A stretch of DNA of 64,000 nt, from the NCBI GenBank assembly GCA_035529635.1, contig DATKWJ010000018.1, positions 3,823 to 67,822 on the forward strand, read 5' to 3'. Made by a program: the position numbers and the translations under genes. This DNA is from Patescibacteria group bacterium. Its GTDB lineage: Bacteria > Patescibacteriota > Minisyncoccia > Minisyncoccales > RBG-13-42-11. The notes beneath the pieces are model-generated. The model ran no database searches, was not told where the DNA came from, and saw nothing but the letters and a program-made list of their open reading frames with translations. Shown here piece by piece: positions 1 to 64,000 of this stretch. Each line of letters opens with the position of its first letter. The first letter of the stretch is position 1.

Positions 1-1709
1 AAAGCTTTAATAAATATCAAAACACGGTCATGATTTCCCCCCGCTCTTATATAAATTTCATTGATTTCTCCGCTGATATCTTCCCTAAACGAGCTTGATT
101 CTACAATGTCAATTATATATTCGTCTAACAATTTAGGGATAAACTCCACTTTTTTAAGATTGTCTTTATGGCCTGCCGCTTCCCCGCCTACATCGATAAG
201 TAATTTAAGAGCTTCCTTAGCGCTTTCCTCCAGTCCGTTTTTGATTAATTCGTCGTAGCTATCTTTCAAGTTCATCGCGGCTAACGCCGCTCCGTTGCTA
301 TTCTCTTTTTCTATCGCCACTTTGGCAAACGATGAATAAATATAGATGCAGCTAAAAATATGGTTTTTAACATCGTAGATTTTTGTTTTTTTATATGAAG
401 TAATAAGTTGCAAAAATATTACGTGGATTACGTCAAAATAAATTAAGGGGTACGATCCAGGATATTTATAATTGTATTCGTATTCGAAAGAAAAAATAGC
501 ATTTAAAAGCTGATCGTATTCATTAAAATAGGAATCATCGTAAATTATAGGCTTCTCTTCTATCCCCTGTTTTGTAAGCAATCTTTCGCCCAGCCATCCC
601 AAACCCCGAAAAACATCTTCCAGCCACTTCTCATTAGCGTCTATCCCATTTTTAAAAGCATAATCTCCGACATCACGATACAATTGAATAACTTTATTGA
701 AAATAATGGGAGATTTAGTGATTGCAGAATCTCCTATCTTTTTCCAAAAGTCGAAGATAACTTTAATCTCCCACTGATAATTTCTAATAATAATTTTGTC
801 TGCGATTTCTTTACTTGCGTCAAGTATTTTTATTTTTACCGTTTCCAATTTTTGCCTATCGCACATATCGACATAGATATATAAATTCTCGGTAATGTTT
901 TTTAAGTACTTCTCAATTACGCCTGAGTCAGGGCTCCATGCTTCATCTTTTTTCGTTATTGGATATGCCTCAATAAAGCGGCTAGAAACATCTACTAATA
1001 CTGAAAACGCTTCATCAATAGCCCTTAAATCGACAGATCCAATCGCCTTTAGAATTAAGGCGTCTAATGGTTCGAATGTGTTTTGAGAATTCTTAACTTC
1101 TTGCCTTATTCTTTCATATTCTGCTTGATAAACAGCTAGTTGCTTTTCAGCCTCTTTATTTTTTTCCTTTGTCTCTTTGGGGGTTACCTCTTGTTCTTTC
1201 TCTCCAATCCTGACTGGTAAATATATTCCAATATTAAGCGTCCATTTGTCAGGCACGGGAACGCCATATTTCTTGAGAAGAAAATTCCTAATTTGCACAA
1301 CTTTCATTTTTTTACCTATTAAAAGAGCAATCTTCGACGGTCTTATATATTCAAAATTTGTAAAGGTGGAAAGTCCAAAAAGTATTAACGATACGAAAAA
1401 TAGGGCCAAAAGCCTCATGGATAGAGGTCCATTCTCGAATAACTCTCTTATCACGAAATCAACATTAGTAGTAATAAACTTGTAAGAAGGAAAGGATAAT
1501 AACAAGCTGCCAGCAGCCGTTAAAATTAATGTAAGGGTGCTCAACAAAAAATATAAAATAAGATATGTATTTTTAAAGATTACAGATATTTCTCTATAAG
1601 AAAATTGGCTATAAATAATCTGCAGAAATACAAAAATTGCAGCGGCGATGATACCAAAAACGGCGATCTCGATCGTAAATAAATTGTTATAAAAATTAAC
1701 AATTTCCAT
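1..1709 (-). CDS. hypothetical membrane-anchored protein, 3' end runs off the window (~569 codons visible)
   Basis: This ORF is absent from the ORF track because it has no stop inside the window. My manual minus-strand translation from the ATG at 1709-1707 stays open down to position 3 (MEIVNFYNNFLRS...). It has hydrophobic segments (YLILYFLLSTLTLILTAAGSLLLSF; MRLLALFFVSLILFGLSTF) followed by a long K/E-rich soluble part. The + strand ORFs here are short antisense shadows. It sits 70 nt downstream of hsdR on the same strand. I recognise no family, and the start is uncertain. Confidence 0.6.
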   Translation of the reverse strand, partial: MEIVNFYNNLFTIEIAVFGIIAAAIFVFLQIIYSQFSYREISVIFKNTYLILYFLLSTLTLILTAAGSLLLSFPSYKFITTNVDFVIRELFENGPLSMRLLALFFVSLILFGLSTFTNFEYIRPSKIALLIGKKMKVVQIRNFLLKKYGVPVPDKWTLNIGIYLPVRIGEKEQEVTPKETKEKNKEAEKQLAVYQAEYERIRQEVKNSQNTFEPLDALILKAIGSVDLRAIDEAFSVLVDVSSRFIEAYPITKKDEAWSPDSGVIEKYLKNITENLYIYVDMCDRQKLETVKIKILDASKEIADKIIIRNYQWEIKVIFDFWKKIGDSAITKSPIIFNKVIQLYRDVGDYAFKNGIDANEKWLEDVFRGLGWLGERLLTKQGIEEKPIIYDDSYFNEYDQLLNAIFSFEYEYNYKYPGSYPLIYFDVIHVIFLQLITSYKKTKIYDVKNHIFSCIYIYSSFAKVAIEKENSNGAALAAMNLKDSYDELIKNGLEESAKEALKLLIDVGGEAAGHKDNLKKVEFIPKLLDEYIIDIVESSSFREDISGEINEIYIRAGGNHDRVLIFIKA

Positions 1710-1778
1710 TATGGTATCGCTATGAAAAACTGAAGAATATCAATTTCCCAAATTAAGAGAATTATTAATTTAGGAATT

Positions 1779-4700
1779 TTAACCCCCAGCCATACTAAAA
1801 TCTCTATACAGGGAGAATGCCTGATCAAAAACTAAATTTAAAACATTCTCTGTTTCTTCTGGCGCAAATTTATTACGCAACAATAACAATCTCACATCGG
1901 CTCTAATTCGGGATTTAATAATTTCATTATTAGTCCAATCAACCGTAATATCTCTTTTAATTACTCTGACTAATTCTTTGACTAAATCTTTTAGTTCTCC
2001 ATTTTTTAGTTCCGATTTTTTGGCCGTGGAAATAGCATCATAAAAAGCAACTTCCTCGTCGCTAAGACCTAAGCTCACACCGGCTTTCTCTGCTGATTTA
2101 ATTTCTCTAGCTAACTCAAGTAACCTTTCTATAACCTTAGTTGAGTTAATAATATTATTCTCGTATTCTTCAATAATCTGATCTAATAATTCGAAGAGGG
2201 ATCTATATCTTACCCCATTCTTTCTAATTCTGATTCTTAATTCGTCTTGTAATAGCTTCCTCAGAGTTTCAATCGCCAAATTCTTAAACTTCATATTCTT
2301 TACTTCTTCCAAAAATTTTTCATCAAAAATAGAAATATCCGGTTTAGTTTTATCTTTCATTGCGAAGATATCAATCACTCCTTCCGCAACGATACTTTTT
2401 GATACTAACTCTCTTAACGCAGACTCTATTTTTATATCAATTTCAGCTGCTCCAGCGATAACTGTTCTCTTAACAATCGCCTTTTTAACAGCTTGAAAGA
2501 ATGCTACATCGTTTCTGATTTTTATCGCTTCATGATTAGGCATTGCCAAAGCGAAGACTTTGAACAAAATTTCGCTTTCTTTCAAAAACCTATTTTTTCT
2601 TTCTCCATCCAGCATTCCGGTTTTTTCATCTGTAATAATTGAGTTTACTGCTTTTTGGAATAGTTGCGCTAAATTGATACTCTCCAGATTTTTCCAATTA
2701 GAATAATCGATCCCAACAAACATATCTTTCACTATGTCGTATTTTTCAAGCATCTTATTTATAATTTCCTGCAAAGGAATCAACGCTTCCTTACGAATAT
2801 CAGAACTATAAATACTTAATGCCTTTTTAAGATTGTCGGCAACACCAATATAATCAACTATCAATCCGCCCGGCTTATCTTTAAATATCCTGTTCACTCG
2901 GGCAATCGCTTGCATCAAAGTATGATTTTTTAAAGGTTTGTCTATATACATTGTATGAAGCGGCGGCACATCAAATCCAGTCAGCCACATATCGCAAACT
3001 ACTACCATTTTTAATGGATCGTCGGGATTTTTAAATTGTTTTTCTAATTCTTTATAATTTAACTCTTTTTGAATTCTTCCTTTAAAATCTTCCGGTTTTG
3101 AAATAACTACTGCTATTTTCGGCGCTTCTGGAATTTTTGAAATCAATTCATACATCTCAACAGCAATCCTTCGGCTCATTGTCACAACCATCCCCTTTCC
3201 CTCTAATCCGCGATTATTAAAATGATCAACGATGTCTTCTGCGACTTGCTTTAAACGTTGTGGGGATCCGACCGCCTGTTCTAATCTGGCCCATTTTCTT
3301 TTAACGCTTTCCTTTATATCAAATTCCTGTTCGGCCATTAAATCTTCAAATTCCTCATCAATAAAATCATTTGTTAAATGAAGCGGCACAAGTCTTCCTT
3401 CGTAATATATAGGAACCGTTGCTCCATCTTCAACCGCTTTGTTTATTTGATAGGCGCTAATATGTTCGCCAAATACTAACCGAGTATCGCGATTATGCAA
3501 ACTGATTGGCGTACCAGTAATACCCATAAATGAAGCATTAGGTAAAGCGACACGCACATTCCCAGCTAATTTTGCGTATTGTGAACGATGAGCTTCATCG
3601 GCGATAACAATGATATTTTCACGCTCGGAAAGTATTTCGTTTTCGGTTTCAAATTTCTGAATAGTCGAAAAAATCAGTTCGGCTCCTGCTGTTTTCAGTT
3701 TTTCATTTAAACCTTTTATGGTCTCAGCCTGCTTAGCTGTAGAATAACCGGTTCTTAAAAATGTTTTATATAATTGTCCGTCGAGGTCATTTCTATCTGT
3801 TAAAAATACAAAGGTCGGACTTTTAAGCTTTGTTAATTTCTTAACCTTATTCACATAAAAAACCATGGAAAGTGATTTCCCGCTTCCTTGCGTGTGCCAG
3901 AATACGCCGATTTTTTTATTTCCCTTTGGATCAGTCGCTCGCAAAGTTTCATTAATTGCTTTATTTACTCCAAAATACTGGTGATACAAGCATATCTTTT
4001 TAGTAAATTTGCTTATATCTTTTTCGCTATCGGCTTCAAAAACTATAAAATTTTGAATAATATCTAATAATCTTGTTTTATTAAACACCCCTTGTACTAA
4101 GATTTCTAATTCAGATACGCCTTCATTTTTTTCATCTTCGCTTTCAATCCCTTTCCAAGTAGAAAACCATTCCCAAGAAGAAGAAATCGTCCCGTGTTTT
4201 GCTTGCAATAAATCGCTAATGACTAATATCTGATTATATTTAAAAATATCTGGAATATCTTTTTTGTAATCCTGTAATTGGTAAAAAGCAGATCTAAGTG
4301 TTCCTGTTTCGGTTGTCGGACTCTTTGCTTCAAATACCGCAACCGGGATTCCGTTTATAAAGACTACCAAGTCTGGCCGGCGAACATTTTCAATGCCCTG
4401 GATCGCAAACTGATTTACAACCAGGAATTCATTATTCAATGGATTTTCAAAATCAAAAACCTTCGCGATTCTTCCTTTTGTTTCTCCTTTTTTGTCTTTT
4501 ACCTCAAACTTAACTCCTTCGGTCAATAATTTATAAGTTTCTTTATTCGCTATCTCTAAACTTGGGTGTTCAACGCCAATAATTTTTGAGACTGCATCGT
4601 CAATCGCCGAATCGGATAAATCTGGATTCAGTCTCCGTAAAGAACGTTTTAGCCGCGATATTAAAACAACATCACGGAATGAATTCCGCTCTTGTAAGCT

Positions 4701-4808
4701 TCCACCCGGCGCTAAATCCGGCCCAAACTCGTAATCATAACCAAGCTCTTTTAACCAACCTATGATCGGCTGTTCTGTTATTGAATTTTCGTTAAGATTT
4801 TTAGACAT
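1779..4808 (-). CDS. hsdR: type I restriction enzyme R subunit (HsdR)
   Basis: 1009 aa. Helicase motif I is WHTQGSGKSLSMVF and the DEAH box is IADEAHRSQ. The N-terminal region is nuclease-like. The gene sits in an operon with hsdM and hsdS. Confidence 0.93.
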   Translation of the reverse strand: MSKNLNENSITEQPIIGWLKELGYDYEFGPDLAPGGSLQERNSFRDVVLISRLKRSLRRLNPDLSDSAIDDAVSKIIGVEHPSLEIANKETYKLLTEGVKFEVKDKKGETKGRIAKVFDFENPLNNEFLVVNQFAIQGIENVRRPDLVVFINGIPVAVFEAKSPTTETGTLRSAFYQLQDYKKDIPDIFKYNQILVISDLLQAKHGTISSSWEWFSTWKGIESEDEKNEGVSELEILVQGVFNKTRLLDIIQNFIVFEADSEKDISKFTKKICLYHQYFGVNKAINETLRATDPKGNKKIGVFWHTQGSGKSLSMVFYVNKVKKLTKLKSPTFVFLTDRNDLDGQLYKTFLRTGYSTAKQAETIKGLNEKLKTAGAELIFSTIQKFETENEILSERENIIVIADEAHRSQYAKLAGNVRVALPNASFMGITGTPISLHNRDTRLVFGEHISAYQINKAVEDGATVPIYYEGRLVPLHLTNDFIDEEFEDLMAEQEFDIKESVKRKWARLEQAVGSPQRLKQVAEDIVDHFNNRGLEGKGMVVTMSRRIAVEMYELISKIPEAPKIAVVISKPEDFKGRIQKELNYKELEKQFKNPDDPLKMVVVCDMWLTGFDVPPLHTMYIDKPLKNHTLMQAIARVNRIFKDKPGGLIVDYIGVADNLKKALSIYSSDIRKEALIPLQEIINKMLEKYDIVKDMFVGIDYSNWKNLESINLAQLFQKAVNSIITDEKTGMLDGERKNRFLKESEILFKVFALAMPNHEAIKIRNDVAFFQAVKKAIVKRTVIAGAAEIDIKIESALRELVSKSIVAEGVIDIFAMKDKTKPDISIFDEKFLEEVKNMKFKNLAIETLRKLLQDELRIRIRKNGVRYRSLFELLDQIIEEYENNIINSTKVIERLLELAREIKSAEKAGVSLGLSDEEVAFYDAISTAKKSELKNGELKDLVKELVRVIKRDITVDWTNNEIIKSRIRADVRLLLLRNKFAPEETENVLNLVFDQAFSLYRDFSMAGG

Positions 4809-4810
4809 AG

Positions 4811-5173
4811 CTATTTTCTTAATTTATCAGAAATAACGATTACGGCATAAAATATTATTCCCAAAACAACAATGCCCAATCCCCATCCCAAAATTCCATT
4901 TGTAATTAGATTTATACCAATTCCCCCGCACACAATTGAAACAACAAATTTCAATATCTCATGAAAAACGAGCGTACTAGCCCTACTAGCCTGCACTGCA
5001 TTATTTTTGTCTGCCTCATGATATTTTGCACGATATATTTCAAGTTCATCTTGAGTACTCCCTAATGATTTCTCGAGTGTTTTAACCTTCTCAGACATCA
5101 ACTTAAAGGCGGCTGTTGTTTTTTGTTCGGCAGGCGTAAGTCCTCTTTTTATTTTTTTATTAAGATATGTCAT
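4811..5173 (-). CDS. small coiled-coil protein with C-terminal glycine-rich double TM hairpin, unknown function
   Basis: 120 aa. The N-terminal half is charged and helical (EKVKTLEKSLGSTQDELEIYRAKYHEADK). The C-terminal half is FVVSIVCGGIGINLITNGILGWGLGIVVLGIIFYAVIVI. Its ATG overlaps the upstream stop as ATGA (5170-5173), and it ends 2 nt before the hsdR start. Confidence 0.6.
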   Translation of the reverse strand: MTYLNKKIKRGLTPAEQKTTAAFKLMSEKVKTLEKSLGSTQDELEIYRAKYHEADKNNAVQASRASTLVFHEILKFVVSIVCGGIGINLITNGILGWGLGIVVLGIIFYAVIVISDKLRK

Positions 5174-5544
5174 TGTGAAAAAAAGAGGCTTATTGGATCT
5201 TTTTCAGACCACGAAAAAGATTTGAATGGTTTGAAAGGAACAAACTCAGTGAACGACCGAAATGGTTCGAATTCCACAAATCCTGGAAATGGTTTGAATT
5301 GTTTGAATGGAAAAAATGGCGCGGGGGTATCGCTTGGATTTTCTCCGAACCCAACACAATGTCCATCTCTATCTCTCATTACTCCGTTTTCAAACCAGCC
5401 AACATATTTTCCTAAATAATTAAAAAGGTTACCGTCCTTTATAAAGCCGATACTCTTTCCGGGGAAACTAACTATCCTACCGTTATCGAGTAACCGAAGA
5501 ATTGGCGCTCCGTACCTATTGTAAATTACATCGATTTCGTTCAT
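5170..5544 (-). CDS. 4-fold beta-flower-like protein with C-terminal Pro/Phe/Lys repeat tail, unknown function
   Basis: 124 aa. The N-terminal half has repeated G-x-hydrophobic beta-hairpin-like units (NRYGAPILRLLDNGRIVSFPGKSIGFIKDGNLFNYLGKYVGWFENGVMRDRDGHCVGF). From memory this resembles the family annotated as '4-fold beta flower protein'. The tail is PFFPFKQFKPFPGFVEFEPFRSFTEFVPFKPFKSFSW. There are ATGA overlaps with hsdS (5541-5544) and with the next gene. Confidence 0.5.
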   Translation of the reverse strand: MNEIDVIYNRYGAPILRLLDNGRIVSFPGKSIGFIKDGNLFNYLGKYVGWFENGVMRDRDGHCVGFGENPSDTPAPFFPFKQFKPFPGFVEFEPFRSFTEFVPFKPFKSFSWSEKDPISLFFSQ

Positions 5545-6824
5545 ATTTTTATTTCCCCTTTCATTAATTTTGGTAAAAACAAATCGCGAAGAGATGCTAA
5601 TTTTTGATTTTCCGAAGATAACTTGTTGACTCTATAAAATATAGGTTTTATTAAATCGAAAAAATTTGTTAATACTTTGTTAGATGGAAGAACAAATGAA
5701 TAATCACTTATAACGGATTGGCTCAGATGGGAAACGTTTGTCCCAGAAGCCGAACTAGCCATAAAATACGAAAAGTTTCTGCGTAACATTAAATAATAAA
5801 GAAATGTTTTTAGAACATCTTGCGTTTTAATGGAACAAACATCGAGTGAAATTAAAATCTTATCCCATCCTTTTATTTCGGGAACTCTCGCCGGATGTCC
5901 GATAACTTCACGGTTAGAAGTTAAATCAGTAAGTGCGACAACAACGTCACCGGATTCAACTAAATTAGAATCTTTATATTTTCCGTTAAAAAACTTAATT
6001 CCTTCGATTTTAAATCCACCACCCCTTACAAAATTAGACAAATTAATCATCGGAGTACCCCCATTATTCTCTCTTATTTCTTCGGAAGAATATGATAGGC
6101 CTTTATTAATTTTCGCCACATTACCGATTTTTTTTACTTCCCAGCCTTCCGGGATTTCCCCTAATTCAGAATCAACCATTTTTACTTTTTCATGGCCTGG
6201 AAATTTAAATTTAACAAACCACTCCTTAAAAATCGCCTGGGCCATTTGCTCCAGATTCTGATTAACCTTATTATTCAATTCAATCTTTTCGTCAAAAGCG
6301 GAAAGAATTTCGGCGATCCTTTTTTGTTCACCAACATCTTCAGGGGAGAAAATTTCTATTTGCCTTAATTCTGCTTGTCTTATTCCCTCAGCAGCTGTAC
6401 CGCTCAAGCGTCGCATTAATTCATGCCTACCCTCTGGACTTAATAAATAATAATAAAGAAATAGCGAATTAAGTTTCTTTGAGTTTGTTCTCAGCGCAAA
6501 AAGACGCTGGCTTAAACAAAGTTCTATTTTATTTTTTATATAGAAAAGTTCACCCAAAGGCGCTTCGGAAGTTAATAAAAGATCTCCTACTTCTAGTTTG
6601 TTTGTCATCCATTTTTCATAAAGATCTCTATTTACATATCTAATATCATTTTCATTAACAATCCGACCATTTTTTATATTTTTTGCCGAAATAGCGGGAA
6701 CACCACTAATTGACCAACCACCACCCATCTTTTTAGGTGTTTTACCTCTATGATCGATTATCAAATCAAGTAGACCTTCCAACTTCACTTTCCGCCAGTT
6801 TTTATTTTGCAATTTCTGAACCAT
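5541..6824 (-). CDS. hsdS: type I restriction-modification specificity subunit (HsdS)
   Basis: 427 aa. It has the two-TRD layout with conserved central and C-terminal helical spacers (…QNLEQMAQAIFKEWFVKF… and …NQKLASLRDLFLPKLMKGEI). Its start overlaps the hsdM stop (TAATG at 6822-6826). Confidence 0.85.
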   Translation of the reverse strand: MVQKLQNKNWRKVKLEGLLDLIIDHRGKTPKKMGGGWSISGVPAISAKNIKNGRIVNENDIRYVNRDLYEKWMTNKLEVGDLLLTSEAPLGELFYIKNKIELCLSQRLFALRTNSKKLNSLFLYYYLLSPEGRHELMRRLSGTAAEGIRQAELRQIEIFSPEDVGEQKRIAEILSAFDEKIELNNKVNQNLEQMAQAIFKEWFVKFKFPGHEKVKMVDSELGEIPEGWEVKKIGNVAKINKGLSYSSEEIRENNGGTPMINLSNFVRGGGFKIEGIKFFNGKYKDSNLVESGDVVVALTDLTSNREVIGHPARVPEIKGWDKILISLDVCSIKTQDVLKTFLYYLMLRRNFSYFMASSASGTNVSHLSQSVISDYSFVLPSNKVLTNFFDLIKPIFYRVNKLSSENQKLASLRDLFLPKLMKGEIKI

Positions 6825-8614
6825 TATAATAACTTTTCTAAATTATTCTCAATCTCTTTTTCTAATTTTCTGCTTTCTCTAAAATATTGTTTTAATTCGC
6901 CTGTTAATTTTTCCATCTTTTCTTCAAATGGTACGCCATCTTCTTCCTCTTCAGTTACTCCTACATATCTGCCGGGGTTTAAAACATAACCATTTTTCGT
7001 AATTTCTTCTTTTTTGACTGACTTGCAAAAACCAGCGATATCTTTATATTCGCTCCCATGGTTTTCTCCCCTCCAAGCTCGCACAGTACCGGCAATTTTT
7101 TGAATATTTTCATCGTTGAAAATAACTTGTTTCCGAGAAATGGGTTCAAAAGTTTCGCGAGCGTCAATAAAAAGAGCCTCTCCGATTCTTTTTCTAAATC
7201 TTCCATTATTTTTATTCTTGCTAGCAAACCATAAAGAAACTGGGAGCGAAACGTTATAAAAAAGCTTTGGCGGACAAGCTATAATCACATCTATTAAATC
7301 ATCCTCAATAATTTTTTTTCTAATTTCGCCTTCCCTGCCCCCAGTTGCCAAAGCACCATTCGCCATTACAAAACCTGCCATTCCATTCGGCGCTAAATGA
7401 TGAATAAAGTGCTGAATCCACATAAAATTGGCGTTTCCCGAAGGTGGAATCCCGTATTTTATCCTCGGATCCTTATCGCTTAATCTCCCCGGCTCCCATT
7501 CAGCATTGAAGGGTGGATTAGCTATAACAAAATCTGCGCGGAGATCAGGAAATTTGTCATCATAATAAGAATTACCAATTTCTATCTGCCCAAAAATTCC
7601 ACGAATTGCTAGGTTCATTTTACAGAGCCGCAAGGTTGTAAAGTTACTTTCTTGTCCGAAGAAAGAAATTTTAGAAGAATCTTTCTTGTGTATTCTTAAG
7701 AATTCGCTTGATTGTACAAACATTCCTCCGCTACCACAAGCAGGGTCAAATACCCGGGAATTTTCGTACGGTTCCAAAACTTCAACAATTAATCTAACAA
7801 TAGAGCGCGGAGTATAAAATTCTCCACCGCGCTTTCCTTCAGCGGAAGCAAACTGGCCTAAAAAATATTCATAAACCCTACCCAAAAGATCTTTTTCTTT
7901 TTCGATGTCGTGGTCAAATGTAATTTTTGAAAATATATTGACTAATTCTCCAAGGATATGGCTTTCAAGTTTTGTTTGAGTATAAATTTTGGGGAGCACT
8001 CCTTTTAATTGTTTTGGATTTTCATTTTCAATTGCTTCCATCGCCTCATCAATGTATTTTCCAATATCACTATGCATGGCGCGGTCTCGCAAATATTCCC
8101 AGCGGGCATTTTTGGGAATGTAAAACACGCCCTCTCTTTTATACTGATCTTTATCGTCAATTATAACTTTCCTGTTTTTTTCATTAGGAACATAATAATC
8201 CTTATTTTTAGGATCGCTTACCCATTGCTCTAATTTCAACCGTCTTTGATAGAAAGAATCTGAAACGTATTTTAAAAATAAAAGCCCTAAAATAATATGT
8301 TTGTATTCGGAAACATCAATATTGCCACGCAATCTATCTGCGGCTTTCCAAAGCTCTTTTTCAAAATCTAAATCTTTGCCTGCTTTTTCTCCAATTTTTG
8401 TGGCCTTCTCGACTATTTCTTTTTGTTGACTTGCTATTCGTTCTTTAATATCAGCGGGAAGGGAAGCTTTCTCTACTACAAAACTTTTGCCGAATTCGGC
8501 GATTTTAATTCTGCCCTCTTTAGCCATTTTGTTTATTTGTTTAAGGGCGGCGACTCTGCTTATACCAAGTAATTTTGCAAATTCGCTTGTTGTTATGTAT
8601 TTTTCTTTTTCCAT
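6824..8614 (-). CDS. hsdM: type I R-M N6-adenine DNA methyltransferase (HsdM) with fused N-terminal excisionase-type HTH
   Basis: AdoMet motif VFDPACGSGGMF and catalytic motif VIANPPFNAEW. The N-terminus ITTSEFAKLLGISRVAALKQINKMAKEGRIKIAEFGKSF looks like an HTH_17/excisionase-type HTH. The track ORF starts at 8698. I prefer the ATG at 8614 (M29) because the 28 extra codons cover the predicted promoter/operator palindromes. Confidence 0.9.
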   Translation of the reverse strand: MEKEKYITTSEFAKLLGISRVAALKQINKMAKEGRIKIAEFGKSFVVEKASLPADIKERIASQQKEIVEKATKIGEKAGKDLDFEKELWKAADRLRGNIDVSEYKHIILGLLFLKYVSDSFYQRRLKLEQWVSDPKNKDYYVPNEKNRKVIIDDKDQYKREGVFYIPKNARWEYLRDRAMHSDIGKYIDEAMEAIENENPKQLKGVLPKIYTQTKLESHILGELVNIFSKITFDHDIEKEKDLLGRVYEYFLGQFASAEGKRGGEFYTPRSIVRLIVEVLEPYENSRVFDPACGSGGMFVQSSEFLRIHKKDSSKISFFGQESNFTTLRLCKMNLAIRGIFGQIEIGNSYYDDKFPDLRADFVIANPPFNAEWEPGRLSDKDPRIKYGIPPSGNANFMWIQHFIHHLAPNGMAGFVMANGALATGGREGEIRKKIIEDDLIDVIIACPPKLFYNVSLPVSLWFASKNKNNGRFRKRIGEALFIDARETFEPISRKQVIFNDENIQKIAGTVRAWRGENHGSEYKDIAGFCKSVKKEEITKNGYVLNPGRYVGVTEEEEDGVPFEEKMEKLTGELKQYFRESRKLEKEIENNLEKLL

Positions 8615-8648
8615 ATTATAAATTTTACTATAGCATTGATCTCTTTTA

Positions 8649-8693
8649 AGGTTATCATATGATAACCTAGTTGTCAAGTTTTTTGCTTGACAA
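8649..8693 (-). promoter_or_regulatory. putative hsd operon promoter with palindromic operator
   Basis: On the minus strand: TTGACA (8677-8672), a 17-nt spacer, then TAACCT (8654-8649). A perfect 18-bp palindrome GGTTATCATATGATAACC (8650-8667) fills the spacer and -10 region. A second inverted repeat, TTGTCAAG-N7-CTTGACAA (8671-8693), overlaps the -35. Confidence 0.45.
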
Positions 8694-8711
8694 ATCATCT
8701 ATAGTTAAGGC

Positions 8712-8741
8712 TTGACACCGTCTCAGGAAGCCCGATATAAT
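8712..8741 (+). promoter_or_regulatory. near-consensus sigma70-type promoter, divergent from the hsd operon
   Basis: TTGACA (8712-8717), an 18-nt spacer, then TATAAT (8736-8741). Confidence 0.6.
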
Positions 8742-8747
8742 AAAGTT

Positions 8748-9000
8748 GTAAAATTGAATACGAATTAGATTGTTCATCTTTGAACTATTCCGGAAAAATA
8801 AACACTTGCTCATTCCCTGATACCGATTAGCTGATAATCCAAGCGGATTAAAAGCCCCGGGAAGGGGTTGAGAAAAGCTATTTTTCCCAGGTTGGAACCG
8901 AGAAGCAATCAATTCAGCATTTTCGCTAGCCTTATGCAAGCGCTGATTTGATTACCTCTCGGTTTTTAAATCAGCAGCTGTATAAACAGGCTGCTGTTTT
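8748..9000 (+). ncRNA. ~250-nt structured leader RNA / candidate cis-regulatory attenuator upstream of the ParB-methyltransferase gene
   Basis: It lies between the promoter (8712-8741) and the ATG at 9033 and has no credible ORF. Local hairpins: GTTCA-TCTT-TGAAC (8772-8785), GATTA-GCTGA-TAATC (8825-8839) and CCCC-GGGAA-GGGG (8855-8867). An 8-bp stem GCTGATTT (8942-8949)/AAATCAGC (8968-8975) shares 8972-8975 with the terminator stem. I recognise no known riboswitch class. Confidence 0.4.
8972..9000 (+). terminator. intrinsic terminator-like hairpin inside the leader
   Basis: CAGCAGC (8972-8978) pairs with GCTGCTG (8990-8996) and is followed by TTTT (8997-9000). It lies 33 nt upstream of the next start codon. 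Confidence 0.5.
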
Positions 9001-9032
9001 AGTTATGTGTTTAATCATTTAGCTTTAAATCT

Positions 9033-10379
9033 ATGGCAAAAATACAAAATAAAAAATTCGCTCACGAAAATATAAAAGTTCAGTACGTGCCTATTAACCA
9101 ATTAAAACCGGCAAGCTATAACCCCAGAAAATGGGATAGTGCAGCAACTGCCCAATTAAGGGACAGTATTCGGCGTTTTGGATTGGTCGATCCATTTATC
9201 GTTAATTCGGATCCCAATAGAAGGAATATTATCATCGGCGGTCATTTCCGCTGGACAGTAACAAAAAAGCTGGGAATAAAAACGGTTCCGATTGTTTACG
9301 TTAATATTCCAGATATTGAGAAAGAAAAAGAATTGAATATCAGGTTGAATAAAAATGTCGGTGCATTTGATTGGGATCTTCTGGCTGCTTTTGGAGAAAA
9401 CTTTTTGGCTGATATCGGATTTAATAGCGAAGAATTAGACCAAGTATTCCAAATTGATGAAACCCCAGAAATGTTTGACCTGGTAAAAGAGCTTGCCAAG
9501 CTTAACATCCAAAAAATACAAATCCAGAAAGGAAACATCTGGCGATTAGGAAATCATCGAATGATGTGCGGCGACTCAACGATCGAAAAAGATGTTTTGA
9601 AATTAATGGGCGGAGAAAAGGCAGATATGTGCCTCACGGACCCTCCGTATATATTGAATTATCTGCAAGGCAAGAAAAAACACGGGAAAGCAACGGAAGG
9701 CTTCGGATATAAAAGAGACAGGCGTTATTTAGAAACGGATGTTTTACCCCCTAATTTCACTGAAAAATGGATGGCGAATATAAGTAAAGTGCAAAAGGAA
9801 GATTTCAGCATTATTTGCTACGAGAATTGGAAAAACATTCGGACTATATGGGGTGAAATGGAAAAATACTGGAAAGTTAAGAATATGATTGTCTGGAGGT
9901 TGCCAAATCGTGTACAGGGATTTGCGGCTAAATACCGATTTTTTAACAAGCACGATATAGCCATGGTCGGACAATCCGGAAATATTGAGTTTAACGAAAA
10001 ACCAGAAAAAGAATTACTACAGAATGAATATGAGACAGCCCTTTATGCCATAAGCGGAAAACCGCACTGGGAGGGATATGAGAAAGGAAAGAAAATCTGC
10101 CCGACGGATTTTATTGAATTTCATGCAGCAGATGAAAAAAGTTCGGGACAAGGAATAATATTCGGTACAAAGCCAATAGAAATTCTTATCCCCTACATAA
10201 AGGTCTTAACCAAAAGAAATGATTTAATTATAGAACCGTTTGGAGGATCAGGCAGCACATTGATTGCCGCACAGAAAATGAAGAGACGATGCTACTTAAT
10301 GGAGAAGTCGCCTGTATACTGCGAGGTGATAAAGCATCGCTGGGAGAAATTAACAAGCCTAAAAGCTAAAAAACTATGA
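9033..10379 (+). CDS. ParB-like nuclease domain fused to N6/N4 DNA methyltransferase
   Basis: 448 aa. The N-terminus resembles a ParB/sulfiredoxin-like domain (VPINQLKPASYNPRKW…IIGGHFRW). The MTase motif IV is CLTDPPYILNY and motif I is IIEPFGGSGSTLIAA. Confidence 0.85.
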   Translation: MAKIQNKKFAHENIKVQYVPINQLKPASYNPRKWDSAATAQLRDSIRRFGLVDPFIVNSDPNRRNIIIGGHFRWTVTKKLGIKTVPIVYVNIPDIEKEKELNIRLNKNVGAFDWDLLAAFGENFLADIGFNSEELDQVFQIDETPEMFDLVKELAKLNIQKIQIQKGNIWRLGNHRMMCGDSTIEKDVLKLMGGEKADMCLTDPPYILNYLQGKKKHGKATEGFGYKRDRRYLETDVLPPNFTEKWMANISKVQKEDFSIICYENWKNIRTIWGEMEKYWKVKNMIVWRLPNRVQGFAAKYRFFNKHDIAMVGQSGNIEFNEKPEKELLQNEYETALYAISGKPHWEGYEKGKKICPTDFIEFHAADEKSSGQGIIFGTKPIEILIPYIKVLTKRNDLIIEPFGGSGSTLIAAQKMKRRCYLMEKSPVYCEVIKHRWEKLTSLKAKKL

Positions 10380-10780
10380 AAACTGAAAAAGAAAAACAAT
10401 TACTGATCGAGCAACTAAAGAAAACGCCGATCGCCCAGATCGCCTGCGAGAGATCCGGCATCAGCAGAGCCAGTTATTATCGGTTAAGAAAGGAGGATGG
10501 AGAATTTAAAAAAATGACGGATGACGCAATTATTGAGGGCGAAACGCTTATTACGGACATGAGTGAGTCACAATTGATTTCTTTAATCCGGGATAAAAAT
10601 TTTCCAGCCATACAATTATGGCTGAAGTCGCACCATCCGAAGTATAGCCAAAAAGTCGAATTGAACGGCCACATAACATATTCGGACGAGGAACTTACGC
10701 CGGAGCAGGCGAACGTTGTAAAACAAGCACTGCGGCTCGCCTCGTTTGATAAAAAGCATGGAAAAGAAAAAAAGAAATAA
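10376..10780 (+). CDS. small HTH protein, possible terminase small subunit
   Basis: 134 aa. The HTH is IAQIACERSGISRASYYRLRKE. It sits immediately upstream of TerL, and its start overlaps the MTase stop (ATGA at 10376-10379). Confidence 0.45.
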   Translation: MKTEKEKQLLIEQLKKTPIAQIACERSGISRASYYRLRKEDGEFKKMTDDAIIEGETLITDMSESQLISLIRDKNFPAIQLWLKSHHPKYSQKVELNGHITYSDEELTPEQANVVKQALRLASFDKKHGKEKKK

Positions 10781-10784
10781 AAAG

Positions 10785-12281
10785 ATGAATTTTGAGGAAA
10801 TCATTGAAGCAATGCTCAAGGATAGAAGGATCAGATTAAATATCGTAAAGAGAAGCCATAAATTCTTCTTCTATTTCTATTTTACCCATTACACCGAGTT
10901 CGAGATTGCTCCTTTCCACGAAGAAATGTTCCATATCACCCAAGATACGAAAATTCGCAGTGCAGTCATTGTCGCTTTTCGGGGATCCAGCAAATCAACC
11001 ATCTTTTCCCTCTCTTTTCCTCTGTGGGCAATTCTGGGAGAGCAAAGAATTAAATTTGTTTTAATTTTAAGCCAGACCCAACAGAAAGCCCAGATGCTAC
11101 TCCAGCAGATTAAATATGAGCTAGAAACAAATGGTTTTCTGAAAAGGGATTTAGGACCATTTCAAGAAGAACGCAACCAATGGAACATGGTTTCGCTCTA
11201 TCTGCCGCGCTACAATGCCAAAATTACCATTGCCTCTACCGAACAAAGCGTGCGCGGTCTAAGACATAAACAATATCGCCCGCAATTAATCATCTGCGAC
11301 GATTTGGAAGATATGGATTCCGTCAAAACAATAGAAGGACGAGAAAAAGTGTATAACTGGTTCATGGGAGAAGTACTCCCTGCCGGAGCCAAACAAACAA
11401 GGCTTATGATTGTCGGTAGCTTGCTCCATGGAGATTCTTTTATCAGACGATTACAGAAAAATATTGAGAGTACGAAAATGAATAAGGCCGTTTATCGGGA
11501 ATACCCTATTATAGATGAAAAAGACAATCCCACTTGGCCAGGGAAATTCCCGGATCAAAAAGCCATTGATGAAGAAAAGTTAAAAGGCATTGATGGGCCT
11601 ACCTGGCACCGCGAGTATCTCCTTAAAGACGTCCCGGATGAAAATCAAAGAATCCTTGAGGAATGGTTCAAAGAATATCCCATGATGCCAAATTCAACAG
11701 GAGACGATTATGTCGGGACGTTTATCGGCATAGATCCGGCGGGATCGGACAACGAAAACGCAGACTGTACTGCCATGGTGGCAGCGAGTATTTTTGGCCG
11801 CGGAGAAGAAATGAAAATTTATATCCACCCGAATCCCATAAACAAGAGGTTGCGATTTAACGAAATCAGAGACCAGGCCATACTACTTTCAAAAACACTC
11901 GGAATAAGATACCCCGCAACAATAATTGTGGAGGACGTCGGTATTCAGAAATGGCTTACCCAAGAGTTAAAGGACGCGGGCATACCGGTAAAAGAATTCA
12001 AAGTAGCTGGGATGAACAAAGGAGAAAGGCTTACTATTGCCGCCTCTCGAGTGCAGGCTGGAAAAGTATTTTTTCCGAAAGATGGAGTAAAGGATTTACG
12101 ATTGCAACTTCTTAATTTCGGCAGAGAAAAACACGATGATTTAGTTGATGCGTTTACCATGCTTATTCTGGAAATAATGAAAGACAACGGAGGAGCATGC
12201 TCTCCGCTCCCCGACCAAGGGAATACTGACAATGAAAGATACAAACCACTTTTCGCCAGCTTAATGAATAGAGAGTTTTAG
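10785..12281 (+). CDS. phage terminase large subunit (TerL)-like
   Basis: Walker A-like VAFRGSSKST and Walker B LIICDDLED. The C-terminal RNaseH-like nuclease signature is GIDPAGS…IIVEDVG…KHDDLVDAF. The track ORF starts at a TTG at 10746. The ATG at 10785 lies 4 nt after the upstream stop and gives MNFEEII…. Confidence 0.75.
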   Translation: MNFEEIIEAMLKDRRIRLNIVKRSHKFFFYFYFTHYTEFEIAPFHEEMFHITQDTKIRSAVIVAFRGSSKSTIFSLSFPLWAILGEQRIKFVLILSQTQQKAQMLLQQIKYELETNGFLKRDLGPFQEERNQWNMVSLYLPRYNAKITIASTEQSVRGLRHKQYRPQLIICDDLEDMDSVKTIEGREKVYNWFMGEVLPAGAKQTRLMIVGSLLHGDSFIRRLQKNIESTKMNKAVYREYPIIDEKDNPTWPGKFPDQKAIDEEKLKGIDGPTWHREYLLKDVPDENQRILEEWFKEYPMMPNSTGDDYVGTFIGIDPAGSDNENADCTAMVAASIFGRGEEMKIYIHPNPINKRLRFNEIRDQAILLSKTLGIRYPATIIVEDVGIQKWLTQELKDAGIPVKEFKVAGMNKGERLTIAASRVQAGKVFFPKDGVKDLRLQLLNFGREKHDDLVDAFTMLILEIMKDNGGACSPLPDQGNTDNERYKPLFASLMNREF

Positions 12282-12346
12282 GTCTTAAAGTTACCAACAG
12301 TTTACCAACTAGGGGGGCTGGACTCCCTAAGACCGTTGCGACATCC

Positions 12347-12374
12347 TTGTCCCTAGAAAGGTCGAAAATATAAT
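12347..12374 (+). promoter_or_regulatory. possible promoter for the recombinase gene
   Basis: TTGTCC (12347-12352), a 16-nt spacer, then TATAAT (12369-12374), 17 nt upstream of the ATG at 12392. Confidence 0.3.
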
Positions 12375-12391
12375 TAAAAATATTTAAGACT

Positions 12392-13747
12392 ATGGGACAA
12401 ATTGCAACAATAAAAATAACGGATCAGCAGTCTCCTCTCGCAGTTGCGTCTGTCCGCTACTGCCTTTATGCAAGGAAAAGCACGGAGTCAGACGAGCTCC
12501 AAGCTTTATCGATTGATTCGCAAGTCAAAGAAATGCTGGCTATGGCTAAAAAAGAAAAGCTGGAAGTCTCTGAGATAAGACGAGAAAGCCACTCGGCAAA
12601 AGATTCCAGCCAAAGGCCGGTCTTCAACCAGATAATCGAAGATATAAAAAGCGGCCTGTTCAGCGGAATTCTAACTTGGGCGCCCGACAGGCTGAGCAGA
12701 AACGCCGGCGATTTGGGGTCTTTGGTTGATTTAATGGATCAGGGACGGTTAATAGAAATAAGAACTTATGGCCAAAGGTTCACGAATAATCCGAATGAAA
12801 AGTTTTTGCTGATGATTTTGTGTAGCCAGGCAAAGCTGGAAAATGACCATAAGGGTGAGAATGTGAAGCGAGGACTGAGAGCCAAATGCGAAATGGGATG
12901 GCGACCCGGCGCAGCCCCTCTCGGATACATCCACGATAAATTTGCGCTAAAAGGGCAAAAGAGAGTGCTTACAGATCCTAAAAGAGCTCCTATCATGAAA
13001 CAAATGTTCGAAAAGGTAGCTTACGAAGGAGCAAGCGGAAGGGATATTTTAGACTGGCTTAACAATGAAATGAATTTCACAACGAGAACCGGGAAAAGAA
13101 TCGTTCTCAGCGGAATTTATCGGATGCTCAAAGACACCTTCTATTACGGAGAATTCGAATACCCCGTAGGAAGCAGTAATTGGTACAAGGGAGGTTATGA
13201 CCCGATTATCACAAAAGAACTGTTCATGGCGGCTCAGGCGGAGCTTACTGCTCCCCCGCGACGCCATCCTGGGACTAACGACTTTGAGTTTACCCGTCTT
13301 CTATATTGCGGCTCGTGCGGATCGGGAATCTGCGCCGAAGAAAAATTCAAGCATCAGAAAAACGGAAACACCCACCGTTACGTTTATTACCACTGCACAA
13401 AAGGTAAAGACAGGAGTTGCAAAGAAAAAGCAATTCGGGAAGAGGAACTGACCGAACAGCTTCTAAGGGTCATAGACAAGATTGATATTGATGAAATCGG
13501 AACCAGGGGAAAAATTCTGAGGGAAGTCCAAAGATACAGAAAATTTAGCTACCAGGTTCTAAACCAGGAATCAAACCTCGGCAATAGATCAATTGATATT
13601 GATATCCGTAATTACGCGAAATACATTCTTACCGAAGGATCAAAGGACGAAAAAAGAGAATTATTATCATGTCTGAGAAGCCGTCTGGAAATAAAAGATA
13701 AAACTGTCTATCTGAAAATACAAGGCAGGGAAGATCTGGAAAAATAG
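12392..13747 (+). CDS. large serine recombinase (integrase-type)
   Basis: 451 aa. The resolvase-type N-terminus is YCLYARKSTESDELQALSIDSQ. It has a recombinase domain and a zinc ribbon (CGSCGSGICAEEK…YYHCTKGKDRSC), plus a C-terminal coiled coil. Confidence 0.9.
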   Translation: MGQIATIKITDQQSPLAVASVRYCLYARKSTESDELQALSIDSQVKEMLAMAKKEKLEVSEIRRESHSAKDSSQRPVFNQIIEDIKSGLFSGILTWAPDRLSRNAGDLGSLVDLMDQGRLIEIRTYGQRFTNNPNEKFLLMILCSQAKLENDHKGENVKRGLRAKCEMGWRPGAAPLGYIHDKFALKGQKRVLTDPKRAPIMKQMFEKVAYEGASGRDILDWLNNEMNFTTRTGKRIVLSGIYRMLKDTFYYGEFEYPVGSSNWYKGGYDPIITKELFMAAQAELTAPPRRHPGTNDFEFTRLLYCGSCGSGICAEEKFKHQKNGNTHRYVYYHCTKGKDRSCKEKAIREEELTEQLLRVIDKIDIDEIGTRGKILREVQRYRKFSYQVLNQESNLGNRSIDIDIRNYAKYILTEGSKDEKRELLSCLRSRLEIKDKTVYLKIQGREDLEK

Positions 13748-13758
13748 AGAAGAATAAC

Positions 13759-13782
13759 CAAAAGCCCCGATAAGGGCTTTTG
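13759..13782. terminator. hairpin between convergent genes (bidirectional terminator candidate)
   Basis: CAAAAGCCC (13759-13767) pairs with GGGCTTTTG (13774-13782) around a 6-nt loop. Confidence 0.5.
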
Positions 13783-13827
13783 GGTTTGCTAATATAAATA
13801 AAACCAATCTAGATAAAATTTAAACAA

Positions 13828-14751
13828 CTAGAATAATTTGGGAGGATTCTTTAAAGTTATTGGCCTAGAACCACCCCTTCCTATCCCTTCAAAAATAAAA
13901 AAACTACCCTCTTCTCCACTTTTCCATAATTTACAATCTTCAATTGGGTCTATACTAACAAAAGAAAAAACGGGTTTTATTTGCACTGATGAAATTTTAA
14001 ATATGGAACGCAGAAAGTCATCGCCTCTAACATTTTGTGGTATGTCTGCTAATTTTAACCCTGGGAATACTAGAAAAATATGATTTAGACTTGTTATTTC
14101 CTTTAAGATAATCTCTGATTCTTTTTTAAGATCAAAGATTCCACCTTGAGATATATAACAAACAAGTATTGTGTTTGGTTCGTATTGCTTTCTTGATAAT
14201 TTTGTCCTTATTGTATCAAGTAAATCACCATTTATATGTTCAACCACCTCAACCTCTCGAACATGCATTTCCTGGATACCATCCCTTTGAACAGTAGTTC
14301 CTATCACGCCGTCAGGTGGATCGTCTTTGGGCTTATAAATCCACCACTTGGTTTTATCTTGTTTGGCCATAGCCATTGCAACAATTGATGTCGCATATAT
14401 TTCCTTGGCTCTTTTCAAATCCCTGTGGCTCCAAACATAGCTATGAGTTTTATTTAATTTATCTTTTAGTTTCCTGTATTCATTCCAAAATCCATTTATT
14501 CCATAGCATGGATTAAACCAAATAGTCCCTTTTTCCTTTAAATATAATAAATTAGGTGGGTACATATAAATATTTATCCCACCCGTATTATGACAAAAAA
14601 CCGCCTTTTGGGCGACTTTTTGCTTTCTGAAAATTGATACTGAGTTCGAGACCCATCTCCAGTCGTGACGGGGATGGGAATTTAGAACCTGTCCCATCGC
14701 CGTTTTGTGCTTAAAATCTGGACGGGAACGGGTCGGATTCACAAGAATCAT
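13828..14751 (-). CDS. hypothetical protein (orphan, no family recognised)
   Basis: 307-aa ORF. The annotated start is 4 nt from the tRNA-Asn 3' end, so the true start is probably internal (M19 MGQVLN… or M63 MYPPNL…). The segment PPDGVIG…x20…REVEVVEH is vaguely PD-(D/E)xK-like, but it lacks the Lys. Confidence 0.5.
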   Translation of the reverse strand: MILVNPTRSRPDFKHKTAMGQVLNSHPRHDWRWVSNSVSIFRKQKVAQKAVFCHNTGGINIYMYPPNLLYLKEKGTIWFNPCYGINGFWNEYRKLKDKLNKTHSYVWSHRDLKRAKEIYATSIVAMAMAKQDKTKWWIYKPKDDPPDGVIGTTVQRDGIQEMHVREVEVVEHINGDLLDTIRTKLSRKQYEPNTILVCYISQGGIFDLKKESEIILKEITSLNHIFLVFPGLKLADIPQNVRGDDFLRSIFKISSVQIKPVFSFVSIDPIEDCKLWKSGEEGSFFIFEGIGRGGSRPITLKNPPKLF

Positions 14752-14754
14752 CTG

Positions 14755-14826
14755 CTCCGCGGGTAGGATTCGAACCTACAACCTAGTGCTTAACAGGCAC
14801 CCGCGCTACCATTGCGCCACCGCGGA
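14755..14826 (-). tRNA. tRNA-Asn (anticodon GTT)
   Basis: The minus strand reads TCCGCGGTGGCGCAATGGTAGCGCGGGTGCCTGTTAAGCACTAGGTTGTAGGTTCGAATCCTACCCGCGGAG. The cloverleaf was checked by hand: acceptor TCCGCGG/CCGCGGA, anticodon loop CTGTTAA, T-arm GTAGG-TTCGAAT-CCTAC. Confidence 0.93.
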
Positions 14827-14850
14827 ATACTTTTAAAGTATATATCAATT

Positions 14851-16152
14851 TTAGTATCCTTTCAACTTTTTTAAAGAACCGTGCTCCCTGATTCTTTCCA
14901 AGGCTTTGGCTTCAATCTGGCGGATTCTCTCCCTGGTTACCCCGAATTCCTTCCCTACTTCTTCCAAAGTGTGGGTTACGCCGTCTTCCAAACCGAATCT
15001 CATAGCCAAAATCTTCTGTTCTCTGGGAGTCAAATCAACCAGAATCTCTTTCAACCGCTCTTTCAATAAAGTCCTGGCCGCTTCCAAAGAAGGCGGAATC
15101 GATTTCTTGTCTTCGATAAATTCAGCCAGAATGGAATCTTCGTCGTTCTCGCCGACCGGAGTTTCAAGCGAAATGGTATCCCGGGAAATCTTCTGGATAT
15201 GATAAACCTTTTCCACTTCTATCCCCATTTCAGCCGCAATTTCCTCGGACAAAGGCTCTCTGCCCAAATTCTGCAATAATCTGCGCCTGACCTGGGTGTA
15301 TTTGGAAATCGTTTCCACCATATGAACCGGAATCCTGATCGTCCTGGCCTGATCAGCCAGAGCGCGGGTAACCGCCTGCCTTATCCACCAGGTGGCGTAG
15401 GTTGAAAACTTATAACCGCGGCGCCAGTCGAATTTTTCCACTGCCCGGAATAATCCCAAATTCCCTTCCTGGATCAAATCCAGCAGAGTTAGATTGGAAC
15501 TTCTGCCAACGTATCTCTTGGCAATAGAAACAACCAATCTCAAATTGGCTTCGGCCAAGTTTTTCTTGGCTTCCAAGTCGCCTTTTTCTATTCTTTTGGC
15601 CAATTCTTTTTCTTCGGCAGCCGTAACGAAAGAAATCTTGCCGATTTCCTTCAAATACATCTGAATAGGGTCGATTCCTCCCACGATTTTCTTTTTCTTG
15701 TCGACTTTTTCATCAAGAGAAATCAATTCTCTGGCTTCCTGAATCTTGATTCCCTGGTTTTCCAGATCTTCGTAAAACTTTTCCAAGCCCTTGATATCCC
15801 TTTCTATTTCCGGAAAATAATAAAGAATTTCGGAATAAGTGATAAAACCCCGGTCTCTTCCCTTTTTAACCAATTCTTGGAATTTATCCTCAGTGAAAAC
15901 CTTCTTGCCCCGCAAAAAACTTCTGACTTTTTTCTTCCGTTTGACTGCTTTCTTTTTCGGCTTTTTTTTCAACGGCCGGCGCTTTTTTACCGCTTTTTTC
16001 ACTGTCCGGGATTTTCTAACCGGTTTTTTCCTTTTCTTGGTCTTTTTTTCTTTTCTTTTAGAACCGACTTTCCTTTTCTTCGTCTTTTTGACTCTTTTCA
16101 CCGGCCGGCTCTTTTTTCTCCGGGTTTTTTTCTTTTTTTTCAGTTTTGGCAT
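14851..16152 (-). CDS. rpoD: RNA polymerase sigma-70 factor RpoD with ~85-aa poly-Lys/Arg N-terminal extension
   Basis: Region 2 is [16 protein letters not shown] and region 4.2 is [24 protein letters not shown]. The N-terminus is [28 protein letters not shown]…. Confidence 0.95.
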
Positions 16153-17876
16153 AATTGGTTGAATTCTTTGATTAATTTTTCAACTTTTTTGACGTCTTGT
16201 TCTTCTTCGGCTTTTTTAATTTCCAAAGAAATCCGGTTCAAGTTGTCCTTCATCTTTATTGAACCAAGCTCTTTCAAGCAGTATTGGATTTCAGCTTTAA
16301 TTTCTTCTTCGGTCGCTTCTTCCCGGCCTTCGTCTATATCCGCCTTTAAGGCGAGGCAATTGAAAAAGTCGGAATCGATTTTCTCTTTTTTCTTAAGTTT
16401 GAGCAGAATTTCTTTGATCGGTTCGGAAAATCCTGCCAAAGCCTCTTTTTCGATGAGATCCATATTCTGGGGAGATTTCAAAACCAGCATAGCCAATCTT
16501 TCCTCCAACAATTCTTTTCTCGACTTGACCGGCAGATTTTTGACTTCTTCCGGCTCTATCCCCAAAGTTTCGGAATACTCTCCCAGTTTAACCTTTTTCA
16601 ATTCTTCTTCAACATCTTCTTCTTTGACTTTCAATTCCCTGGCTAATCGGTTGAGCCAATGGGTCTGGACTATCTTATTGGGAATTTTTTTGATGGCCGG
16701 CAAAAGCGCTTGGGAAATTTCCCTTTTGCCTTCCGGCGTTTTTTTGTCAAACTTGGCCAGAGCGCTTTCAAAATAAAAGTCCATGATCGATTTGGCTTCT
16801 TCCACTCTTTTTTCCCATTCAGCCGGCTTTTCAGTGATCAAATCCGCCGGATCCAAGCCTTGGGGCAGAGTGACGACTTTAACGTTGAAGCCGTGAAGCT
16901 GGGCCAAATCAATCCCTCTTTTGGTGGCCGCATCGCCGGCTATATCCATGTCGAAAGCAGTCAACAAATTATCGGAATAACGCTTCAAAATTTTCAATTG
17001 GAAAGGGGTCAGGGCGGTTCCCGAAGTTGCCACCGCGTTTTCGAATCCGGCCTGAAAAGCCATTATTAGATCAACATACCCCTCGACCAGAATGCAGGAA
17101 TCTTTCTTCCTGATTTCCACCTTGGTCTTATCTAAACCGTATAAAATGCGGCTCTTGTCGTAAAGCATGGTTTGGGGCGTATTGACGTATTTGGCGATTT
17201 CCTTATTATCCTTGTCTTTGAAAACCCGGCCGCCGAACCCGGCCACTTGGGAATTCAAGTCGAAAATGGGAAAAATTATCCGGCCCCTGAATCTGTCGTA
17301 AAAAGAGCCTTTTTCGGAAGACAAGCCCAAGCCGGCTTTTTTGATTTCTTCGTGCTGGTAGCCGCGGGAAAAAAGAAAATCAGCCAAGCCCTGCCAGACG
17401 TCCGGAGCATAGCCCAGCCGCCATTTCTTTATGCTTTCTTCTTTTATTCCCCTGTTAATGAGGTATTTTCTGGCTTCTTTTCCGGTTTTACTTTCCTCCA
17501 ACTGTTTTTCGAAAAACTTAGCGGCCAGTTCGCAAATTTCATTAAGACGTTGCCTTTCCGTCTGCCATTCTTTTTCTTTCAGCGTCTGCCGCTTAAGTTC
17601 GACGCCGGCTTTACGGGCCAAAATCCTTAAAGCGTCGCCGAATTCAACTCCTTCAATCTGCATGACGAATTTGAAGATGTCCCCTCCTAAGCCGCAGCCG
17701 CCGAAGCAATGCCAGATTTGGCGGGAAGGGCTGACAAAAAAAGAAGGTTTTTTTTCCGAATGAAAAGGACAAAGGGCGCGGTAATTGGCCCCGGCTTTCT
17801 GCAGTTTGATATAACTGCCAATAACCTCGACTATATCCAGTCGACTCTTAATTTCTTCGACAACGGAAGAAAACAT
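16140..17876 (-). CDS. dnaG: DNA primase DnaG
   Basis: CHC2 zinc finger ([27 protein letters not shown]), a TOPRIM region ([10 protein letters not shown]…DMDIAGD), and a 13-nt overlap with rpoD. Confidence 0.95.
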
Positions 17877-17877
17877 T

Positions 17878-18405
17878 TTATTTTTCTTTTTTGGAAAACA
17901 ATTTTATCTGACTGTTGGGAAAAGAATGAATAATTCCCGCTTCGTCCCTAATGATCGTCCTTCTCAAGGTTATTTCTTTGACTTCTCCCTCCAGCCCGGA
18001 AATTTTAATTTTATCGCCGACATAATACTGGCCTTCCAAAAGAATGAATAGGCCGGCTATGAAATCAGCCAAGATGTCTTTGGCCGCCATGCCCATAGCC
18101 AAACCGACCAATCCCAGGCCGGCCAGAATGGGGGCGATGTTGATTTCGAATTCGGGAAGAATCATCAGAATAGCCACGATCCAGATAATGAAACTGAAAG
18201 TGCCGCCGAAAACGCTGATCAAGGTTTCCGCCCGCTTTCTTTTTTCCCCGTTGATGTTGTTGATGATTCTTTTATTAATTCCTTTCTTAATGAAGATTCT
18301 CAAGAAATAATTGGCCAAATAAGCGGCAACCAAAATCAAGGCTATTTTCGGGCCGTGGGCCAAAAACCAAGATACGGTTGCTTGGAAAAAGTTTTGAGTA
18401 ACCAT
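17878..18405 (-). CDS. small mechanosensitive (MscS-family) channel protein
   Basis: 175 aa. The pore-helix-like segment is LAGLGLVGLAMGMAAKDILADFIAGLFILLEGQYYVGDKI, followed by a beta domain. Confidence 0.7.
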   Translation of the reverse strand: MVTQNFFQATVSWFLAHGPKIALILVAAYLANYFLRIFIKKGINKRIINNINGEKRKRAETLISVFGGTFSFIIWIVAILMILPEFEINIAPILAGLGLVGLAMGMAAKDILADFIAGLFILLEGQYYVGDKIKISGLEGEVKEITLRRTIIRDEAGIIHSFPNSQIKLFSKKEK

Positions 18406-18414
18406 AAACTAAGA

Positions 18415-18804
18415 TTATTCTTTGAGTTCGCAAAAAGCGCTTAAAATCTCTTTGGCTTTTTCCAGATTCTTTTCCTCAACCAAAATGTAATTCGTCTGAA
18501 AAGTCGAAATATTAAAAATACTGATGTCGGCTTCAGCCAAGGGCTTGGCCAGAGAAACGATGATGCCGGCCGAATATAAGCCGTCGGCAATGCTTTCCAG
18601 TTTGAAAGCCCGCCAATCTTTTTCAAACAAAACGCCGCCGGGAATCTCTTGCTGGGAACAAACAATGGAAAGTTCCTCGTTCGTCCTGGTGACAGAAGAG
18701 AAACCGGCCTTTTCCAACCATTGAGGAATTGGCGTAGTGGCAGCCAAATGGCAAATGCCCAGTTTTTCGGGCAGAATGGAAAGCGTGAATTTTTTGTTCT
18801 CCAT
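18415..18804 (-). CDS. ACT domain-containing protein
   Basis: 129 aa. Its pattern resembles small ACT_7-type proteins (…ELSIVCSQ…GIIVSLAKPLAEADISIFNISTFQTNYILVEE). Confidence 0.55.
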   Translation of the reverse strand: MENKKFTLSILPEKLGICHLAATTPIPQWLEKAGFSSVTRTNEELSIVCSQQEIPGGVLFEKDWRAFKLESIADGLYSAGIIVSLAKPLAEADISIFNISTFQTNYILVEEKNLEKAKEILSAFCELKE

Positions 18805-18948
18805 AAAATTAAAACGTTAATTATAATTCTTGAATAAACGCCTGACTGATTTTAAATTTTCCTGTCAATTAAGCATAACTCATTTGGGGGAATTTTTCAA
18901 TGAAAAATTACCGGGTCAAGGCTGAATTCCGACTACTGAAAAATAGAA

Positions 18949-18981
18949 AACCCGCTGTTGGCATTAGCTACTAAGCGGGTT
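18949..18981 (-). terminator. terminator hairpin downstream of the orphan gene
   Basis: AACCCGCT (18949-18956) pairs with AGCGGGTT (18974-18981). It is followed on the minus strand by TTCTATTTTT. Confidence 0.5.
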
Positions 18982-19022
18982 TATGTGGAGGCTTTTTAAG
19001 CCGCGACATGCTGAGGCGCACA

Positions 19023-19784
19023 TTAGACAACGAGATGAGTTCGATACTCGTTGAGTTGCGTTCGCCACGCCTGAATAACCTTAGGCTGTGCTGGTTCCGC
19101 GATGAACAGCTCGTCGCCGGGTTGCTGATATTGGGGATTTGGATCGGGATCGAAAACCTCTCTATTCTTACCGAGCTGTCTGACAGTTTCGTTCCGAGCG
19201 GAGAACTCTGCGAACAAATGAGAGAGCTTGCGAATCCCGCCGAGACCGAGGTCGGTCCAGGTGACCACAATGCTTCCATCGCTTGCGGCCAGTTCTTTGG
19301 CAACAGCAGGAGCGTCCTCATCGCTCTCGACCAGTGCCTTGAACATCCGAAGGTTCGGGAAAGAATCTGACGGAGAAAGGAACGACCCATGCGCTTGCGG
19401 CACGAGCACGATTCCGCGCTTCTCAAGATTGAGCCCAAAACGGACACTTAGCATCACCTGAAGGTCGAACTTGCGTTTGCCACCTTCGAGCAACTTGAAA
19501 TTCCAGTAGTTGCTGGATGCCCATCCCGGAACTTTCTCTTGGGGGTTCTCATCCACGAGGGTAAAAATCTCATGGTTGCAGTCGGGACGATCCTGTTGTT
19601 TGATTTCTCGCTCCGCGAGCATGGTAAGCAGCCTGTCATCAAGTGTGTACGCCTTGATCGGTTCAGAGTACGCCTTTGACGCACCCTCGTGAAGTTTCAA
19701 ACTTTTGTGAGCCGCGGCCCTCCGAAGAAGGTCGAGAAGTGTGAAAGAATCCACACCCATCGTCAAACTCATCGCTACTTTCAT
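19023..19784 (-). CDS. hypothetical protein, compositionally atypical orphan
   Basis: 253 aa, rich in R/A/L/D/Q/P rather than the K/E/I typical of the neighbours. A perfect SD (AGGAGG, spacer CTGAT) precedes the ATG at 19784, whereas the neighbouring host genes I checked have no SD. Several stop-free alternative frames overlap it. I recognise no family. Confidence 0.6.
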   Translation of the reverse strand: MKVAMSLTMGVDSFTLLDLLRRAAAHKSLKLHEGASKAYSEPIKAYTLDDRLLTMLAEREIKQQDRPDCNHEIFTLVDENPQEKVPGWASSNYWNFKLLEGGKRKFDLQVMLSVRFGLNLEKRGIVLVPQAHGSFLSPSDSFPNLRMFKALVESDEDAPAVAKELAASDGSIVVTWTDLGLGGIRKLSHLFAEFSARNETVRQLGKNREVFDPDPNPQYQQPGDELFIAEPAQPKVIQAWRTQLNEYRTHLVV

Positions 19785-19856
19785 ATCAGCCTCCTATTTA
19801 ATTTTGTTGGTATAAGATCTAGTGTAACATTAGCAAAAACGACCATAAAAATCAAT

Positions 19857-19885
19857 CAAAAACAGAAACTATTTCGAGTTTCTGT
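19857..19885 (-). terminator. intrinsic terminator after the MFS gene pair
   Basis: ACAGAAACT (19862-19870) pairs with AGTTTCTGT (19877-19885), and a T-run follows on the minus strand. Confidence 0.6.
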
Positions 19886-19915
19886 TTCCAAAAAATCTTT
19901 ATGAAAAAATTTCTT

Positions 19916-20479
19916 TTACAAAACTTTTCTCGGTAATCGAAAAATATAAATCGCACTGGCAAAACAAAGTAATCCCATTATGATGAAGATTGCGTTAAAC
20001 CCGAAAAATGTGACCAGTAGCCCGCCGGTGACTGCGCCGAAAGCGATGGTAAAAAAGTTAATCGCTTCCCAGGCTCCCCATTCTCTCCCCGATTTGCGTC
20101 TATCCAAATGTTTGGAATAGACAGCGTCGAAAGCGGGCAGATAAATCGCTTCTCCTATTCCGATGATAACCTGCACGGCCAAAAGAGAAATAATCGAATT
20201 CACGAAAGTATAACCCAAAAATGCAATACCCATGATTCCGTAGCCGAAAACTATAATTAACTCATTTTCTTTGAGCTTGTCGGCATATCGGCCGGAAATC
20301 AAAGTAGTGATTCCGGCAGCCAAGGCAAAAAACCCATAGGCATAACTCGCATCCAAAAGATCTCCTCCGATTTCCTCGACAAAAAGAGCATAAATGGGCC
20401 CGATCATGGCAGTCGCAACGAGAATAAAGCCATTTGTTACAAGGAGGATTTTGATTGCTTTGCTGAAAGGCATTTTCAT
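19916..20479 (-). CDS. half-size (6-TM) MFS-like transporter protein
   Basis: 187 aa with about six hydrophobic helices. It is a paralogue of the upstream gene (FVEEIGGDLLDASYAYG… versus FTERIGGSILDISSAWA…). Confidence 0.6.
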   Translation of the reverse strand: MKMPFSKAIKILLVTNGFILVATAMIGPIYALFVEEIGGDLLDASYAYGFFALAAGITTLISGRYADKLKENELIIVFGYGIMGIAFLGYTFVNSIISLLAVQVIIGIGEAIYLPAFDAVYSKHLDRRKSGREWGAWEAINFFTIAFGAVTGGLLVTFFGFNAIFIIMGLLCFASAIYIFRLPRKVL

Positions 20480-20500
20480 GTTTATTTGAATAAATTCTCT

Positions 20501-21046
20501 TTATGATTTTTCAAATATTTTCATCTGGTAGAGCGTAGCCAAAATTTGGAGGCTTCCCATGGTGATAAAGAGAGTTTCAAAAGAGAACGTTTTGACGATA
20601 AATCCTCCGATGACGATGGCAATGCCGGTCAGAATCTTCGCTTCCCCGTCCGCCAGTCCCCAAGTCAGGCCGGCGGTTTCCTGGGAAGAATATTTGCCGT
20701 AAAGAGCGCACCAGGTGGGATTACATAAAGCCAAAGCCAATCCCAAGCCGGCTTGGACGATGAAAAGATGCACGGGTGTTTGTACCAGCAAATAACAGAA
20801 AGTGAATAAGGCCGTCAGAGCGTATCCGCTGATCATTATCCTTTCTTTGCTGTGATAATCGGAATACTTGCCGATTAGAATAACGAAAATTCCGGTAACG
20901 ATAAGATAAATCGCCCAGGCCGATGAAATGTCCAGAATGCTGCCGCCGATTCTCTCGGTAAAGACGGCAATAAGCGGCCCGAACATGCCGTCGGCGAAAT
21001 TCCATAAATTATTGCCGTAAAGAAGAATTTTTTCTTTGCGATTCAT
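20501..21046 (-). CDS. half-size (6-TM) MFS-like transporter protein
   Basis: 181 aa with about six TM helices, including an MFS-like loop GKYSDYHSKERIM. Confidence 0.6.
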   Translation of the reverse strand: MNRKEKILLYGNNLWNFADGMFGPLIAVFTERIGGSILDISSAWAIYLIVTGIFVILIGKYSDYHSKERIMISGYALTALFTFCYLLVQTPVHLFIVQAGLGLALALCNPTWCALYGKYSSQETAGLTWGLADGEAKILTGIAIVIGGFIVKTFSFETLFITMGSLQILATLYQMKIFEKS

Positions 21047-21053
21047 AGATAAG

Positions 21054-21137
21054 CGGAGGAGGTGGGATTCGAACCCACGTGAGCTTGCGCTCGCGCGCTT
21101 TCCAAGCGCGTGGAATAAACCGCTATCCGACTCCTCC
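21054..21137 (-). tRNA. tRNA-Ser (anticodon GGA)
   Basis: The minus strand reads GGAGGAGTCGGATAGCGGTTTATTCCACGCGCTTGGAAAGCGCGCGAGCGCAAGCTCACGTGGGTTCGAATCCCACCTCCTCCG. It has a long variable arm, anticodon loop TTGGAAA, and acceptor GGAGGAG/CTCCTCC. Confidence 0.92.
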
Positions 21138-21142
21138 TATTC

Positions 21143-22225
21143 TTATTTACCGGCGATAAACCTTTCCACTATCTTTTTGGCTTCGTCATCCGTCTCCTGA
21201 ACCAAAGGGTGCTTCATATAATAACTGCTGACCGGAATATATCCTCTCATTTTCCGATCCCGGGCCAACTTGGCACAGCGGACAGCGTCAATAACGATGC
21301 CAGCGCTGTTGGCTTTGTCATCAACATCCAACCTTAATTCCATGGAATAAGGGACATCAGCGAACATCTTACCCTCTATTCTCAAAAAACATAACTTGGT
21401 GTTTCCCAAAAAAGGAATGAAATCCGAGGGGCCGATGTAGATTTTATCCGCTTTGATGTCTTCGCTTATCTGACTAATAACAGCTTCGGTCTTGCTGATT
21501 TTCTTGCTTTCCAGACGGGATCTTTCCAGCATATTCAGGAAGTCGGTATTGCCGCCGACGTTTATCTGATAGGTTTTGCTGATGGTTGTTCCCCTGTCCG
21601 AACAGAGTCTGGCTAAAATCCGATGAACGATGGTGGCGCCGATTTGGCCTTTGATGTCGTCGCCGATAATCGGCACGCCAGCTTTTCTGAATTTCTCCGC
21701 CCATTTCTTATTTGAAGCGATGAAAGCCGGCAGACAATTGACCAAAGCTGTTTTGGTCGTTAAAGCAATGTCCGCCCAGAATTCGGTAGCTTTCTGACTG
21801 CCCACCGGCAGATAATTGATTAAAACTTCTGTTTTCGTCCTTTTTATTTCTTTTTCGATTTCTTTTTTCAGTTTTTCCGGCGAAGTGGGATTTTTCAACG
21901 GCTTGATTTTGTTTTCAACGTAAATGCCGACGCCGTCAAGAATCGGCGATTCTCTGACTATCACCCGGCTTTTGGGAAGTTTCGTCCACCTGACCAGATT
22001 AGGCGGAGCGAAAACCGCTTTATCCAAAGTTCTGCCGATCTTATTCGCCCCAACGTCAAAAGCCGAAACGAATTCAATATCTTTGAAACCGTAAGGCCCT
22101 ATCTTCAGATGCATCAAGCCTATGGGCTTTTTGCCTTGATGCTTTTTATAATATTCGATTCCTTGAATAAGGCCGGCAAAACAATTGCCGACTCCGATAA
22201 TACCTGTTTTTATTTTTTTTGCCAT
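21143..22225 (-). CDS. ino1: inositol-3-phosphate (myo-inositol-1-phosphate) synthase
   Basis: 360 aa. It has an NAD-binding N-terminus (TGIIGVGNCFAGLIQG) and conserved blocks YLPVGSQKATEFWA, GVPIIGDDIKGQIGATIVHR, YQINVGGNTDFLN and SKKISKT. Confidence 0.8.
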   Translation of the reverse strand: MAKKIKTGIIGVGNCFAGLIQGIEYYKKHQGKKPIGLMHLKIGPYGFKDIEFVSAFDVGANKIGRTLDKAVFAPPNLVRWTKLPKSRVIVRESPILDGVGIYVENKIKPLKNPTSPEKLKKEIEKEIKRTKTEVLINYLPVGSQKATEFWADIALTTKTALVNCLPAFIASNKKWAEKFRKAGVPIIGDDIKGQIGATIVHRILARLCSDRGTTISKTYQINVGGNTDFLNMLERSRLESKKISKTEAVISQISEDIKADKIYIGPSDFIPFLGNTKLCFLRIEGKMFADVPYSMELRLDVDDKANSAGIVIDAVRCAKLARDRKMRGYIPVSSYYMKHPLVQETDDEAKKIVERFIAGK

Positions 22226-22243
22226 ATTTATATTTAATTATTT

Positions 22244-23143
22244 TTATATTCTTATTCCCCGCAAAACCTTTATTCTTTTTTCAACCGGAGGATGAGTCAT
22301 AAATAATTTATGCAGCCAGGAAGATTTTTCTTTTCCCCGGAAAGGGCTGGCGATGTAAAGATGCGAAGTGGCGTCATTGGCGGTTTTAAGAGGACTGGGG
22401 TCGCTGGAAATCTTTTCCAGAGCCCTGGCCAATCCTTCGGGATATCTCGTCAAAAGAGCGCCGGAACTGTCAGCCAGATATTCCCTTCTTCTGGAAATCG
22501 CCAATTTTATCAGTTGAGCCAAAATCGGCGCCAGAACAGCCAAAGCCAAAGCCACCAATATCATATATCCGCCGCCTTCCCGCTTGCCGCTGCGGCTTCT
22601 GCCGCCGCCCCAAAAAGTTATCCTGAAGAAAAAATCGGTCATAATGACAATTATACCCACCAGAATGACAATAACTGTCTGTAAAAGTATGTCTTTATTG
22701 CCGATATGCGCCAATTCATGGGCAACAACGCCTTCCAATTCCACCCTTTCCAATTTTTCCAAAAGGCCGCTGGTTACCGCCACCACGGCGTGATTCTTAT
22801 CCCGGCCCGTAGCGAAAGCGTTCGGCTGGGCCGAATCAATGATATAAATTTTCGGCAGAGGCAAACCGGCCGTCAGACAAAGATTTTCCACCAATCTGTA
22901 TAATTCCGGATTGTCCCGCTTTTCAATCGGCTTAGCCCGGCTGAGAGACAGAATAACCTTATCCGAATACCAATAAGCGAAAAAATTCAGCATTACGCTC
23001 AAAATCACCGCCAAATACAATATAGCCGGACTTTCCATGGAATAGGAAATAACCCAGCCGATTCCGATGATTAAAAGGAAAAAGAAAAACAGATAAAGCC
23101 AAGTTTTTCTGATATTTGACTCAGCTTGAGTGTAGAGGTTCAT
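22244..23143 (-). CDS. htpX: zinc metalloprotease HtpX (M48)
   Basis: HELAHIGNKD zinc motif, four TM segments, and a C-terminal THPPVEKRI. Confidence 0.9.
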   Translation of the reverse strand: MNLYTQAESNIRKTWLYLFFFFLLIIGIGWVISYSMESPAILYLAVILSVMLNFFAYWYSDKVILSLSRAKPIEKRDNPELYRLVENLCLTAGLPLPKIYIIDSAQPNAFATGRDKNHAVVAVTSGLLEKLERVELEGVVAHELAHIGNKDILLQTVIVILVGIIVIMTDFFFRITFWGGGRSRSGKREGGGYMILVALALAVLAPILAQLIKLAISRRREYLADSSGALLTRYPEGLARALEKISSDPSPLKTANDATSHLYIASPFRGKEKSSWLHKLFMTHPPVEKRIKVLRGIRI

Positions 23144-23158
23144 CTAAAATCCGAATCC

Positions 23159-23722
23159 TTAAAAATTGACTTTGGGAACTTCCTTGGCAGCCGCTTCTCC
23201 GACTTCAAAAAAATCAACCTTGGCGAATTTGAAAACATTGGCCACGATATTAACCGGAAAGCTTTCTATTTTGATGTTGAAATCCCTGGTATTGGTGTTG
23301 TAAAAACGCCTGGCCGCCTGGATTTTATCTTCGGCATCGCGGAGTTCTCTTTGTAATTCAAGAAAGTTGGCCGAAGCCTTCAAGTCAGGATAATTTTCAG
23401 CTACGGCAAACAGGCTTTTCAGAGTTCCGGCCAAGAAATTTTCCGCCTGGGCGACCTGCTTCGGATCGCCGGCCTGTTCAGCTGCCATGGCAGCTGTTCT
23501 GGCTTTGGTTACATTCTCAAAAACTCCTTTTTCATGGCTGGCGTACCCTTTGACCGCCTCAACCAAATTGGGAATCAAATCGTATCTTCTTTTCAATTGC
23601 ACGTCAATATCCGACCAAGCCTCTTTGACCCTGTTTTTCAAAGTGATCAGCCGGTTGTAAACGGCAATCACCCAAACAATCAGCAAAACGACGGCTATTA
23701 AAATAATTTTAATGATGCTCAT
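23159..23722 (-). CDS. lemA: LemA family protein
   Basis: A single N-terminal TM, then YNRLITLKNRVKEAWSDIDVQLKRRYDLIPNLVE…RFYN. The track start is 23800. The ATG at 23722 (MSIIKIIL…) gives the usual LemA length. Confidence 0.85.
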   Translation of the reverse strand: MSIIKIILIAVVLLIVWVIAVYNRLITLKNRVKEAWSDIDVQLKRRYDLIPNLVEAVKGYASHEKGVFENVTKARTAAMAAEQAGDPKQVAQAENFLAGTLKSLFAVAENYPDLKASANFLELQRELRDAEDKIQAARRFYNTNTRDFNIKIESFPVNIVANVFKFAKVDFFEVGEAAAKEVPKVNF

Positions 23723-23815
23723 AAAAAATCGGTTAAATTTATTAATGACTCGACTTTCCCTTATTATAACCAAAAACTCCTCTGAATTCAATCTACTCAA
23801 ACCGCAGTAAGGGTT

Positions 23816-23838
23816 AAAAAAGAAGATCTATCTTCTTT
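23816..23838 (-). terminator. intrinsic terminator after groEL
   Basis: Palindrome AAGAAGAT/ATCTTCTT (23820-23837) followed on the minus strand by a T6 run. Confidence 0.6.
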
Positions 23839-23879
23839 GTTCAGAGGAGTTTTCGCAGAATCGTCAAAGACAATCGGTT

Positions 23880-25792
<1,913 letters not shown>

Positions 25793-25821
25793 AATGATTG
25801 ATTATTGATGTTCGAATGTTA

Positions 25822-25848
25822 TTAGCAGTTGCGACCTTTGAGTGCTAA
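25822..25848. promoter_or_regulatory. CIRCE operator (HrcA-binding inverted repeat)
   Basis: TTAGCAGTT-N9-GAGTGCTAA, compared with the consensus TTAGCACTC-N9-GAGTGCTAA. It lies 30 nt upstream of the groES ATG. Confidence 0.85.
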
Positions 25849-25861
25849 TTTGTACTTTTTT

Positions 25862-25890
25862 ATGTTAATTTGGGTGAAGATCTTTGTCAA
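25862..25890 (-). promoter_or_regulatory. groESL promoter
   Basis: On the minus strand: TTGACA (25890-25885), a 17-nt spacer, then TAACAT (25867-25862). It sits just upstream of CIRCE and overlaps the uvrA stop codon. Confidence 0.55.
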
Positions 25891-28676
25891 GAGTTTATTG
25901 CCTTTTTCAGATAGCGGCCGGTATGGCTCTTTTTGTTTTCGGCAATTTCAAGGGGAGTTCCTTCGGCCACCAAATAACCCCCTTTCTCTCCGCCTTCGGG
26001 ACCCAGATCCATAATCCAGTCGACGTTTTTGATTACGTCCAGATTATGCTCCACGATGAGAACCGTATTTCCTTTATCAACCAAGCTTTTCAAAATCCAA
26101 ACCAGCTTTTCGATATCGTGGGGGTGCAAGCCGGTGGTCGGCTCGTCCAGAATATACAAGCTTTTGCCAGTGGCTTTTTTGGAAAGTTCAGCCGCCAGTT
26201 TCACCCTTTGGGCTTCACCGCCTGACAAAGAAGGAGCCGGCTGGCCGAGATGAACGTAACCCAAGCCGACTTCGTCCAAAGTTTTCAGTTTTTCATAAAG
26301 ACCCGGCACGTTTTTGAAAAATTGCAAAGCTTCTTCAATAGTCATTTCCAAAACTTGGGCAATGTCTTTTCCTTTGTATTCAACGGACAAGGTTTCCTTG
26401 TTGAATCTTTTTCCCTGACATTCCGGGCATTGGACGTAGATATCCGGCAAAAAATACATTTCTATTTTTTTCGTCCCCTGGCCTTCGCAGAATTCACAGC
26501 GGCCGCCTTTGACGTTAAAGCTGAAACGGCCGGGCTGATAATTCCTGATTTTAGCTTCCTTCATCCCGGCGAATAAATCCCTTATATATGTAAAAGCATT
26601 GGTGTAAGTCGCCGGATTGCTTCTGGGAGTCCGGCCGATCGGCGACTGGTCGACTAGGACGACCTTGTTCAGAAACTCGGTTCCTGAAATTTCCTTGTGA
26701 ACGCCCGGTTCCTCTTTGCTCTTGTAAAATTTCTTCAAAAGCGCCTTGGCCAGAATATCGTTCATCAAGCTGCTCTTGCCGGAACCGGAAACCCCTGTCA
26801 GACAGACGAACCGGCCCAAAGGAATCTTTACATCAATATTCTTAAGATTATGCTCTTTGGCGCCCTTAATAACCAAATAATTGACAGCCGGAGCAGCCTG
26901 CCGGCCGACTCCCACCTTTTTCCTACCGGACAAATAATCCCCGGTCAGAGTGCGGCTTTTGAGCAGTTGTTTCGGCGTTCCCTGAAAAGTGATGCAGCCG
27001 CCATGCTGGCCGGCTTTGGGGCCGACGTCGATAACCCAATCAGCCGCCATAATCGTCTGGGAATCATGTTCCACCACTACCAGACTGTTGCCCAAATTTT
27101 TGAGTTTTTTCAAAGCACTGATTAATTTTTCCTGATCGCGGCTGTGAAGCCCGATCGAAGGCTCGTCCAAAACATATAAGACTCCGGTCAATTTCGAACC
27201 GATCTGGGTGGCCAATCTGATTCTCTGTTCTTCTCCCCCGGCCAGAGTGTCAGCCTGCCTGTCCAAAGTCAGATAATCCAGGCCGACGTCAATCAAAAAT
27301 TGCAGACGGTTGATGATTTCCCCGACGATCGGCTGGCCGATTTTCGCTTCGGCCGCCCTGAATTTTAAGTTTTTGAAAAATTCCTGCGCTTTGTTTATGG
27401 GCATTTCAACCAGAACGTCGATCGTTTTGCCGGCCATTCTGACGGCCATAACTTCGGCTTTCAGCCTTTTTCCCTGGCACTGTTCGCATTTCTTTTCAAC
27501 CATGTAGCGTTCGATTTCGCTTCTCGTATAATCCGAATCTGTTTCGCGGTATTTTCTTTCCAAGCCTGGAATCACGCCCTCAAAATCCTGGCTGCCGTAG
27601 AGAATCAGATCAATGACTTTGGCAGGCAATTCCTTGACCGGCACGTCCAGGGAAAAATTCCGTTTCTCGGCCAGATTGTGCAGCTGTTCCCAAAAATAAC
27701 CCTGCCGGCCGACTTTGTGGGAAGCGTGTGACCAAGGAAAGATAGCGCCTTCGGCAATGGTTAAATTGGGGTTGGGAATGACCAGGTCAGGCGAAACTTC
27801 CAGCTTTTCCCCCAATCCCTGGCAGCCGGGACAAGCGCCGAAAGGAGAGTTGAAAGAAAAAAGGCGCGGTTCCAATTCCGGCAAAGATACGCCGCATTTT
27901 TCGCAGGCGAAATGAGATGAAAAAACCAAATCCGCTGATTTGTTTTTTGAATTGGCCACAATGGCGGTTCCTTTGCCCAGTTTCAAAGCCATTTCCAAAG
28001 AATCAGCCAATCTCGGCTTGTCCGATTTTTTATTCAAAATCAGGCCGTCAACCACCACTTCAATCCAGTGTTTCTTATTTTTATCCAAATTTCCCCCTGA
28101 AATCTCTTCCAGCTTGTAAATTATGCCGTCAACTCTTGTTCTGACGAAACCAGCTCTTTTAATCTCTTCCAATATCCCCTGATGTTCGCCTTTTTTGCCA
28201 CGGATTAAAGGACCTAGGATAACGATTTCCCTGTTTCCGGGCAATTTCAAAAGTTGCTCGATGATTTGGCCGGCTGTTTGGCGGCTGATCAACTGGCCGC
28301 ATTTCGGACAAAAAGGCCGGCCCATTCTAGCGAAGAGAAGGCGGAGATAATCGTAAATTTCGGTAATCGTACCGACGGTCGAGCGAGGATTGCGTGAGGC
28401 TTTTCTCTGATCGATTGAAATGGCCGGGCTGATGCCTTCAATGGAATCCGCTTCCGGCTTCTGTGTTATTCCTCCCAGGAACTGCCTGACGTAAGCGGAC
28501 AAGCTTTCAACATAGACCCGACGGCCCTCGGCATATAAGGTATCAAAAGCCAAAGACGATTTTCCCGAACCGGAAAGGCCGGTAATCGCCACCAGCTTGT
28601 TTTTAGGTATATCCAAACTGATATTCCGCAGATTGTGGACGCGCACTCCTCTTATTTTGATGAAATCAGCGGCCAT
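25887..28676 (-). CDS. uvrA: excinuclease ABC subunit UvrA
   Basis: 929 aa. Two ABC ATPase modules ([12 protein letters not shown]; [10 protein letters not shown]), zinc-finger cysteines, and LSGGEAQR signatures. Confidence 0.98.
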
Positions 28677-28769
28677 AATTAACGATTATATCCCAGATCT
28701 CCGGAATTTTCAAGAATGGCCACCAGAGCTTGATTGCAAAACGGAACTCTGCTATCATCTTATAAAGAC

Positions 28770-29132
28770 ATGTCTAATTTGCTTTATCAGATTATCGGCG
28801 GCATCCTGAGTTTTTGGCTGGCCGTGGAATTCGTACCCGGGGTTGAATTCACCGGAGAACTTAAATATTTGGCGATGGCCGGAGCTTTCCTCGGCTTGAT
28901 CAATTTTTTCATTAAGCCGATTCTGAAAACGATCACCCTGCCTTTGAGATTTTTGACTTTCGGTCTTTTCAGTTTAATAATCAATATGGCCCTGATATGG
29001 TTTGTCGACGTCGTTTTCCCGGAACTGACCGTGGCCGGCATTATTCCCCTCTTTTGGACGACCGTAATCGTTTGGCTGATCGGTTATTTTTTGGGCCGCC
29101 GACAACCGAAAAATAAAAAAACAATAATCTAA
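28770..29132 (+). CDS. phage-holin-family / DUF360-like 4-TM membrane protein
   Basis: About four TM helices and the motif [32 protein letters not shown]. The likely start is the ATG at 28770 (MSNLLYQ); the track start is 28734. Confidence 0.55.
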
Positions 29133-29139
29133 AAATATC

Positions 29140-29355
29140 ATGCTGCAGTATTTGACTTTAGCTCAAATTATAGTATCCGTTATTTTGGTTGTCTTAATCC
29201 TTCTCCAGCAAAGAGGAACCGCTTTGGGTTCGGCTTTCGGACAGGAAGGAGGCTTTTACGCCACCAGAAGGGGCATCCAGAAAAAAATCTTTTGGGGAAC
29301 AATAGTCTTCGGAATTTTATTCATCGTCCTGGCTATCTTGAATCTCCTTTTTTAA
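29140..29355 (+). CDS. secG: preprotein translocase subunit SecG
   Basis: 71 aa with two TM helices and the LLQQRGTALGSAFG motif. Confidence 0.75.
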   Translation: MLQYLTLAQIIVSVILVVLILLQQRGTALGSAFGQEGGFYATRRGIQKKIFWGTIVFGILFIVLAILNLLF

Positions 29356-29436
29356 ACACCCGCCATCTCCTAAACGCTTCTTCCTGCTACGGCGGGCCCC
29401 GTTAAAATTATCCGGAGATTAGACTTTCTAAAAACT

Positions 29437-31464
29437 ATGGAATACCGCCAAGGTATCAAACGGCTTCTGACCCTGACGGGCTGGAAGCAATTCTTGAAAA
29501 TCTTAGACAAGAAGGAAAAAATCGCTTTCTTTGTTTTTTCATCCCTGGCTTTGATTAGTTTTCTTTTCCTGACAATTGATTTTTATTTCAAAAACACGGA
29601 AATCAGGCCGGCAAAAGGCGGGGTTTATATAGAAGGCGTAGTCGGTTCCCCACGCTGGATCAATCCGATTTATCCGGCTTACGACGTTGACCGCGACCTG
29701 ATTGAACTGATTTATGCGGGGCTAATGAAATACGACGAAAAAGGAGAAATTGTTCTTGATCTGGCAAAAGGATACGAAATCATCGAAGACGGCAAGATTT
29801 TTGAATTCCGTCTGAAAGAAAATCTCCTTTGGTCGGACGGCCAGCCTCTGACGGCCGACGACGTGATTTTCACCATCGAAACCATCCAGAATCCGGCAGT
29901 CAAAAGCCCAATCAGGGCGAAATGGCTCGGGGTAACGGTGAAAAAAGTTTCAGATTTAACGATCTATTTCGAATTGAAAAATCCCTCAGCTGTTTTTTTG
30001 GAAAACTGCACTTTGAAAATCATCCCCAAGCACGTTTGGGAAAAAATACCCTGCCAAAATTTCTCCTTATCAGCTTACAATCTGGAACCGATCGGCGCCG
30101 GCCCTTACCTGATAAAAAATGCGGTCAAAGACAAGGAAGATAAGGCAGGCAATATCAAATCCTTGGAACTGGCGGCCAATCCCAATTATCACGGAGAACC
30201 TTATTACATCCCGAAAATAATCTTTTATTTTTTCAATAATGAAAACGAATTGATTTCAGCTTTGAATTCCAGACAAATCAAGGGATTCTTTTACAGCCCG
30301 GTGAAAAAATACGATAATTTGAAGACCGACGAGTTCTCCGAATACCGCCTGCTCTTGCCGAGCTATTTCGCCGTTTTCTTCAATCCCGAGGAAGCGAAAG
30401 TTCTGGCCAATAAAAAAATCAGGCAGGCCTTGAACTACGCCACGGACAAAGAAGAAATCATCAGGGAAATTTCAGCCGGTAAAGGAAAAACAACGGATTC
30501 GCCGATTCTGCCGGAAATCTACGGCTTCGAAAACCCGGCAGAAATCTATGAATTCGACCCGGAAAAAGCCGAACGAATTTTAGACGAAGCTGGTTTTGTC
30601 AAAAATGAAAACGGTTCCAGGGAAAAAACGACCACCAAACAGCCGGCTTTCCAATTCAAGAACAACCTCCAGACCGGCTCTCAGGGGAGCGAAGTCCAGG
30701 AATTGCAGAAATGCCTAGCTAAAGACCCTGACGTTTATCCCGCAGGGGAAATCAGCGGTTATTTCGGCGAAAAAACCAAGAGTGCCGTAATCAAGTTTCA
30801 AGAAAAATACAAAGAAGAAATACTGGTTCCTTACGGCTTGACCGCCGGCACCGGCAGCGTTCTCAAAAGCACCAGAGACAAATTAAACCAGCTCTGCGCC
30901 GCTCCTTCAACGGAAACAGCTTCTCTTTCTTTCACTTTAACCACTTCGGTGGCGGACGCCGCCAATCCGATTCTAGAGCAGCTAGCCGATCTTTTGAAAA
31001 AACAATGGGAAAAAATAGGCATAAACATCGAAATCCAAACCGTTGTTAAAAACGGCAATGGAGAAATCAAAGATTTTTCGGAAGGAATAATCAAGCCGAG
31101 AAATTACCAAATGGTTCTTTACGGCCAAGTATTGGAACTGATTCCCGACCCCTTCGTCTATTGGCATTCTTCCCAAACAAAAGATCCTGGTCTTAATCTG
31201 GCCGGCTATGAAAACAAAGATGCCGACAAACTGCTGGAAAAAGCCAGGCAAACCCTGGATAAGGAAGAAAGGCAAGCGGTTTTGGAAGAATTTCAGGATA
31301 TTCTGATAAAAGACGCTCCGGCCGTATTTCTTTACAGCCCCGAATATTCTTACTTTATTTCCAAAGAAGTAAGGGGCGCAACCGACAAAATCGTCAGCGA
31401 CCCGTCGAAAAGATTCTCCGATATGGCCAATTGGTATTTCAAGACGGAAAGAGCCTTTAAATAA
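29437..31464 (+). CDS. ABC transporter substrate-binding protein (family 5, peptide/nickel type) with inserted peptidoglycan-binding domain
   Basis: 675 aa with an N-terminal TM anchor. SBP_bac_5-like blocks are present (LLWSDGQPLTADDVIFT, GAGPY). The insert GSQGSEVQELQKCLAKDPDVYPAGEISGYFGEKTKSAVIKFQEKY matches the PG_binding_1 pattern. Confidence 0.8.
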   Translation: MEYRQGIKRLLTLTGWKQFLKILDKKEKIAFFVFSSLALISFLFLTIDFYFKNTEIRPAKGGVYIEGVVGSPRWINPIYPAYDVDRDLIELIYAGLMKYDEKGEIVLDLAKGYEIIEDGKIFEFRLKENLLWSDGQPLTADDVIFTIETIQNPAVKSPIRAKWLGVTVKKVSDLTIYFELKNPSAVFLENCTLKIIPKHVWEKIPCQNFSLSAYNLEPIGAGPYLIKNAVKDKEDKAGNIKSLELAANPNYHGEPYYIPKIIFYFFNNENELISALNSRQIKGFFYSPVKKYDNLKTDEFSEYRLLLPSYFAVFFNPEEAKVLANKKIRQALNYATDKEEIIREISAGKGKTTDSPILPEIYGFENPAEIYEFDPEKAERILDEAGFVKNENGSREKTTTKQPAFQFKNNLQTGSQGSEVQELQKCLAKDPDVYPAGEISGYFGEKTKSAVIKFQEKYKEEILVPYGLTAGTGSVLKSTRDKLNQLCAAPSTETASLSFTLTTSVADAANPILEQLADLLKKQWEKIGINIEIQTVVKNGNGEIKDFSEGIIKPRNYQMVLYGQVLELIPDPFVYWHSSQTKDPGLNLAGYENKDADKLLEKARQTLDKEERQAVLEEFQDILIKDAPAVFLYSPEYSYFISKEVRGATDKIVSDPSKRFSDMANWYFKTERAFK

Positions 31465-31485
31465 ACAATCAATTTAAAAAATACC

Positions 31486-32079
31486 ATGGAGGAAAACCGA
31501 AAATTCCAGAATAAAAAACCCACTTGGATCCGCTATTTAAAAGAGATAGAAAACGTTTTATACGACCGAAAATGGGCTGAAACAGCTGAAAATTTTCCGG
31601 TTTATTACGTCTGGAGGGGAGTGGAACAACAAGGGGATTTAAGGTATGATATCACCGTCATCCCACCCAAAATGCTGGGAAAGGAATTTCCCAAAACCAA
31701 AGGACACAAACATATTAATAATTTTTCGGAACTGATAACCGTTCTGGAAGGCGAAGCTTTTTATCTTGCCCAATGGGAGGAGGACAACCGGACCGAAGTG
31801 ATAAAAGCCGGCAAAGGAGATTGGATAATTTATCCGCCGAACTGCCATCACTTGACGATCAATCCCGGCAATAAAGAACTGGTGATGGCCAACTGGCTGT
31901 CCGATAAATGCCAGAGCGATTATTCTTTTTTTGAAAAATTCGGGGGAGCCGCTTACTTTTACACCGAAGACGGCTGGGTCAAGAATGAAAAATACGGAAA
32001 AATCCCAGAAATAAAATTCAAAAAACCTTTAAAGACAAAACCTGAGAACTTCGATTTCTTATATGGCGACAAACGTTAA
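31486..32079 (+). CDS. cupin-type glucose-6-phosphate isomerase (archaeal cPGI-like)
   Basis: 197 aa. The cupin metal motif is TKGHKH…E…VLEGEAFY … PPNCHH. It overlaps galU by 17 nt. Confidence 0.6.
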   Translation: MEENRKFQNKKPTWIRYLKEIENVLYDRKWAETAENFPVYYVWRGVEQQGDLRYDITVIPPKMLGKEFPKTKGHKHINNFSELITVLEGEAFYLAQWEEDNRTEVIKAGKGDWIIYPPNCHHLTINPGNKELVMANWLSDKCQSDYSFFEKFGGAAYFYTEDGWVKNEKYGKIPEIKFKKPLKTKPENFDFLYGDKR

Positions 32080-32947
32080 AAAAGCCGTTATTCCCATCGC
32101 CGGATTAGGAACAAGATTCTTGCCTTTAAGTAAGGCATTGCCGAAAGAATTCTGGCCTTTGGCCGATTTACCAACCATCCAGTACATAGTTGAAGAAGCG
32201 GCTGCGGCCGGCATCAAGGAAATAATCTTCACAGTCAAGCCGGGATATAAAAAAGTTTTGGATTATTTCAAGGAAAACCGCGATCTGGAAAAAAGACTAA
32301 AAAAGAACAGAAAATACGAAATTTTGAAATCCCTTGAGAAATTGACAAAACTTTCCGAAAAAATATCTTTTTCTCAGGTCGTACAAAAAAATCCTTTGGG
32401 CGACGGCCACGCCGTCCTGCAGGCCAAAAAATCGGTCAAAAAAGAGCCATGTCTTGTTTTATTCGGCGACGATATCGTTGACGCAAAAATCCCCTGTTCC
32501 CGGCAACTGGTCAAGATTTTCAAAGAGCGCCGCAAACCAATCATCGCCCTGCACAAGCTGCCGCCGGAAAAACTTTCTTCCTACGGCATCGTCAGGGTTG
32601 AAAAAATCAGGCCGCGGCTTTATAAGATAAAAGGTATAGAAGAAAAGCCGGAGCCGGGTAAAGCTCCCTCTAATTTGGCCATTGTCGGCAAATACGTCAT
32701 TGACTCCGAGGTTTTCAATTTCCTGGAGAAGACGCCTTCCCGGGCCAAAGGGGAAATAAGGTTGGCCGGCGCTTTCAACGAAATGATTAAAAAAGGCCTG
32801 ACTGTTTACGGCTACGAATTCGAAGGCAAATGGCTAGAATGCGGCAATAAACTGGCTTATTTGAAATCGAATCTTTATCTTTCTTTAAAACATCCCCGAT
32901 TCGGCAAAGAGCTTAAAAAATTTCTTAAGGAAGAAAAACTCGTTTAA
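32063..32947 (+). CDS. galU: UTP--glucose-1-phosphate uridylyltransferase
   Basis: KAVIPIAGLGTRFLPLSKALPKEFWPL at the N-terminus, plus VEKP-like IEEKPEPGKAPSNLAIVGKYV. Confidence 0.9.
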   Translation: MATNVKKAVIPIAGLGTRFLPLSKALPKEFWPLADLPTIQYIVEEAAAAGIKEIIFTVKPGYKKVLDYFKENRDLEKRLKKNRKYEILKSLEKLTKLSEKISFSQVVQKNPLGDGHAVLQAKKSVKKEPCLVLFGDDIVDAKIPCSRQLVKIFKERRKPIIALHKLPPEKLSSYGIVRVEKIRPRLYKIKGIEEKPEPGKAPSNLAIVGKYVIDSEVFNFLEKTPSRAKGEIRLAGAFNEMIKKGLTVYGYEFEGKWLECGNKLAYLKSNLYLSLKHPRFGKELKKFLKEEKLV

Positions 32948-32975
32948 GCGGACGTGGCGGAACTGGCAGACATGA
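32948..32975 (+). pseudogene. tRNA-Leu-like 5' fragment (acceptor plus D-arm only)
   Basis: GCGGACGTGGCGGAACTGGCAGACATG aligns colinearly with the 5' part of the intact tRNA-Leu 115 nt downstream (GCCGAGGTGATGAAACTGGAAAACATG). There is no matching 3' acceptor strand (CGTCCGC) downstream, and no anticodon or T arm. Confidence 0.5.
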
Positions 32976-33062
32976 GAGGAAGCCAAAAAAATAAAGATTA
33001 CAAAGCAAAATGGAGCCCTAAGATTGCATATGCTGTTGGATTATTGTGGAACAATTTTTGAA

Positions 33063-33145
33063 GCCGAGGTGATGAAACTGGAAAACATGCACGGTTCAGG
33101 ACCGTGTGCCCTAAAGGCTTGCGGGTTCAAATCCCGCCCTCGGCA
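33063..33145 (+). tRNA. tRNA-Leu (anticodon CAG)
   Basis: Acceptor GCCGAGG/CCTCGGC, anticodon stem-loop CACGG-TTCAGGA-CCGTG, long variable arm GCC-CTAAA-GGC, and T-arm GCGGG-TTCAAAT-CCCGC. Confidence 0.9.
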
Positions 33146-33171
33146 CCGATTAATTAACTCTTAATAAAAAT

Positions 33172-34863
33172 ATGATAAAACAACCAAAACAAGGAAATTT
33201 TAGAATTGTGCCGCTCGGCGGACAGGAAGAAGTTGGCAGAAATATGACGGTTTTCGAATACGAAAACGACATTGTCATCGTCGACATGGGAATCCAATTC
33301 CCGGAGGAAGACATGCCTGGTATCGATTACATCATTCCCAACATCAATTATCTCAAAGACAAATCGAAAAAAATAAAAGCCGTGGTTTTCACCCACGGCC
33401 ATCTGGACCATATCGGAGCCGCTCCCATCCTTTTGGAAAAACTGGGCTATCCCCTGGTTATCAGCCGGGAATTCACCGTGGCTTTAATCAGGCGCAAAAT
33501 GGAAGAATACAAGAAAGGATCGACCTCCCGCTTGAAAACCATCCAATTGAAACCGAATCTCTCTAAAGAAAGAATTAATTTGGGACAGTTGAAATTAAGT
33601 TTTTTCGACGTTGAACATTCCATTATGGATTCCGTCGGAGTGGTGATTTCAAGCCCAGCGGCCACGGTCATCCATATGGGCGACTGGACGCTCGACGTAG
33701 GTTTGAGCGAAAAAAAACTATCTTATGACTTTCTCTCGAAACTGCCCAAACCGACTGTCTTGATGATTGAAAGCTTAGGAGCGGTCAATAAGCAGCCGCT
33801 GGTTACCGAAGAAAACATGTGGGAGAACATCAGAAAAATCATTGATACTGCTCCCGGAAGATTGATTATCGCCACTTTTTCCACCCAAGTCAAAAGAATC
33901 AGGGAAATCCTTAATTATCTGCAGAAAGTCGGCAAGAAAGTGGCTATTGACGGCTACAGTATGAGAATGATCTTGGAAATAGCCAAAAAAATGGGCTATA
34001 TTAAAATCGGCCGGGAAACCCTTATCGACATTAAAAAAATAAACGATTATCCGCCGAACAAAGTGGTCATAATCTGCACCGGCGCCCAGGGAGAACCGCA
34101 AGCCGTTCTTTCCCGGATAGTCGCCGACAGCCACAATTACGTGAAACTCAAGAAAAGCGACACCATTCTTTTCTCCTCCTCCATTATTCCCGGCAATGAA
34201 AGAACCATCCAGTCTTTGAAAGACGGCCTTTACCGCAAATGCGACAACGTCATTCACAATGAAATCATGGACGTCCACGTCAGCGGCCACAACAACATCC
34301 AGGCCATCCGGGAAGTGGTCAGGCAGATAAAGCCGACTTACGTCCTGCCAGTTTACGCCAACCATTATTTCCTAAAAGAAGCCAAGAAAGTCATCAAAGA
34401 AACCGGCTTTCCCGAAAATAACGTCTTTGTCCTGGACAACGGCCATATCATCAATTTTTACAAAGAAAACAGGCCGTTTATCGAGAAAGAAAAAACTGAT
34501 ACGAGTTATATCTTCGTCGACGGCTTGGGCATCGGCGATGTGGGGGAAATCGTCTTAAGGGACCGGCAAATGCTGGCTAAAGACGGCATGTTCGTCATCG
34601 TGGTGGTGGTGGATAAACAAACTGGCAAAGTCAAAGGTTCTCCTGATATAATATCAAGAGGGTTCATTTATCTCAGGGAATCGAAAGAACTGCTCAGAGA
34701 CACGCGCAAAAAAGTGATTGAAATAGTCCATCAGGCGACCGGTTCGGAAAAAGTCGCCAATTGGAGCTACATCAAGGACGAAATCCGCAATAAAATCGGC
34801 CAATTCTTTTACATCAGGACGCAAAGGCGACCGATGATTCTGCCGGTCGTCATAGAAGTCTAA
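33172..34863 (+). CDS. rnj: ribonuclease J
   Basis: 563 aa. It has the metallo-beta-lactamase motif THGHLDHIGA, a beta-CASP region, and HVSGH. Confidence 0.9.
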   Translation: MIKQPKQGNFRIVPLGGQEEVGRNMTVFEYENDIVIVDMGIQFPEEDMPGIDYIIPNINYLKDKSKKIKAVVFTHGHLDHIGAAPILLEKLGYPLVISREFTVALIRRKMEEYKKGSTSRLKTIQLKPNLSKERINLGQLKLSFFDVEHSIMDSVGVVISSPAATVIHMGDWTLDVGLSEKKLSYDFLSKLPKPTVLMIESLGAVNKQPLVTEENMWENIRKIIDTAPGRLIIATFSTQVKRIREILNYLQKVGKKVAIDGYSMRMILEIAKKMGYIKIGRETLIDIKKINDYPPNKVVIICTGAQGEPQAVLSRIVADSHNYVKLKKSDTILFSSSIIPGNERTIQSLKDGLYRKCDNVIHNEIMDVHVSGHNNIQAIREVVRQIKPTYVLPVYANHYFLKEAKKVIKETGFPENNVFVLDNGHIINFYKENRPFIEKEKTDTSYIFVDGLGIGDVGEIVLRDRQMLAKDGMFVIVVVVDKQTGKVKGSPDIISRGFIYLRESKELLRDTRKKVIEIVHQATGSEKVANWSYIKDEIRNKIGQFFYIRTQRRPMILPVVIEV

Positions 34864-34867
34864 AAAC

Positions 34868-35842
34868 ATGCGCATCTTTTCCGGCATTCAGCCGACGGGA
34901 AAATTGCATATCGGAAATTATCTGGGAGCCATAAACCAATGGCTCGAACTTCAGGCAGAAAATGAATGCATCTTTTGCATTGTGGATCTGCACGCTTTGA
35001 CCGTCCCCTACGATCCGAAAACCCTCCAGGAATTAATCCTGGAAAAAGCCGTTATTTATCTGGCAGCCGGCATCAATCCCGAAAAATCGATAATCTTCGT
35101 CCAATCCCACGTCAAAGAACACAGCGAATTGGCCTGGCTATTGAACACCATCACGCCGCTCGGCGATTTGAGCAGAATGACCCAGTACAAGGAAAAAGCG
35201 AAAAAATTCAAGAAAAATCTCAACGCCGGCCTGCTTGATTATCCGGTTTTGATGGCAGCGGACATTCTCCTTTATAAAACGGAAACGGTTCCCGTAGGCG
35301 AAGACCAAAAGCAGCACGTCGAACTAGCCAGGACGATTGCCAGGAAATTCAACCAAAGATTCGGGGAAACGTTTAAAATTCCCGAAGCGAAACTGCCCAA
35401 GATCGGGGCGAGGATAATGTCTTTGAAAGACCCGAAAAGAAAGATGTCGAAAAGCGACCCTCCGGAAAGCCAAATCGGGCTTTTTGACGAACCTGAAGAA
35501 ATCCGGAAGAAAATAATGACGGCTGTCACCGACACGGGAAAAGTCGTCAAATACGACCCGGTGAAAAAAGCCGGCATCTCCAACCTTCTGACGATTTATT
35601 CCGTGTTTTCCGGAAAAACCGTCAAAGAAATAGAAAAGAAATTCAAGGAAAAAGGCTACGCCAACTTCAAAAAATCCCTTTCGGACCTTTTGATCGATTC
35701 GCTGGAACCTTTCCGGCGGAAAAAGAAAGAATTGCTGACCAGAGAAGTTTACGTCAAAGAAATCTTAAGCCAAGGAGCCAGACGCGCCCAAACTATCGCC
35801 CAGTCGACCATGCAGGAGGTTAAGAAAAAAATGGGCCTTTAA
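34868..35842 (+). CDS. trpS: tryptophan--tRNA ligase
   Basis: SGIQPTGKLHIGNYLG (HIGH motif) and KMSKS. Confidence 0.95.
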   Translation: MRIFSGIQPTGKLHIGNYLGAINQWLELQAENECIFCIVDLHALTVPYDPKTLQELILEKAVIYLAAGINPEKSIIFVQSHVKEHSELAWLLNTITPLGDLSRMTQYKEKAKKFKKNLNAGLLDYPVLMAADILLYKTETVPVGEDQKQHVELARTIARKFNQRFGETFKIPEAKLPKIGARIMSLKDPKRKMSKSDPPESQIGLFDEPEEIRKKIMTAVTDTGKVVKYDPVKKAGISNLLTIYSVFSGKTVKEIEKKFKEKGYANFKKSLSDLLIDSLEPFRRKKKELLTREVYVKEILSQGARRAQTIAQSTMQEVKKKMGL

Positions 35843-35851
35843 TTCTCAATT

Positions 35852-36784
35852 ATGAGCTTTTCAGTAGGTATAGTCGGACTGCCCAATGTCGGCAAGTCTA
35901 CTCTCTTCAAAGCGCTTACCAGAATCAAGGTAGACATCAAGGATTATCCCTTTACCACCATTCATCCCAATGTGGGAATAATTAAAATTCCCGATGAAAG
36001 ATTGGATAAAATCGCCTCAATCATCAAGCCGGAAAAGATAAGTCCAACCGTCATTGAATTCATAGACATAGCCGGACTGGTAAAAGGAGCCCACAAAGGA
36101 GAAGGACTGGGAAATCAATTTCTGGCTCAAATCAGAAACTGCCAGGCGATTTTGGAAGTAATCAAGGGCTTTGAAAATAAAAATGCGGCAAACGTCGCAG
36201 ATGAAATAAATCCAGAAAGAGACATTGAAACGATAAAAACCGAACTTGAATTGAAAGACCTGGAGATCGAAGAGAGAAAGCTTTCTTCTTCCCCTTCCAT
36301 TAAAATTCAGGAAAGCAGTGAAAAAGAAAATCTTTTAAGCGAGAAACCGATCATTTATCTTTTGAACACCGACGGCCGCAGCCGGTATCAGGCGCCGAAA
36401 GACGGCTATCTGGAGATGAATTTGAAGGAGGAGGAAGAAATTTCGGAACTGTCGGCCGAAGAGAAAGACGAACTCAAAGTGCAGTCAAAACTTGACCGAT
36501 TGATTATTGACTGCTACAATATTCTTGATTTGATTACTTTTTTCACGGTGGCCGGCCTGAAAGAAACCAGGGCTTGGACTCTGAAAAAAGGTTCAACCGT
36601 CCGGCAGGCCGCGGGCTTGGTCCATTCCGATTTTCAAGAGAAGTTCATTAAGGCGGAAGTAATCAACTGGCAAAAGCTGGTTGAAGCCGGCAGTTGGCAC
36701 AAGGCAAGAGAACTGGGCTGGCTCAGAATAGCCGGCCAGGATTATCTCGTCCAAGACGGCGACGTAATTGAATTCAAAATCTGA
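35852..36784 (+). CDS. ychF: redox-regulated ATPase YchF (short form)
   Basis: GIVGLPNVGKSTLFKALT, DIAGLVKGAHKGEGLGNQFL, and a C-terminal TGS-like segment (…GDVIEFKI). It is 310 aa. Confidence 0.88.
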   Translation: MSFSVGIVGLPNVGKSTLFKALTRIKVDIKDYPFTTIHPNVGIIKIPDERLDKIASIIKPEKISPTVIEFIDIAGLVKGAHKGEGLGNQFLAQIRNCQAILEVIKGFENKNAANVADEINPERDIETIKTELELKDLEIEERKLSSSPSIKIQESSEKENLLSEKPIIYLLNTDGRSRYQAPKDGYLEMNLKEEEEISELSAEEKDELKVQSKLDRLIIDCYNILDLITFFTVAGLKETRAWTLKKGSTVRQAAGLVHSDFQEKFIKAEVINWQKLVEAGSWHKARELGWLRIAGQDYLVQDGDVIEFKI

Positions 36785-36791
36785 AAATAAC

Positions 36792-37223
36792 ATGAAGCCA
36801 TACGAATTAACTTATCTGATATCGTCCGAAGTTTCCGAAGAAGAAGCAACGGCAATCCAAAATAAAATCATTTCTTTAATTCAGGAAAAAGAAGGTTTTT
36901 CAGCTGAAGGAAAACCGCCATTTAAGAAAAGGCTGGCTTATTCGGTACAGGGACAACCTCAAGCATACCTGGCCGTCCTTAATTTTCAAATGGTGCCGGA
37001 AAAATTGGCTGGTTTGGAAAAGGAATTAAAAGAGGAAAAACGGATTCTGCGCTATTTAATACTGGTTAAACCGCCAGTTAAGAAAGAAAAAGCCGTCCGC
37101 CGCCCCAGAAAGACGGTAGCTGACAAAGAAGGCGAACTTCGCCCGATTTTATCCGAAGAAGAGAAAAAAGTCGAACTTAAAGAAATCGAGAAAAAGCTCG
37201 ATGAAATACTTAAAGAAGAATGA
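36792..37223 (+). CDS. rpsF: 30S ribosomal protein S6
   Basis: MKPYELTYLIS… lies upstream of ssb-rpsR, the conserved rpsF-ssb-rpsR order. The track start is 36768; the ATG at 36792 is preferred. Confidence 0.85.
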   Translation: MKPYELTYLISSEVSEEEATAIQNKIISLIQEKEGFSAEGKPPFKKRLAYSVQGQPQAYLAVLNFQMVPEKLAGLEKELKEEKRILRYLILVKPPVKKEKAVRRPRKTVADKEGELRPILSEEEKKVELKEIEKKLDEILKEE

Positions 37224-37675
37224 ATTACAATAAAGTAATTTTAGTCGGCCGACTGACCCGCGACCCTGAAAACAAAGTCCTGCCTTCGGGACAATCTTTG
37301 ACTTCTTTCGGTATGGCCACCGACCGTTTTTTTACCGACAAAAACGGCCAGAAACAGCAGCAGACTGAATTCCACAATATCGTTCTTTTCGGAAAATTGG
37401 CCGATATCGCCGTTCAATACATGAATAAAGGTTCCTTGGTTTTAATAGAAGGCAGATTGCAAACAAGAAGCTGGCAGGACCAAAACGGCGTTAAAAAATA
37501 CAGAACCGAAATAATCGCCGAAAGGCTGCAATTAGGACCGAAATCAGCCAAGTTTGCTTCTCAAGAAGCGGGGCCAGTCAGAAACGAATCCAAACAGAAC
37601 GAACAAAACGGACAAGAAAACATTCCCGTTATTGAAGAAGAACAAGAAATTAACATAAAAGACATTCCTTTTTAG
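37220..37675 (+). CDS. ssb: single-stranded DNA-binding protein
   Basis: MNYNKVILVGRLTRDPE…TEFHNIVLFGKLA… with the acidic C-terminal tip DIPF. Confidence 0.92.
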   Translation: MNYNKVILVGRLTRDPENKVLPSGQSLTSFGMATDRFFTDKNGQKQQQTEFHNIVLFGKLADIAVQYMNKGSLVLIEGRLQTRSWQDQNGVKKYRTEIIAERLQLGPKSAKFASQEAGPVRNESKQNEQNGQENIPVIEEEQEINIKDIPF

Positions 37676-37681
37676 AAATTT

Positions 37682-37903
37682 TTGCTTATGGAGTGCTATT
37701 TTTGTCAAAGAAACATAAAGAATATCGATTTCAAAGAAACGCAGATTTTGCGTAAATTCATTTCGGCTTCGGGAAAAATCAGGCCGAAAAAAAGAACCGG
37801 CGTTTGTTCCGGTCACCAAAGAAAACTGGCCAGAGCGATAAAAAGAGCCAGATATTTAGCTCTCCTTTCACCGACTTCTTCCTTAACGGATCGAAGACCT
37901 TAA
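37682..37903 (+). CDS. rpsR: 30S ribosomal protein S18
   Basis: CYFCQRNIKNIDFKETQILRKFISASGKIRPKKRTGVCSGHQRKLARAIKRARYLALL. Confidence 0.92.
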   Translation: MLMECYFCQRNIKNIDFKETQILRKFISASGKIRPKKRTGVCSGHQRKLARAIKRARYLALLSPTSSLTDRRP

Positions 37904-37933
37904 CGGATCGAAAATAGATAAGATTGTCTTTTT

Positions 37934-38926
37934 TTATTCTTTAAACAACAACCCTTTGATTTTTTCGGCAATTTTGGGGTTTTCCCTTAAAAATTCCTTG
38001 CTCGCCTCCATACCCTGACCTAGCCGCGTTTCCTCGAATTGAAGCCAACTGCCGGCTTTTTTTATTACTTCGGATTTAATGCCGGCATTCAAAACGTCTC
38101 CGAAATAAGAAATTCCTTCATTGTAAAAAATATCGAACTCCGCCACCTTGAAAGGCGGGGCAACTTTGTTTTTGACGATTTTCGCCTTGTGCCGGCCGCC
38201 GATAATTTCATCGCCCCTTTTTACCTGGGCGATTCTTCTTAAGTCTATTCTGACGGAAGCGTAAAATTTCAAGGCAAGGCCGCCGGGCGTGGTCTCCGGA
38301 TTGCCGAACATTATTCCTATTTTCATTCTGGTTTGGTTCAAAAAAATGACGACTGTTTTCGTCTTGGCGATAATGCCCGACAGTTTTCTTAAAGCCTGGC
38401 TCATCAGGCGGGCTTGCAAACCGATTTGGAATTCGCCCATTTCCCCGGCAATTTCGTTCTGAGGAACTAGAGCTGCGACCGAATCAATCACGATTACGTC
38501 GACTTCCCCAGACCTGACCAGAGTTTCCAAAATTTGCAGGGCTTGTTCACCGGAATCCGGCTGGGAAATCAACAAATCATCGGTGTTAACACCGATTCTT
38601 TTGGCGTAATCCGGATCCATGGCGTGTTCCGCATCGATAAAAGCAGCCGCACCTCCCTTTTTCTGCGCTTCGGCCAAAACATGCAAAGCTAATGTTGTTT
38701 TTCCACTCGATTCCGGACCGAAAATTTCAATGACTCTGCCACGGGGGACTCCTCCTATTCCCAAAGCCAAATCCAAAGAAATGGAACCGGTTGAAATCGA
38801 ATCGATATCAACCGCTTTGACTTCTTTCAATTTCATGATGGCGCCCTCTCCGAAACGCTGTTTGATTTCATCGATCGCTTCCTGGAGATTGCCAGCATTC
38901 TTTTTCTCAGTTTTTTTCTTTGACAT
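37934..38926 (-). CDS. recA: recombinase RecA
   Basis: [12 protein letters not shown] Walker A, AFIDAEHA, and the L2 loop [20 protein letters not shown]. Confidence 0.98.
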
Positions 38927-38968
38927 GCTTTTATTATACTATATTTTTATCGCTGGCTGCCAATGATT

Positions 38969-41161
38969 TTAAACTTTTTCCCAATCTTCACCTTCGCCGA
39001 TTTCTTCACCTTCCGGCTGACTGTTATTGCCTTTGAACAAAATTTCCCTGGGTTTGGCCCCTTCACCTGGCCCGACTATGCCGTGTTCTTCAAGTATGTC
39101 CAATAACCTGGCGGCTCTGGCATAGCCGATTCTCAGTCTCCTTTGCAAAAAAGAGGCTGAACCCTTTTGGGCTTCAATGACTATTTTTTTCGCTTCGTTG
39201 TATAAAGGGTCATCCCCACCGTTGTCATCTTCAAAACCGCTTTTTCCTTCTCTGCCTTCCAGACTTTTTTCAAGGTCTTCGGCCAAATGATTTTCAAATA
39301 ATTCGACTTCCTGCCCGGCCAACCATTTTTCTTTCTGGATTTTGGTGTAATCGACCACTCTCCTCACTTCCTTTTCGGAAATATAAGAACCTTGGATTCT
39401 TTTAGGTTTCGAAATATCGGCTGAGATGAAAAGCAAATCTCCGGCTCCCAAAAGCTTTTCGGCGCCGGAAGTGTCCAGAACCGTCCGGCTGTCAATTTGG
39501 GAAGCCACCTGGAAGGTGACCCGGGAGGTGATATTGGCCTTAATCAAGCCGGTGATCACTTCGACTGACGGGCGTTGGGTGGCTACTACCAAATGAATGC
39601 CCACAGCTCTGGCCATCTGGGCCAATCTGACGATACCGGCTTCCATTTCCCTTCCTTTGGCCATCATCAAATCCGCCAATTCGTCAATAATCAAAACAAT
39701 GTAAGGTAAAGTCTTGCCTCCTTCTTTGGCGGTTTTTTCGTTATAACTGGCGATGTTCCTTGAACCGTTGACCGATAAAATATCGAATCTTTTTTCCATT
39801 TCGGTGATCAGCCATTTTAAGGCATTAATCGTCCTTTGAGGATCAAAGATGACCGGCGTCAGAAGATGAGGCAGGTCTTTATAGGCGGAAAATTCGACTC
39901 TTTTCGGGTCAATCAAAATAAATCTCAAATTGCCGGGTGAATTTTGGTAAAGCAGGCTTAAAATCAAAGAATTCAGAAAAATGGTTTTACCGGTGCCGGT
40001 TGCCCCGGCCACCAGCAAATGGGGCATTCTGGCCAAATCGGCATAACAGGGAAAACCGGAAACGTCTTTTCCCAGAACAACGTTCAAATTGGAAACGCTC
40101 TTTTGAAATTGAGGGTTGGCAATCAAATCCCTCAATCTTATCTGGCATCTGACTTTATTAGGTACTTCAATACCGACCAAGGACTTGCCAGGTATGGGTG
40201 CCTCAATTCTTATGGGATGACTAGCTAAAGCCAAGGAAAAATTGTTTGAAAGGGCGGTAATTTTAGAAAGTTTGATGCCTTCAGCCGGCTTCAAAGTATA
40301 TTGGGTTACGGTCGGACCGATATTAATTTCCGACATTTCCACCGGTAAGCCGAAGTTCTCCAAAGTTTTTTTGATAATCGCCGAGTTGGTGACGATGTCG
40401 CCGGCCGCAGCCTTTCCTTTGTCGGTCTCTAATAATTCCAAAGGTGGCAGCTTGTATTTTTCCCCGTTCAAAAAAGCGGCCGGCACTTCTTTGCTCTTCA
40501 ATTCCAAAACCGGCTCCTCTAACTTGACCAGAGCTTCTTTTATTTTAGGTTCGATTTCTTTAATTTTGAATTTCGGCAGGAAAATCTTCTTCATCAAAGA
40601 CGGCTCTTTAGCCGCTGCTTCCGGAGTTTCCTTTGTCCCGGTAATTTCCTTGGTTTTCGGCCCTTTAATCAAATGCCAGAAAATAAAACCGCCGATGAGG
40701 ATTACGCCGCCGAAAACTATCCGGGAAACCAAAACTCCGAAAAATTGCCGGAAAGGCAAAGCCAGAATGTATCCCAGCCAGCCTCCTTCTTTTATTTCCG
40801 ATCCCAGGGGTTTCAAGCTTTCAAGAAATCCGGCCAAGCCGGCCACCGAAATGAAAATGGCCAGAACCGTTGAGGAAAAGATTTTTCGGTATTTGGCGTT
40901 CAAAAGAACCAAACCCGCTAAGACCAAAACCAGGGGAATAATAAAAAGCGCCTTGCCGATTAAAAAATCAATGACTTTCAGCAAGGCGGAGCCAGCGATG
41001 CCGGCCCGACCGAAAAAGCTCAAAACAACGATTATGGCCAAAATGAAAACAATCAGTCCTAGAACTTTTTTTCTGATTTCTTCCGGCAGAAAAAAAATAT
41101 TCGGTCTTTTCTTTTTGAACGGAGGTTTTTTATTGTTTTTGGATTTCTTCTTTTTAGCCAT
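38969..41161 (-). CDS. ftsK: DNA translocase FtsK/SpoIIIE
   Basis: 730 aa. It has N-terminal TM helices, LVAGATGTGKT, IIDELADLM, and a C-terminal gamma winged-helix (ASFLQRRLRIGYARAARLLD). Confidence 0.95.
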   Translation of the reverse strand: MAKKKKSKNNKKPPFKKKRPNIFFLPEEIRKKVLGLIVFILAIIVVLSFFGRAGIAGSALLKVIDFLIGKALFIIPLVLVLAGLVLLNAKYRKIFSSTVLAIFISVAGLAGFLESLKPLGSEIKEGGWLGYILALPFRQFFGVLVSRIVFGGVILIGGFIFWHLIKGPKTKEITGTKETPEAAAKEPSLMKKIFLPKFKIKEIEPKIKEALVKLEEPVLELKSKEVPAAFLNGEKYKLPPLELLETDKGKAAAGDIVTNSAIIKKTLENFGLPVEMSEINIGPTVTQYTLKPAEGIKLSKITALSNNFSLALASHPIRIEAPIPGKSLVGIEVPNKVRCQIRLRDLIANPQFQKSVSNLNVVLGKDVSGFPCYADLARMPHLLVAGATGTGKTIFLNSLILSLLYQNSPGNLRFILIDPKRVEFSAYKDLPHLLTPVIFDPQRTINALKWLITEMEKRFDILSVNGSRNIASYNEKTAKEGGKTLPYIVLIIDELADLMMAKGREMEAGIVRLAQMARAVGIHLVVATQRPSVEVITGLIKANITSRVTFQVASQIDSRTVLDTSGAEKLLGAGDLLFISADISKPKRIQGSYISEKEVRRVVDYTKIQKEKWLAGQEVELFENHLAEDLEKSLEGREGKSGFEDDNGGDDPLYNEAKKIVIEAQKGSASFLQRRLRIGYARAARLLDILEEHGIVGPGEGAKPREILFKGNNSQPEGEEIGEGEDWEKV

Positions 41162-41201
41162 TTATTCTATTATATACCAAACTTCCCTGCCGCCCAAATC
41201 C

Positions 41202-44200
41202 CTATTTCTTTTCTTTCCTAAAACCGGTGCCGGCCGGTATGAGTTTTCCCATGACCACGTTCTCTTTCAATCCCCTGAGCTTATCTTCTTTGCCTTCCAG
41301 GGCCGCTTTGATCAGAACCCGCGATGTTTCCTGGAAGGAAGCTGCCGAAAGGAAACTATCGGTAGTCAAAGCGACTTTAGAAATTCCCAATAATATGGCA
41401 TTCCCCTTGGCCGGTTTCTTTTTCTCCTTTTTCAACCGGTCGTTCTCTTCCAAAAACTTGGATCTCTCGACGACTTCCCCGACGGAGAAGAAAGAATCTT
41501 CCGTCTCCTTGATTTTTATCCTGGAAAACATCTGGCGGCAGATTACCTCGATATGCTTGTCATGAATGACGGCTCCCTGGGAAACGTAAATCTTCTGTAT
41601 TTCTTTAATGATGTAGCGCTGAGTTTCTTCCTCGCCCACTAATTTGAACAAATCTTTCAATTCCAAACTTCCTTCGCAAAGCTGCTGGCCTTTTTTGACT
41701 TCTTGACCGACTTCAACCCAAATTGCCGATTTTAAGGGAACTTCGTATTCCACGATTTCCGATTTTTTAGCGGTTGCCTTGGATTTCGCCTTGCTTGTTT
41801 TAACTTTGGCGGAAACGGGATTCTTGGCTTTTATTTTGATTATCCTGTCCTGGGTTATTTCCAGAACTTTTCCGTCAGTATTCGACATTTCCGCTTTGCC
41901 TCCGGGCACTCTTGTTTCAAATATCTCCTGAACCCGCGGCAAACCCATGGTAATGTCGCCGCCGCCGGCCACGCCGCCCGTATGGAAAGTTCTCATGGTC
42001 AGCTGAGTGCCCGGTTCGCCGATTGACTGGGCAGCGACGATTCCGATGGCTTCTCCCAGTTTTACCAACTGATTGTTGCCGAGATCCCAGCCGTAGCATT
42101 TCTGGCAAACACCCCTGACAGACTGGCAGCTCAAAGGAGATCTTACTCTGACTTCTTCAATGCCAGCCGAGCTTATTTTTTCGGCTTTTTCCCAATCAAT
42201 GATTTCCCCCTCTTTACAGATTCCCTTGATATTTTCCAAATTGACCCTGCCTAAGATTTTATAAATGAAATTCTGGCCGAGTTCGTCGGCATCTTTTTTC
42301 CGGATAATGAATCCTTCTTTGTCGCCGCAATCTTCCTCCATGACTATGATTTCATGGCTGACGTCAACCAATCTTCTGGTCAAATAGCCGGCTGTGGAAG
42401 TCCGCAGAGCGGTATCAGCCGTTCCTTTTCTGGCTCCGTGGGTGGAGATGAAATATTCCAAAACGTCAAAACCCTCCTTAAAGGAGCTTTTAACGGGCAA
42501 CTCTATGATTTGTCCGGCCGGGTTGATCACTAAGCCCTTCATGCCGGACATCTGGACGGGCTGGCCCCAGGATCCCTTTGCTCCGGAATCGATAATCTGG
42601 AAAACCGAACCGTCCTGAGGCAGGGTTTTCGGAACCAATTCCTCGATTTTCGTTTTCACCCTGCTCCAAATTTCAATTATTTTAGAAGTTTTTTCATCTT
42701 TGGAAAGCAATCCTTTTTTGAAATGCCCTTCGATCTCTTCCACTTCTTTCTCCGCTTTTTCCATGATGCCTTCTTTTTCCGGAGGAATAATCAAATCATC
42801 CATGCCCCAGGAAATTCCCGACCAGGTGGAATATTCAAAACCCAGTTCTTTTATTTTATCCAAGGTTTCTTCCGCTTGCTGGACGCCGTATTTTTCGATG
42901 ACTTGCCTGATAATCATTCCCAAATCTTTGTTTTTTATCAGCTTGTTCTGGAAAGGAAAATCTTGAGGAAAAACTTCATTGAAAAGAAGACGGCCGACGC
43001 TGGTTTCAACGGCTGATGCTGATGGTGCTTTGGCGGCGTGGCCGAAAGCGCCAGCCAGTATCCTGATTTTCGCTCTTAAATCAATATCACCGAACTCGCA
43101 GGCGAGAATTGTCTCTTGTTTGTTGCCGAATATCTTATTTTCGCCTTTGACTCCTTCTATTATCTTAGTCAAAGAATAACAGCCCAGAATAATATCCTGG
43201 TCAGTACTGACAACCGGCGTGCCGATAGCCGGTTTCAATAAATTAAGGGTGGACAGCATGATTTCTTTGGCTTCTTTCTGGGCTTTTTCGGAAAGCGGCA
43301 GATGGACCGCCATCTGGTCTCCGTCAAAGTCAGCGTTAAAAGCTTTACAAACCATCGGATGAATTCTGATCGATTCTCCTTCTATCAATCTCGGATAAAA
43401 CGCCTGGATTCCCAATTTATGGAGAGTGGGGGCCCGGTTCAGCAGAACAAGCTTGTCCTTGACCACTTCTTCCAAGCTCGCCCAAACTTCGTCCGTCCTT
43501 TCTTCAATCAACCTGGAAGCTGATCTGACGTTATAAACCAGCTCTTTGTCCAGCAGTTTCTTAATGACAAAAGGCTTGAAAAGCTCCAAAGCCATTTTTT
43601 TGGGAATTCCCACTTCATTAAGCTTCAATTCAGGACCAACCACGATGACCGACCGGCCGGAATAATCCACCCTTTTACCCAAAAGATTCTGGCGGAATCT
43701 TCCCTGTTTTCCTTTGAGTATATCGGCCAATGATTTGAGCAGTCTCTTGCCGCCGGTGGTAGCGATGGTCATCGTCCCTTTTCTCATGCCATTGTCAATT
43801 AAAGCGTCGACTGCTTCCTGAAGCATTCTTTTTTCGTTTCTGACTATAACTTCCGGAGAACCGATTTCCAAAAGGTATTTCAGCCGGTTATTCCTATTGA
43901 TGACTCTCCTATAAAGGTCGTTCAAATCGGAAGAAGCGTAGCGGCCGCCGTCCAATTGGACCATGGGCCGCAAATCCGGAGGCAAAACCGGCAAAATGGT
44001 CAAGAACATCCATTCGGGCCGTAAGCCCAATCTTGACATATTCTGGAAAATTTTCAGCCGGGCCAAAATCTTCCTTCTGGCGGCCGAGGGCGCCGCCGGA
44101 AAGGCGGAAGCGTCTTTCCGTCCGGCCGAACGGACAATTTCCAATTCTTTTTTCAGTTCTTCTATTTTTTTCTTTAAATTCATTTTTTCAAAAATCTTCG

Positions 44201-44858
44201 TCAGAGCTTCGCCTCCGGTTTCAGCCTCGAAAACCTCCCCGTATTTCAAAGAAAGCCGGTGATAATCGTTTTCCGACAGAATTTTCAAAGGTTTCAAATT
44301 AACTACCTCTTCGACAGCCGAATCCTTGGCTGCTTTCAAATCGCCCAGTTTGATTTTAACCGCTGAGGCGGACTTCTGCCCTTTTACCTTGGCTTTGTAT
44401 TCTTTTTCGATTTCTTCCAGAACTTTCTTTTTGGCGTCTTCATTGCAATTGGTAATAATGTAAGAAGCGAAATAAATCACTTTTTCCATCTGCTGCATCG
44501 GTATATCCAAAATCATGCTCATCCTGGAAGGCAATCCTCTTAAAAACCAGATATGAGAACAAGGGCTGGCCAGTTTAATGTGCCCCATTCTTTCCCTTCT
44601 CACCTGAGCTTTGGTCACTTCCACCCCGCACCTGTCACAGATAATGCCTTTATAGCGGATTCTCTTATATTTGCCGCAGTAGCATTCGTAATCTTTGGTC
44701 GGCCCGAAAATCTTTTCGCAAAACAAACCGTCTTTCTCAGATCTCTGAGTCCGATAGTTTATGGTTTCCGGTTTGGTCACCTCGCCATTGGACCAATCCA
44801 AAATTTCTTCCGGCGAGGCTAATTTTATTCTTATGGCTTCTAAATCTTGTACGCGCAT
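41202..44858 (-). CDS. rpoC: DNA-directed RNA polymerase subunit beta'
   Basis: 1218 aa with the NADFDGDQMAVH catalytic motif and the zinc-binding CYCGKYKRIRYKGIICDRCG. Confidence 0.98.
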   Translation of the reverse strand: MRVQDLEAIRIKLASPEEILDWSNGEVTKPETINYRTQRSEKDGLFCEKIFGPTKDYECYCGKYKRIRYKGIICDRCGVEVTKAQVRRERMGHIKLASPCSHIWFLRGLPSRMSMILDIPMQQMEKVIYFASYIITNCNEDAKKKVLEEIEKEYKAKVKGQKSASAVKIKLGDLKAAKDSAVEEVVNLKPLKILSENDYHRLSLKYGEVFEAETGGEALTKIFEKMNLKKKIEELKKELEIVRSAGRKDASAFPAAPSAARRKILARLKIFQNMSRLGLRPEWMFLTILPVLPPDLRPMVQLDGGRYASSDLNDLYRRVINRNNRLKYLLEIGSPEVIVRNEKRMLQEAVDALIDNGMRKGTMTIATTGGKRLLKSLADILKGKQGRFRQNLLGKRVDYSGRSVIVVGPELKLNEVGIPKKMALELFKPFVIKKLLDKELVYNVRSASRLIEERTDEVWASLEEVVKDKLVLLNRAPTLHKLGIQAFYPRLIEGESIRIHPMVCKAFNADFDGDQMAVHLPLSEKAQKEAKEIMLSTLNLLKPAIGTPVVSTDQDIILGCYSLTKIIEGVKGENKIFGNKQETILACEFGDIDLRAKIRILAGAFGHAAKAPSASAVETSVGRLLFNEVFPQDFPFQNKLIKNKDLGMIIRQVIEKYGVQQAEETLDKIKELGFEYSTWSGISWGMDDLIIPPEKEGIMEKAEKEVEEIEGHFKKGLLSKDEKTSKIIEIWSRVKTKIEELVPKTLPQDGSVFQIIDSGAKGSWGQPVQMSGMKGLVINPAGQIIELPVKSSFKEGFDVLEYFISTHGARKGTADTALRTSTAGYLTRRLVDVSHEIIVMEEDCGDKEGFIIRKKDADELGQNFIYKILGRVNLENIKGICKEGEIIDWEKAEKISSAGIEEVRVRSPLSCQSVRGVCQKCYGWDLGNNQLVKLGEAIGIVAAQSIGEPGTQLTMRTFHTGGVAGGGDITMGLPRVQEIFETRVPGGKAEMSNTDGKVLEITQDRIIKIKAKNPVSAKVKTSKAKSKATAKKSEIVEYEVPLKSAIWVEVGQEVKKGQQLCEGSLELKDLFKLVGEEETQRYIIKEIQKIYVSQGAVIHDKHIEVICRQMFSRIKIKETEDSFFSVGEVVERSKFLEENDRLKKEKKKPAKGNAILLGISKVALTTDSFLSAASFQETSRVLIKAALEGKEDKLRGLKENVVMGKLIPAGTGFRKEKK

Positions 44859-44864
44859 ATTTTT

Positions 44865-47800
44865 TTAATTTTCACCGGTTTTTTCCTTTATTTCCACGCT
44901 CAAACCCATTGATTTTAATTCAGCCACCAATAAATTGAAAGAAGCGGGAATGTTGGGAGTTTTTATTTCTTCTCCTTTCAAAATCGCTTCGTAAGTGGCT
45001 GCCCGGCCCGTAACATCGTCGGATTTGATGGTCAGCATTTCTTGAAGAGTGTAGGCCGCGCCGTATCCTTCCAAAGCCCAAACTTCCATTTCTCCGAATC
45101 TCTGGCCGCCGAATTGCGCTTTGCCGCCGAGCGGCTGCTGGGTGATCAAAGAATAAGGGCCGATGCTTCTCATATGGATTTTATCTTCAACCATATGAAT
45201 CAGCTTCATCATGTAAATATAGCCGATGGTGATTTTTTTGGGAAAAGGCAAACCGGTTCTGCCGTCATACAGGGTAATTTTTCCGTCTTCCGGCAAGCCG
45301 GCTTCTTTTAATTCTCTTTTAATATCCGTTTCGTCGGCTCCGGCCAAGGCTGGGGTAACTGCCTGATATCCCAAAGTTTTGGCCGCCCAGCTGAGATGAG
45401 TTTCCAAAATCTGGCCGAGATTCATTCTGGAAGCAACGCTCATCGGATTCAAAATAATGTCAACCGGCGTGCCGTCAGCCAAAAAAGGCATTTCCTCGAG
45501 AGGTAAAACTTTTGAAACAACCCCTTTGTTGCCATGGCGGCCGGCCAGTTTGTCACCGGCTTTGATCTGCCTTAACTGGGCTATTTCCACCTCAATCCTC
45601 TTTATTACGCCTGGTTCCAGTTTATGCCCGGCTTCGCGGGAAAAAACCTTGACTCCCACGACCCTGCCTCTTTTGCCGTATTCCATTGTCAGAGAAGTGT
45701 CTTTGACTTCCCTGGCTTTTTCCCCGAAAATGGCCCTTAACAATCTTTCCTCGGCTGTCAGGTCAGCTTCGCCTTTGGGCGAGATTTTTCCGACCAGAAT
45801 GTCGTTAGGCCCGACTTCGGCTCCGATTCTGATGATTCCTTCTTCATCCAAATCTTTCAATTTTTCCTCGGAAACATTGGGAATGTCCGGAGTGGTGATT
45901 TCCGGCCCCAGCTTCGTTTCCCTGACATCGCAGACAAAACTTTCAATGTGGATCGAAGTGTAAACGTCGTCTTTAACCATTCTCTCGGAAACAATAATGG
46001 CGTCTTCGAAATTGCCGCCCCGCCAAGGCATGAAAGCCACTAAAATATTCTGGCCCAAAGCCAGAGAGCCGTGGCTGATCGCGCCGCCGTCAGTCAAAAT
46101 GTCTCCTTTTTTGATTTTTTGGTTTTTTTCAACGATCGGCTTCTGATGAAAGCAAGTGTATTGATTGGTCCTGATGAAATTATTCAAATTATAGGTTTTT
46201 GATTTTTGCTTTTTGTCCTTTGATGATTTGACGACGATGCGGGAGGCGTCAACTTCAGTCACCAGACCGTCGTCCTCAGCCACGATTACCTGGCCCGAAT
46301 CTTTGGCCACGTCTTTTTCCACTCCGGTTGAAACCAAAGGTGGTTCCGGCGAAAGCAAAGGAACCGACTGGCGCTGCATATTGGAACCCATCAAAGCCCG
46401 GTTGGCATCGTCGTTCTGCAAAAAAGGAATACAGGAAGTGGCGATGGAAATAGACTGCTCCGAAGAAACGTCTATGAAATCAATCTTGCTCCGTTCCGTC
46501 ACGCCTGCTTCCCCTTTTATTCTGGCTTCCACTTTTTCCGGAATAATATGACCGTTATTGTCAATCGGCACTGCTCCGGAAGCAATATTGTATTTTTCTT
46601 CTTTGTAAGCCGACAAATAATGTATTTGCGAAGTTATCCTGCCTTTTTCAACTTTAAAATAAGGTGTTTCCAAAAAACCGTACTGGTTGATTCTGGCGAA
46701 CGAGGCCATATGGCCGACCAGTCCGATATTCGGTCCTTCCGGCGTCTGAATCGGGCAAATCCTGCCGTAATGGGACGGCTGGACGTCTCTGACTTCAAAA
46801 CCGGCCCGCTCGCGGGTCAGGCCGCCCGGCCCGGTGGATGATAATCTTCTTTTGTGCTCCAGTTCGGCCAAAGGATTCTCATTGTCCATGAACTGGGAAA
46901 TCTGAGAAGAAGTGAAAAATTCTTTGACCACGGCCATGAACGGCCTGGGATTGATCAGCTGGACCGGAGTAAGAGTAAAAACATCCAGAGTGGACATTCT
47001 GTCTTTGATGATTCTTTCCATTCTCATCAAACCCACTCTTAATCTGTTCTGGATGAGTTCGTTCAAAGTCCTGACTCTTCTGTTGCCCAAATGGTCGATC
47101 TGGTCAGGATTGGACCCGGGTGTATTGTTCAGTTTGATGATTTCCTTGATGACCGCCACCACGTCTGCCAACTTTAACACCCTGTCTTTAACAACGACTT
47201 CTTCCTCTTTTTTCGGTTTTAATTCCGGCAACCTCTGCCACATTCTCCAGCGGCCGACTTTGGAAAGATCGTATCTCTCAAAATTGAAGAACATGTTTTC
47301 AATCAGCTCTTTGGCGGTATCCGGCGTAGCCGGGTCTCCGGGCCTCAATCTCTGATAAATCTCCACAAAGGCCTCCGCCTGATTGTGAGTTGTGTCCTTT
47401 TTTAAAGTTTCCTCGATATATTTTATTTCTCCTTTGTCAACATCCTGGAAAGTTTCTTTAATGGCTTCGTCCTTGTCAATTCCGAAAACCCTTAAAAGGG
47501 TGGTGGCCATTATTTTCCGCTTCCTGTCGATTTTTACGCCGATGGCTCCGGATTGCTCCGTTTCAAATTCCAGCCAAGCGCCGCGGTTGGGAATGATTTT
47601 GGCGCCGAAATTGTTCTTGCCGACTGTTTTCTGGCCGGTGAAAAAAGCTCCGGGCGAACGGATCAGCTGCGGCACGGTAACCCTTTCCACGCCGTTAACA
47701 ATAAAAGTTCCCCTGTCTGTCATTAAGGGGAAATCAGTTAGAAAAACTTCCTGTTCTTTGGTCTCTTTGGTTTTCAAATTGACCAATTTGGTCTTTACTC

Positions 47801-48059
47801 TCAAAGACGCTTCAAAAGAATCATTATTCTGTTTTGCCTCCAAATCGCTCTTGTATTTCGGCTCATCCAGTTTGCAATCCAAAAACCAAAGTTCCAGCTC
47901 CTTGCCGCTGTAGTCCCTGATGGGAGAAATTTCCTGAAAAAGCTCCTTTAAATCTTTCTGCCAAAACAGCTGCCAATTATCTTTTTGGATGGAAACCAAA
48001 TAAGGAAGAGGGAGAGAAACTTTCGCCTTATTGAAGTTTTTAGTCCTAAGAAAAGCCAT
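44865..48059 (-). CDS. rpoB: DNA-directed RNA polymerase subunit beta
   Basis: 1064 aa: GDKLAGRHGNKGVVSK, FGEMEVWALEGYGAAY. Confidence 0.98.
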   Translation of the reverse strand: MAFLRTKNFNKAKVSLPLPYLVSIQKDNWQLFWQKDLKELFQEISPIRDYSGKELELWFLDCKLDEPKYKSDLEAKQNNDSFEASLRVKTKLVNLKTKETKEQEVFLTDFPLMTDRGTFIVNGVERVTVPQLIRSPGAFFTGQKTVGKNNFGAKIIPNRGAWLEFETEQSGAIGVKIDRKRKIMATTLLRVFGIDKDEAIKETFQDVDKGEIKYIEETLKKDTTHNQAEAFVEIYQRLRPGDPATPDTAKELIENMFFNFERYDLSKVGRWRMWQRLPELKPKKEEEVVVKDRVLKLADVVAVIKEIIKLNNTPGSNPDQIDHLGNRRVRTLNELIQNRLRVGLMRMERIIKDRMSTLDVFTLTPVQLINPRPFMAVVKEFFTSSQISQFMDNENPLAELEHKRRLSSTGPGGLTRERAGFEVRDVQPSHYGRICPIQTPEGPNIGLVGHMASFARINQYGFLETPYFKVEKGRITSQIHYLSAYKEEKYNIASGAVPIDNNGHIIPEKVEARIKGEAGVTERSKIDFIDVSSEQSISIATSCIPFLQNDDANRALMGSNMQRQSVPLLSPEPPLVSTGVEKDVAKDSGQVIVAEDDGLVTEVDASRIVVKSSKDKKQKSKTYNLNNFIRTNQYTCFHQKPIVEKNQKIKKGDILTDGGAISHGSLALGQNILVAFMPWRGGNFEDAIIVSERMVKDDVYTSIHIESFVCDVRETKLGPEITTPDIPNVSEEKLKDLDEEGIIRIGAEVGPNDILVGKISPKGEADLTAEERLLRAIFGEKAREVKDTSLTMEYGKRGRVVGVKVFSREAGHKLEPGVIKRIEVEIAQLRQIKAGDKLAGRHGNKGVVSKVLPLEEMPFLADGTPVDIILNPMSVASRMNLGQILETHLSWAAKTLGYQAVTPALAGADETDIKRELKEAGLPEDGKITLYDGRTGLPFPKKITIGYIYMMKLIHMVEDKIHMRSIGPYSLITQQPLGGKAQFGGQRFGEMEVWALEGYGAAYTLQEMLTIKSDDVTGRAATYEAILKGEEIKTPNIPASFNLLVAELKSMGLSVEIKEKTGEN

Positions 48060-48064
48060 AATCC

Positions 48065-48096
48065 AAAAAAGGCCCTAAACGAAAAACGCCTTAGGG
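48065..48096 (-). terminator. terminator/attenuator-like hairpin immediately upstream of rpoB
   Basis: The minus strand reads CCCTAAGGCG-TTTTT-CGTTTAGGG CC TTTTTT and ends 5 nt before the rpoB ATG. Confidence 0.4.
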
Positions 48097-48199
48097 AAGA
48101 AAAAATTATTCTACTTTTATAAAAAGAAAAGAAGCAAGATGATTTTGAAAACTCTGTTTATTTTTGCTTCGCGCGATCTAATAACAAATAGTAAATTTA

Positions 48200-48228
48200 A
48201 TAATACACCACGCCTCAAAATCTGTCAA
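48200..48228 (-). promoter_or_regulatory. near-consensus promoter for rpoBC
   Basis: On the minus strand: TTGACA (48228-48223), a 17-nt spacer, then TATTAT (48205-48200). Confidence 0.55.
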
Positions 48229-48236
48229 GAGGAATT

Positions 48237-50498
48237 TTATTCTTCGGCTATAACCGCTCCACTTCTCAATTCTTCTATCCTGGCCGTTATTTCGGCATTG
48301 CCGGGATTCAATTCAAGCACTTTTTCAAAATAAGCCATGGCTTTTTCTTTTTGGCCCATATTCTGATAAGCCAGACCCAAAGAATAAAGAGAATTGGAAT
48401 GGTTGGGGAATGTTTTGATAATCGATTCAAGCAGAGAAATCGCTTCGTCGGTCCGGCCGTCATTGAGATAAAGACGTCCCAGTTGGAATAAGACATCCGT
48501 ATCATACGGTTCAAGCTTGGCCAGGTCCTCCATTTGCCTGACTGCTTCCGTCATTTTGCCTTGGCTCTCGTAGAGTAACGACAGCCGGATGGAAGCGTCG
48601 GTATAATCCGGTTTTAATTCTTTGGCTTTGTCAAATTTTTCTTTAGCTTTGGCGCTGTCGCCCATACTGAGATAGATCTTGCCCAATTCAGTATGCAGTA
48701 CTGGGTTGGTCGGTTCCAAATCAATCGCTTTTTCAAATGAATTTACGGCCCATTCCGAAGCGCCCTCGGCTGTGCCTTGGATAGTGCGGTAAACCACCCC
48801 CAAGGTTTCCCAAACAGCCACCCGGTTGGGAGATAATTCAACTACTCCTTTGACAGCAAGGTTGTTGATCAAGCCGCCTTTGAGATAAGTAAGCGTTAAA
48901 TAAATATTATTCAAAATGGCATTCTGATCTATCTGGCCGGCCGGCTTCTGGCCTTCGATAATGAGCTTGTTTAAATAATCTCTGGCTATGGTCAATTTAT
49001 ATTGCGGTTGTCCGGGATTAAGATTGGCCGCTTTTTCCAACTTTTCAATTTTTCCGCTTTCAAAATAATTTCTATAATATACGTCGGCCACGTAAAACCG
49101 GCTACCGGAAAAATAAGCGAAAGCCGCCAGTAACACGAGAAGAATAAGCAAAATCGAAAAAATCAGAGAAAGTTCCGGAAAATCTTTGAAGGAGATTGTT
49201 TTTTCTTTGGCCGTTTTCTGCCAGTTGACGACCGTTAATCCCAAAACCAACCAGAACGCGAAAGCTAAAACCGTGTTCTGGTGATAAACGAACTGCCCGA
49301 CCAATAAAGCCAGAAAGGCCATCAACAAAGGAATGCCGTTCTTGTTTCGCTGCAAAAAATGGTAGCTGATGAACAGGAAAATTGCCAACAGAACTGCATA
49401 GGAAAACAAGCCGATAAAGCCAGTTGTTCCCAAAACTTCGGCCAGATGGCTTCCCGGCCGGTCGAACCTGAACTGCCAGAGATCGTTTTGATTTAATTCT
49501 AGCGGCCTGAATTTGGCGAAACTGTAATGGAAAGTGCCGGGACCCGAGCCCAGGAACGCGCTTTTAACGTTTTCGGTTGCCGATTTTAAGGCAACCGACC
49601 AGGATGTTCCCTGCTGTAAAACCTGTTCCTGGGGCAGATAATATTTCAAAACCGTTCCTTGTATGTCCGAAGCGTTGATGAAAAGAAAAACCAGGGAAAA
49701 AACGATAAACAAAATAGGCAACAAAAGCTTGTTAATGTCTTCTTTAAAAGTCCTTTTCCGCAGAACAACGGCTAAAAACAAAATCAAGCTCAAAAATATC
49801 GTCAGCCAGGCGGGATTGAAATCAATTATTGCCAGTAGCGGAAAGATGGCCACGATCAAAAGATAATTGGCGATATTCCGGCTTTTCCCGGCCGAAACCA
49901 AAATTCTGCCGATTAAGAAGACCGAAACTACGGCCAAAAATACTGCCAATCCCTCCATGCTTCCGCTAGCCGTATTGAAAAATGTCTGCAGTATTATCGG
50001 CGGCAGAGATAAAATGCCGTTCAATTTCAGCCAAACGCCGAAAATCGAAAAATAACCAGATAGAACAACAAGAGAAACGGAAAATAAAAAAACTTTAATT
50101 ATTTTATCTATAGCGCCAGACGTCGCATCTTTCCCGACACCCGCATTATTGGTAATCAAAAAATAAAACGCGGCCAAAGAAAGCAAGCCAATCATCCCGT
50201 CGCTGAACCTGCCGTAAAATCCAAATAAACTTGAACTTTTATCAACGGAAAAAACAGCGCTTAAAACGGCCACGGCTAAAAATACCAGAACGAAAACATC
50301 CAAAGGAGAAGTTCTAAAACGAAGTTCCTTGTCGACTAAAACCATTTTTGCCAGCCAAGCCAAAACCGACAGCGAAACCAAAAAGAATAAAAGATACTGC
50401 TTATTGAATTCAAATGCCTCATAGCTGAAAGGCAGAAAAAAAAGAGGCAGTAAAAAAACCAAAGTATAAATGTTGAACTTGATGATGCGACTATACAT
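48237..50498 (-). CDS. polytopic membrane protein (O-antigen ligase/Wzy-like) with C-terminal TPR repeats
   Basis: 753 aa with about 12 or more TM helices in the first ~470 aa. Canonical TPR units follow (AKAKEKFDKAKELKPDYTDA…, YSLGLAYQNMGQKEKAMAYFEKVLELNPGNAE). Confidence 0.6.
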   Translation of the reverse strand: MYSRIIKFNIYTLVFLLPLFFLPFSYEAFEFNKQYLLFFLVSLSVLAWLAKMVLVDKELRFRTSPLDVFVLVFLAVAVLSAVFSVDKSSSLFGFYGRFSDGMIGLLSLAAFYFLITNNAGVGKDATSGAIDKIIKVFLFSVSLVVLSGYFSIFGVWLKLNGILSLPPIILQTFFNTASGSMEGLAVFLAVVSVFLIGRILVSAGKSRNIANYLLIVAIFPLLAIIDFNPAWLTIFLSLILFLAVVLRKRTFKEDINKLLLPILFIVFSLVFLFINASDIQGTVLKYYLPQEQVLQQGTSWSVALKSATENVKSAFLGSGPGTFHYSFAKFRPLELNQNDLWQFRFDRPGSHLAEVLGTTGFIGLFSYAVLLAIFLFISYHFLQRNKNGIPLLMAFLALLVGQFVYHQNTVLAFAFWLVLGLTVVNWQKTAKEKTISFKDFPELSLIFSILLILLVLLAAFAYFSGSRFYVADVYYRNYFESGKIEKLEKAANLNPGQPQYKLTIARDYLNKLIIEGQKPAGQIDQNAILNNIYLTLTYLKGGLINNLAVKGVVELSPNRVAVWETLGVVYRTIQGTAEGASEWAVNSFEKAIDLEPTNPVLHTELGKIYLSMGDSAKAKEKFDKAKELKPDYTDASIRLSLLYESQGKMTEAVRQMEDLAKLEPYDTDVLFQLGRLYLNDGRTDEAISLLESIIKTFPNHSNSLYSLGLAYQNMGQKEKAMAYFEKVLELNPGNAEITARIEELRSGAVIAEE

Positions 50499-50505
50499 AT
50501 TTTTA

Positions 50506-50808
50506 TTACTCGAAAAGATTAGATTTTTTAATGATTATCTTATAAATGTTTTCAATGAAGTCGCCTCCGGCATAGCCGACGACAAAAGCCAAAGCCGGGG
50601 TAAACTGGCCGAACAAAGTAAAGCCCGCTTCTTTGACGGCTATGGCAGCCACCAGGCCAACCAAACCGGAAAGTATCATCATGCCGGAAAAATACTTCCA
50701 TCTGAAAGCTACGTTCTTGTAAGAAAACTGATGTTTAATAAAACCGACCAAACCCCTGGTAAAACCTCCGCCAAACGCCGCAATTAATATTAATATATAT
50801 GTATTCAT
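50506..50808 (-). CDS. small 3-TM membrane protein, unknown function
   Basis: 100 aa, hydrophobic, co-oriented between two large envelope genes. Confidence 0.45.
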   Translation of the reverse strand: MNTYILILIAAFGGGFTRGLVGFIKHQFSYKNVAFRWKYFSGMMILSGLVGLVAAIAVKEAGFTLFGQFTPALAFVVGYAGGDFIENIYKIIIKKSNLFE

Positions 50809-50839
50809 ATTTTTGTGCTAAGCCGGGCTAAGCTCGAAA

Positions 50840-53800
50840 CTATGGTTTGAGTTCTGGTTCAGGTTCCAGTTCGGGTTCAGGCGCTTGTTCTAAATTACAA
50901 ACATCATTATACCAATAGAGATTTGCTCCTTCGCATAATTCCTTGGTATTGCACAAATCTAAATGTTCTTTATCGCATTGTGGCTCTGGTTTTGAATTAC
51001 AAACATTGTTTTCGCTATCCCAAACACCGCCGGCGGTTTGGCAATCCAATTCAGCTGAGCAGAGATTTAAATGAGTTACATCGCAATCTGGCGATGTTTC
51101 TCCTTCTGAAGTACCACCATCATCACTTGAACCATCGCTACCTCCGTTGCCGCCCCTGCCAGTTCCAAATATTGCCTGAAACTCGGCTTCGGTCACGCAA
51201 ACGCTTCCTACACAAAGCTGGCGGGTTTTTAAGGTATCCACTTCCAACATGCCATATTCATTGACCATCAGGCCGAACGAAGCAAGTCCCTGTTGTAATT
51301 TAATATTAACAATTTTGCCATCGTCGTTTTGTACAATATTCAAATCATTTCCCTGCCAGTGAGGATTAATAAAAATCATTATCTTGCCGTCTTTGTTATA
51401 ACCATCGTAGTTTTCTAAGGCAATTCCAATTACTCTGCCGGCTTTCGTCGCTTTCATCGCCACACCGGGTTGAACGGAAGAAGTCAAAGCATCGCCAATA
51501 ACAATCGGCCCATTTTCAGTTGAAACTTTAACCGCTACCCTCCCGGCTAAAGCCACTAAGCGAGAATTTTCCTTATTTAACCCTCCTCCCAAAATAAACC
51601 CAGGGCTTTCAGAAACTACTCCAATTAATTTTGAATCATAAGCAACTGAAGATTTTTCAATAATAAGATTTTCAGTTACCGAAACTAAATCTCCTCCTTC
51701 TGGACAATTTTGATTAGTTTGACATTGAGAATCAATCGGATATCGCTCGGCAATATCAAGAGAGCCACTTTGAGTTACTGTGCCAGTGAATATTGCGCTA
51801 CCATGAACACCAAGAGCAACAGTAGAAGTAGCTCCAGCATCAATAGTTAGGAAATAAGCCGGTGTCGTCGTCCCGATGCCGACGTTGCCTCCAATATAAA
51901 GCCCTAAATCATACTCATTAATTTCATCCCCAACAGAGCCAATAATATACATCTTTGTCCCATCTGGCTTGAAGAATAAACCCTCAGGAGTTGTTTCCTC
52001 AGTAGTTACAGAAAACAATTGGTTGAATACTGCTGTAGAAATATCCCAAGGAGTTGACAAGCTATACTCATTAACTTCATCTACTTGCTGACCAATAATA
52101 TACATCTTTGTCCCGTCTGGTTTGAAGAATAAACCATTAGGGGTTGTTTCCTCAGTAGTTACAGAAAATAATTGATTAAATATTGCTGAACTTACATTCC
52201 AAGCAGTTGACAAGCTATACTCATTAACTTCAACCCCATTCTGACCAATAACATACATCTTTGTCCCGTCTGGCTTGAAAAACAAACCTGAGGGAGTTCC
52301 TTCCTCAGTAGTTACAGAAAACAATTGAAGCCAAACTGATGATGATATATCCCAAGGAATTGATAAATCATACTCATTAACTTCATCCACCTGAGGGCCA
52401 ATAATATACATCTTTGTTCCATCTGGCTTGAAGAACAAACCATAAGGGAGTGTTTCCTCAGTAGTTACATTAAATAATTGACTATAAACTGATGATGATG
52501 TATCCCAAGCAGTTGATAAGTTATATTCATAAACTGAATCTCCATCAGAGCCAATAATATACATCTTTGTCCCATCTGGTTTAAAGAACAAATCTCTAGA
52601 GACCGCTTCTTCAGTAATTACAGACTTTAATTGCTTGAAAGAAGCTGTTCCCACATGCCAGCCAAATCCGTCAGGCGTGCCTGCAACTGTTTGTGTAGAG
52701 CCGTCTGAGAACACAAATGAATCAGTTCCTCGTATGCTTCCAGTAACGTCAAGTCTGTATAAAGGCGTCTTCGTCCCGATGCCGACATTGCCGTCAATAA
52801 TGTAAGAATCAGCAACTGACCTAAAGATATAAGCCTGGTCGGTAAAAGCAACTTGAATTTTACCATCGCTAGACATAGCAACTCTCTGAAGACCTAAGGC
52901 AGTACCCTTTTGCACCCAGGTTACTCCATAATCAGTGGAACTATAGGTAAAACCAGCATCAACCACGGCAGTTTGTATCTTACCACTACTAGACATGGCG
53001 ATGCCTTTCCAGTTCCTGGAAACATCACTGGTCCTTTGTGTCCAAGTATTCCCATAATCAGTAGAACCCCAAATATAGCCATATTGACAACCCGTCTCAC
53101 TTGCAAGAATGGCGGTCTGTATTTTGCCATCACTAGACATAGCAACAGCCTTCAGACGCCCAGGGGTACCGAGATCCTTCTGCATCCAAGTAACTCCATA
53201 ATCAGCCGAAATCCAGATGGGATTCCCACCAGCAGGACAATCGCCATAAACGACAGCAGTCTGAATTCTGCCGTCGCTAGACATAGCAACCGTGAGGAAG
53301 TTCTTTTTAGTACTAGTTCTTTGTGTCCAGGTATTTCCATGGTCAGTAGATCCCCAAATTAAACCTGTGCCGTCTGAACCAATAACGGCGGTCTGAATTC
53401 TACCGTCGCTGGATATAGCAACACTATACCATTTCTGGACACTAGCCTTCGGCGCCCAAGTATTTCCATAATTAGTAGAGACATAGATATAACCGTCATT
53501 GTCAACAGCAGTTTGAATCTTACCATCGCTGGACATAGCAACATGCCTCCAACCCCTGACAGCGTCCTTTTGTGTCCAGGTACCCCCATAATCAGTGGAA
53601 ACGTAGATAAAACCATCATGGACGACAGCAGTTTGAATCATGCCGTCGCTAGACACAGTAATACCCTTCCAATCTCTGGGGGCGTCGCTAGTTTTTTGTA
53701 CCCAGTTAGTAGCATAATTAGTCAAGCCCCACTGACTCTCCCTCAGACCGACTGAGCCGAAATATGCCCCGCCTTCCAACTGTGATAGTTGCATCTGGTC

Positions 53801-56800
53801 AACCGATAATAAGGAGTACTTATCCCCGCTCATTGCTTTATAAATAGTAAGTTGATTTTGAGGATTCGCAGTCCCGATGCCGACGCTGCCGTTATTGGCT
53901 ATATATAAAGCTGAAGCGGAGGAAGAAGCCATGGCATGGAAGATGGGACTACTGGAAATACCTTGAACGGTTAAAATGGCTGCCGGGTTCGCTATTCCAA
54001 TCCCGACGTTGCCGTTAGCGCCTAAGACAAGTTGGTTAGAATTACCGGTTGTGACCAAAGTTGTGGTGGCTGTGCCTATAATAGTCGTTTGACCGGCGCT
54101 GTCGGTTTTTATATTGAGATATTTGGTGTCATCGTAAGCTAAGCGGAGCTGGCCGTTAGCGTCTGTGGAATAAACGTGAAGGGCAGTGGCTGGCGTGGTG
54201 GTGCCGATGCCGACAAATCCATTGGCATTAGCGTTTATATTGAGATTTATATCGTTATGTCCAGATAAACTCCACTCAAGACCGGTCAAAGCATTATGTT
54301 GGGTTGCGAGAAAAGTTCCTGCCGGCAAGTTAGATATACTTCTTAAATCCTGTGTTTCTTCATAAGGAGTCCCATCATTTTTTAAGATTACCCTATAAAG
54401 CAATTTCATTTCCTGATAAGGCAAAATTCCAAGAGTCAAACTTTCATATTTATTGTTATTACGGGCATTAGTGATGGTCGTATCTTCCCTTTGACCCATT
54501 AAGGACACTATTGGGGTAATCGGATCATTAGTGGCGAATATCCAATAAGCAACATACCTGTTAGTGGTGACTGTGGCTGTGGCATTTCCGTTGTTGTAAA
54601 GTAGGTCTGTTCCAGATAATTTATAGTAAGCCGTGCTGGTGGCATCCCACTCAAAATTAGCAGAACCATTTTTGTAAATGACATTGAAATTTGTCTGTTG
54701 GGTTATACTATGTTCTAAATCTTCATCATCAATTATTCCAGCAGTTATTGTCGCATTACTATCTGCAAAAGTTCCAGTTAAACCACTTTCATATCTTACT
54801 CCAACAGTATTATGAAGTGTACGATGAGTCATACCATCCATTATTATCCCGTGTCTTTCTTCTCCCAATAATACTCTGTCTAATGTGGTATTCCAATAAA
54901 CTGTAGCAATTAAGGGGACATCAAACCCCGGATGTGTCGTAGCTTCCGATAATGTCCCTGCGGCATTATAATAAATCCAATGTATTCCCGTAGTATCAGC
55001 AATTTGTTTTGATGCTGTTGTTTTAGTTGTTTTTACTCCATTGATATAAATATCGTGATTCCCAGTTATAGTGAAAGTATATGTAGATGTTGCAAAACTT
55101 AAAGTGGCAGTTTTATCTACAAAACCTGTAGGTTCTGTTACATTAGTAAAAAGAGTTGGTATTGCTATATTTCCAAATGTGTTAACGGTTGTAAAAACAT
55201 TGGCATTTTCTAATGAAGCATAGAGAGTGGAACTTGCCTGCCAGATTGGATCGGTCTCGGTTGTTATAATTCCTGCTAAATTAGAACCGTCTCCGTATAA
55301 AGTAGTTCCATAAATGTTAATTCCTCTAATATCGCCATTGACATCTAAAGTATAAGCAGGTGTCGTCGTCCCGATGCCGACATAGCCTGTTCCTACGGTA
55401 GATGTAGGATTAGTAAAATTACTTAAATTAATGGCGTAAATCAAGTTGCCTATGTTAAGCATGTTGGAACTATCAACTGCCGGTAGATCAGTATTATATC
55501 CGATGACGATATTATTCGAACCAGTAGTAAACGCCTGCCCCGCTTGATATCCCAACAGTAAGTTATTCGCTCCCGTAGTATTGGCAAGCCCTGTTTGATA
55601 ACCAAGAAAAGTATTATTATCTGAACCTGTCTGCACATTGAAACCGCTATTGTATCCGACATAGGTGCCGGATTGATTGGAATAATCGGTTGAACCCTGG
55701 GCGGCGAATGCGCCGACAGCAACAGTAGAAGTCGTTAAAGTATTGAAGTAGAGAGCGGACTCACCCAGAGCCAAATTATATGAACCAGTGGTGTTGGTAC
55801 TGAGAGCGCCCCAGCCCATAGCTGTGTTAGATAGGCCAGTAGTATTGGCATAAAGAGCAGAAGTACCCAAAGCTGAATTATAAGAACCAGTGGCGTTAGA
55901 ATAGAGAGCGGAATCACCTATGGCTGTGTTATGTTTGCCAGTGGTGTTGGTACTGAGAGCGCCCCAGCCCATAGCTGTGTTAGATAGGCCAGTAGTATTG
56001 GCAGAGAGAGCGTAATATCCCACAGCTGAATTCCATTTGCCAGTAGTGTTGAAATAGAGAGCGGAATCACCTACAGCTGAGTTATGATAGCCAGTGGTGT
56101 TGGCACTGAGAGCGCCCCAGCCCAGAGCTGAGTTGCTAAAGCCAGTAGTATTGGAAAAAAGGGTAAAATCTCCTACAGCTGAATTATAAGAGCCAGTGGT
56201 GTTAGAATAGAGAGCGGAATTTCCCATAGCTGTGTTAGAAAAACCAGTAGTGTTGGAACCGAGAGCGCCCCAGCCCAAAGCTGAGTTATAAGAGCCAGTA
56301 GTGTTGGCAGAGAGAGTAGAATATCCCAAAGCAGTGTTCCCCGATATGTTTCCGCCTGTAGAAAACCAAGTAGAACCATCAAAACCAATGACTTCTAGCG
56401 CGGAAGACGGCAGATTTATTTCTTTTATTGAAACATCATCAATAGTCCAAGTACCGCCTTCCCTCCAAGGGTAACTCCAGCTTTCAAACCAGATAGTTTC
56501 TTCGCCGGTGAAGTCGCTTTCCAAAAATACGGTATGGGTACCGGAACCAAAATAAGGATAATAAGTTTGAGACATATTATCAAGCCAATAATAAACAACT
56601 TCTCCGCTCACATTGGAAAGAGTAAAAGTCAATAAATAGGTTTTACCGTTTTCAACGTCAAAAGTAGTAGTAACATCGGCATACCATTCTGCGCCGGTAA
56701 AGACGACAGTCACATCTTTGGTACCGGCATTATAGGTCCCGCAATCATACAGTTCCCAGCCGTCGGCGTTACTGTCAAAGGTACCATTAGTTATAAGTTC

Positions 56801-58234
56801 GCTGCCTGTTGGTATGGCAGTATTGTCTATAGTAAGTTTAGCTGTCGGCCCCGTCGTCCCAATACCGACATTGCCTGAAAAAGTGGAAGTAGCTGCTACC
56901 CTGAAAGTACCATAAACATCTAAGGCATAAGATGGAGAAGTGGTAGCAATACCGACATTACCGTCTAAAGCAACAAATAAAGCGGAAGTAGCTTGCAGAG
57001 AATCGGAGCTGTCGCCGATCAAAGTGTAACCGGCTGGGACCGAAGCCAAACCGGTGCCGCCGTAAGTCACGTCAATAGTTGAAGCGTTCCAGGTGCCGGA
57101 AGTAATCGTGCCTAAAGTGGAAACAGAACTTGCGCCGTTGGGCGAAAGAAAAGAATAATTAGGGACATTGACTCCCTGAATCCGTTTGGCCAGTTCTTGT
57201 TTAGTTGCTGTTTCAAAAAGAGCCAACCTGATTTGCAAATTGGCCAAGGCCTTGTCATCTATTTCAACAGTCTCTCTGGTGATTTCCTTGAGCGGTTCTA
57301 TCTGACTGACCCTGTCTACTTCCTTGACCGTCAAACCTTCTTGTTTCAGTTGGTTGAGTTCCTGCCGAAGAGTTTCCAATTCTTCTTTGGCCGCTTCGTC
57401 GAAAAAAACAATATCCTTGTCGAAAAACATTTTCCAAGGAAAAGCGAAAAATCGATAAGTCCTGACAAAAGGTTCGGCTACGGCCCGGGCCGCCTGCTCT
57501 ATTTTTTCTTCCACGAAATCATTCAAAGCCAAATAATTATTTTTAACGGTATTGCAGAAAAATCGATTTACCGCTTGATATCCTTCAGCTAATTTTTGCT
57601 CAATGAAATCATTGACGACAAGATGACTCTGATTAATCCATTGCCCGTATCCTTCCAACAATTCCCCGACACTTGCCAGATAAACATAGGAAGAGAGGTG
57701 TTCGCCTGAATTTTTAATTTTTAAGTTTAAGTTTTCAATTTCCGCTGCCACGCCCCTGTCGAAATTTTCAGCCAATTCAGCGGAGAAAGCCACAACTTCA
57801 TCGGAAAGATTTTTCACTTTGTTAAAAATTTCCGGGATATCGCTAACCGCAAAATTCTCAACCAAGATTGAATTTATTTTGCCGAAAGCAAAGCCGGAAA
57901 TTAATAAAGTAAAAACTAAAACAGAAGAAAAAACCAAACGACGAAGTTTCAGCGGATTTTCAACCGGCAGATTTCGAGGCGGCAGAACAATCTTTTTTTC
58001 TTCTGTTATTTCATTTTCTCCTGTTGTTTCTAACGCGAGATTATTAAAGCGTTGATTATATTCATTGGTCTTTTCCAAATATTCCTGCAGCCAGTCTTTT
58101 CTGGTTACCCAATTACGGCCGAATTTTACGGCTTTCAATTTTCCCTGGCGGGCTCTCAAAGACAAATACTCCTGCGTATAACTGCAGAATTCCGTTGCTT
58201 TTTTAAGAGATAAATACTCTTCCTCCTCCAACAT
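50840..58234 (-). CDS. giant (2464 aa) membrane-anchored modular surface protein: N-terminal excisionase-type HTH, TM anchor, tail-fibre-like modules, 14-aa NTTG repeats, Asp-box beta-propeller, 5x51-aa repeats, Cys-rich C-terminus
   Basis: A single uninterrupted ORF. The HTH is LSLKKATEFCSYTQEYLSLRARQGKLKAVKFGRNWVTRKDWLQEYL and the TM segment is LVFSSVLVFTLLISGFAFG. A G-x-VGIGTxxP-x(3)-L-x-V motif recurs 8 times as a module delimiter; it is typical of phage tail-fibre-like proteins. Confidence 0.85.
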   Translation of the reverse strand: MLEEEEYLSLKKATEFCSYTQEYLSLRARQGKLKAVKFGRNWVTRKDWLQEYLEKTNEYNQRFNNLALETTGENEITEEKKIVLPPRNLPVENPLKLRRLVFSSVLVFTLLISGFAFGKINSILVENFAVSDIPEIFNKVKNLSDEVVAFSAELAENFDRGVAAEIENLNLKIKNSGEHLSSYVYLASVGELLEGYGQWINQSHLVVNDFIEQKLAEGYQAVNRFFCNTVKNNYLALNDFVEEKIEQAARAVAEPFVRTYRFFAFPWKMFFDKDIVFFDEAAKEELETLRQELNQLKQEGLTVKEVDRVSQIEPLKEITRETVEIDDKALANLQIRLALFETATKQELAKRIQGVNVPNYSFLSPNGASSVSTLGTITSGTWNASTIDVTYGGTGLASVPAGYTLIGDSSDSLQATSALFVALDGNVGIATTSPSYALDVYGTFRVAATSTFSGNVGIGTTGPTAKLTIDNTAIPTGSELITNGTFDSNADGWELYDCGTYNAGTKDVTVVFTGAEWYADVTTTFDVENGKTYLLTFTLSNVSGEVVYYWLDNMSQTYYPYFGSGTHTVFLESDFTGEETIWFESWSYPWREGGTWTIDDVSIKEINLPSSALEVIGFDGSTWFSTGGNISGNTALGYSTLSANTTGSYNSALGWGALGSNTTGFSNTAMGNSALYSNTTGSYNSAVGDFTLFSNTTGFSNSALGWGALSANTTGYHNSAVGDSALYFNTTGKWNSAVGYYALSANTTGLSNTAMGWGALSTNTTGKHNTAIGDSALYSNATGSYNSALGTSALYANTTGLSNTAMGWGALSTNTTGSYNLALGESALYFNTLTTSTVAVGAFAAQGSTDYSNQSGTYVGYNSGFNVQTGSDNNTFLGYQTGLANTTGANNLLLGYQAGQAFTTGSNNIVIGYNTDLPAVDSSNMLNIGNLIYAINLSNFTNPTSTVGTGYVGIGTTTPAYTLDVNGDIRGINIYGTTLYGDGSNLAGIITTETDPIWQASSTLYASLENANVFTTVNTFGNIAIPTLFTNVTEPTGFVDKTATLSFATSTYTFTITGNHDIYINGVKTTKTTASKQIADTTGIHWIYYNAAGTLSEATTHPGFDVPLIATVYWNTTLDRVLLGEERHGIIMDGMTHRTLHNTVGVRYESGLTGTFADSNATITAGIIDDEDLEHSITQQTNFNVIYKNGSANFEWDATSTAYYKLSGTDLLYNNGNATATVTTNRYVAYWIFATNDPITPIVSLMGQREDTTITNARNNNKYESLTLGILPYQEMKLLYRVILKNDGTPYEETQDLRSISNLPAGTFLATQHNALTGLEWSLSGHNDINLNINANANGFVGIGTTTPATALHVYSTDANGQLRLAYDDTKYLNIKTDSAGQTTIIGTATTTLVTTGNSNQLVLGANGNVGIGIANPAAILTVQGISSSPIFHAMASSSASALYIANNGSVGIGTANPQNQLTIYKAMSGDKYSLLSVDQMQLSQLEGGAYFGSVGLRESQWGLTNYATNWVQKTSDAPRDWKGITVSSDGMIQTAVVHDGFIYVSTDYGGTWTQKDAVRGWRHVAMSSDGKIQTAVDNDGYIYVSTNYGNTWAPKASVQKWYSVAISSDGRIQTAVIGSDGTGLIWGSTDHGNTWTQRTSTKKNFLTVAMSSDGRIQTAVVYGDCPAGGNPIWISADYGVTWMQKDLGTPGRLKAVAMSSDGKIQTAILASETGCQYGYIWGSTDYGNTWTQRTSDVSRNWKGIAMSSSGKIQTAVVDAGFTYSSTDYGVTWVQKGTALGLQRVAMSSDGKIQVAFTDQAYIFRSVADSYIIDGNVGIGTKTPLYRLDVTGSIRGTDSFVFSDGSTQTVAGTPDGFGWHVGTASFKQLKSVITEEAVSRDLFFKPDGTKMYIIGSDGDSVYEYNLSTAWDTSSSVYSQLFNVTTEETLPYGLFFKPDGTKMYIIGPQVDEVNEYDLSIPWDISSSVWLQLFSVTTEEGTPSGLFFKPDGTKMYVIGQNGVEVNEYSLSTAWNVSSAIFNQLFSVTTEETTPNGLFFKPDGTKMYIIGQQVDEVNEYSLSTPWDISTAVFNQLFSVTTEETTPEGLFFKPDGTKMYIIGSVGDEINEYDLGLYIGGNVGIGTTTPAYFLTIDAGATSTVALGVHGSAIFTGTVTQSGSLDIAERYPIDSQCQTNQNCPEGGDLVSVTENLIIEKSSVAYDSKLIGVVSESPGFILGGGLNKENSRLVALAGRVAVKVSTENGPIVIGDALTSSVQPGVAMKATKAGRVIGIALENYDGYNKDGKIMIFINPHWQGNDLNIVQNDDGKIVNIKLQQGLASFGLMVNEYGMLEVDTLKTRQLCVGSVCVTEAEFQAIFGTGRGGNGGSDGSSDDGGTSEGETSPDCDVTHLNLCSAELDCQTAGGVWDSENNVCNSKPEPQCDKEHLDLCNTKELCEGANLYWYNDVCNLEQAPEPELEPEPELKP
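51905..52640 (-). repeat. five tandem 153-bp (51-aa) repeats FFKPDGTKMYIIG…EYxLSxxWDxSS…LFxVTTEE
   Basis: The CATCTTTGT landmark recurs at 51950, 52103, 52256, 52409 and 52562, an exact 153-nt period. Confidence 0.85.
52825..53710 (-). repeat. seven Asp-box (BNR, SxDxGxTW) blades, predicted beta-propeller domain
   Basis: There are seven SSDG/SSSG-x-IQ(T/V)A blade cores, and six of them carry a clear Asp-box: STDYGGTW, STNYGNTW, STDHGNTW, SADYGVTW, STDYGNTW, STDYGVTW. Confidence 0.8.
55480..56345 (-). repeat. array of ~14-aa NTTGxxN(S/T)AxGxxAL repeats (YadA-head/Hep_Hag-like) inside the giant ORF
   Basis: …ANTTGSYNSALGWGALGSNTTGFSNTAMGNSALYSNTTGSYNSAVGDFTLFSNTTG…. It includes an exact 66-bp duplication (55785-55850 = 55938-56003). 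Confidence 0.8.
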
Positions 58235-58256
58235 ATTGATTTATTTTCCCTTGAAT

Positions 58257-58281
58257 AAAAAGCCCTGTCAAGGGCTTTTTT
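58257..58281. terminator. bidirectional intrinsic terminator between ftsW and the giant gene
   Basis: AGCCCT-GTCA-AGGGCT flanked by an A-run and a T-run (AAAAAGCCCTGTCAAGGGCTTTTTT). Confidence 0.7.
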
Positions 58282-58316
58282 ACGAATAAAATAAGGGGAA
58301 TATCGGATATCAAAAA

Positions 58317-59399
58317 TTAAGGATTATTTTTAATATTCTGAATGATACCCAAAGCCGCCAAAGTGGCTATTAAACTGCTGCCGCCGTAACTGACTAGCGG
58401 CAAAGATATGCCGATTATCGGCAAGATGCCTAAATTCATACCGATATGGATAAAAAGTTGAGAAATCATAATAATAATCAGACCGATACTGAAAAGACGA
58501 GGAAAATTGCTTTGGCTGTTTACAGCAATCTTAAATATCCGCCAGATTAGAATTAAAAAGAGAAATAACAGAACTGAAACTCCGATTAAACCGGTTTCTT
58601 CGGCAATGGCAGCAAAAATAAAGTCCGTTTGAGGCTCCGGCAGAAAACCGTATTGTGTTTGCGAACCTTTAAATAAGCCCTGACCGAAAATTCCGCCAGA
58701 TCCAATGGCTATTTTCGCCTGATTCTGGCTCCAGCCTGAGCCCAAGGGATCGGCCGACGCCATAAAGCTGATGATTCTGTCTTTTTGATAATCCTTCATC
58801 AAAAAAAGCCAAGCCAGAGAGAAAATCAAAATACCGCAGAAAAATAAAACAAAAAAATGGCGCAGTTTTATGCCGGAAATAACCAAGACGCCAAGCCATA
58901 AAGCGAGCAAACTTATAATGGAGCCGAAATCCGGCTGGAAAAAAGTCAAAGCAGCCGGCAGAAGAACGTAAAAACCGGAAAACAAAATATGCCTTGCCCG
59001 GTACATTTCAATGTGCCTCATGGAAAAATATTTCGCCAGCAGAATCACCAAAATAATTTTGGTAAATTCTATCGGGTCAACGGAAAAAGGTCCCACCTTA
59101 TACCATCTATGCACGCCCCGTATTTCCGGCGCAAAGAAAAAAAGTCCAGCCAGTCCCAATAAAGAAAACAAATACAAAATCAAAATCAAATTGGTATTTT
59201 CCCGGAAAATTCTCCAGTCGAAAAAGCAGAAAAAAAACATCAAAAAAAATCCGACTGCCGCAAAAGCAATCTGTTTTTTGAAATTAGAAAAATCATCTTT
59301 AGACAAAGAACTACTGTAAATGGAAAGCAAGCCGATAGCGACCAACAAACAAGCGGCGACAATCAGCGGCCAATCTAATTTTTTCAACGTTTGCATCAT
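58317..59399 (-). CDS. ftsW: FtsW/RodA (SEDS family) peptidoglycan polymerase
   Basis: 360 aa with ~10 TM helices. Conserved blocks: SVDPIEFTKI, QPDFGS, PEPQTDFIFAAIAEETG and LPLVSYGGSS. Confidence 0.9.
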   Translation of the reverse strand: MMQTLKKLDWPLIVAACLLVAIGLLSIYSSSLSKDDFSNFKKQIAFAAVGFFLMFFFCFFDWRIFRENTNLILILYLFSLLGLAGLFFFAPEIRGVHRWYKVGPFSVDPIEFTKIILVILLAKYFSMRHIEMYRARHILFSGFYVLLPAALTFFQPDFGSIISLLALWLGVLVISGIKLRHFFVLFFCGILIFSLAWLFLMKDYQKDRIISFMASADPLGSGWSQNQAKIAIGSGGIFGQGLFKGSQTQYGFLPEPQTDFIFAAIAEETGLIGVSVLLFLFLILIWRIFKIAVNSQSNFPRLFSIGLIIIMISQLFIHIGMNLGILPIIGISLPLVSYGGSSLIATLAALGIIQNIKNNP

Positions 59400-59400
59400 A

Positions 59401-61757
<2,357 letters not shown>

Positions 61758-61771
<14 letters not shown>

Positions 61772-62294
61772 TTAAGTTTCTTTGAGAAATCATTGTTTGA
61801 ATTTTTATTAAGGGCCGGACCTCCGGTTTCTGGCTTTTTCCCCTGGCTTCCACCAGCAGAGTGACTTTCGGCTGGGTATTCTGACCCTGTCCCCACGATT
61901 CCGAACCAGTGATGCTGAAAGAAATTATCTCCAGGCTCGGCGGAGTCAAATCATTAGTAATGCCGTTTTTAGTTTCTTTCAGTTTTCCTCCTTCAACAAA
62001 GAATTCCTGACAATTGCCCTGATAGTTCTTGAATTTTATGCCGGCCCCCGACCGCGTAGCCTGATAATTGTTCTTGGCCGTAAGGCAGTCGCCGTCAATG
62101 TCTTTTTTGGCCATTCTCAAAGCCCTGCTCAGATATTCCAAGTTGTAAGAAATATTGTCTATTAATTCCTGGGATGCCAAAGTTTTTTGCTGGGATTGGA
62201 CGGCTGACACGAAAAAACCGGTCAGAGTGGCCGCCAAAACCGCGAAAATAGCCACGGCCGTCACCATTTCTATCAAAGTAAAACCTTTATTCAT
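61758..62294 (-). CDS. prepilin-type N-terminal cleavage/methylation domain protein (pseudopilin)
   Basis: MNKGFTLIEMVTAVAIFAVL. Confidence 0.8.
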
Positions 62295-62706
62295 ACCAAT
62301 TATAAAGCTGATTAATAATTTCTACACTCTGTTCCCTTCCCCGCTCACTCCATTTGATGACAACTTCTATTTCCAGACAATCGCTTGATATTTCGCTAAC
62401 TGTAATGCTTTTCTGGAATATGCTTTGGCTGCCGTCGGAAAAATTCAACGGCGTCCAGCTGATCGAAGATATATTCTGATTCCAAGCGCTTCCTTGAAGC
62501 CAATTGGTATCCCTGACATTCTTGATATTTTCAAGTTCCTGCTGGGCAAAATAGTAAGCGACCAATTTTGACTGATTCAAGGAAGTGCTGATCAAGGTCT
62601 GCTGAATCAAGGAATAGCTGCTGAAAACAGCGATGGTTAAAATGAAAACCGCCAAGATCATTTCCAAAATTGTAAATCCTTTGCTGGTCATATTATTCAA
62701 CGCCAA
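62287..62706 (-). CDS. prepilin-type N-terminal cleavage/methylation domain protein
   Basis: …TSKGFTILEMILAVFILTIAVF. Confidence 0.75.
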   Translation of the reverse strand: MALNNMTSKGFTILEMILAVFILTIAVFSSYSLIQQTLISTSLNQSKLVAYYFAQQELENIKNVRDTNWLQGSAWNQNISSISWTPLNFSDGSQSIFQKSITVSEISSDCLEIEVVIKWSERGREQSVEIINQLYNWYE

Positions 62707-63190
62707 TCAGGCCGGCTTTATTGATTCTGATTATTTTCTCCGAACCGCCCGTAAAATTCAAGCTAATCAGAGCCGAAGAGGCGTCGGGAAAAATCGTAAT
62801 AGTCGGATCCGGTGGCGAGAAGAATACGGTCAGGGGGCTGCCGGGCGAAAGAGAATTGATAAAGATTCCTTCTTCAAATTCCAAGATTCCCACCATTTCG
62901 TTGGCGTCGTAATTCTTATCGCCGTCCAAATCAGCGAATAAAATATACTGGCCTGGTTCAGCGGTAGTCAGATAAACGCCGTAGCCGGACGGCACTGTTC
63001 CCTGGAATTCTTTGGCCGACATCGCCATATTTTGGGCCCCTCTTATGTCTTGGGACAATTTGTGGACCGACCTCTGAAGAGAGAATTGTTTTTCACCGGC
63101 CCGATAATTGGCGAAAACAATAATAGAAAGCACGCTGACGATTGAAATCGTTACCAATAATTCTACCAAAGTAAATCCTTTGTTTTTCAT
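62693..63190 (-). CDS. prepilin-type N-terminal cleavage/methylation domain protein
   Basis: MKNKGFTLVELLVTISIVSVLS from the ATG at 63190. The track start at 63238 would overlap pilD. Confidence 0.75.
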   Translation of the reverse strand: MKNKGFTLVELLVTISIVSVLSIIVFANYRAGEKQFSLQRSVHKLSQDIRGAQNMAMSAKEFQGTVPSGYGVYLTTAEPGQYILFADLDGDKNYDANEMVGILEFEEGIFINSLSPGSPLTVFFSPPDPTITIFPDASSALISLNFTGGSEKIIRINKAGLIGVE

Positions 63191-63207
63191 ATATCTTCGC
63201 CTTGCTT

Positions 63208-63987
63208 TTATTTTAGCAGGAAAAACGCCTGATACCAATCAAGCAGCTCGTTTCCCCAAAACAAGGCCAGGAAAGTTCCCGTCACTAAAAAGGGCCCGAA
63301 AGGAATCTCGGATTTAAGGCCTTTTTGGCCGGAGACCATCAGCCCCAAACCGACAACGGCTCCGATGAAAAAAGCCAAAAATAAAGCAACCAAAATATCC
63401 GGCCAACCCAAAAGCAGACCCATCAAAAAAGCCAGTTTAATGTCGCCGACACCCATCCAACGGCCGCGGGAAAGCAAAACTATAGCCAGAAAAAAAGCGG
63501 CGGCCCCGACGGCGCTTAGCACAGAATATTGTCCAATCCTTGCCACCGAACCGGTTCCTTCAATCACCTGATATAAAAAAGCCAGAACAATGGCCGGATA
63601 AATCACCCTGTCAGGAATGATATAATACTTTAAATCGTAAACGAAAATAACGATTAAAAAACAGGAAAATATGAGATAGAAAAAGGAAAAGAGAAAATCA
63701 AAAGAAAAATAAAAAACTATCAAAACGAAGAGCAGGCCAGCGGCCATTTCCACTAAAGGATATTGTAGGGATATCGGTTTTCGGCAGTATCGGCACTTAC
63801 CCCTTAAAAGAATGAAACTCAAAACCGGCAGCAATTCGCGCCACGATAAAAGATGCTGGCATCGGGGGCAAAACGACCGGCCCTTGAGAAAAGACTTCTT
63901 GGCCTCCAAACGGTAAACCAGGCAATTCAAAAAAGAGCCGAAGACCAAACCGAAGATAAAAACAAAAAGATAAAAAAACAAATTCAT
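63208..63987 (-). CDS. pilD: prepilin peptidase (A24 family)
   Basis: 259 aa. The N-terminal Cys-rich region is CPRCQHLLSWRELLPV…GKCRYCRKPIS. It is polytopic, with the conserved Asp contexts IPDRV and GVGDIKL. Confidence 0.85.
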   Translation of the reverse strand: MNLFFYLFVFIFGLVFGSFLNCLVYRLEAKKSFLKGRSFCPRCQHLLSWRELLPVLSFILLRGKCRYCRKPISLQYPLVEMAAGLLFVLIVFYFSFDFLFSFFYLIFSCFLIVIFVYDLKYYIIPDRVIYPAIVLAFLYQVIEGTGSVARIGQYSVLSAVGAAAFFLAIVLLSRGRWMGVGDIKLAFLMGLLLGWPDILVALFLAFFIGAVVGLGLMVSGQKGLKSEIPFGPFLVTGTFLALFWGNELLDWYQAFFLLK

Positions 63988-64000
63988 TTTTTTATTTTAC

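Follow-up and report, generated by a model that had tools for sequence, protein, structure and literature searches.

The window analysed here, a 64,000-nucleotide stretch of a Patescibacteria contig, contains on the + strand an operon (9033-13747) coding, according to Pfam and PHROG, for a ParB-N6/N4 methyltransferase (ParB-MT), a terS-like HTH protein, the terminase large subunit (terL) and a large serine recombinase. Loci L085 and L091 share this gene order, and in at least 45 loci terL is followed by the recombinase gene. Among the neighbouring proteins, Pfam and PHROG matched RM subunits and the four operon products only. The operon is preceded by a sigma-70-type promoter, TTGACA-18-TATAAT (8712-8741, + strand), whose hexamers lie at 8712-8717 and 8736-8741 on either side of an 18-nt spacer. 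These coordinates were checked against the sequence; the promoter scored 12/12 and is the sole perfect match on both strands of the window. An earlier sequence-only reading had proposed this promoter, followed by about 290 nt devoid of a credible ORF up to the ATG of ParB-MT at 9033. Both proposals were confirmed: these ~290 nt contain no conserved ORF, and no + strand ORF of at least 30 aa was found within 8622-9032. Transcription is predicted to start near 8748, and the leader is most likely a promoter-driven RNA that spans 8748 to about 9003 and measures about 255 nt. The 293-nt RNA folded at -94 kcal/mol, compared with -64.7 ± 5.0 for dinucleotide shuffles (z = -5.9), and the - strand folded equally well (z = -6.7). 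AATCA-type motifs are repeated in the leader in both orientations. The long 5'-3' pairing of the single-sequence minimum free energy (MFE) structure was recovered weakly in the consensus; with eight sequences, RNAalifold paired the 5' end (8752-8758) with the U-tract region (8998-9004) in a closing helix that is A/U-rich, weakly supported and contains one covarying pair.

Seven further homologues of the leader were identified on Patescibacteria contigs (L086-L089, L109, L111, and L118), giving n = 8 with the window. Each of them lies directly upstream of ParB-MT and in the same orientation, and the divergent upstream genes vary. All eight leaders have their own promoter at an equal distance, with unrelated spacer sequences. 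Both hexamers are perfect in six of them, and the variants found at the same distance in the other two are TTGACT/TATAAT (L118) and TTGCAT-17-TATCAT (L088). Homology among the leaders begins at the promoter or at the transcription start. The 3' half, which comprises hairpin P3 and the terminator, shows 87-95% nucleotide identity in five homologues, the ParB-MT genes of which are 70-76% identical; the 5' half is ~65% identical versus ~90% for the platform. A fold containing P2, P3 and the terminator (fold A) was 96.8% paired across the alignment and showed double changes at 11 pairs, against 2.9 ± 1.4 compensatory pairs in shuffles (0/500 reached 11) and at most three in slid controls, statistics that rest on eight related sequences, which are few for this purpose. 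Conservation and covariation in related loci, which the sequence-only reading had set as a check on its proposal, were found in the eight homologues.

The occurrence of this leader was further explored in several sequence collections. A contig identical to that of the window is present in JGI 3300031566, ENA ERZ27256834, SRR8554643 and SRR8554512. An nhmmer search of 80 genome loci with this one leader as query gave no match, indicating that only some of the cassettes carry it. In IMG/VR, three exact or gapped DNA patterns had 0 matches and none of the ParB-MT loci carried this leader (hereafter class 1); a metagenome scan returned two matches only. There was no DNA match to the leader in INPHARED phages, where the ParB-MT homologues are only ~30% identical. 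Neither the window nor the rest of the loci contained a second copy of the leader, and an origin as a MITE or repeat was rejected on this basis; no trans target complementary to the leader was detected elsewhere in the window. Searching the window against Rfam 15 gave no match at gathering, the best hit at E ≤ 10 being a plant miRNA model (E-value 0.18), and 18 homologous loci gave nothing relevant at gathering, in agreement with the earlier failure to recognise a known riboswitch. A literature search yielded nothing on this cassette or leader. On comparative sequence grounds, the leader constitutes a new RNA family, though one of a regulatory type already familiar, with eight known members, all of them in Patescibacteria.

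The sequence-only reading had described three tight hairpins in the upstream part of the leader. One of them stands as a weak hairpin (P1, 8772-8785), and the rest are sub-helices within one long composite hairpin, P2 (8792-8887, + strand), in which the RNAalifold consensus shows a stem at the base, three helices (a, b and c) and a tip that varies. P2 folded at -34.3 kcal/mol in the window, was 97-100% paired, and showed compensatory double changes in 7 of its 21 pairs. Its inner module (8805-8877, + strand; UUCUCA-UU-CCC ... GGG-U-UGAGAA, an internal loop and helix c) matched covariance model R1 with 59.5 bits. L111 has two copies of this module in tandem, L118 retains only a plain hairpin in its place, and the copy of the window contains an insertion of 16 nt; the covariance model of the module found no copy outside the leader family in 827 kb. 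A reading of the P2 internal loop as a k-turn was rejected for its poor fit to the consensus. Upstream of P2 and overlapping P1, region 0 (8762-8774, + strand; GAAUU-A-GAUUGUU) forms the 5' strand of a predicted long-range helix, P0, identified by duplex energy and core covariation. The 3' strand of P0 is the centre (8904-8915) of region 1 (8896-8918, + strand; inverted repeat I1). For each of the eight homologues, RNAduplex gave region 0 with region 1 an energy between -12 and -16 kcal/mol, compared with -5 to -8 in shuffles, and the P0 core covaries at position 5 (G-C/A-U), position 6 (U-A/A-U/U-G) and position 7 (U-A/C-G/A-U). Region 1 is also the 5' arm of P3, a hairpin with 23-nt arms in which 8896-8918 pairs with region 2 (8942-8964, + strand; repeats I1 and I2) at -29.4 kcal/mol, with one compensatory pair (C-G to U-A, in L111). 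P0 and P3 consequently compete for region 1, and the first bases of region 2 serve in addition as 5' strand of the anti-terminator helix described below. A pairing of GAUUG with the stretch just before the AUG, inspected by eye, was not conserved and was discarded.

At the 3' end of the leader, CAGCAGC (8972-8978) and GCTGCTG (8990-8996) followed by TTTT (8997-9000) were confirmed at these coordinates. They belong to a predicted intrinsic terminator on the + strand (8972-9000), CAGCAGCUGU / ACA-(G bulge)-GCUGCUG then UUUU, with an energy of -12.7 to -14.5 kcal/mol. A hairpin followed by a U-tract is present at this place in 8/8 homologues, and its stem is preserved despite sequence change: a G-C pair becomes A-U in L087, the stem is CAGCCC/GGGCUG in L111, and in L118 an inserted C pairs with the bulged G. 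A scan for consensus terminators did not list the 8972-9000 hairpin, because its rules allow neither a bulge in the stem nor a loop of 11 nt. Between the terminator and the start codon of ParB-MT there is a spacer of 32 nt (9001-9032, + strand), 81% identical in three homologues and 32-36 nt long across homologues. This spacer is without a promoter-like site, a promoter scan of the + strand having found none in 8742-9032, and the operon would therefore depend on read-through.

The sequence-only reading had also noted that this terminator is mutually exclusive with an upstream pairing, stem A, whose arms GCTGATTT (8942-8949) and AAATCAGC (8968-8975) were found at the coordinates given. The exclusion holds, and the pairing is larger than had been described: stem A is the core of an alternative helix of 19 bp and -25.4 kcal/mol (8932-8951 with 8966-8985, + strand), a putative anti-terminator that uses the entire 5' arm of the terminator. 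When its 23-nt partner was shuffled the energy was -12.3 ± 2.2 kcal/mol, and none of 2000 shuffles was as good. Across the homologues the helix is 93.5-95.5% paired and almost invariant, and the changes that occur are G-U-compatible. There are no strict compensatory double changes in it among the eight homologues; for the sole candidate, A8939 to G in L118, the apical stem of P3 is an equally good explanation. The left arm of stem A doubles as 3' arm of P3, which completes a full 1:2 / 2:3 / 3:4 arrangement.

The energies of the alternative structures were then compared. In the window, the fold with P0 and the anti-terminator and the fold with P3 and the terminator are about 0.2 kcal/mol apart. 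From the transcription start to the U-tract, the former is the MFE structure in 5/8 homologues, and with region 1 blocked the MFE becomes the anti-terminator in 6/8. L111 and L118 have stronger terminators, and in them the anti-terminator loses at equilibrium; the terminator of L086 is weak. With the whole upstream RNA present, equilibrium sequestration of the terminator 5' arm was no better than in shuffles for class 1, P3 winning when region 1 is available. In the alternative fold, the 3' arm of the terminator still pairs, either with GC-U-AGCC at 8925-8931 or with CAGC of region 1, so that the base of a hairpin can abut the U-tract and termination might persist.

A strong promoter, a conserved RNA that can take either of two mutually exclusive shapes and a terminator ahead of the operon make the leader most likely an on/off gate for this phage-like, mobile-element operon of an ultra-small (CPR) bacterium. 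With moderate confidence, we propose that it is a factor-dependent transcription attenuator of the ParB-MT/terS-like/terL/recombinase operon. Transcription would begin near 8748 at the consensus promoter, and the nascent RNA would form region 0 and then the long hairpin P2. Region 1 would next choose between pairing back to region 0, making P0 and closing the P2 domain, and pairing forward to region 2, making P3. If P3 is made, region 3 would be free for region 4, the terminator (8972-8996 plus UUUU) would form, and a short RNA would come off 32 nt ahead of the start codon. With P0 maintained, region 2 would pair with region 3 in the 19-bp anti-terminator, the 5' arm of the terminator would be sequestered, and RNA polymerase would enter the operon. 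The promoter match, the conservation, the covariation of P0, P2, P3 and the terminator, the non-random complementarity of the anti-terminator and the near-equal fold energies come directly from computation; that transcription and termination occur as drawn, with read-through set by the switch, is what we infer. As for the trigger, a protein or RNA acting in trans and supplied by the element, a helper phage or the host, or else the kinetics of the co-transcriptional process, seem more likely to us than a metabolite. The original suggestion of a new cis-regulatory RNA is thus upheld as to a conserved and structured leader with its own promoter, co-oriented upstream of ParB-MT and with overlapping terminator and anti-terminator; of the mechanisms it had listed, the ribosome-mediated one was rejected and a small-molecule riboswitch became less likely.

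The proposed attenuator resembles several known systems. With the classical terminator/anti-terminator leaders (E. coli trp with 1:2/2:3/3:4, the Bacillus PyrR, TRAP and BglG/SacY RAT systems, and riboswitch platforms) it shares a promoter, a long untranslated leader, a terminator just before the first gene and a conserved helix that overlaps the 5' arm of the terminator; P3 would be the candidate for the upstream anti-anti-terminator on which the choice of helix depends. In contrast to these leaders, it has no leader peptide and matched neither a curated RNA family nor a known motif for protein binding; a further competitor upstream (P0) turns it into a four-helix relay, and it precedes a packaging/recombination operon of a CPR mobile element, not a metabolic operon. 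At lambda pR', an apparently constitutive strong promoter yields the short terminated 6S RNA (~200-250 nt) ending at tR', and the late packaging genes need Q for read-through. The same layout upstream of packaging genes is predicted here, although neither an adjacent Q-like gene nor a promoter-proximal Q-binding element was found, and this leader RNA carries conserved alternative pairings of which lambda 6S needs none. The CI immunity RNA of satellite phage P4 (seqA/seqB/seqC) and the P1/P7 c4 antisense RNA (Rfam C4, RF01695) derive from the leader of the operon they control. The likeness to them lies in an integrated element, a leader-derived RNA, premature termination and high diversification of the RNA among relatives, together with a region 2 that pairs with both region 1 (I1) and region 3 (I2), a similarity of logic only; the RF01695 model did not match the leader at E ≤ 10, and all interactions in the leader can be intramolecular, unlike those of P4 CI/c4. 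HK022 put RNA and the EAR-type RNAs, cis-acting processive antiterminators, are likewise structured, and as in this leader of a phage-like element they are transcribed shortly after a promoter and ahead of a terminator. They suppress terminators constitutively via RNA polymerase, and they differ from this leader in being without a terminator-overlapping alternative helix or bistability; the Rfam EAR model did not match the leader.

Other explanations were weighed against factor-dependent attenuation. The leader could be a stand-alone small RNA of about 255 nt that ends at a constitutive terminator and has a function of its own, such as RNA-based immunity or copy control of the element in the manner of the P4 CI RNA, the operon being expressed by leak or from elsewhere. 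We regard this as a serious though less likely alternative. It accounts well for a strong promoter followed by an intrinsic terminator and for a helix that still precedes the U-tract in the alternative fold. The closing helix (8752-8758/8998-9004) is typical of discrete stable RNAs, but its A/U-rich pairing is weakly supported; the complementarity of region 2 to regions 1 and 3 is formally like that of P4 seqB to seqA and seqC, but there is no match to the Rfam C4/CI family and no complementary target elsewhere in the window. Leaders that diversify into unrelated classes while the proteins stay conserved are what immunity determinants would show. A free-standing RNA is, however, at odds with a leader always attached to the ParB-MT start in the same orientation with a 32-36 nt spacer, and it leaves the operon without a promoter. 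Processive antitermination also stays in contention, at a somewhat lower probability: the promoter would fire constitutively and transcripts would stop at a late-operon terminator until a lambda Q- or N-like protein of the element or a helper phage made RNA polymerase resistant to it, and the alternative helices would be incidental or recognition sites. Neither the conserved, non-random anti-terminator complementarity nor the covarying P0 competitor of P3 would then be explained, and no Q, N or other antiterminator family occurs among the scanned neighbouring proteins, although such a factor may be encoded elsewhere. In its favour are the layout like lambda pR'-6S RNA-tR' ahead of late packaging genes, the presence of terS and terL among the gated genes, and the retention of the leader in L111 and L118, in which the anti-terminator cannot out-compete the terminator. 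Other leader classes, described below, add perfect terminators of 20 bp or more, unlike those of typical riboswitch platforms, and, in one class, arrays of boxB-like GNRA hairpins.

That P0 and P2 form a small-molecule aptamer, with a ligand stabilising P0 to give the ON state, is very unlikely. A closing helix round a structured domain joined to a relay platform is the architecture of an ON riboswitch, and the inner module in tandem in L111 recalls some tandem aptamers; but there is no Rfam match, the gated genes lack metabolic logic, and conservation is lowest in the P2 interior and highest in the platform, the reverse of known riboswitches. This variability of the P2 interior indicates that there is no conserved aptamer core. 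Hardly any probability attaches to a DNA-level element, in which the inverted repeats would be an operator, a parS or pac site for ParB or TerS, an att site of the recombinase, or an origin. ParB and TerS proteins do bind DNA, the two strands fold equally well, the AATCA-type motifs occur in both orientations, and the two A-C mismatches of P3 are G-U pairs on the - strand. On the other side, exchanges among G-U, A-U and G-C on the + strand, with G-U compensatory changes in P2, P0 and the terminator, point to RNA and not DNA; a U-tract follows the last hairpin on the + strand only; the promoter keeps its distance even where its sequence has been replaced (L088); the similarity among the leaders sets in at the promoter or transcription start and not at a boundary like that of a recombination site; and the recombinase gene lies 3.4 kb from the leader. 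Finally, we give almost no credence to a ribosome-mediated attenuator. The 5-codon mini-ORF (8934-8951) noticed in the sequence-only reading is present in the window, and both it and a 19-codon ORF starting at TTG-8892 overlap regions 1 and 2 in the fashion of the trp leader. Neither is conserved, and ribosome-mediated attenuation was accordingly rejected: the mini-ORF ATG at 8934 is lost in 7/7 homologues (ATA in L086-L089, L109, and L111; ACA in L118), the TTG-8892 start is TTA in L089, L109 and L118, and there are frame-shifts in L088 and L111. These ORFs also have no SD sequence, a feature found in 4/34 genes genome-wide, and sequestration of an SD sequence was set aside as irrelevant in a genome that hardly uses them.

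The ParB-MT/terS-like/terL/recombinase cassette is also preceded by long upstream regions in other CPR lineages. Most of these are unrelated in sequence, yet structured and terminator-bearing, so that the leaders split into many unrelated classes while the cassette proteins stay conserved; the leader class tracks no neighbouring protein. At the same position, other classes have very strong perfect terminators of 20 bp or more, and depending on the class they contain arrays of boxB-like GNRA hairpins (one class), repeats of GGAAGGA, or the conserved motif GAGGC..GGUCGUGCCC. The ORFs upstream of these other leaders gave no family in Pfam and PHROG. As a speculation that we regard as rather improbable, the class-1 leader might be one of a set of fast-diversifying, sequence-unrelated structured leader RNAs, either RNA-based specificity or immunity determinants or receptors for helper-phage antiterminators, that control a very widespread and highly conserved ParB-MT/TerS/TerL/recombinase module of Patescibacteria; this module would then be a mobile element of satellite-like type, with RNA switches as the gates of its mobilisation.

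To our knowledge, the regulatory RNAs of CPR are almost unexplored, and no control circuit has been described for CPR mobile elements. The leader offers a concrete putative switch that lends itself to testing: its four competing helices are mapped, and it comes in eight natural variants that include a duplication (L111) and a deletion (L118) of the putative sensor. The packaging/recombination module behind it is present in hundreds of CPR genomes. If the terminator were constitutive, the leader would instead represent an abundant new small RNA of CPR mobile elements. If the gate is real, it would tell when these elements mobilise, and the unrelated structured leaders would be a rich source of RNA regulators.

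The leader, a structured RNA element running from a promoter at 8712-8741 to a terminator at ~9000, is located in a 418-nt gap separating two gene blocks of a Patescibacteria (CPR) genome; close homologues of the window proteins are almost all in Patescibacteria MAGs. The divergent block, on the - strand, is a type I restriction-modification operon (hsdR, two small genes, hsdS and an HsdM gene with an N-terminal HTH and its ATG at 8614). The + strand block contains four genes, coding for a ParB-domain N6/N4 DNA methyltransferase (ParB-MT, 9033-10379), a small terS-like HTH protein, the terminase large subunit terL (PHROG 38, E = 7e-74) and a large serine recombinase, and it is followed by one ORF and a tRNA-Asn. 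In HsdM (6824-8614, -) the extra N-terminal HTH spans ~80 aa, the HsdM_N Pfam match starting only at residue 85; the same 596-aa fusion occurs in homologous locus L109, and L085 carries a free-standing 54-aa HTH_17 gene at the equivalent divergent position. The two small genes (4811-5544, -) lie in the hsdR-hsdS interval, and the product of one is a '4-fold beta-flower' protein (PF21784, E = 4e-25). The stretch separating the hsdM start from the leader promoter contains a perfect 20-bp palindrome with arms AGGTTATCAT and ATGATAACCT (8649-8668), identical in L109 alongside the same HTH-HsdM gene, and an inverted repeat, TTGTCAAG-N7-CTTGACAA (8671-8693); the equivalent repeat of L109 supplies, with its right arm, the leader promoter's -35 box there. 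Both elements probably serve as operators of a DNA-binding regulator.

Checked against the sequence, the coordinates of the sequence-only reading were all correct. Its consensus promoter (TTGACA-18-TATAAT, 8712-8741) scored 12/12 and is the sole perfect one on both strands of the 64 kb window, and the absence of a credible ORF was borne out, with no + strand ORF of at least 30 codons between promoter and ATG 9033. The RNA 8748-9040 had an MFE of -94 kcal/mol versus -64.7 +/- 5.0 for dinucleotide shuffles (z = -5.9). The opposite strand folded equally well (z = -6.7), so the strand had to be settled by other evidence. The conserved promoter, a U-tract that follows the final hairpin solely on the + strand, and exchanges on that strand that include G-U pairs indicate that + is probably the transcribed strand, and they argue for an RNA over a DNA element. 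As that reading had recognised no riboswitch consensus, so no known Rfam family matches the leader: there were zero window matches at the gathering score, the best E-value being 0.18 for a plant miRNA model. Shine-Dalgarno sequences are nearly absent from the genome (4/34 genes), and several window genes carry TATAAT 6-10 nt ahead of their ATG, suggesting leaderless mRNAs, which would make a 290-nt leader exceptional here.

ParB-MT is 67-82% identical in amino acids across hundreds of CPR contigs. A search of 80 genome loci with the leader by nhmmer gave no match, and homologues were sought in the contigs that encode the closest proteins and with one gapped DNA pattern run over metagenomes. 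Seven more distinct copies were obtained (L086, L087, L088 (= L091), L089, L109 (= L110), L111 (= L112) and L118), all confirmed by nhmmer (E = 1e-41 to 1e-81). No second copy of the element exists in the window or elsewhere in the loci, which rules out a repeat or MITE. Every copy lies directly 5' of ParB-MT and is co-oriented with it, and the divergent upstream genes vary (type I or IIG RM genes, a LexA-like repressor, unknown genes). Both promoter hexamers are perfect in six of the eight copies, with unrelated spacers; L118 has TTGACT/TATAAT, and in L088 the promoter sequence is replaced by TTGCAT-17-TATCAT at unchanged distance, so that homology begins at the transcription start. The 5' half of the leader is ~65% identical, and the 3' half, helix P3 plus terminator, shows 87-95% nucleotide identity between the window and five homologues whose ParB-MT genes are only 70-76% identical to that of the window. 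For non-coding sequence to surpass so well conserved a gene in identity implies strong, multi-layered constraint on this half.

The RNAalifold consensus of the eight sequences (fold A, the proposed terminated state) consists of P2, a long composite hairpin (8792-8887), P3 (8896-8918 with 8942-8964) and the terminator (8972-8996 plus UUUU). Counted cell by cell, 96.8% of its pairs are standard, and 11 pairs changed on both sides, versus 2.9 +/- 1.4 in shuffles (0/500) and at most 3 in slid controls. Seven of these 11 compensatory pairs are in P2, and P3 is near-invariant (one change, C-G to U-A in L111). Three changes leave the terminator stem intact: G-C to A-U in L087, a replaced stem in L111 (CAGCCC/GGGCUG), and in L118 an inserted C pairing the bulged G. 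The inner module of P2 bears a 16-nt insertion in the window and a tandem duplication in L111, and in L118 only a plain CCC-loop-GGG hairpin is left of it. In the same consensus the A-rich 5' end (8752-8758) pairs with the U-tract and the next four bases (8998-9004); this A/U-rich helix has one covarying pair (C-G/U-A/U-G).

The mutually exclusive stems proposed from the sequence also held up: stem A lies at the core of a longer helix of 19 bp (8932-8951 with 8966-8985, the anti-terminator) and -25.4 kcal/mol that uses up the entire 5' arm and loop of the terminator. Shuffled 23-nt partners gave -12.3 +/- 2.2, reaching the observed value in 0/2000 cases, and random genomic 23-mers reached it in 2/2000. 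Across homologues the helix is 93.5-95.5% paired, with a few G-U-compatible exchanges, including G8936 of the window, the base that creates the mini-ORF's ATG; being almost invariant, it shows zero strict double changes. A fourth competing helix, P0, joins region 0 (8762-8774, GAAUU-A-GAUUGUU) to the centre of region 1 (8904-8915), with RNAduplex energies of -12 to -16 kcal/mol in all eight sequences versus -5 to -8 in shuffles. Covariation is seen in its anchored core, where position 5 has G-C in seven sequences, with A-U in L111 instead, position 6 has U-G, U-A or A-U, and position 7 has U-A, C-G or A-U. Since P0 and P3 compete for the same region 1 bases and both are supported, a bistable RNA is predicted. 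From transcription start to U-tract, P0 plus anti-terminator is the MFE fold in five of the eight homologues, and in the window ~0.2 kcal/mol separates it from P3 plus terminator (-83.2 versus -83.4). Blocking region 1 switched the 3' domain to the anti-terminator in 6/8; in L111 and L118 the terminator was not beaten at equilibrium. With the whole upstream RNA present, 5'-arm sequestration at equilibrium was no better than in shuffles. In the alternative fold 8925-8931 or the region 1 CAGC remains available as a partner for the terminator 3' arm, so termination might persist.

The order ParB-MT/terS/terL was found in ~75 of 108 loci, and in at least 45 of these a recombinase gene comes after terL. 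By sequence the upstream regions divide into many unrelated classes, none matching Rfam. Among 38 loci with at least 200 nt of non-coding upstream sequence, 28 had an MFE z < -2 (median -4.8), and a crude scan detected a hairpin plus T-run within ~150 nt of the ATG in 58/84; many of these hairpins are strong and lie 20-90 nt before the ATG, often with the tail TTTTTTGTTTG. Because these classes are unrelated yet structured and terminator-bearing, such an RNA ahead of the module looks like a general requirement, to which the leader described here (class 1) would be one solution.

The four-gene module (9033-13747 in the window) recurs across many CPR lineages (identities: ParB-MT 67-82%, terS ~50%, terL ~45%, recombinase ~57%), with no portal or capsid genes adjacent and with a tyrosine integrase instead of the serine recombinase in L111 and L118; it may represent a mobile element of a satellite-like or minimal type. 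One other leader class (L057, L059, L069, L072; ~300 nt 5' of ParB-MT) has 5-7 short YCCU-GAAA/GNRA-AGGR hairpins, whose GNRA tetraloops recall lambda boxB, and a terminal terminator. Another (L002, L003, L010, L011, L022, L053) combines two covarying hairpins with an invariant AAAGAGGCUUYGCCUCGGUCGUGCCCA motif and a long terminator, and is preceded by a conserved ~120-aa ORF without Pfam or PHROG family. A 'class 2' leader (L085:5553-6000, L090:2455-2774) has a promoter of the same type (TTGACAAGGTTTCTT...), three (A)GGAAGGA repeats and a terminator with UGGUC in its loop, and accompanies ParB-MTs 76-80% identical to that of the window. A LOOT RNA (RF03000, 94 bits) lies just 5' of another cassette's leader promoter (L051:3457-3578, -), and a diversity-generating-retroelement-like pair, reverse transcriptase plus bAvd-like gene (L085:10781-12973), adjoins the recombinase of the L085 cassette.

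The sequence-only reading had offered a riboswitch or a protein- or ribosome-mediated attenuator; of these the ribosome option falls. The ATG of its 5-codon mini-ORF (8934-8951) is ATA or ACA in all homologues, and a longer in-frame ORF (TTG-8892) has lost its start in three and is frame-shifted in L088; since the genome also hardly uses Shine-Dalgarno sequences, ribosome-mediated attenuation was excluded. A metabolite riboswitch is unlikely, given an inner P2 module inserted into, duplicated or cut down, with the 'platform' the most conserved part. The other proposal, a stand-alone sRNA, is one of two main rivals to the preferred attenuator and considerably less likely than it; the helix between 5' end and U-tract would fit a discrete sRNA with paired ends, may be due to chance, and no complementary target of the leader was found elsewhere in the 64 kb window. 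The second, processive antitermination of a constitutive terminator, seems slightly more doubtful still. The most likely reading, to which we give roughly even chances, is a factor-dependent transcription attenuator gating the packaging/recombination operon of a mobile element.

The observation itself was thus confirmed, and the element appears to be a new, conserved leader RNA family, predicted to be bistable. The kind of regulation is already known; the family is new, and it comes from a lineage in which such RNAs are essentially undescribed.

Follow-up and report, generated by a model that had tools for sequence, protein, structure and literature searches.

Among the described systems closest to the locus reported here, the cf-PICIs are chromosomal satellites of ~14 kb, which have terS and terL genes of their own and take the rest of the particle from a helper. 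These elements also encode a capsid, a portal, a protease, head-tail connectors, a tyrosine integrase and a primase-replicase, and their hosts belong to the Proteobacteria and Firmicutes, not to the CPR. The classical PICIs and SaPIs, together with the PICI-like tycheposons, are integrated islands of 10-15 kb that are devoid of virion genes and transport accessory or defence cargo. Here a small terminase redirects helper packaging, with LexA-type control in some elements; the islands contribute a terS or capsid gene, depend on the TerL of the helper, contain replication modules and mostly use tyrosine integrases. Tycheposons, which occur in cyanobacterial hosts, integrate at tRNA genes and have a tyrosine recombinase as their hallmark (910 of 937), a minority using large serine recombinases (LSRs). 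The PLEs of Vibrio cholerae are LSR-integrated satellites that manipulate the packaging motor of their helper. PLEs possess their own replication initiator, have a narrow host and helper range (V. cholerae and ICP1) and are not known to encode TerL or to target tRNA ends. A further point of comparison is provided by temperate tailed phages with serine integrases, in which a ParB-methyltransferase (ParB-MTase) gene, a small helix-turn-helix (HTH) gene and terL follow one another with translational coupling, and terL is succeeded by portal, protease and major capsid protein genes.

The locus described here lies in a window of 64 kb (the whole stretch of DNA that was analysed) and shares features with each of these systems. 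It has the order, the translational coupling and the serine integrase of the temperate phages; in the islands, however, TerL is never followed by portal, protease and major capsid protein, and instead of adjoining portal or head genes the LSR or cargo comes next. In contrast with the cf-PICIs, the locus contains a terS-like gene and terL but no capsid, portal, protease, head-tail adaptor or connector, tyrosine integrase or primase-replicase. Nor does it display the PICI combination of tyrosine integrase, AlpA/Stl-type regulator, primase-replicase and redirection through terS or a capsid gene. Integration at a tRNA gene, tandem arrays with tRNA remnants and cargo are held in common with the tycheposons, whereas the tyrosine recombinase, replication module and cyanobacterial hosts of the latter are replaced by an LSR and by Patescibacteria. 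Unlike both PICIs and tycheposons, the islands have TerL in their core and no core replication module, and an LSR is the rule. No prior description of such islands was found in the literature, and the four genes discussed below form the conserved core of a family of mobile DNA islands that is widespread in these ultra-small bacteria (CPR/Patescibacteria) and apparently undescribed.

Gene content of the island

The four core genes (Table 1) are organized as a preliminary description of the sequence had proposed. All lie on the plus strand between 9033 and 13747, and the coupled junctions hold at base level, the first two genes overlapping in an ATGA (10376-10379) and the TerL ATG at 10785 lying 4 nt beyond the TAA stop codon of the HTH gene (10778-10780), although TerL could alternatively start at an upstream TTG (10746). 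The first protein combines ParB_N (1.6e-12) and N6_N4_Mtase (1e-20) domains (Pfam), matches phrog_498 (2e-81) and is encoded directly 5' of the HTH-TerL pair in 82 of 85 related loci. TerL, for which 2592 homologues were retrieved, had no Pfam match at E ≤ 0.01 and was assigned to phrog_38, 'terminase large subunit', in PHROGs (2e-73). The protein unites a Walker A/B ATPase with an RNase-H-like nuclease containing acidic catalytic residues, and the motifs FRGSSKST, LIICDDLED, GIDPAG, VED and HDDLVDA are all present in its translation. Lys70, Thr72, Asp172, Asp173, Asp317, Glu383, Asp451, Asp452 and Asp455 are invariant in 130 of 130 family members, and Glu175 is found in 129 of the 130. The median dN/dS was 0.07 for TerL (0.04-0.12), compared with 0.13 for the HTH protein and 0.10 for the LSR, many of the underlying dS values being saturated. 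The view that TerL is functional rather than decayed is upheld by these data, as the catalytic residues are invariant and a dN/dS of ~0.07 indicates purifying selection.

The identity of the HTH protein as a TerS is moderately supported. Its match to phrog_4044 (TerS) is weak (8e-7) and covers the HTH region only, while the profile of its family matches the ORF that precedes TerL in true phages (loci L135 and L136, 3e-4; L158, 7e-6). Comparison with annotated TerS proteins in BFVD gave a probability of ~1 with E values from 5e-4. None of the PDB folds matched at E ≤ 0.001, the best being Sf6 TerS (gp1), phBC6A51 and NV1 TerS, all with E ≥ 0.5. Both the position of the gene immediately 5' of terL and its translational coupling fit a TerS. 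In some sources the HTH protein is called AlpA-like. We infer that the ParB-MTase, the TerS-like HTH protein and TerL are encoded by one operon and constitute a complete, active DNA-packaging enzyme of tailed-phage descent. A PADLOC search with the four core proteins returned generic methyltransferase matches only, and no defence system for TerL, the HTH protein or the LSR.

The LSR contains Resolvase (PF00239), Recombinase (PF07508) and Zn_ribbon_recom (PF13408) domains (Pfam), matches the phrog_95 integrase (1.3e-66) and retains a catalytic motif, YARKS, that is kept across the family. It is the sole recombinase in the island and is presumed to be the integrase and excisionase of the element. 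The perfect promoter-like site ~290 nt 5' of the ParB-MTase gene, a consensus match only, is the probable promoter of the ParB-MTase/HTH/TerL operon. The leader 5' of the ParB-MTase gene, comprising hairpins and the perfect promoter, is not kept in sequence in loci L006, L008 and L010. Antitermination in this leader was considered and dropped because the leader is unconserved and its plus-strand hairpins failed a terminator scan.

With respect to cargo, the type I restriction-modification (R-M) genes had been regarded as a neighbour of the element; they are indeed cargo, but they lie inside it. In public gene calls HsdM comprises 596 amino acids and starts at 8614. The 245-aa orphan ORF has no homologue in the other loci, and a mechanically called 307-aa version of it reaches 14751, over a non-coding repeat.

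Table 1. Features of the island and of its tRNA target, in window coordinates.
Feature	Position	Strand	Evidence or remark
598-aa protein, membrane-spanning N-terminus, past left window edge	1..1709	-	gene call in L001-L004; no Pfam match
Type I restriction enzyme HsdR	1779..4808	-	NCBIfam TIGR00348 hsdR, 5.7e-185
120-aa protein between hsdS and hsdR	4811..5173	-	no family match
124-aa 4-fold beta-flower protein between hsdS and hsdR	5170..5544	-	Pfam PF21784 Bflower, 4.3e-25
Type I specificity subunit HsdS	5541..6824	-	Pfam Methylase_S, 1e-31
Type I methyltransferase HsdM	6824..8698	-	Pfam N6_Mtase, 2.9e-106; HsdM_N, 1.4e-26
Sigma-70 consensus promoter-like site TTGACA-18-TATAAT	8712..8741	+	12/12 match, only such site in 8600-13900
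ParB_N / N6-N4 DNA methyltransferase fusion (core gene 1)	9033..10379	+	448 aa
phBC6A51-type HTH protein, small-terminase position (core gene 2)	10376..10780	+	134 aa
TerL, large terminase, ATPase + nuclease (core gene 3)	10785..12281	+	498 aa from ATG
Promoter-like site just 5' of LSR gene	12347..12374	+	10/12, consensus match only
Large serine recombinase, LSR (core gene 4)	12392..13747	+	451 aa
G+C-rich terminator-like hairpin between convergent LSR and 245-aa genes	13758..13783	.	11-bp stem, T-tract on minus strand
245-aa orphan ORF between LSR and att junction	13828..14565	-	public gene calls; no family match
Element end, P' side of attL	14600..14753	-	~155-nt non-coding, ends in terminator-like hairpin
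tRNA-Asn(GUU), integration target	14754..14826	-	ARAGORN; Rfam 72.4 bits

Island boundaries and integration site

The island comprises 15,640 bp, extending from position 1 to 14753 of the window and for 887 bp past its left edge, and its insertion point coincides exactly with the 3' end of the tRNA-Asn gene. The core genes had been placed correctly, but the element is larger than the span originally flagged. A repeat search for att repeats inside the window gave nothing convincing, and the ends were found only by contig comparison. The identical island is present in contigs from several samples, and in other samples the contigs break off at the island junction. The distal junction is the exact point at which loci L001 and L002 split, L002 continuing with a terminator and a host gene and L001 with a tandem second island and tRNA-like fragments. 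Crossover occurred within ...GGAGC at CCA, such that the empty site reads GGAG-CCA and the occupied site GGAG-CAG. As attL and attR share only ...GGAGC and the ends lack long direct repeats, the element displays the very short shared core that is a trait of serine integrases, and the empty site could be reconstructed exactly. It is likely that the LSR catalyses integration through this short core.

An uninterrupted site, in which the tRNA 3' end is followed by CAACAAAAATCGCC... and the terminator, is present in loci L175 and L176, which derive from a related, not the same, organism (78% nucleotide identity in the sigma-70 region) and whose similarity in the distal flank is confined to the 53-nt terminator region. 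The empty attB sequence is …CCCGCGGAGC/CAACAAAAATCGCC… and the reconstructed attP is …GTGTGGGGAGC/AGATGATTCTTGTGAA… (also given as …GAACTCGTGTGGGGAGC/AGATGATTCTTGTGAATCC…). The search of relatives for ends and att sites that the preliminary description recommended has, in this way, yielded both precise ends and an empty site. No circularized or excised form was detected among ~176 loci in a terminal-overlap test of contigs. The non-coding element end (RNA fold z = -2.8) is repeated with 88% identity at the start of the second tandem island in L001. Its first 33 nt, and just these, are common to L008, the locus with the closest LSR, which is integrated at the same tRNA-Asn. Rfam identified nothing but the tRNA in the island and the ~155-nt repeat.

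The assertion that the window contains no virion genes also withstood scrutiny, as portal, protease and capsid queries from related true phages gave no matches in the 64 kb or in 91 loci. A match of the portal to a 159-aa ORF in L138 (E 4e-4) was weak and was dismissed as noise. The ten largest other ORFs in the window are housekeeping genes or an orphan, and other large ORFs between ~14.8 and 28.7 kb bear host-gene annotations in the contig of another sample. The PHROGs and Pfam summaries comprise the 25 most frequent families, a range that rare virion genes in single loci could escape. Within the delimited 15.64 kb there are no genes for virion morphogenesis or lysis, nor decayed remains of them, and the core genes show no signs of decay.

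Distribution and phylogeny of the core

Relatives of TerL are encoded by at least 523 species-representative genomes. The survey of gene neighbourhoods covered the best 80 loci per collection, comprising 80 species-level genomes, mostly Patescibacteria, and 80 IMG/VR contigs, and ~55 of these 80 fetched 'viral' contigs proved to be of the island type. Wherever the flank sufficed, the order ParB-MTase, HTH, TerL was invariant (in the best 80 of the at least 523 genomes and ~55 IMG/VR contigs). Of the 52 loci whose flank was long enough, 44 have a co-oriented LSR gene downstream, and in 27 of 62 this gene is adjacent. Among 1346 neighbouring ORFs only these four families are core; the remaining genes are cargo that varies between loci and consists mainly of R-M and other defence genes, the interior and upstream genes including R-M, helicases, Sie, regulators and transporters. 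The four-gene block recurs in many genomes at different tRNA loci and with differing cargo, and the nearest tRNA past the LSR faces the element in every case (22/22). LSR relatedness tracks the target tRNA, with exact nearest-neighbour matches in 9 of 23 cases, a count reached in none of 2000 permutations; different LSR sub-lineages seem to use different tRNAs. In 23 of 85 loci a LexA/CI-type S24 repressor gene is divergent from the ParB-MTase gene, an arrangement that points to phage-like control. A replication module is not core to the family, with no primase or replicase among the recurrent families, and no recombination directionality factor (RDF) was core or could be identified.

In a neighbour-joining tree with midpoint rooting, the island TerLs form a monophyletic group of 140 tips, apart from 26 TerLs that have portal and capsid genes linked to them, and the comparison with phages proposed at the outset has accordingly produced a separate island clade. 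Median identity within the clade is 48%, and the portal-less arrangement is kept down to ~30-45% TerL identity. TerL distances correlate with those of the LSR and the HTH protein. In true phages of the sister clade the ParB-MTase gene is likewise upstream of TerL, which is then followed by portal, protease and major capsid protein; the portal belongs to phrog_2662 and the capsid to phrog_10. The best TerL identity to a cultured phage was only 27%, and consequently no helper candidate can be named. A full prophage in relatives, inactivation of TerL and a block that is never mobile, the three observations that had been held to speak against a mobile element, were all looked for and none was encountered.

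Discussion

We lean towards the view that the four genes are the backbone of a family of integrative islands in Patescibacteria that behaves as a phage satellite with its own terminase. Satellite behaviour is the most likely reading because the element is without portal, capsid, tail and lysis genes. In such a scheme the LSR would integrate and excise the element at tRNA 3' ends. The terminase would descend from a tailed-phage lineage in which portal and HK97-type capsid genes come after terL, and a helper phage of this lineage would provide the trigger, either by infecting the cell or by being induced. The TerS-like protein may then pick out the island's own DNA, while the island TerL would dock on the helper portal and load helper procapsids with that DNA, which the fused methyltransferase could have pre-methylated against the restriction systems of the next host. 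The predicted outcome is the spread of defence cargo at the cost of the helper phage. Of the satellite-like or otherwise unusual mobile element that had been suggested, mobility is borne out by the precise ends, the empty site and the varied tRNA loci, whereas the hijacking of capsids stays at the level of a proposal. The want of a core replication module, which would supply a concatemeric packaging substrate, was counted against the satellite reading.

The CPR/Patescibacteria represent a large share of bacterial diversity, yet their genomes are tiny and few ways of exchanging genes are recognized in them; according to a 2025 preprint, it is unknown whether CPR viruses have satellites. Whether the islands are the first CPR phage satellites, and exemplify a new strategy in which an integrase, a TerS/TerL holoenzyme and a methyltransferase, without capsid or replication genes, hijack helper portals and shuttle defence islands, is a proposition that we regard with slightly more doubt than confidence. 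If true, the islands would act as a major vehicle for horizontal transfer and for defence against phages in the CPR, and would follow a new satellite logic in which the packaging motor is brought along and the shell alone is stolen. In practical terms the family supplies many natural serine integrases whose targets at tRNA ends are defined, and the HTH-linked TerL clade is a marker that can keep virus-detection pipelines from miscalling islands as prophages.

It could be argued that the TerS/TerL/ParB-MTase triplet mainly sabotages infecting phages, by occupying their portals, cutting concatemers or mis-packaging, and is itself carried as cargo by an LSR island. Defence genes abound in the islands, known satellites interfere with helper packaging, the TerL nuclease is intact, and in 8 of 52 loci the triplet has no LSR within ~10 kb downstream. 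It should be emphasized, however, that the triplet is the only invariant part of islands whose defence genes vary; unlike scattered cargo, it keeps one order and orientation and a fixed place with respect to both the LSR and the tRNA end, and its divergence parallels that of the LSR. We therefore consider this explanation unlikely, and interference is in any case compatible with self-transfer, as satellites do both. A use of the terminase independent of any helper is, in our judgement, similarly improbable. Here the terminase would act on island or chromosomal DNA, processing or translocating it for another route, such as unlinked capsids (gene-transfer-agent-like), in situ packaging of flanks (lateral-transduction-like) or export linked to vesicles or competence. 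The lack of a core replication module or RDF, the very wide distribution within one phylum (the species genomes counted above) and the proposal that tycheposons, which are the closest counterparts known from streamlined genomes, move in vesicles as well as capsids would all be consistent with such a route. Against it, neither the 64-kb window nor any of the 20-kb loci contained a capsid or portal homologue, the block lies on a strain-variable island and not at a fixed chromosomal locus, and terminases are not known to work on anything other than portal-containing procapsids.

The satellite interpretation has also to be set against simple decay, in which a temperate phage lost its portal-to-lysis genes. 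A single deletion from terL to int would leave precisely this gene order, and in related true phages, too, the ParB-MTase precedes TerL. Yet 140 copies share this arrangement and form one TerL clade with the divergence noted above, the catalytic residues are invariant and dN/dS is low throughout, cargo and tRNA targets differ between copies, and no locus runs on into virion genes, for which the fully delimited island leaves no room. The sharply truncated prophage entertained initially is thus rejected, a deletion remnant being highly improbable, because the portal-less arrangement is conserved, monophyletic and under purifying selection. A domesticated host module, also raised at that stage, is unlikely because the block resides on an island that is polymorphic for presence and absence, beside its own integrase.

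The four-gene block and its terminase

The preliminary description had placed four co-oriented genes at 9033-13747, and their ORFs were indeed found there, encoding a ParB-methyltransferase (ParB-MTase), a small HTH protein, TerL and a large serine recombinase (LSR; see table). Both tight junctions that it reported were seen at base level, the ATGA overlap at 10376-10379 and the TerL ATG (10785) 4 nt past the HTH stop (10778-10780). TerL had zero Pfam matches at E<=0.01 in the domain scan. A consensus scan of the window's copy revealed a perfect match to a sigma70-type promoter at 8712-8741, which may drive the ParB-MTase/HTH/TerL operon. The remaining genes of the window have housekeeping roles (RNA polymerase β/β′, FtsK, RNase J, DNA ligase, sigma-70, DnaG and others); amid these genes lies a 2464-aa ORF (50840-58234, minus strand) with zero Pfam matches at E<=1e-5.

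Features of the island and its target site (window coordinates)
Feature	Position	Strand	Evidence or content
ParB-MTase ORF	9033-10379	+	ParB_N and N6_N4 methyltransferase (Pfam); phrog_498, 2e-81
HTH ORF, 134 aa	10376-10780	+	phrog_4044, 8e-7, HTH portion covered
TerL ORF	10785-12281	+	phrog_38 'terminase large subunit', 2e-73
LSR ORF	12392-13747	+	full Resolvase/Recombinase/Zn-ribbon architecture (Pfam)
tRNA-Asn	14754-14826	-	3' end towards the four-gene block
Island contents			four-gene block; type I R-M hsdR, hsdS, hsdM; 598-aa membrane protein; 203-aa ORF; 245-aa orphan

The terminase shares at best 27% identity with TerLs of cultured phages. IMG/VR relatives at ~39% TerL identity or above have the HTH gene, mostly together with an LSR, and remoter relatives (31-43%) have neither; in these, TerL is followed by genes for a portal (phrog_2662, down to 1e-120), a protease/scaffold and a major capsid protein (phrog_10, 6e-90), which shows that the method detects virion genes where they are present. 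When the portal, protease and capsid proteins of these sister phages were used as queries, 0 matches were obtained in 91 genome/metagenome loci and the window, and 26-27 among viral contigs, exactly those without HTH and LSR. The reported absence of virion genes from the window thus holds for homologues of these three proteins. A distance-based, midpoint-rooted neighbour-joining tree of 167 TerLs separates two clades, one made up of the 140 HTH-linked copies, in which no TerL is portal-linked, and the other of the 26 portal-linked copies.

The view that TerL is functional rather than decayed was borne out. Walker A K70/T72, Walker B D172/D173 and the nuclease residues D317, E383, D451, D452 and D455 are invariant in 130 island TerLs, and E175 is conserved in 129 of them. 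Median dN/dS is 0.07 for TerL, 0.13 for HTH and 0.10 for LSR; many dS values are saturated, and the ratios stay low where saturation is least (ω 0.04 at dS 0.27, for instance). TerL distances correlate with those of the LSR (rho 0.28) and HTH (rho 0.39), values reached in none of 200 permutations. These sequence data indicate that the terminase is an intact enzyme of a distinct lineage, under selection; catalytic invariance, low dN/dS and correlated distances together point to one old lineage whose four genes have been kept together.

As to the HTH protein, its position and coupling agree with the earlier proposal that it is TerS-like, and its phrog match is weak. Homologues numbered 553, many with PF13022, and some go by the name of phBC6A51-family HTH or AlpA-like. 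A profile of 140 island copies weakly matches the ORF that directly precedes TerL in the nearest true phages (3e-4 in contigs L135/L136 and 7e-6 in L158). The AlphaFold2 model (pLDDT 79; >85 across residues 1-90) best matches the Sf6 small terminase (probability 0.80), the phBC6A51 protein 2ao9 and the NV1 small terminase, all at E>0.001, and the top matches among predicted viral structures were phBC6A51-type homeodomain proteins and annotated small terminases. A TerS role is thus supported, but not proven, by position, coupling, weak homology and predicted fold rank.

A delimited island at tRNA-Asn

GC content is ~0.35 across window positions 1-10 kb vs ~0.44 in host DNA. Contigs carrying the same region, in reverse orientation to the window, were recovered from several samples by exact-protein look-up. 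Two of them, L001 and L002, are identical through locus position 15695 and diverge from there: L002 continues into a terminator-like hairpin, CAACAAAAATCGCCAATCAGGCGGTTTTT, and then a host HhH-GPD gene, whereas L001 repeats, at 88% identity, the ~155 nt adjoining the tRNA and goes on into unrelated genes. The L001 continuation is a second island in tandem. The sequence common to both island junctions is only …GGAGC. To predict the empty site, the distal flank was placed directly after the tRNA 3' end; this site is uninterrupted, as …CCTACCCGCGGAGC|CAACAAAAATCGCCAATCAGGCGGTTTTTT, in metagenome contigs L175 and L176, which belong to a relative rather than to the same organism (sigma-70 region 78% identical). 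From the junction comparison and this empty site, the island is reconstructed as an insertion of 15,640 bp, covering window positions 1-14753 and a further 887 bp past the edge. Insertion was at the CCA encoded by the empty site (GGAG-CCA empty, GGAG-CAG occupied), and contigs of two further samples stop at this junction, as expected if strains differ there. The block flagged in the preliminary description is therefore confirmed, but the element that holds it is bigger and better defined than the span proposed. So delimited, the island has no room for virion genes, and the LSR is its sole recombinase.

Several features of the locus may be recorded here. The second island (L001:15696-22669), at the same tRNA-Asn, differs from the first and contains a 246-aa gene, an HD-domain protein, DUF4145 and others, with no visible terminase/LSR module; a partial third copy of the ~155-nt repeat lies at L001:16620-16960 with several tRNA-3'-like fragments (GGTTCGAATCC…). 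Between hsdS and hsdR, window 4811-5544 encodes a beta-flower protein (4-fold; PF21784, 4e-25) and a 120-aa protein without family, an insertion within the type I R-M operon at which stops and starts overlap. Both arms of the reconstructed attP contain the 15-nt motif CGACCCGTTCCCGTC, ~18 and ~65 nt from the crossover (window 14721-14735, minus strand; L002:15616-15630), and the L001 repeat copies contain it too; an accessory factor might bind it, an arrangement that would be atypical of serine integrases. In the empty-site organism the tRNA-Asn is split (L176:2119-2700; L175:2597-3209), its 3' 39 nt, from the anticodon loop, lying ~535 nt from the 5' part. A group I intron signature lies between the parts (Rfam RF00028, 36.5 bits, E 1e-6, under the gathering score); this tRNA-Asn probably contains an intron.

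A family that recurs at tRNA ends

TerL, here from a Patescibacteria MAG, had 2592 homologues. Scanning one genome per species turned up a relative in at least 523 genomes, the best 80 of which are nearly all Patescibacteria. Homologues at 69%, 63% and 59% TerL identity already display the ParB-MTase→HTH→TerL triplet with a ~131-aa middle gene, an LSR adjacent or nearby, defence-gene neighbours and no virion genes. The surveys covered the 80 top-scoring loci per collection with simple six-frame ORF calling. Triplet order and strand are the same in 80 species-level loci wherever flank is available, with a co-oriented LSR downstream in 44 of the 52 that have >=9 kb of flank. The block sought in related genomes thus recurs. 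Clustering of 1346 neighbouring ORFs returned only four core families, TerL (85 loci), ParB-MTase (82), HTH (67) and LSR (64), the next commonest being a LexA/CI-like S24 repressor divergent from ParB-MTase (23 loci). Of the 62 loci in which an LSR follows, 27 have it directly adjacent (<200 nt), 20 at 0.2-3 kb and 15 farther away. The genes between TerL and the LSR, which are certainly internal to the element, include R-M types I, II and IIG, helicases, superinfection-exclusion proteins, MADS/PglX-like proteins, regulators and transporters; the repertoire upstream of ParB-MTase is similar, and no head, tail or connector family is among the 25 most frequent families of these regions.

Where a tRNA is present past the LSR, it is encoded on the other strand and points its 3' end at the element in 22/22 loci (13 Ser, 5 Gln and one each Asp, Gly, Lys and Glu; distance 134-8360 nt). 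Target choice follows LSR relatedness: in 9/23 cases an LSR and its nearest neighbour use the same tRNA and anticodon, a number reached in 0/2000 label permutations. The window and L008, its closest LSR relative, both use tRNA-Asn and have a common element end for the first 33 nt only, approximately the size of a serine-integrase half-site. The LSR would thus integrate and excise the element at tRNA ends. No recombination directionality factor was identified, and no circularised or excised form, which the preliminary description proposed to look for, was seen among the fetched contigs.

Within the family, ParB and methyltransferase are fused in ~40 loci of the L012-L091 set, counting the window, and are two consecutive ORFs in the others. 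Two full-length tandem TerL genes lie between HTH and LSR in L036, L041, L061, L068, L102-L104, L107, L108 and L145, for many of which the label is Peribacteria or Peregrinibacteria-like. Diversity-generating-retroelement genes (RVT_1 reverse transcriptase and bAvd) adjoin the module at L006:4703-6107 and L010:13874-15254. About ten loci (L016, L022, L023, L026-L028, L030, L038, L040, L062, L018, L074) bear non-CPR titles (Gammaproteobacteria, Bacteriovorax, Bdellovibrionales, Methanoregula, Nitrospirota). In L026, L016 and L030, TerL shares 77-83% identity with its counterpart in Levyibacteriota bin L042; either these bins carry wrong labels or the family extends beyond Patescibacteria.

Discussion

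The original observation is confirmed and the element is very probably mobile, a reading strongly supported by the precise island, its empty site and the recurrence of the block at tRNA ends. Its backbone of four genes is conserved, its cargo varies and is rich in defence genes, its terminase is intact and under selection, and it has no virion genes; it is a phage-satellite-like integrative island, possibly the first for CPR bacteria. The alternative that the block is a decaying or truncated prophage, raised in the preliminary description, is ruled out by the invariant catalytic residues, the low dN/dS and the correlated TerL-LSR-HTH distances.

Satellite packaging is, at roughly even odds, the best explanation of the mechanism. 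In this model, the products of the ParB-MTase/HTH/TerL operon would fill procapsids of a helper phage, a member of the sister TerL clade, with the element; the methyltransferase would shield the DNA so transferred and, in about a quarter of elements, the LexA/CI-like repressor would link expression to SOS or phage signals. The satellite model has several weak points: no helper phage, directionality factor or excised form was found, and the four core families include no replication gene, leaving the packaging substrate unexplained. It is possible that the terminase instead serves interference or defence, or that it is used independently of a helper, in GTA-like or in situ packaging; both readings partly overlap with the satellite model.

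Among described satellites only cf-PICIs carry terL, as do these islands, but cf-PICIs also encode capsid, portal and connectors; capsid and portal homologues are absent from the window and the 91 loci. Classical PICIs, PICI-like tycheposons and marine VEIMEs have terS or a capsid gene, use the helper's TerL and usually possess tyrosine integrases and replication modules, in contrast to the island family with its own TerL, an LSR and no core replication gene. PLEs likewise employ an LSR, according to the VEIME paper. Tycheposons, of which 27/937 have an LSR, resemble the islands in tRNA targeting, tandem arrays and cargo, but differ in hallmark genes and hosts. Searches of the accessible literature found no earlier account of the family, which may be mentioned elsewhere; a 2025 preprint calls satellites for viruses of CPR bacteria an open question. 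Among 80 IMG/VR 'viral' contigs recovered through their TerL, around 55 (L092-L148) are island-type, with HTH, usually an LSR and no portal, and such islands are thus being catalogued as viral genomes.
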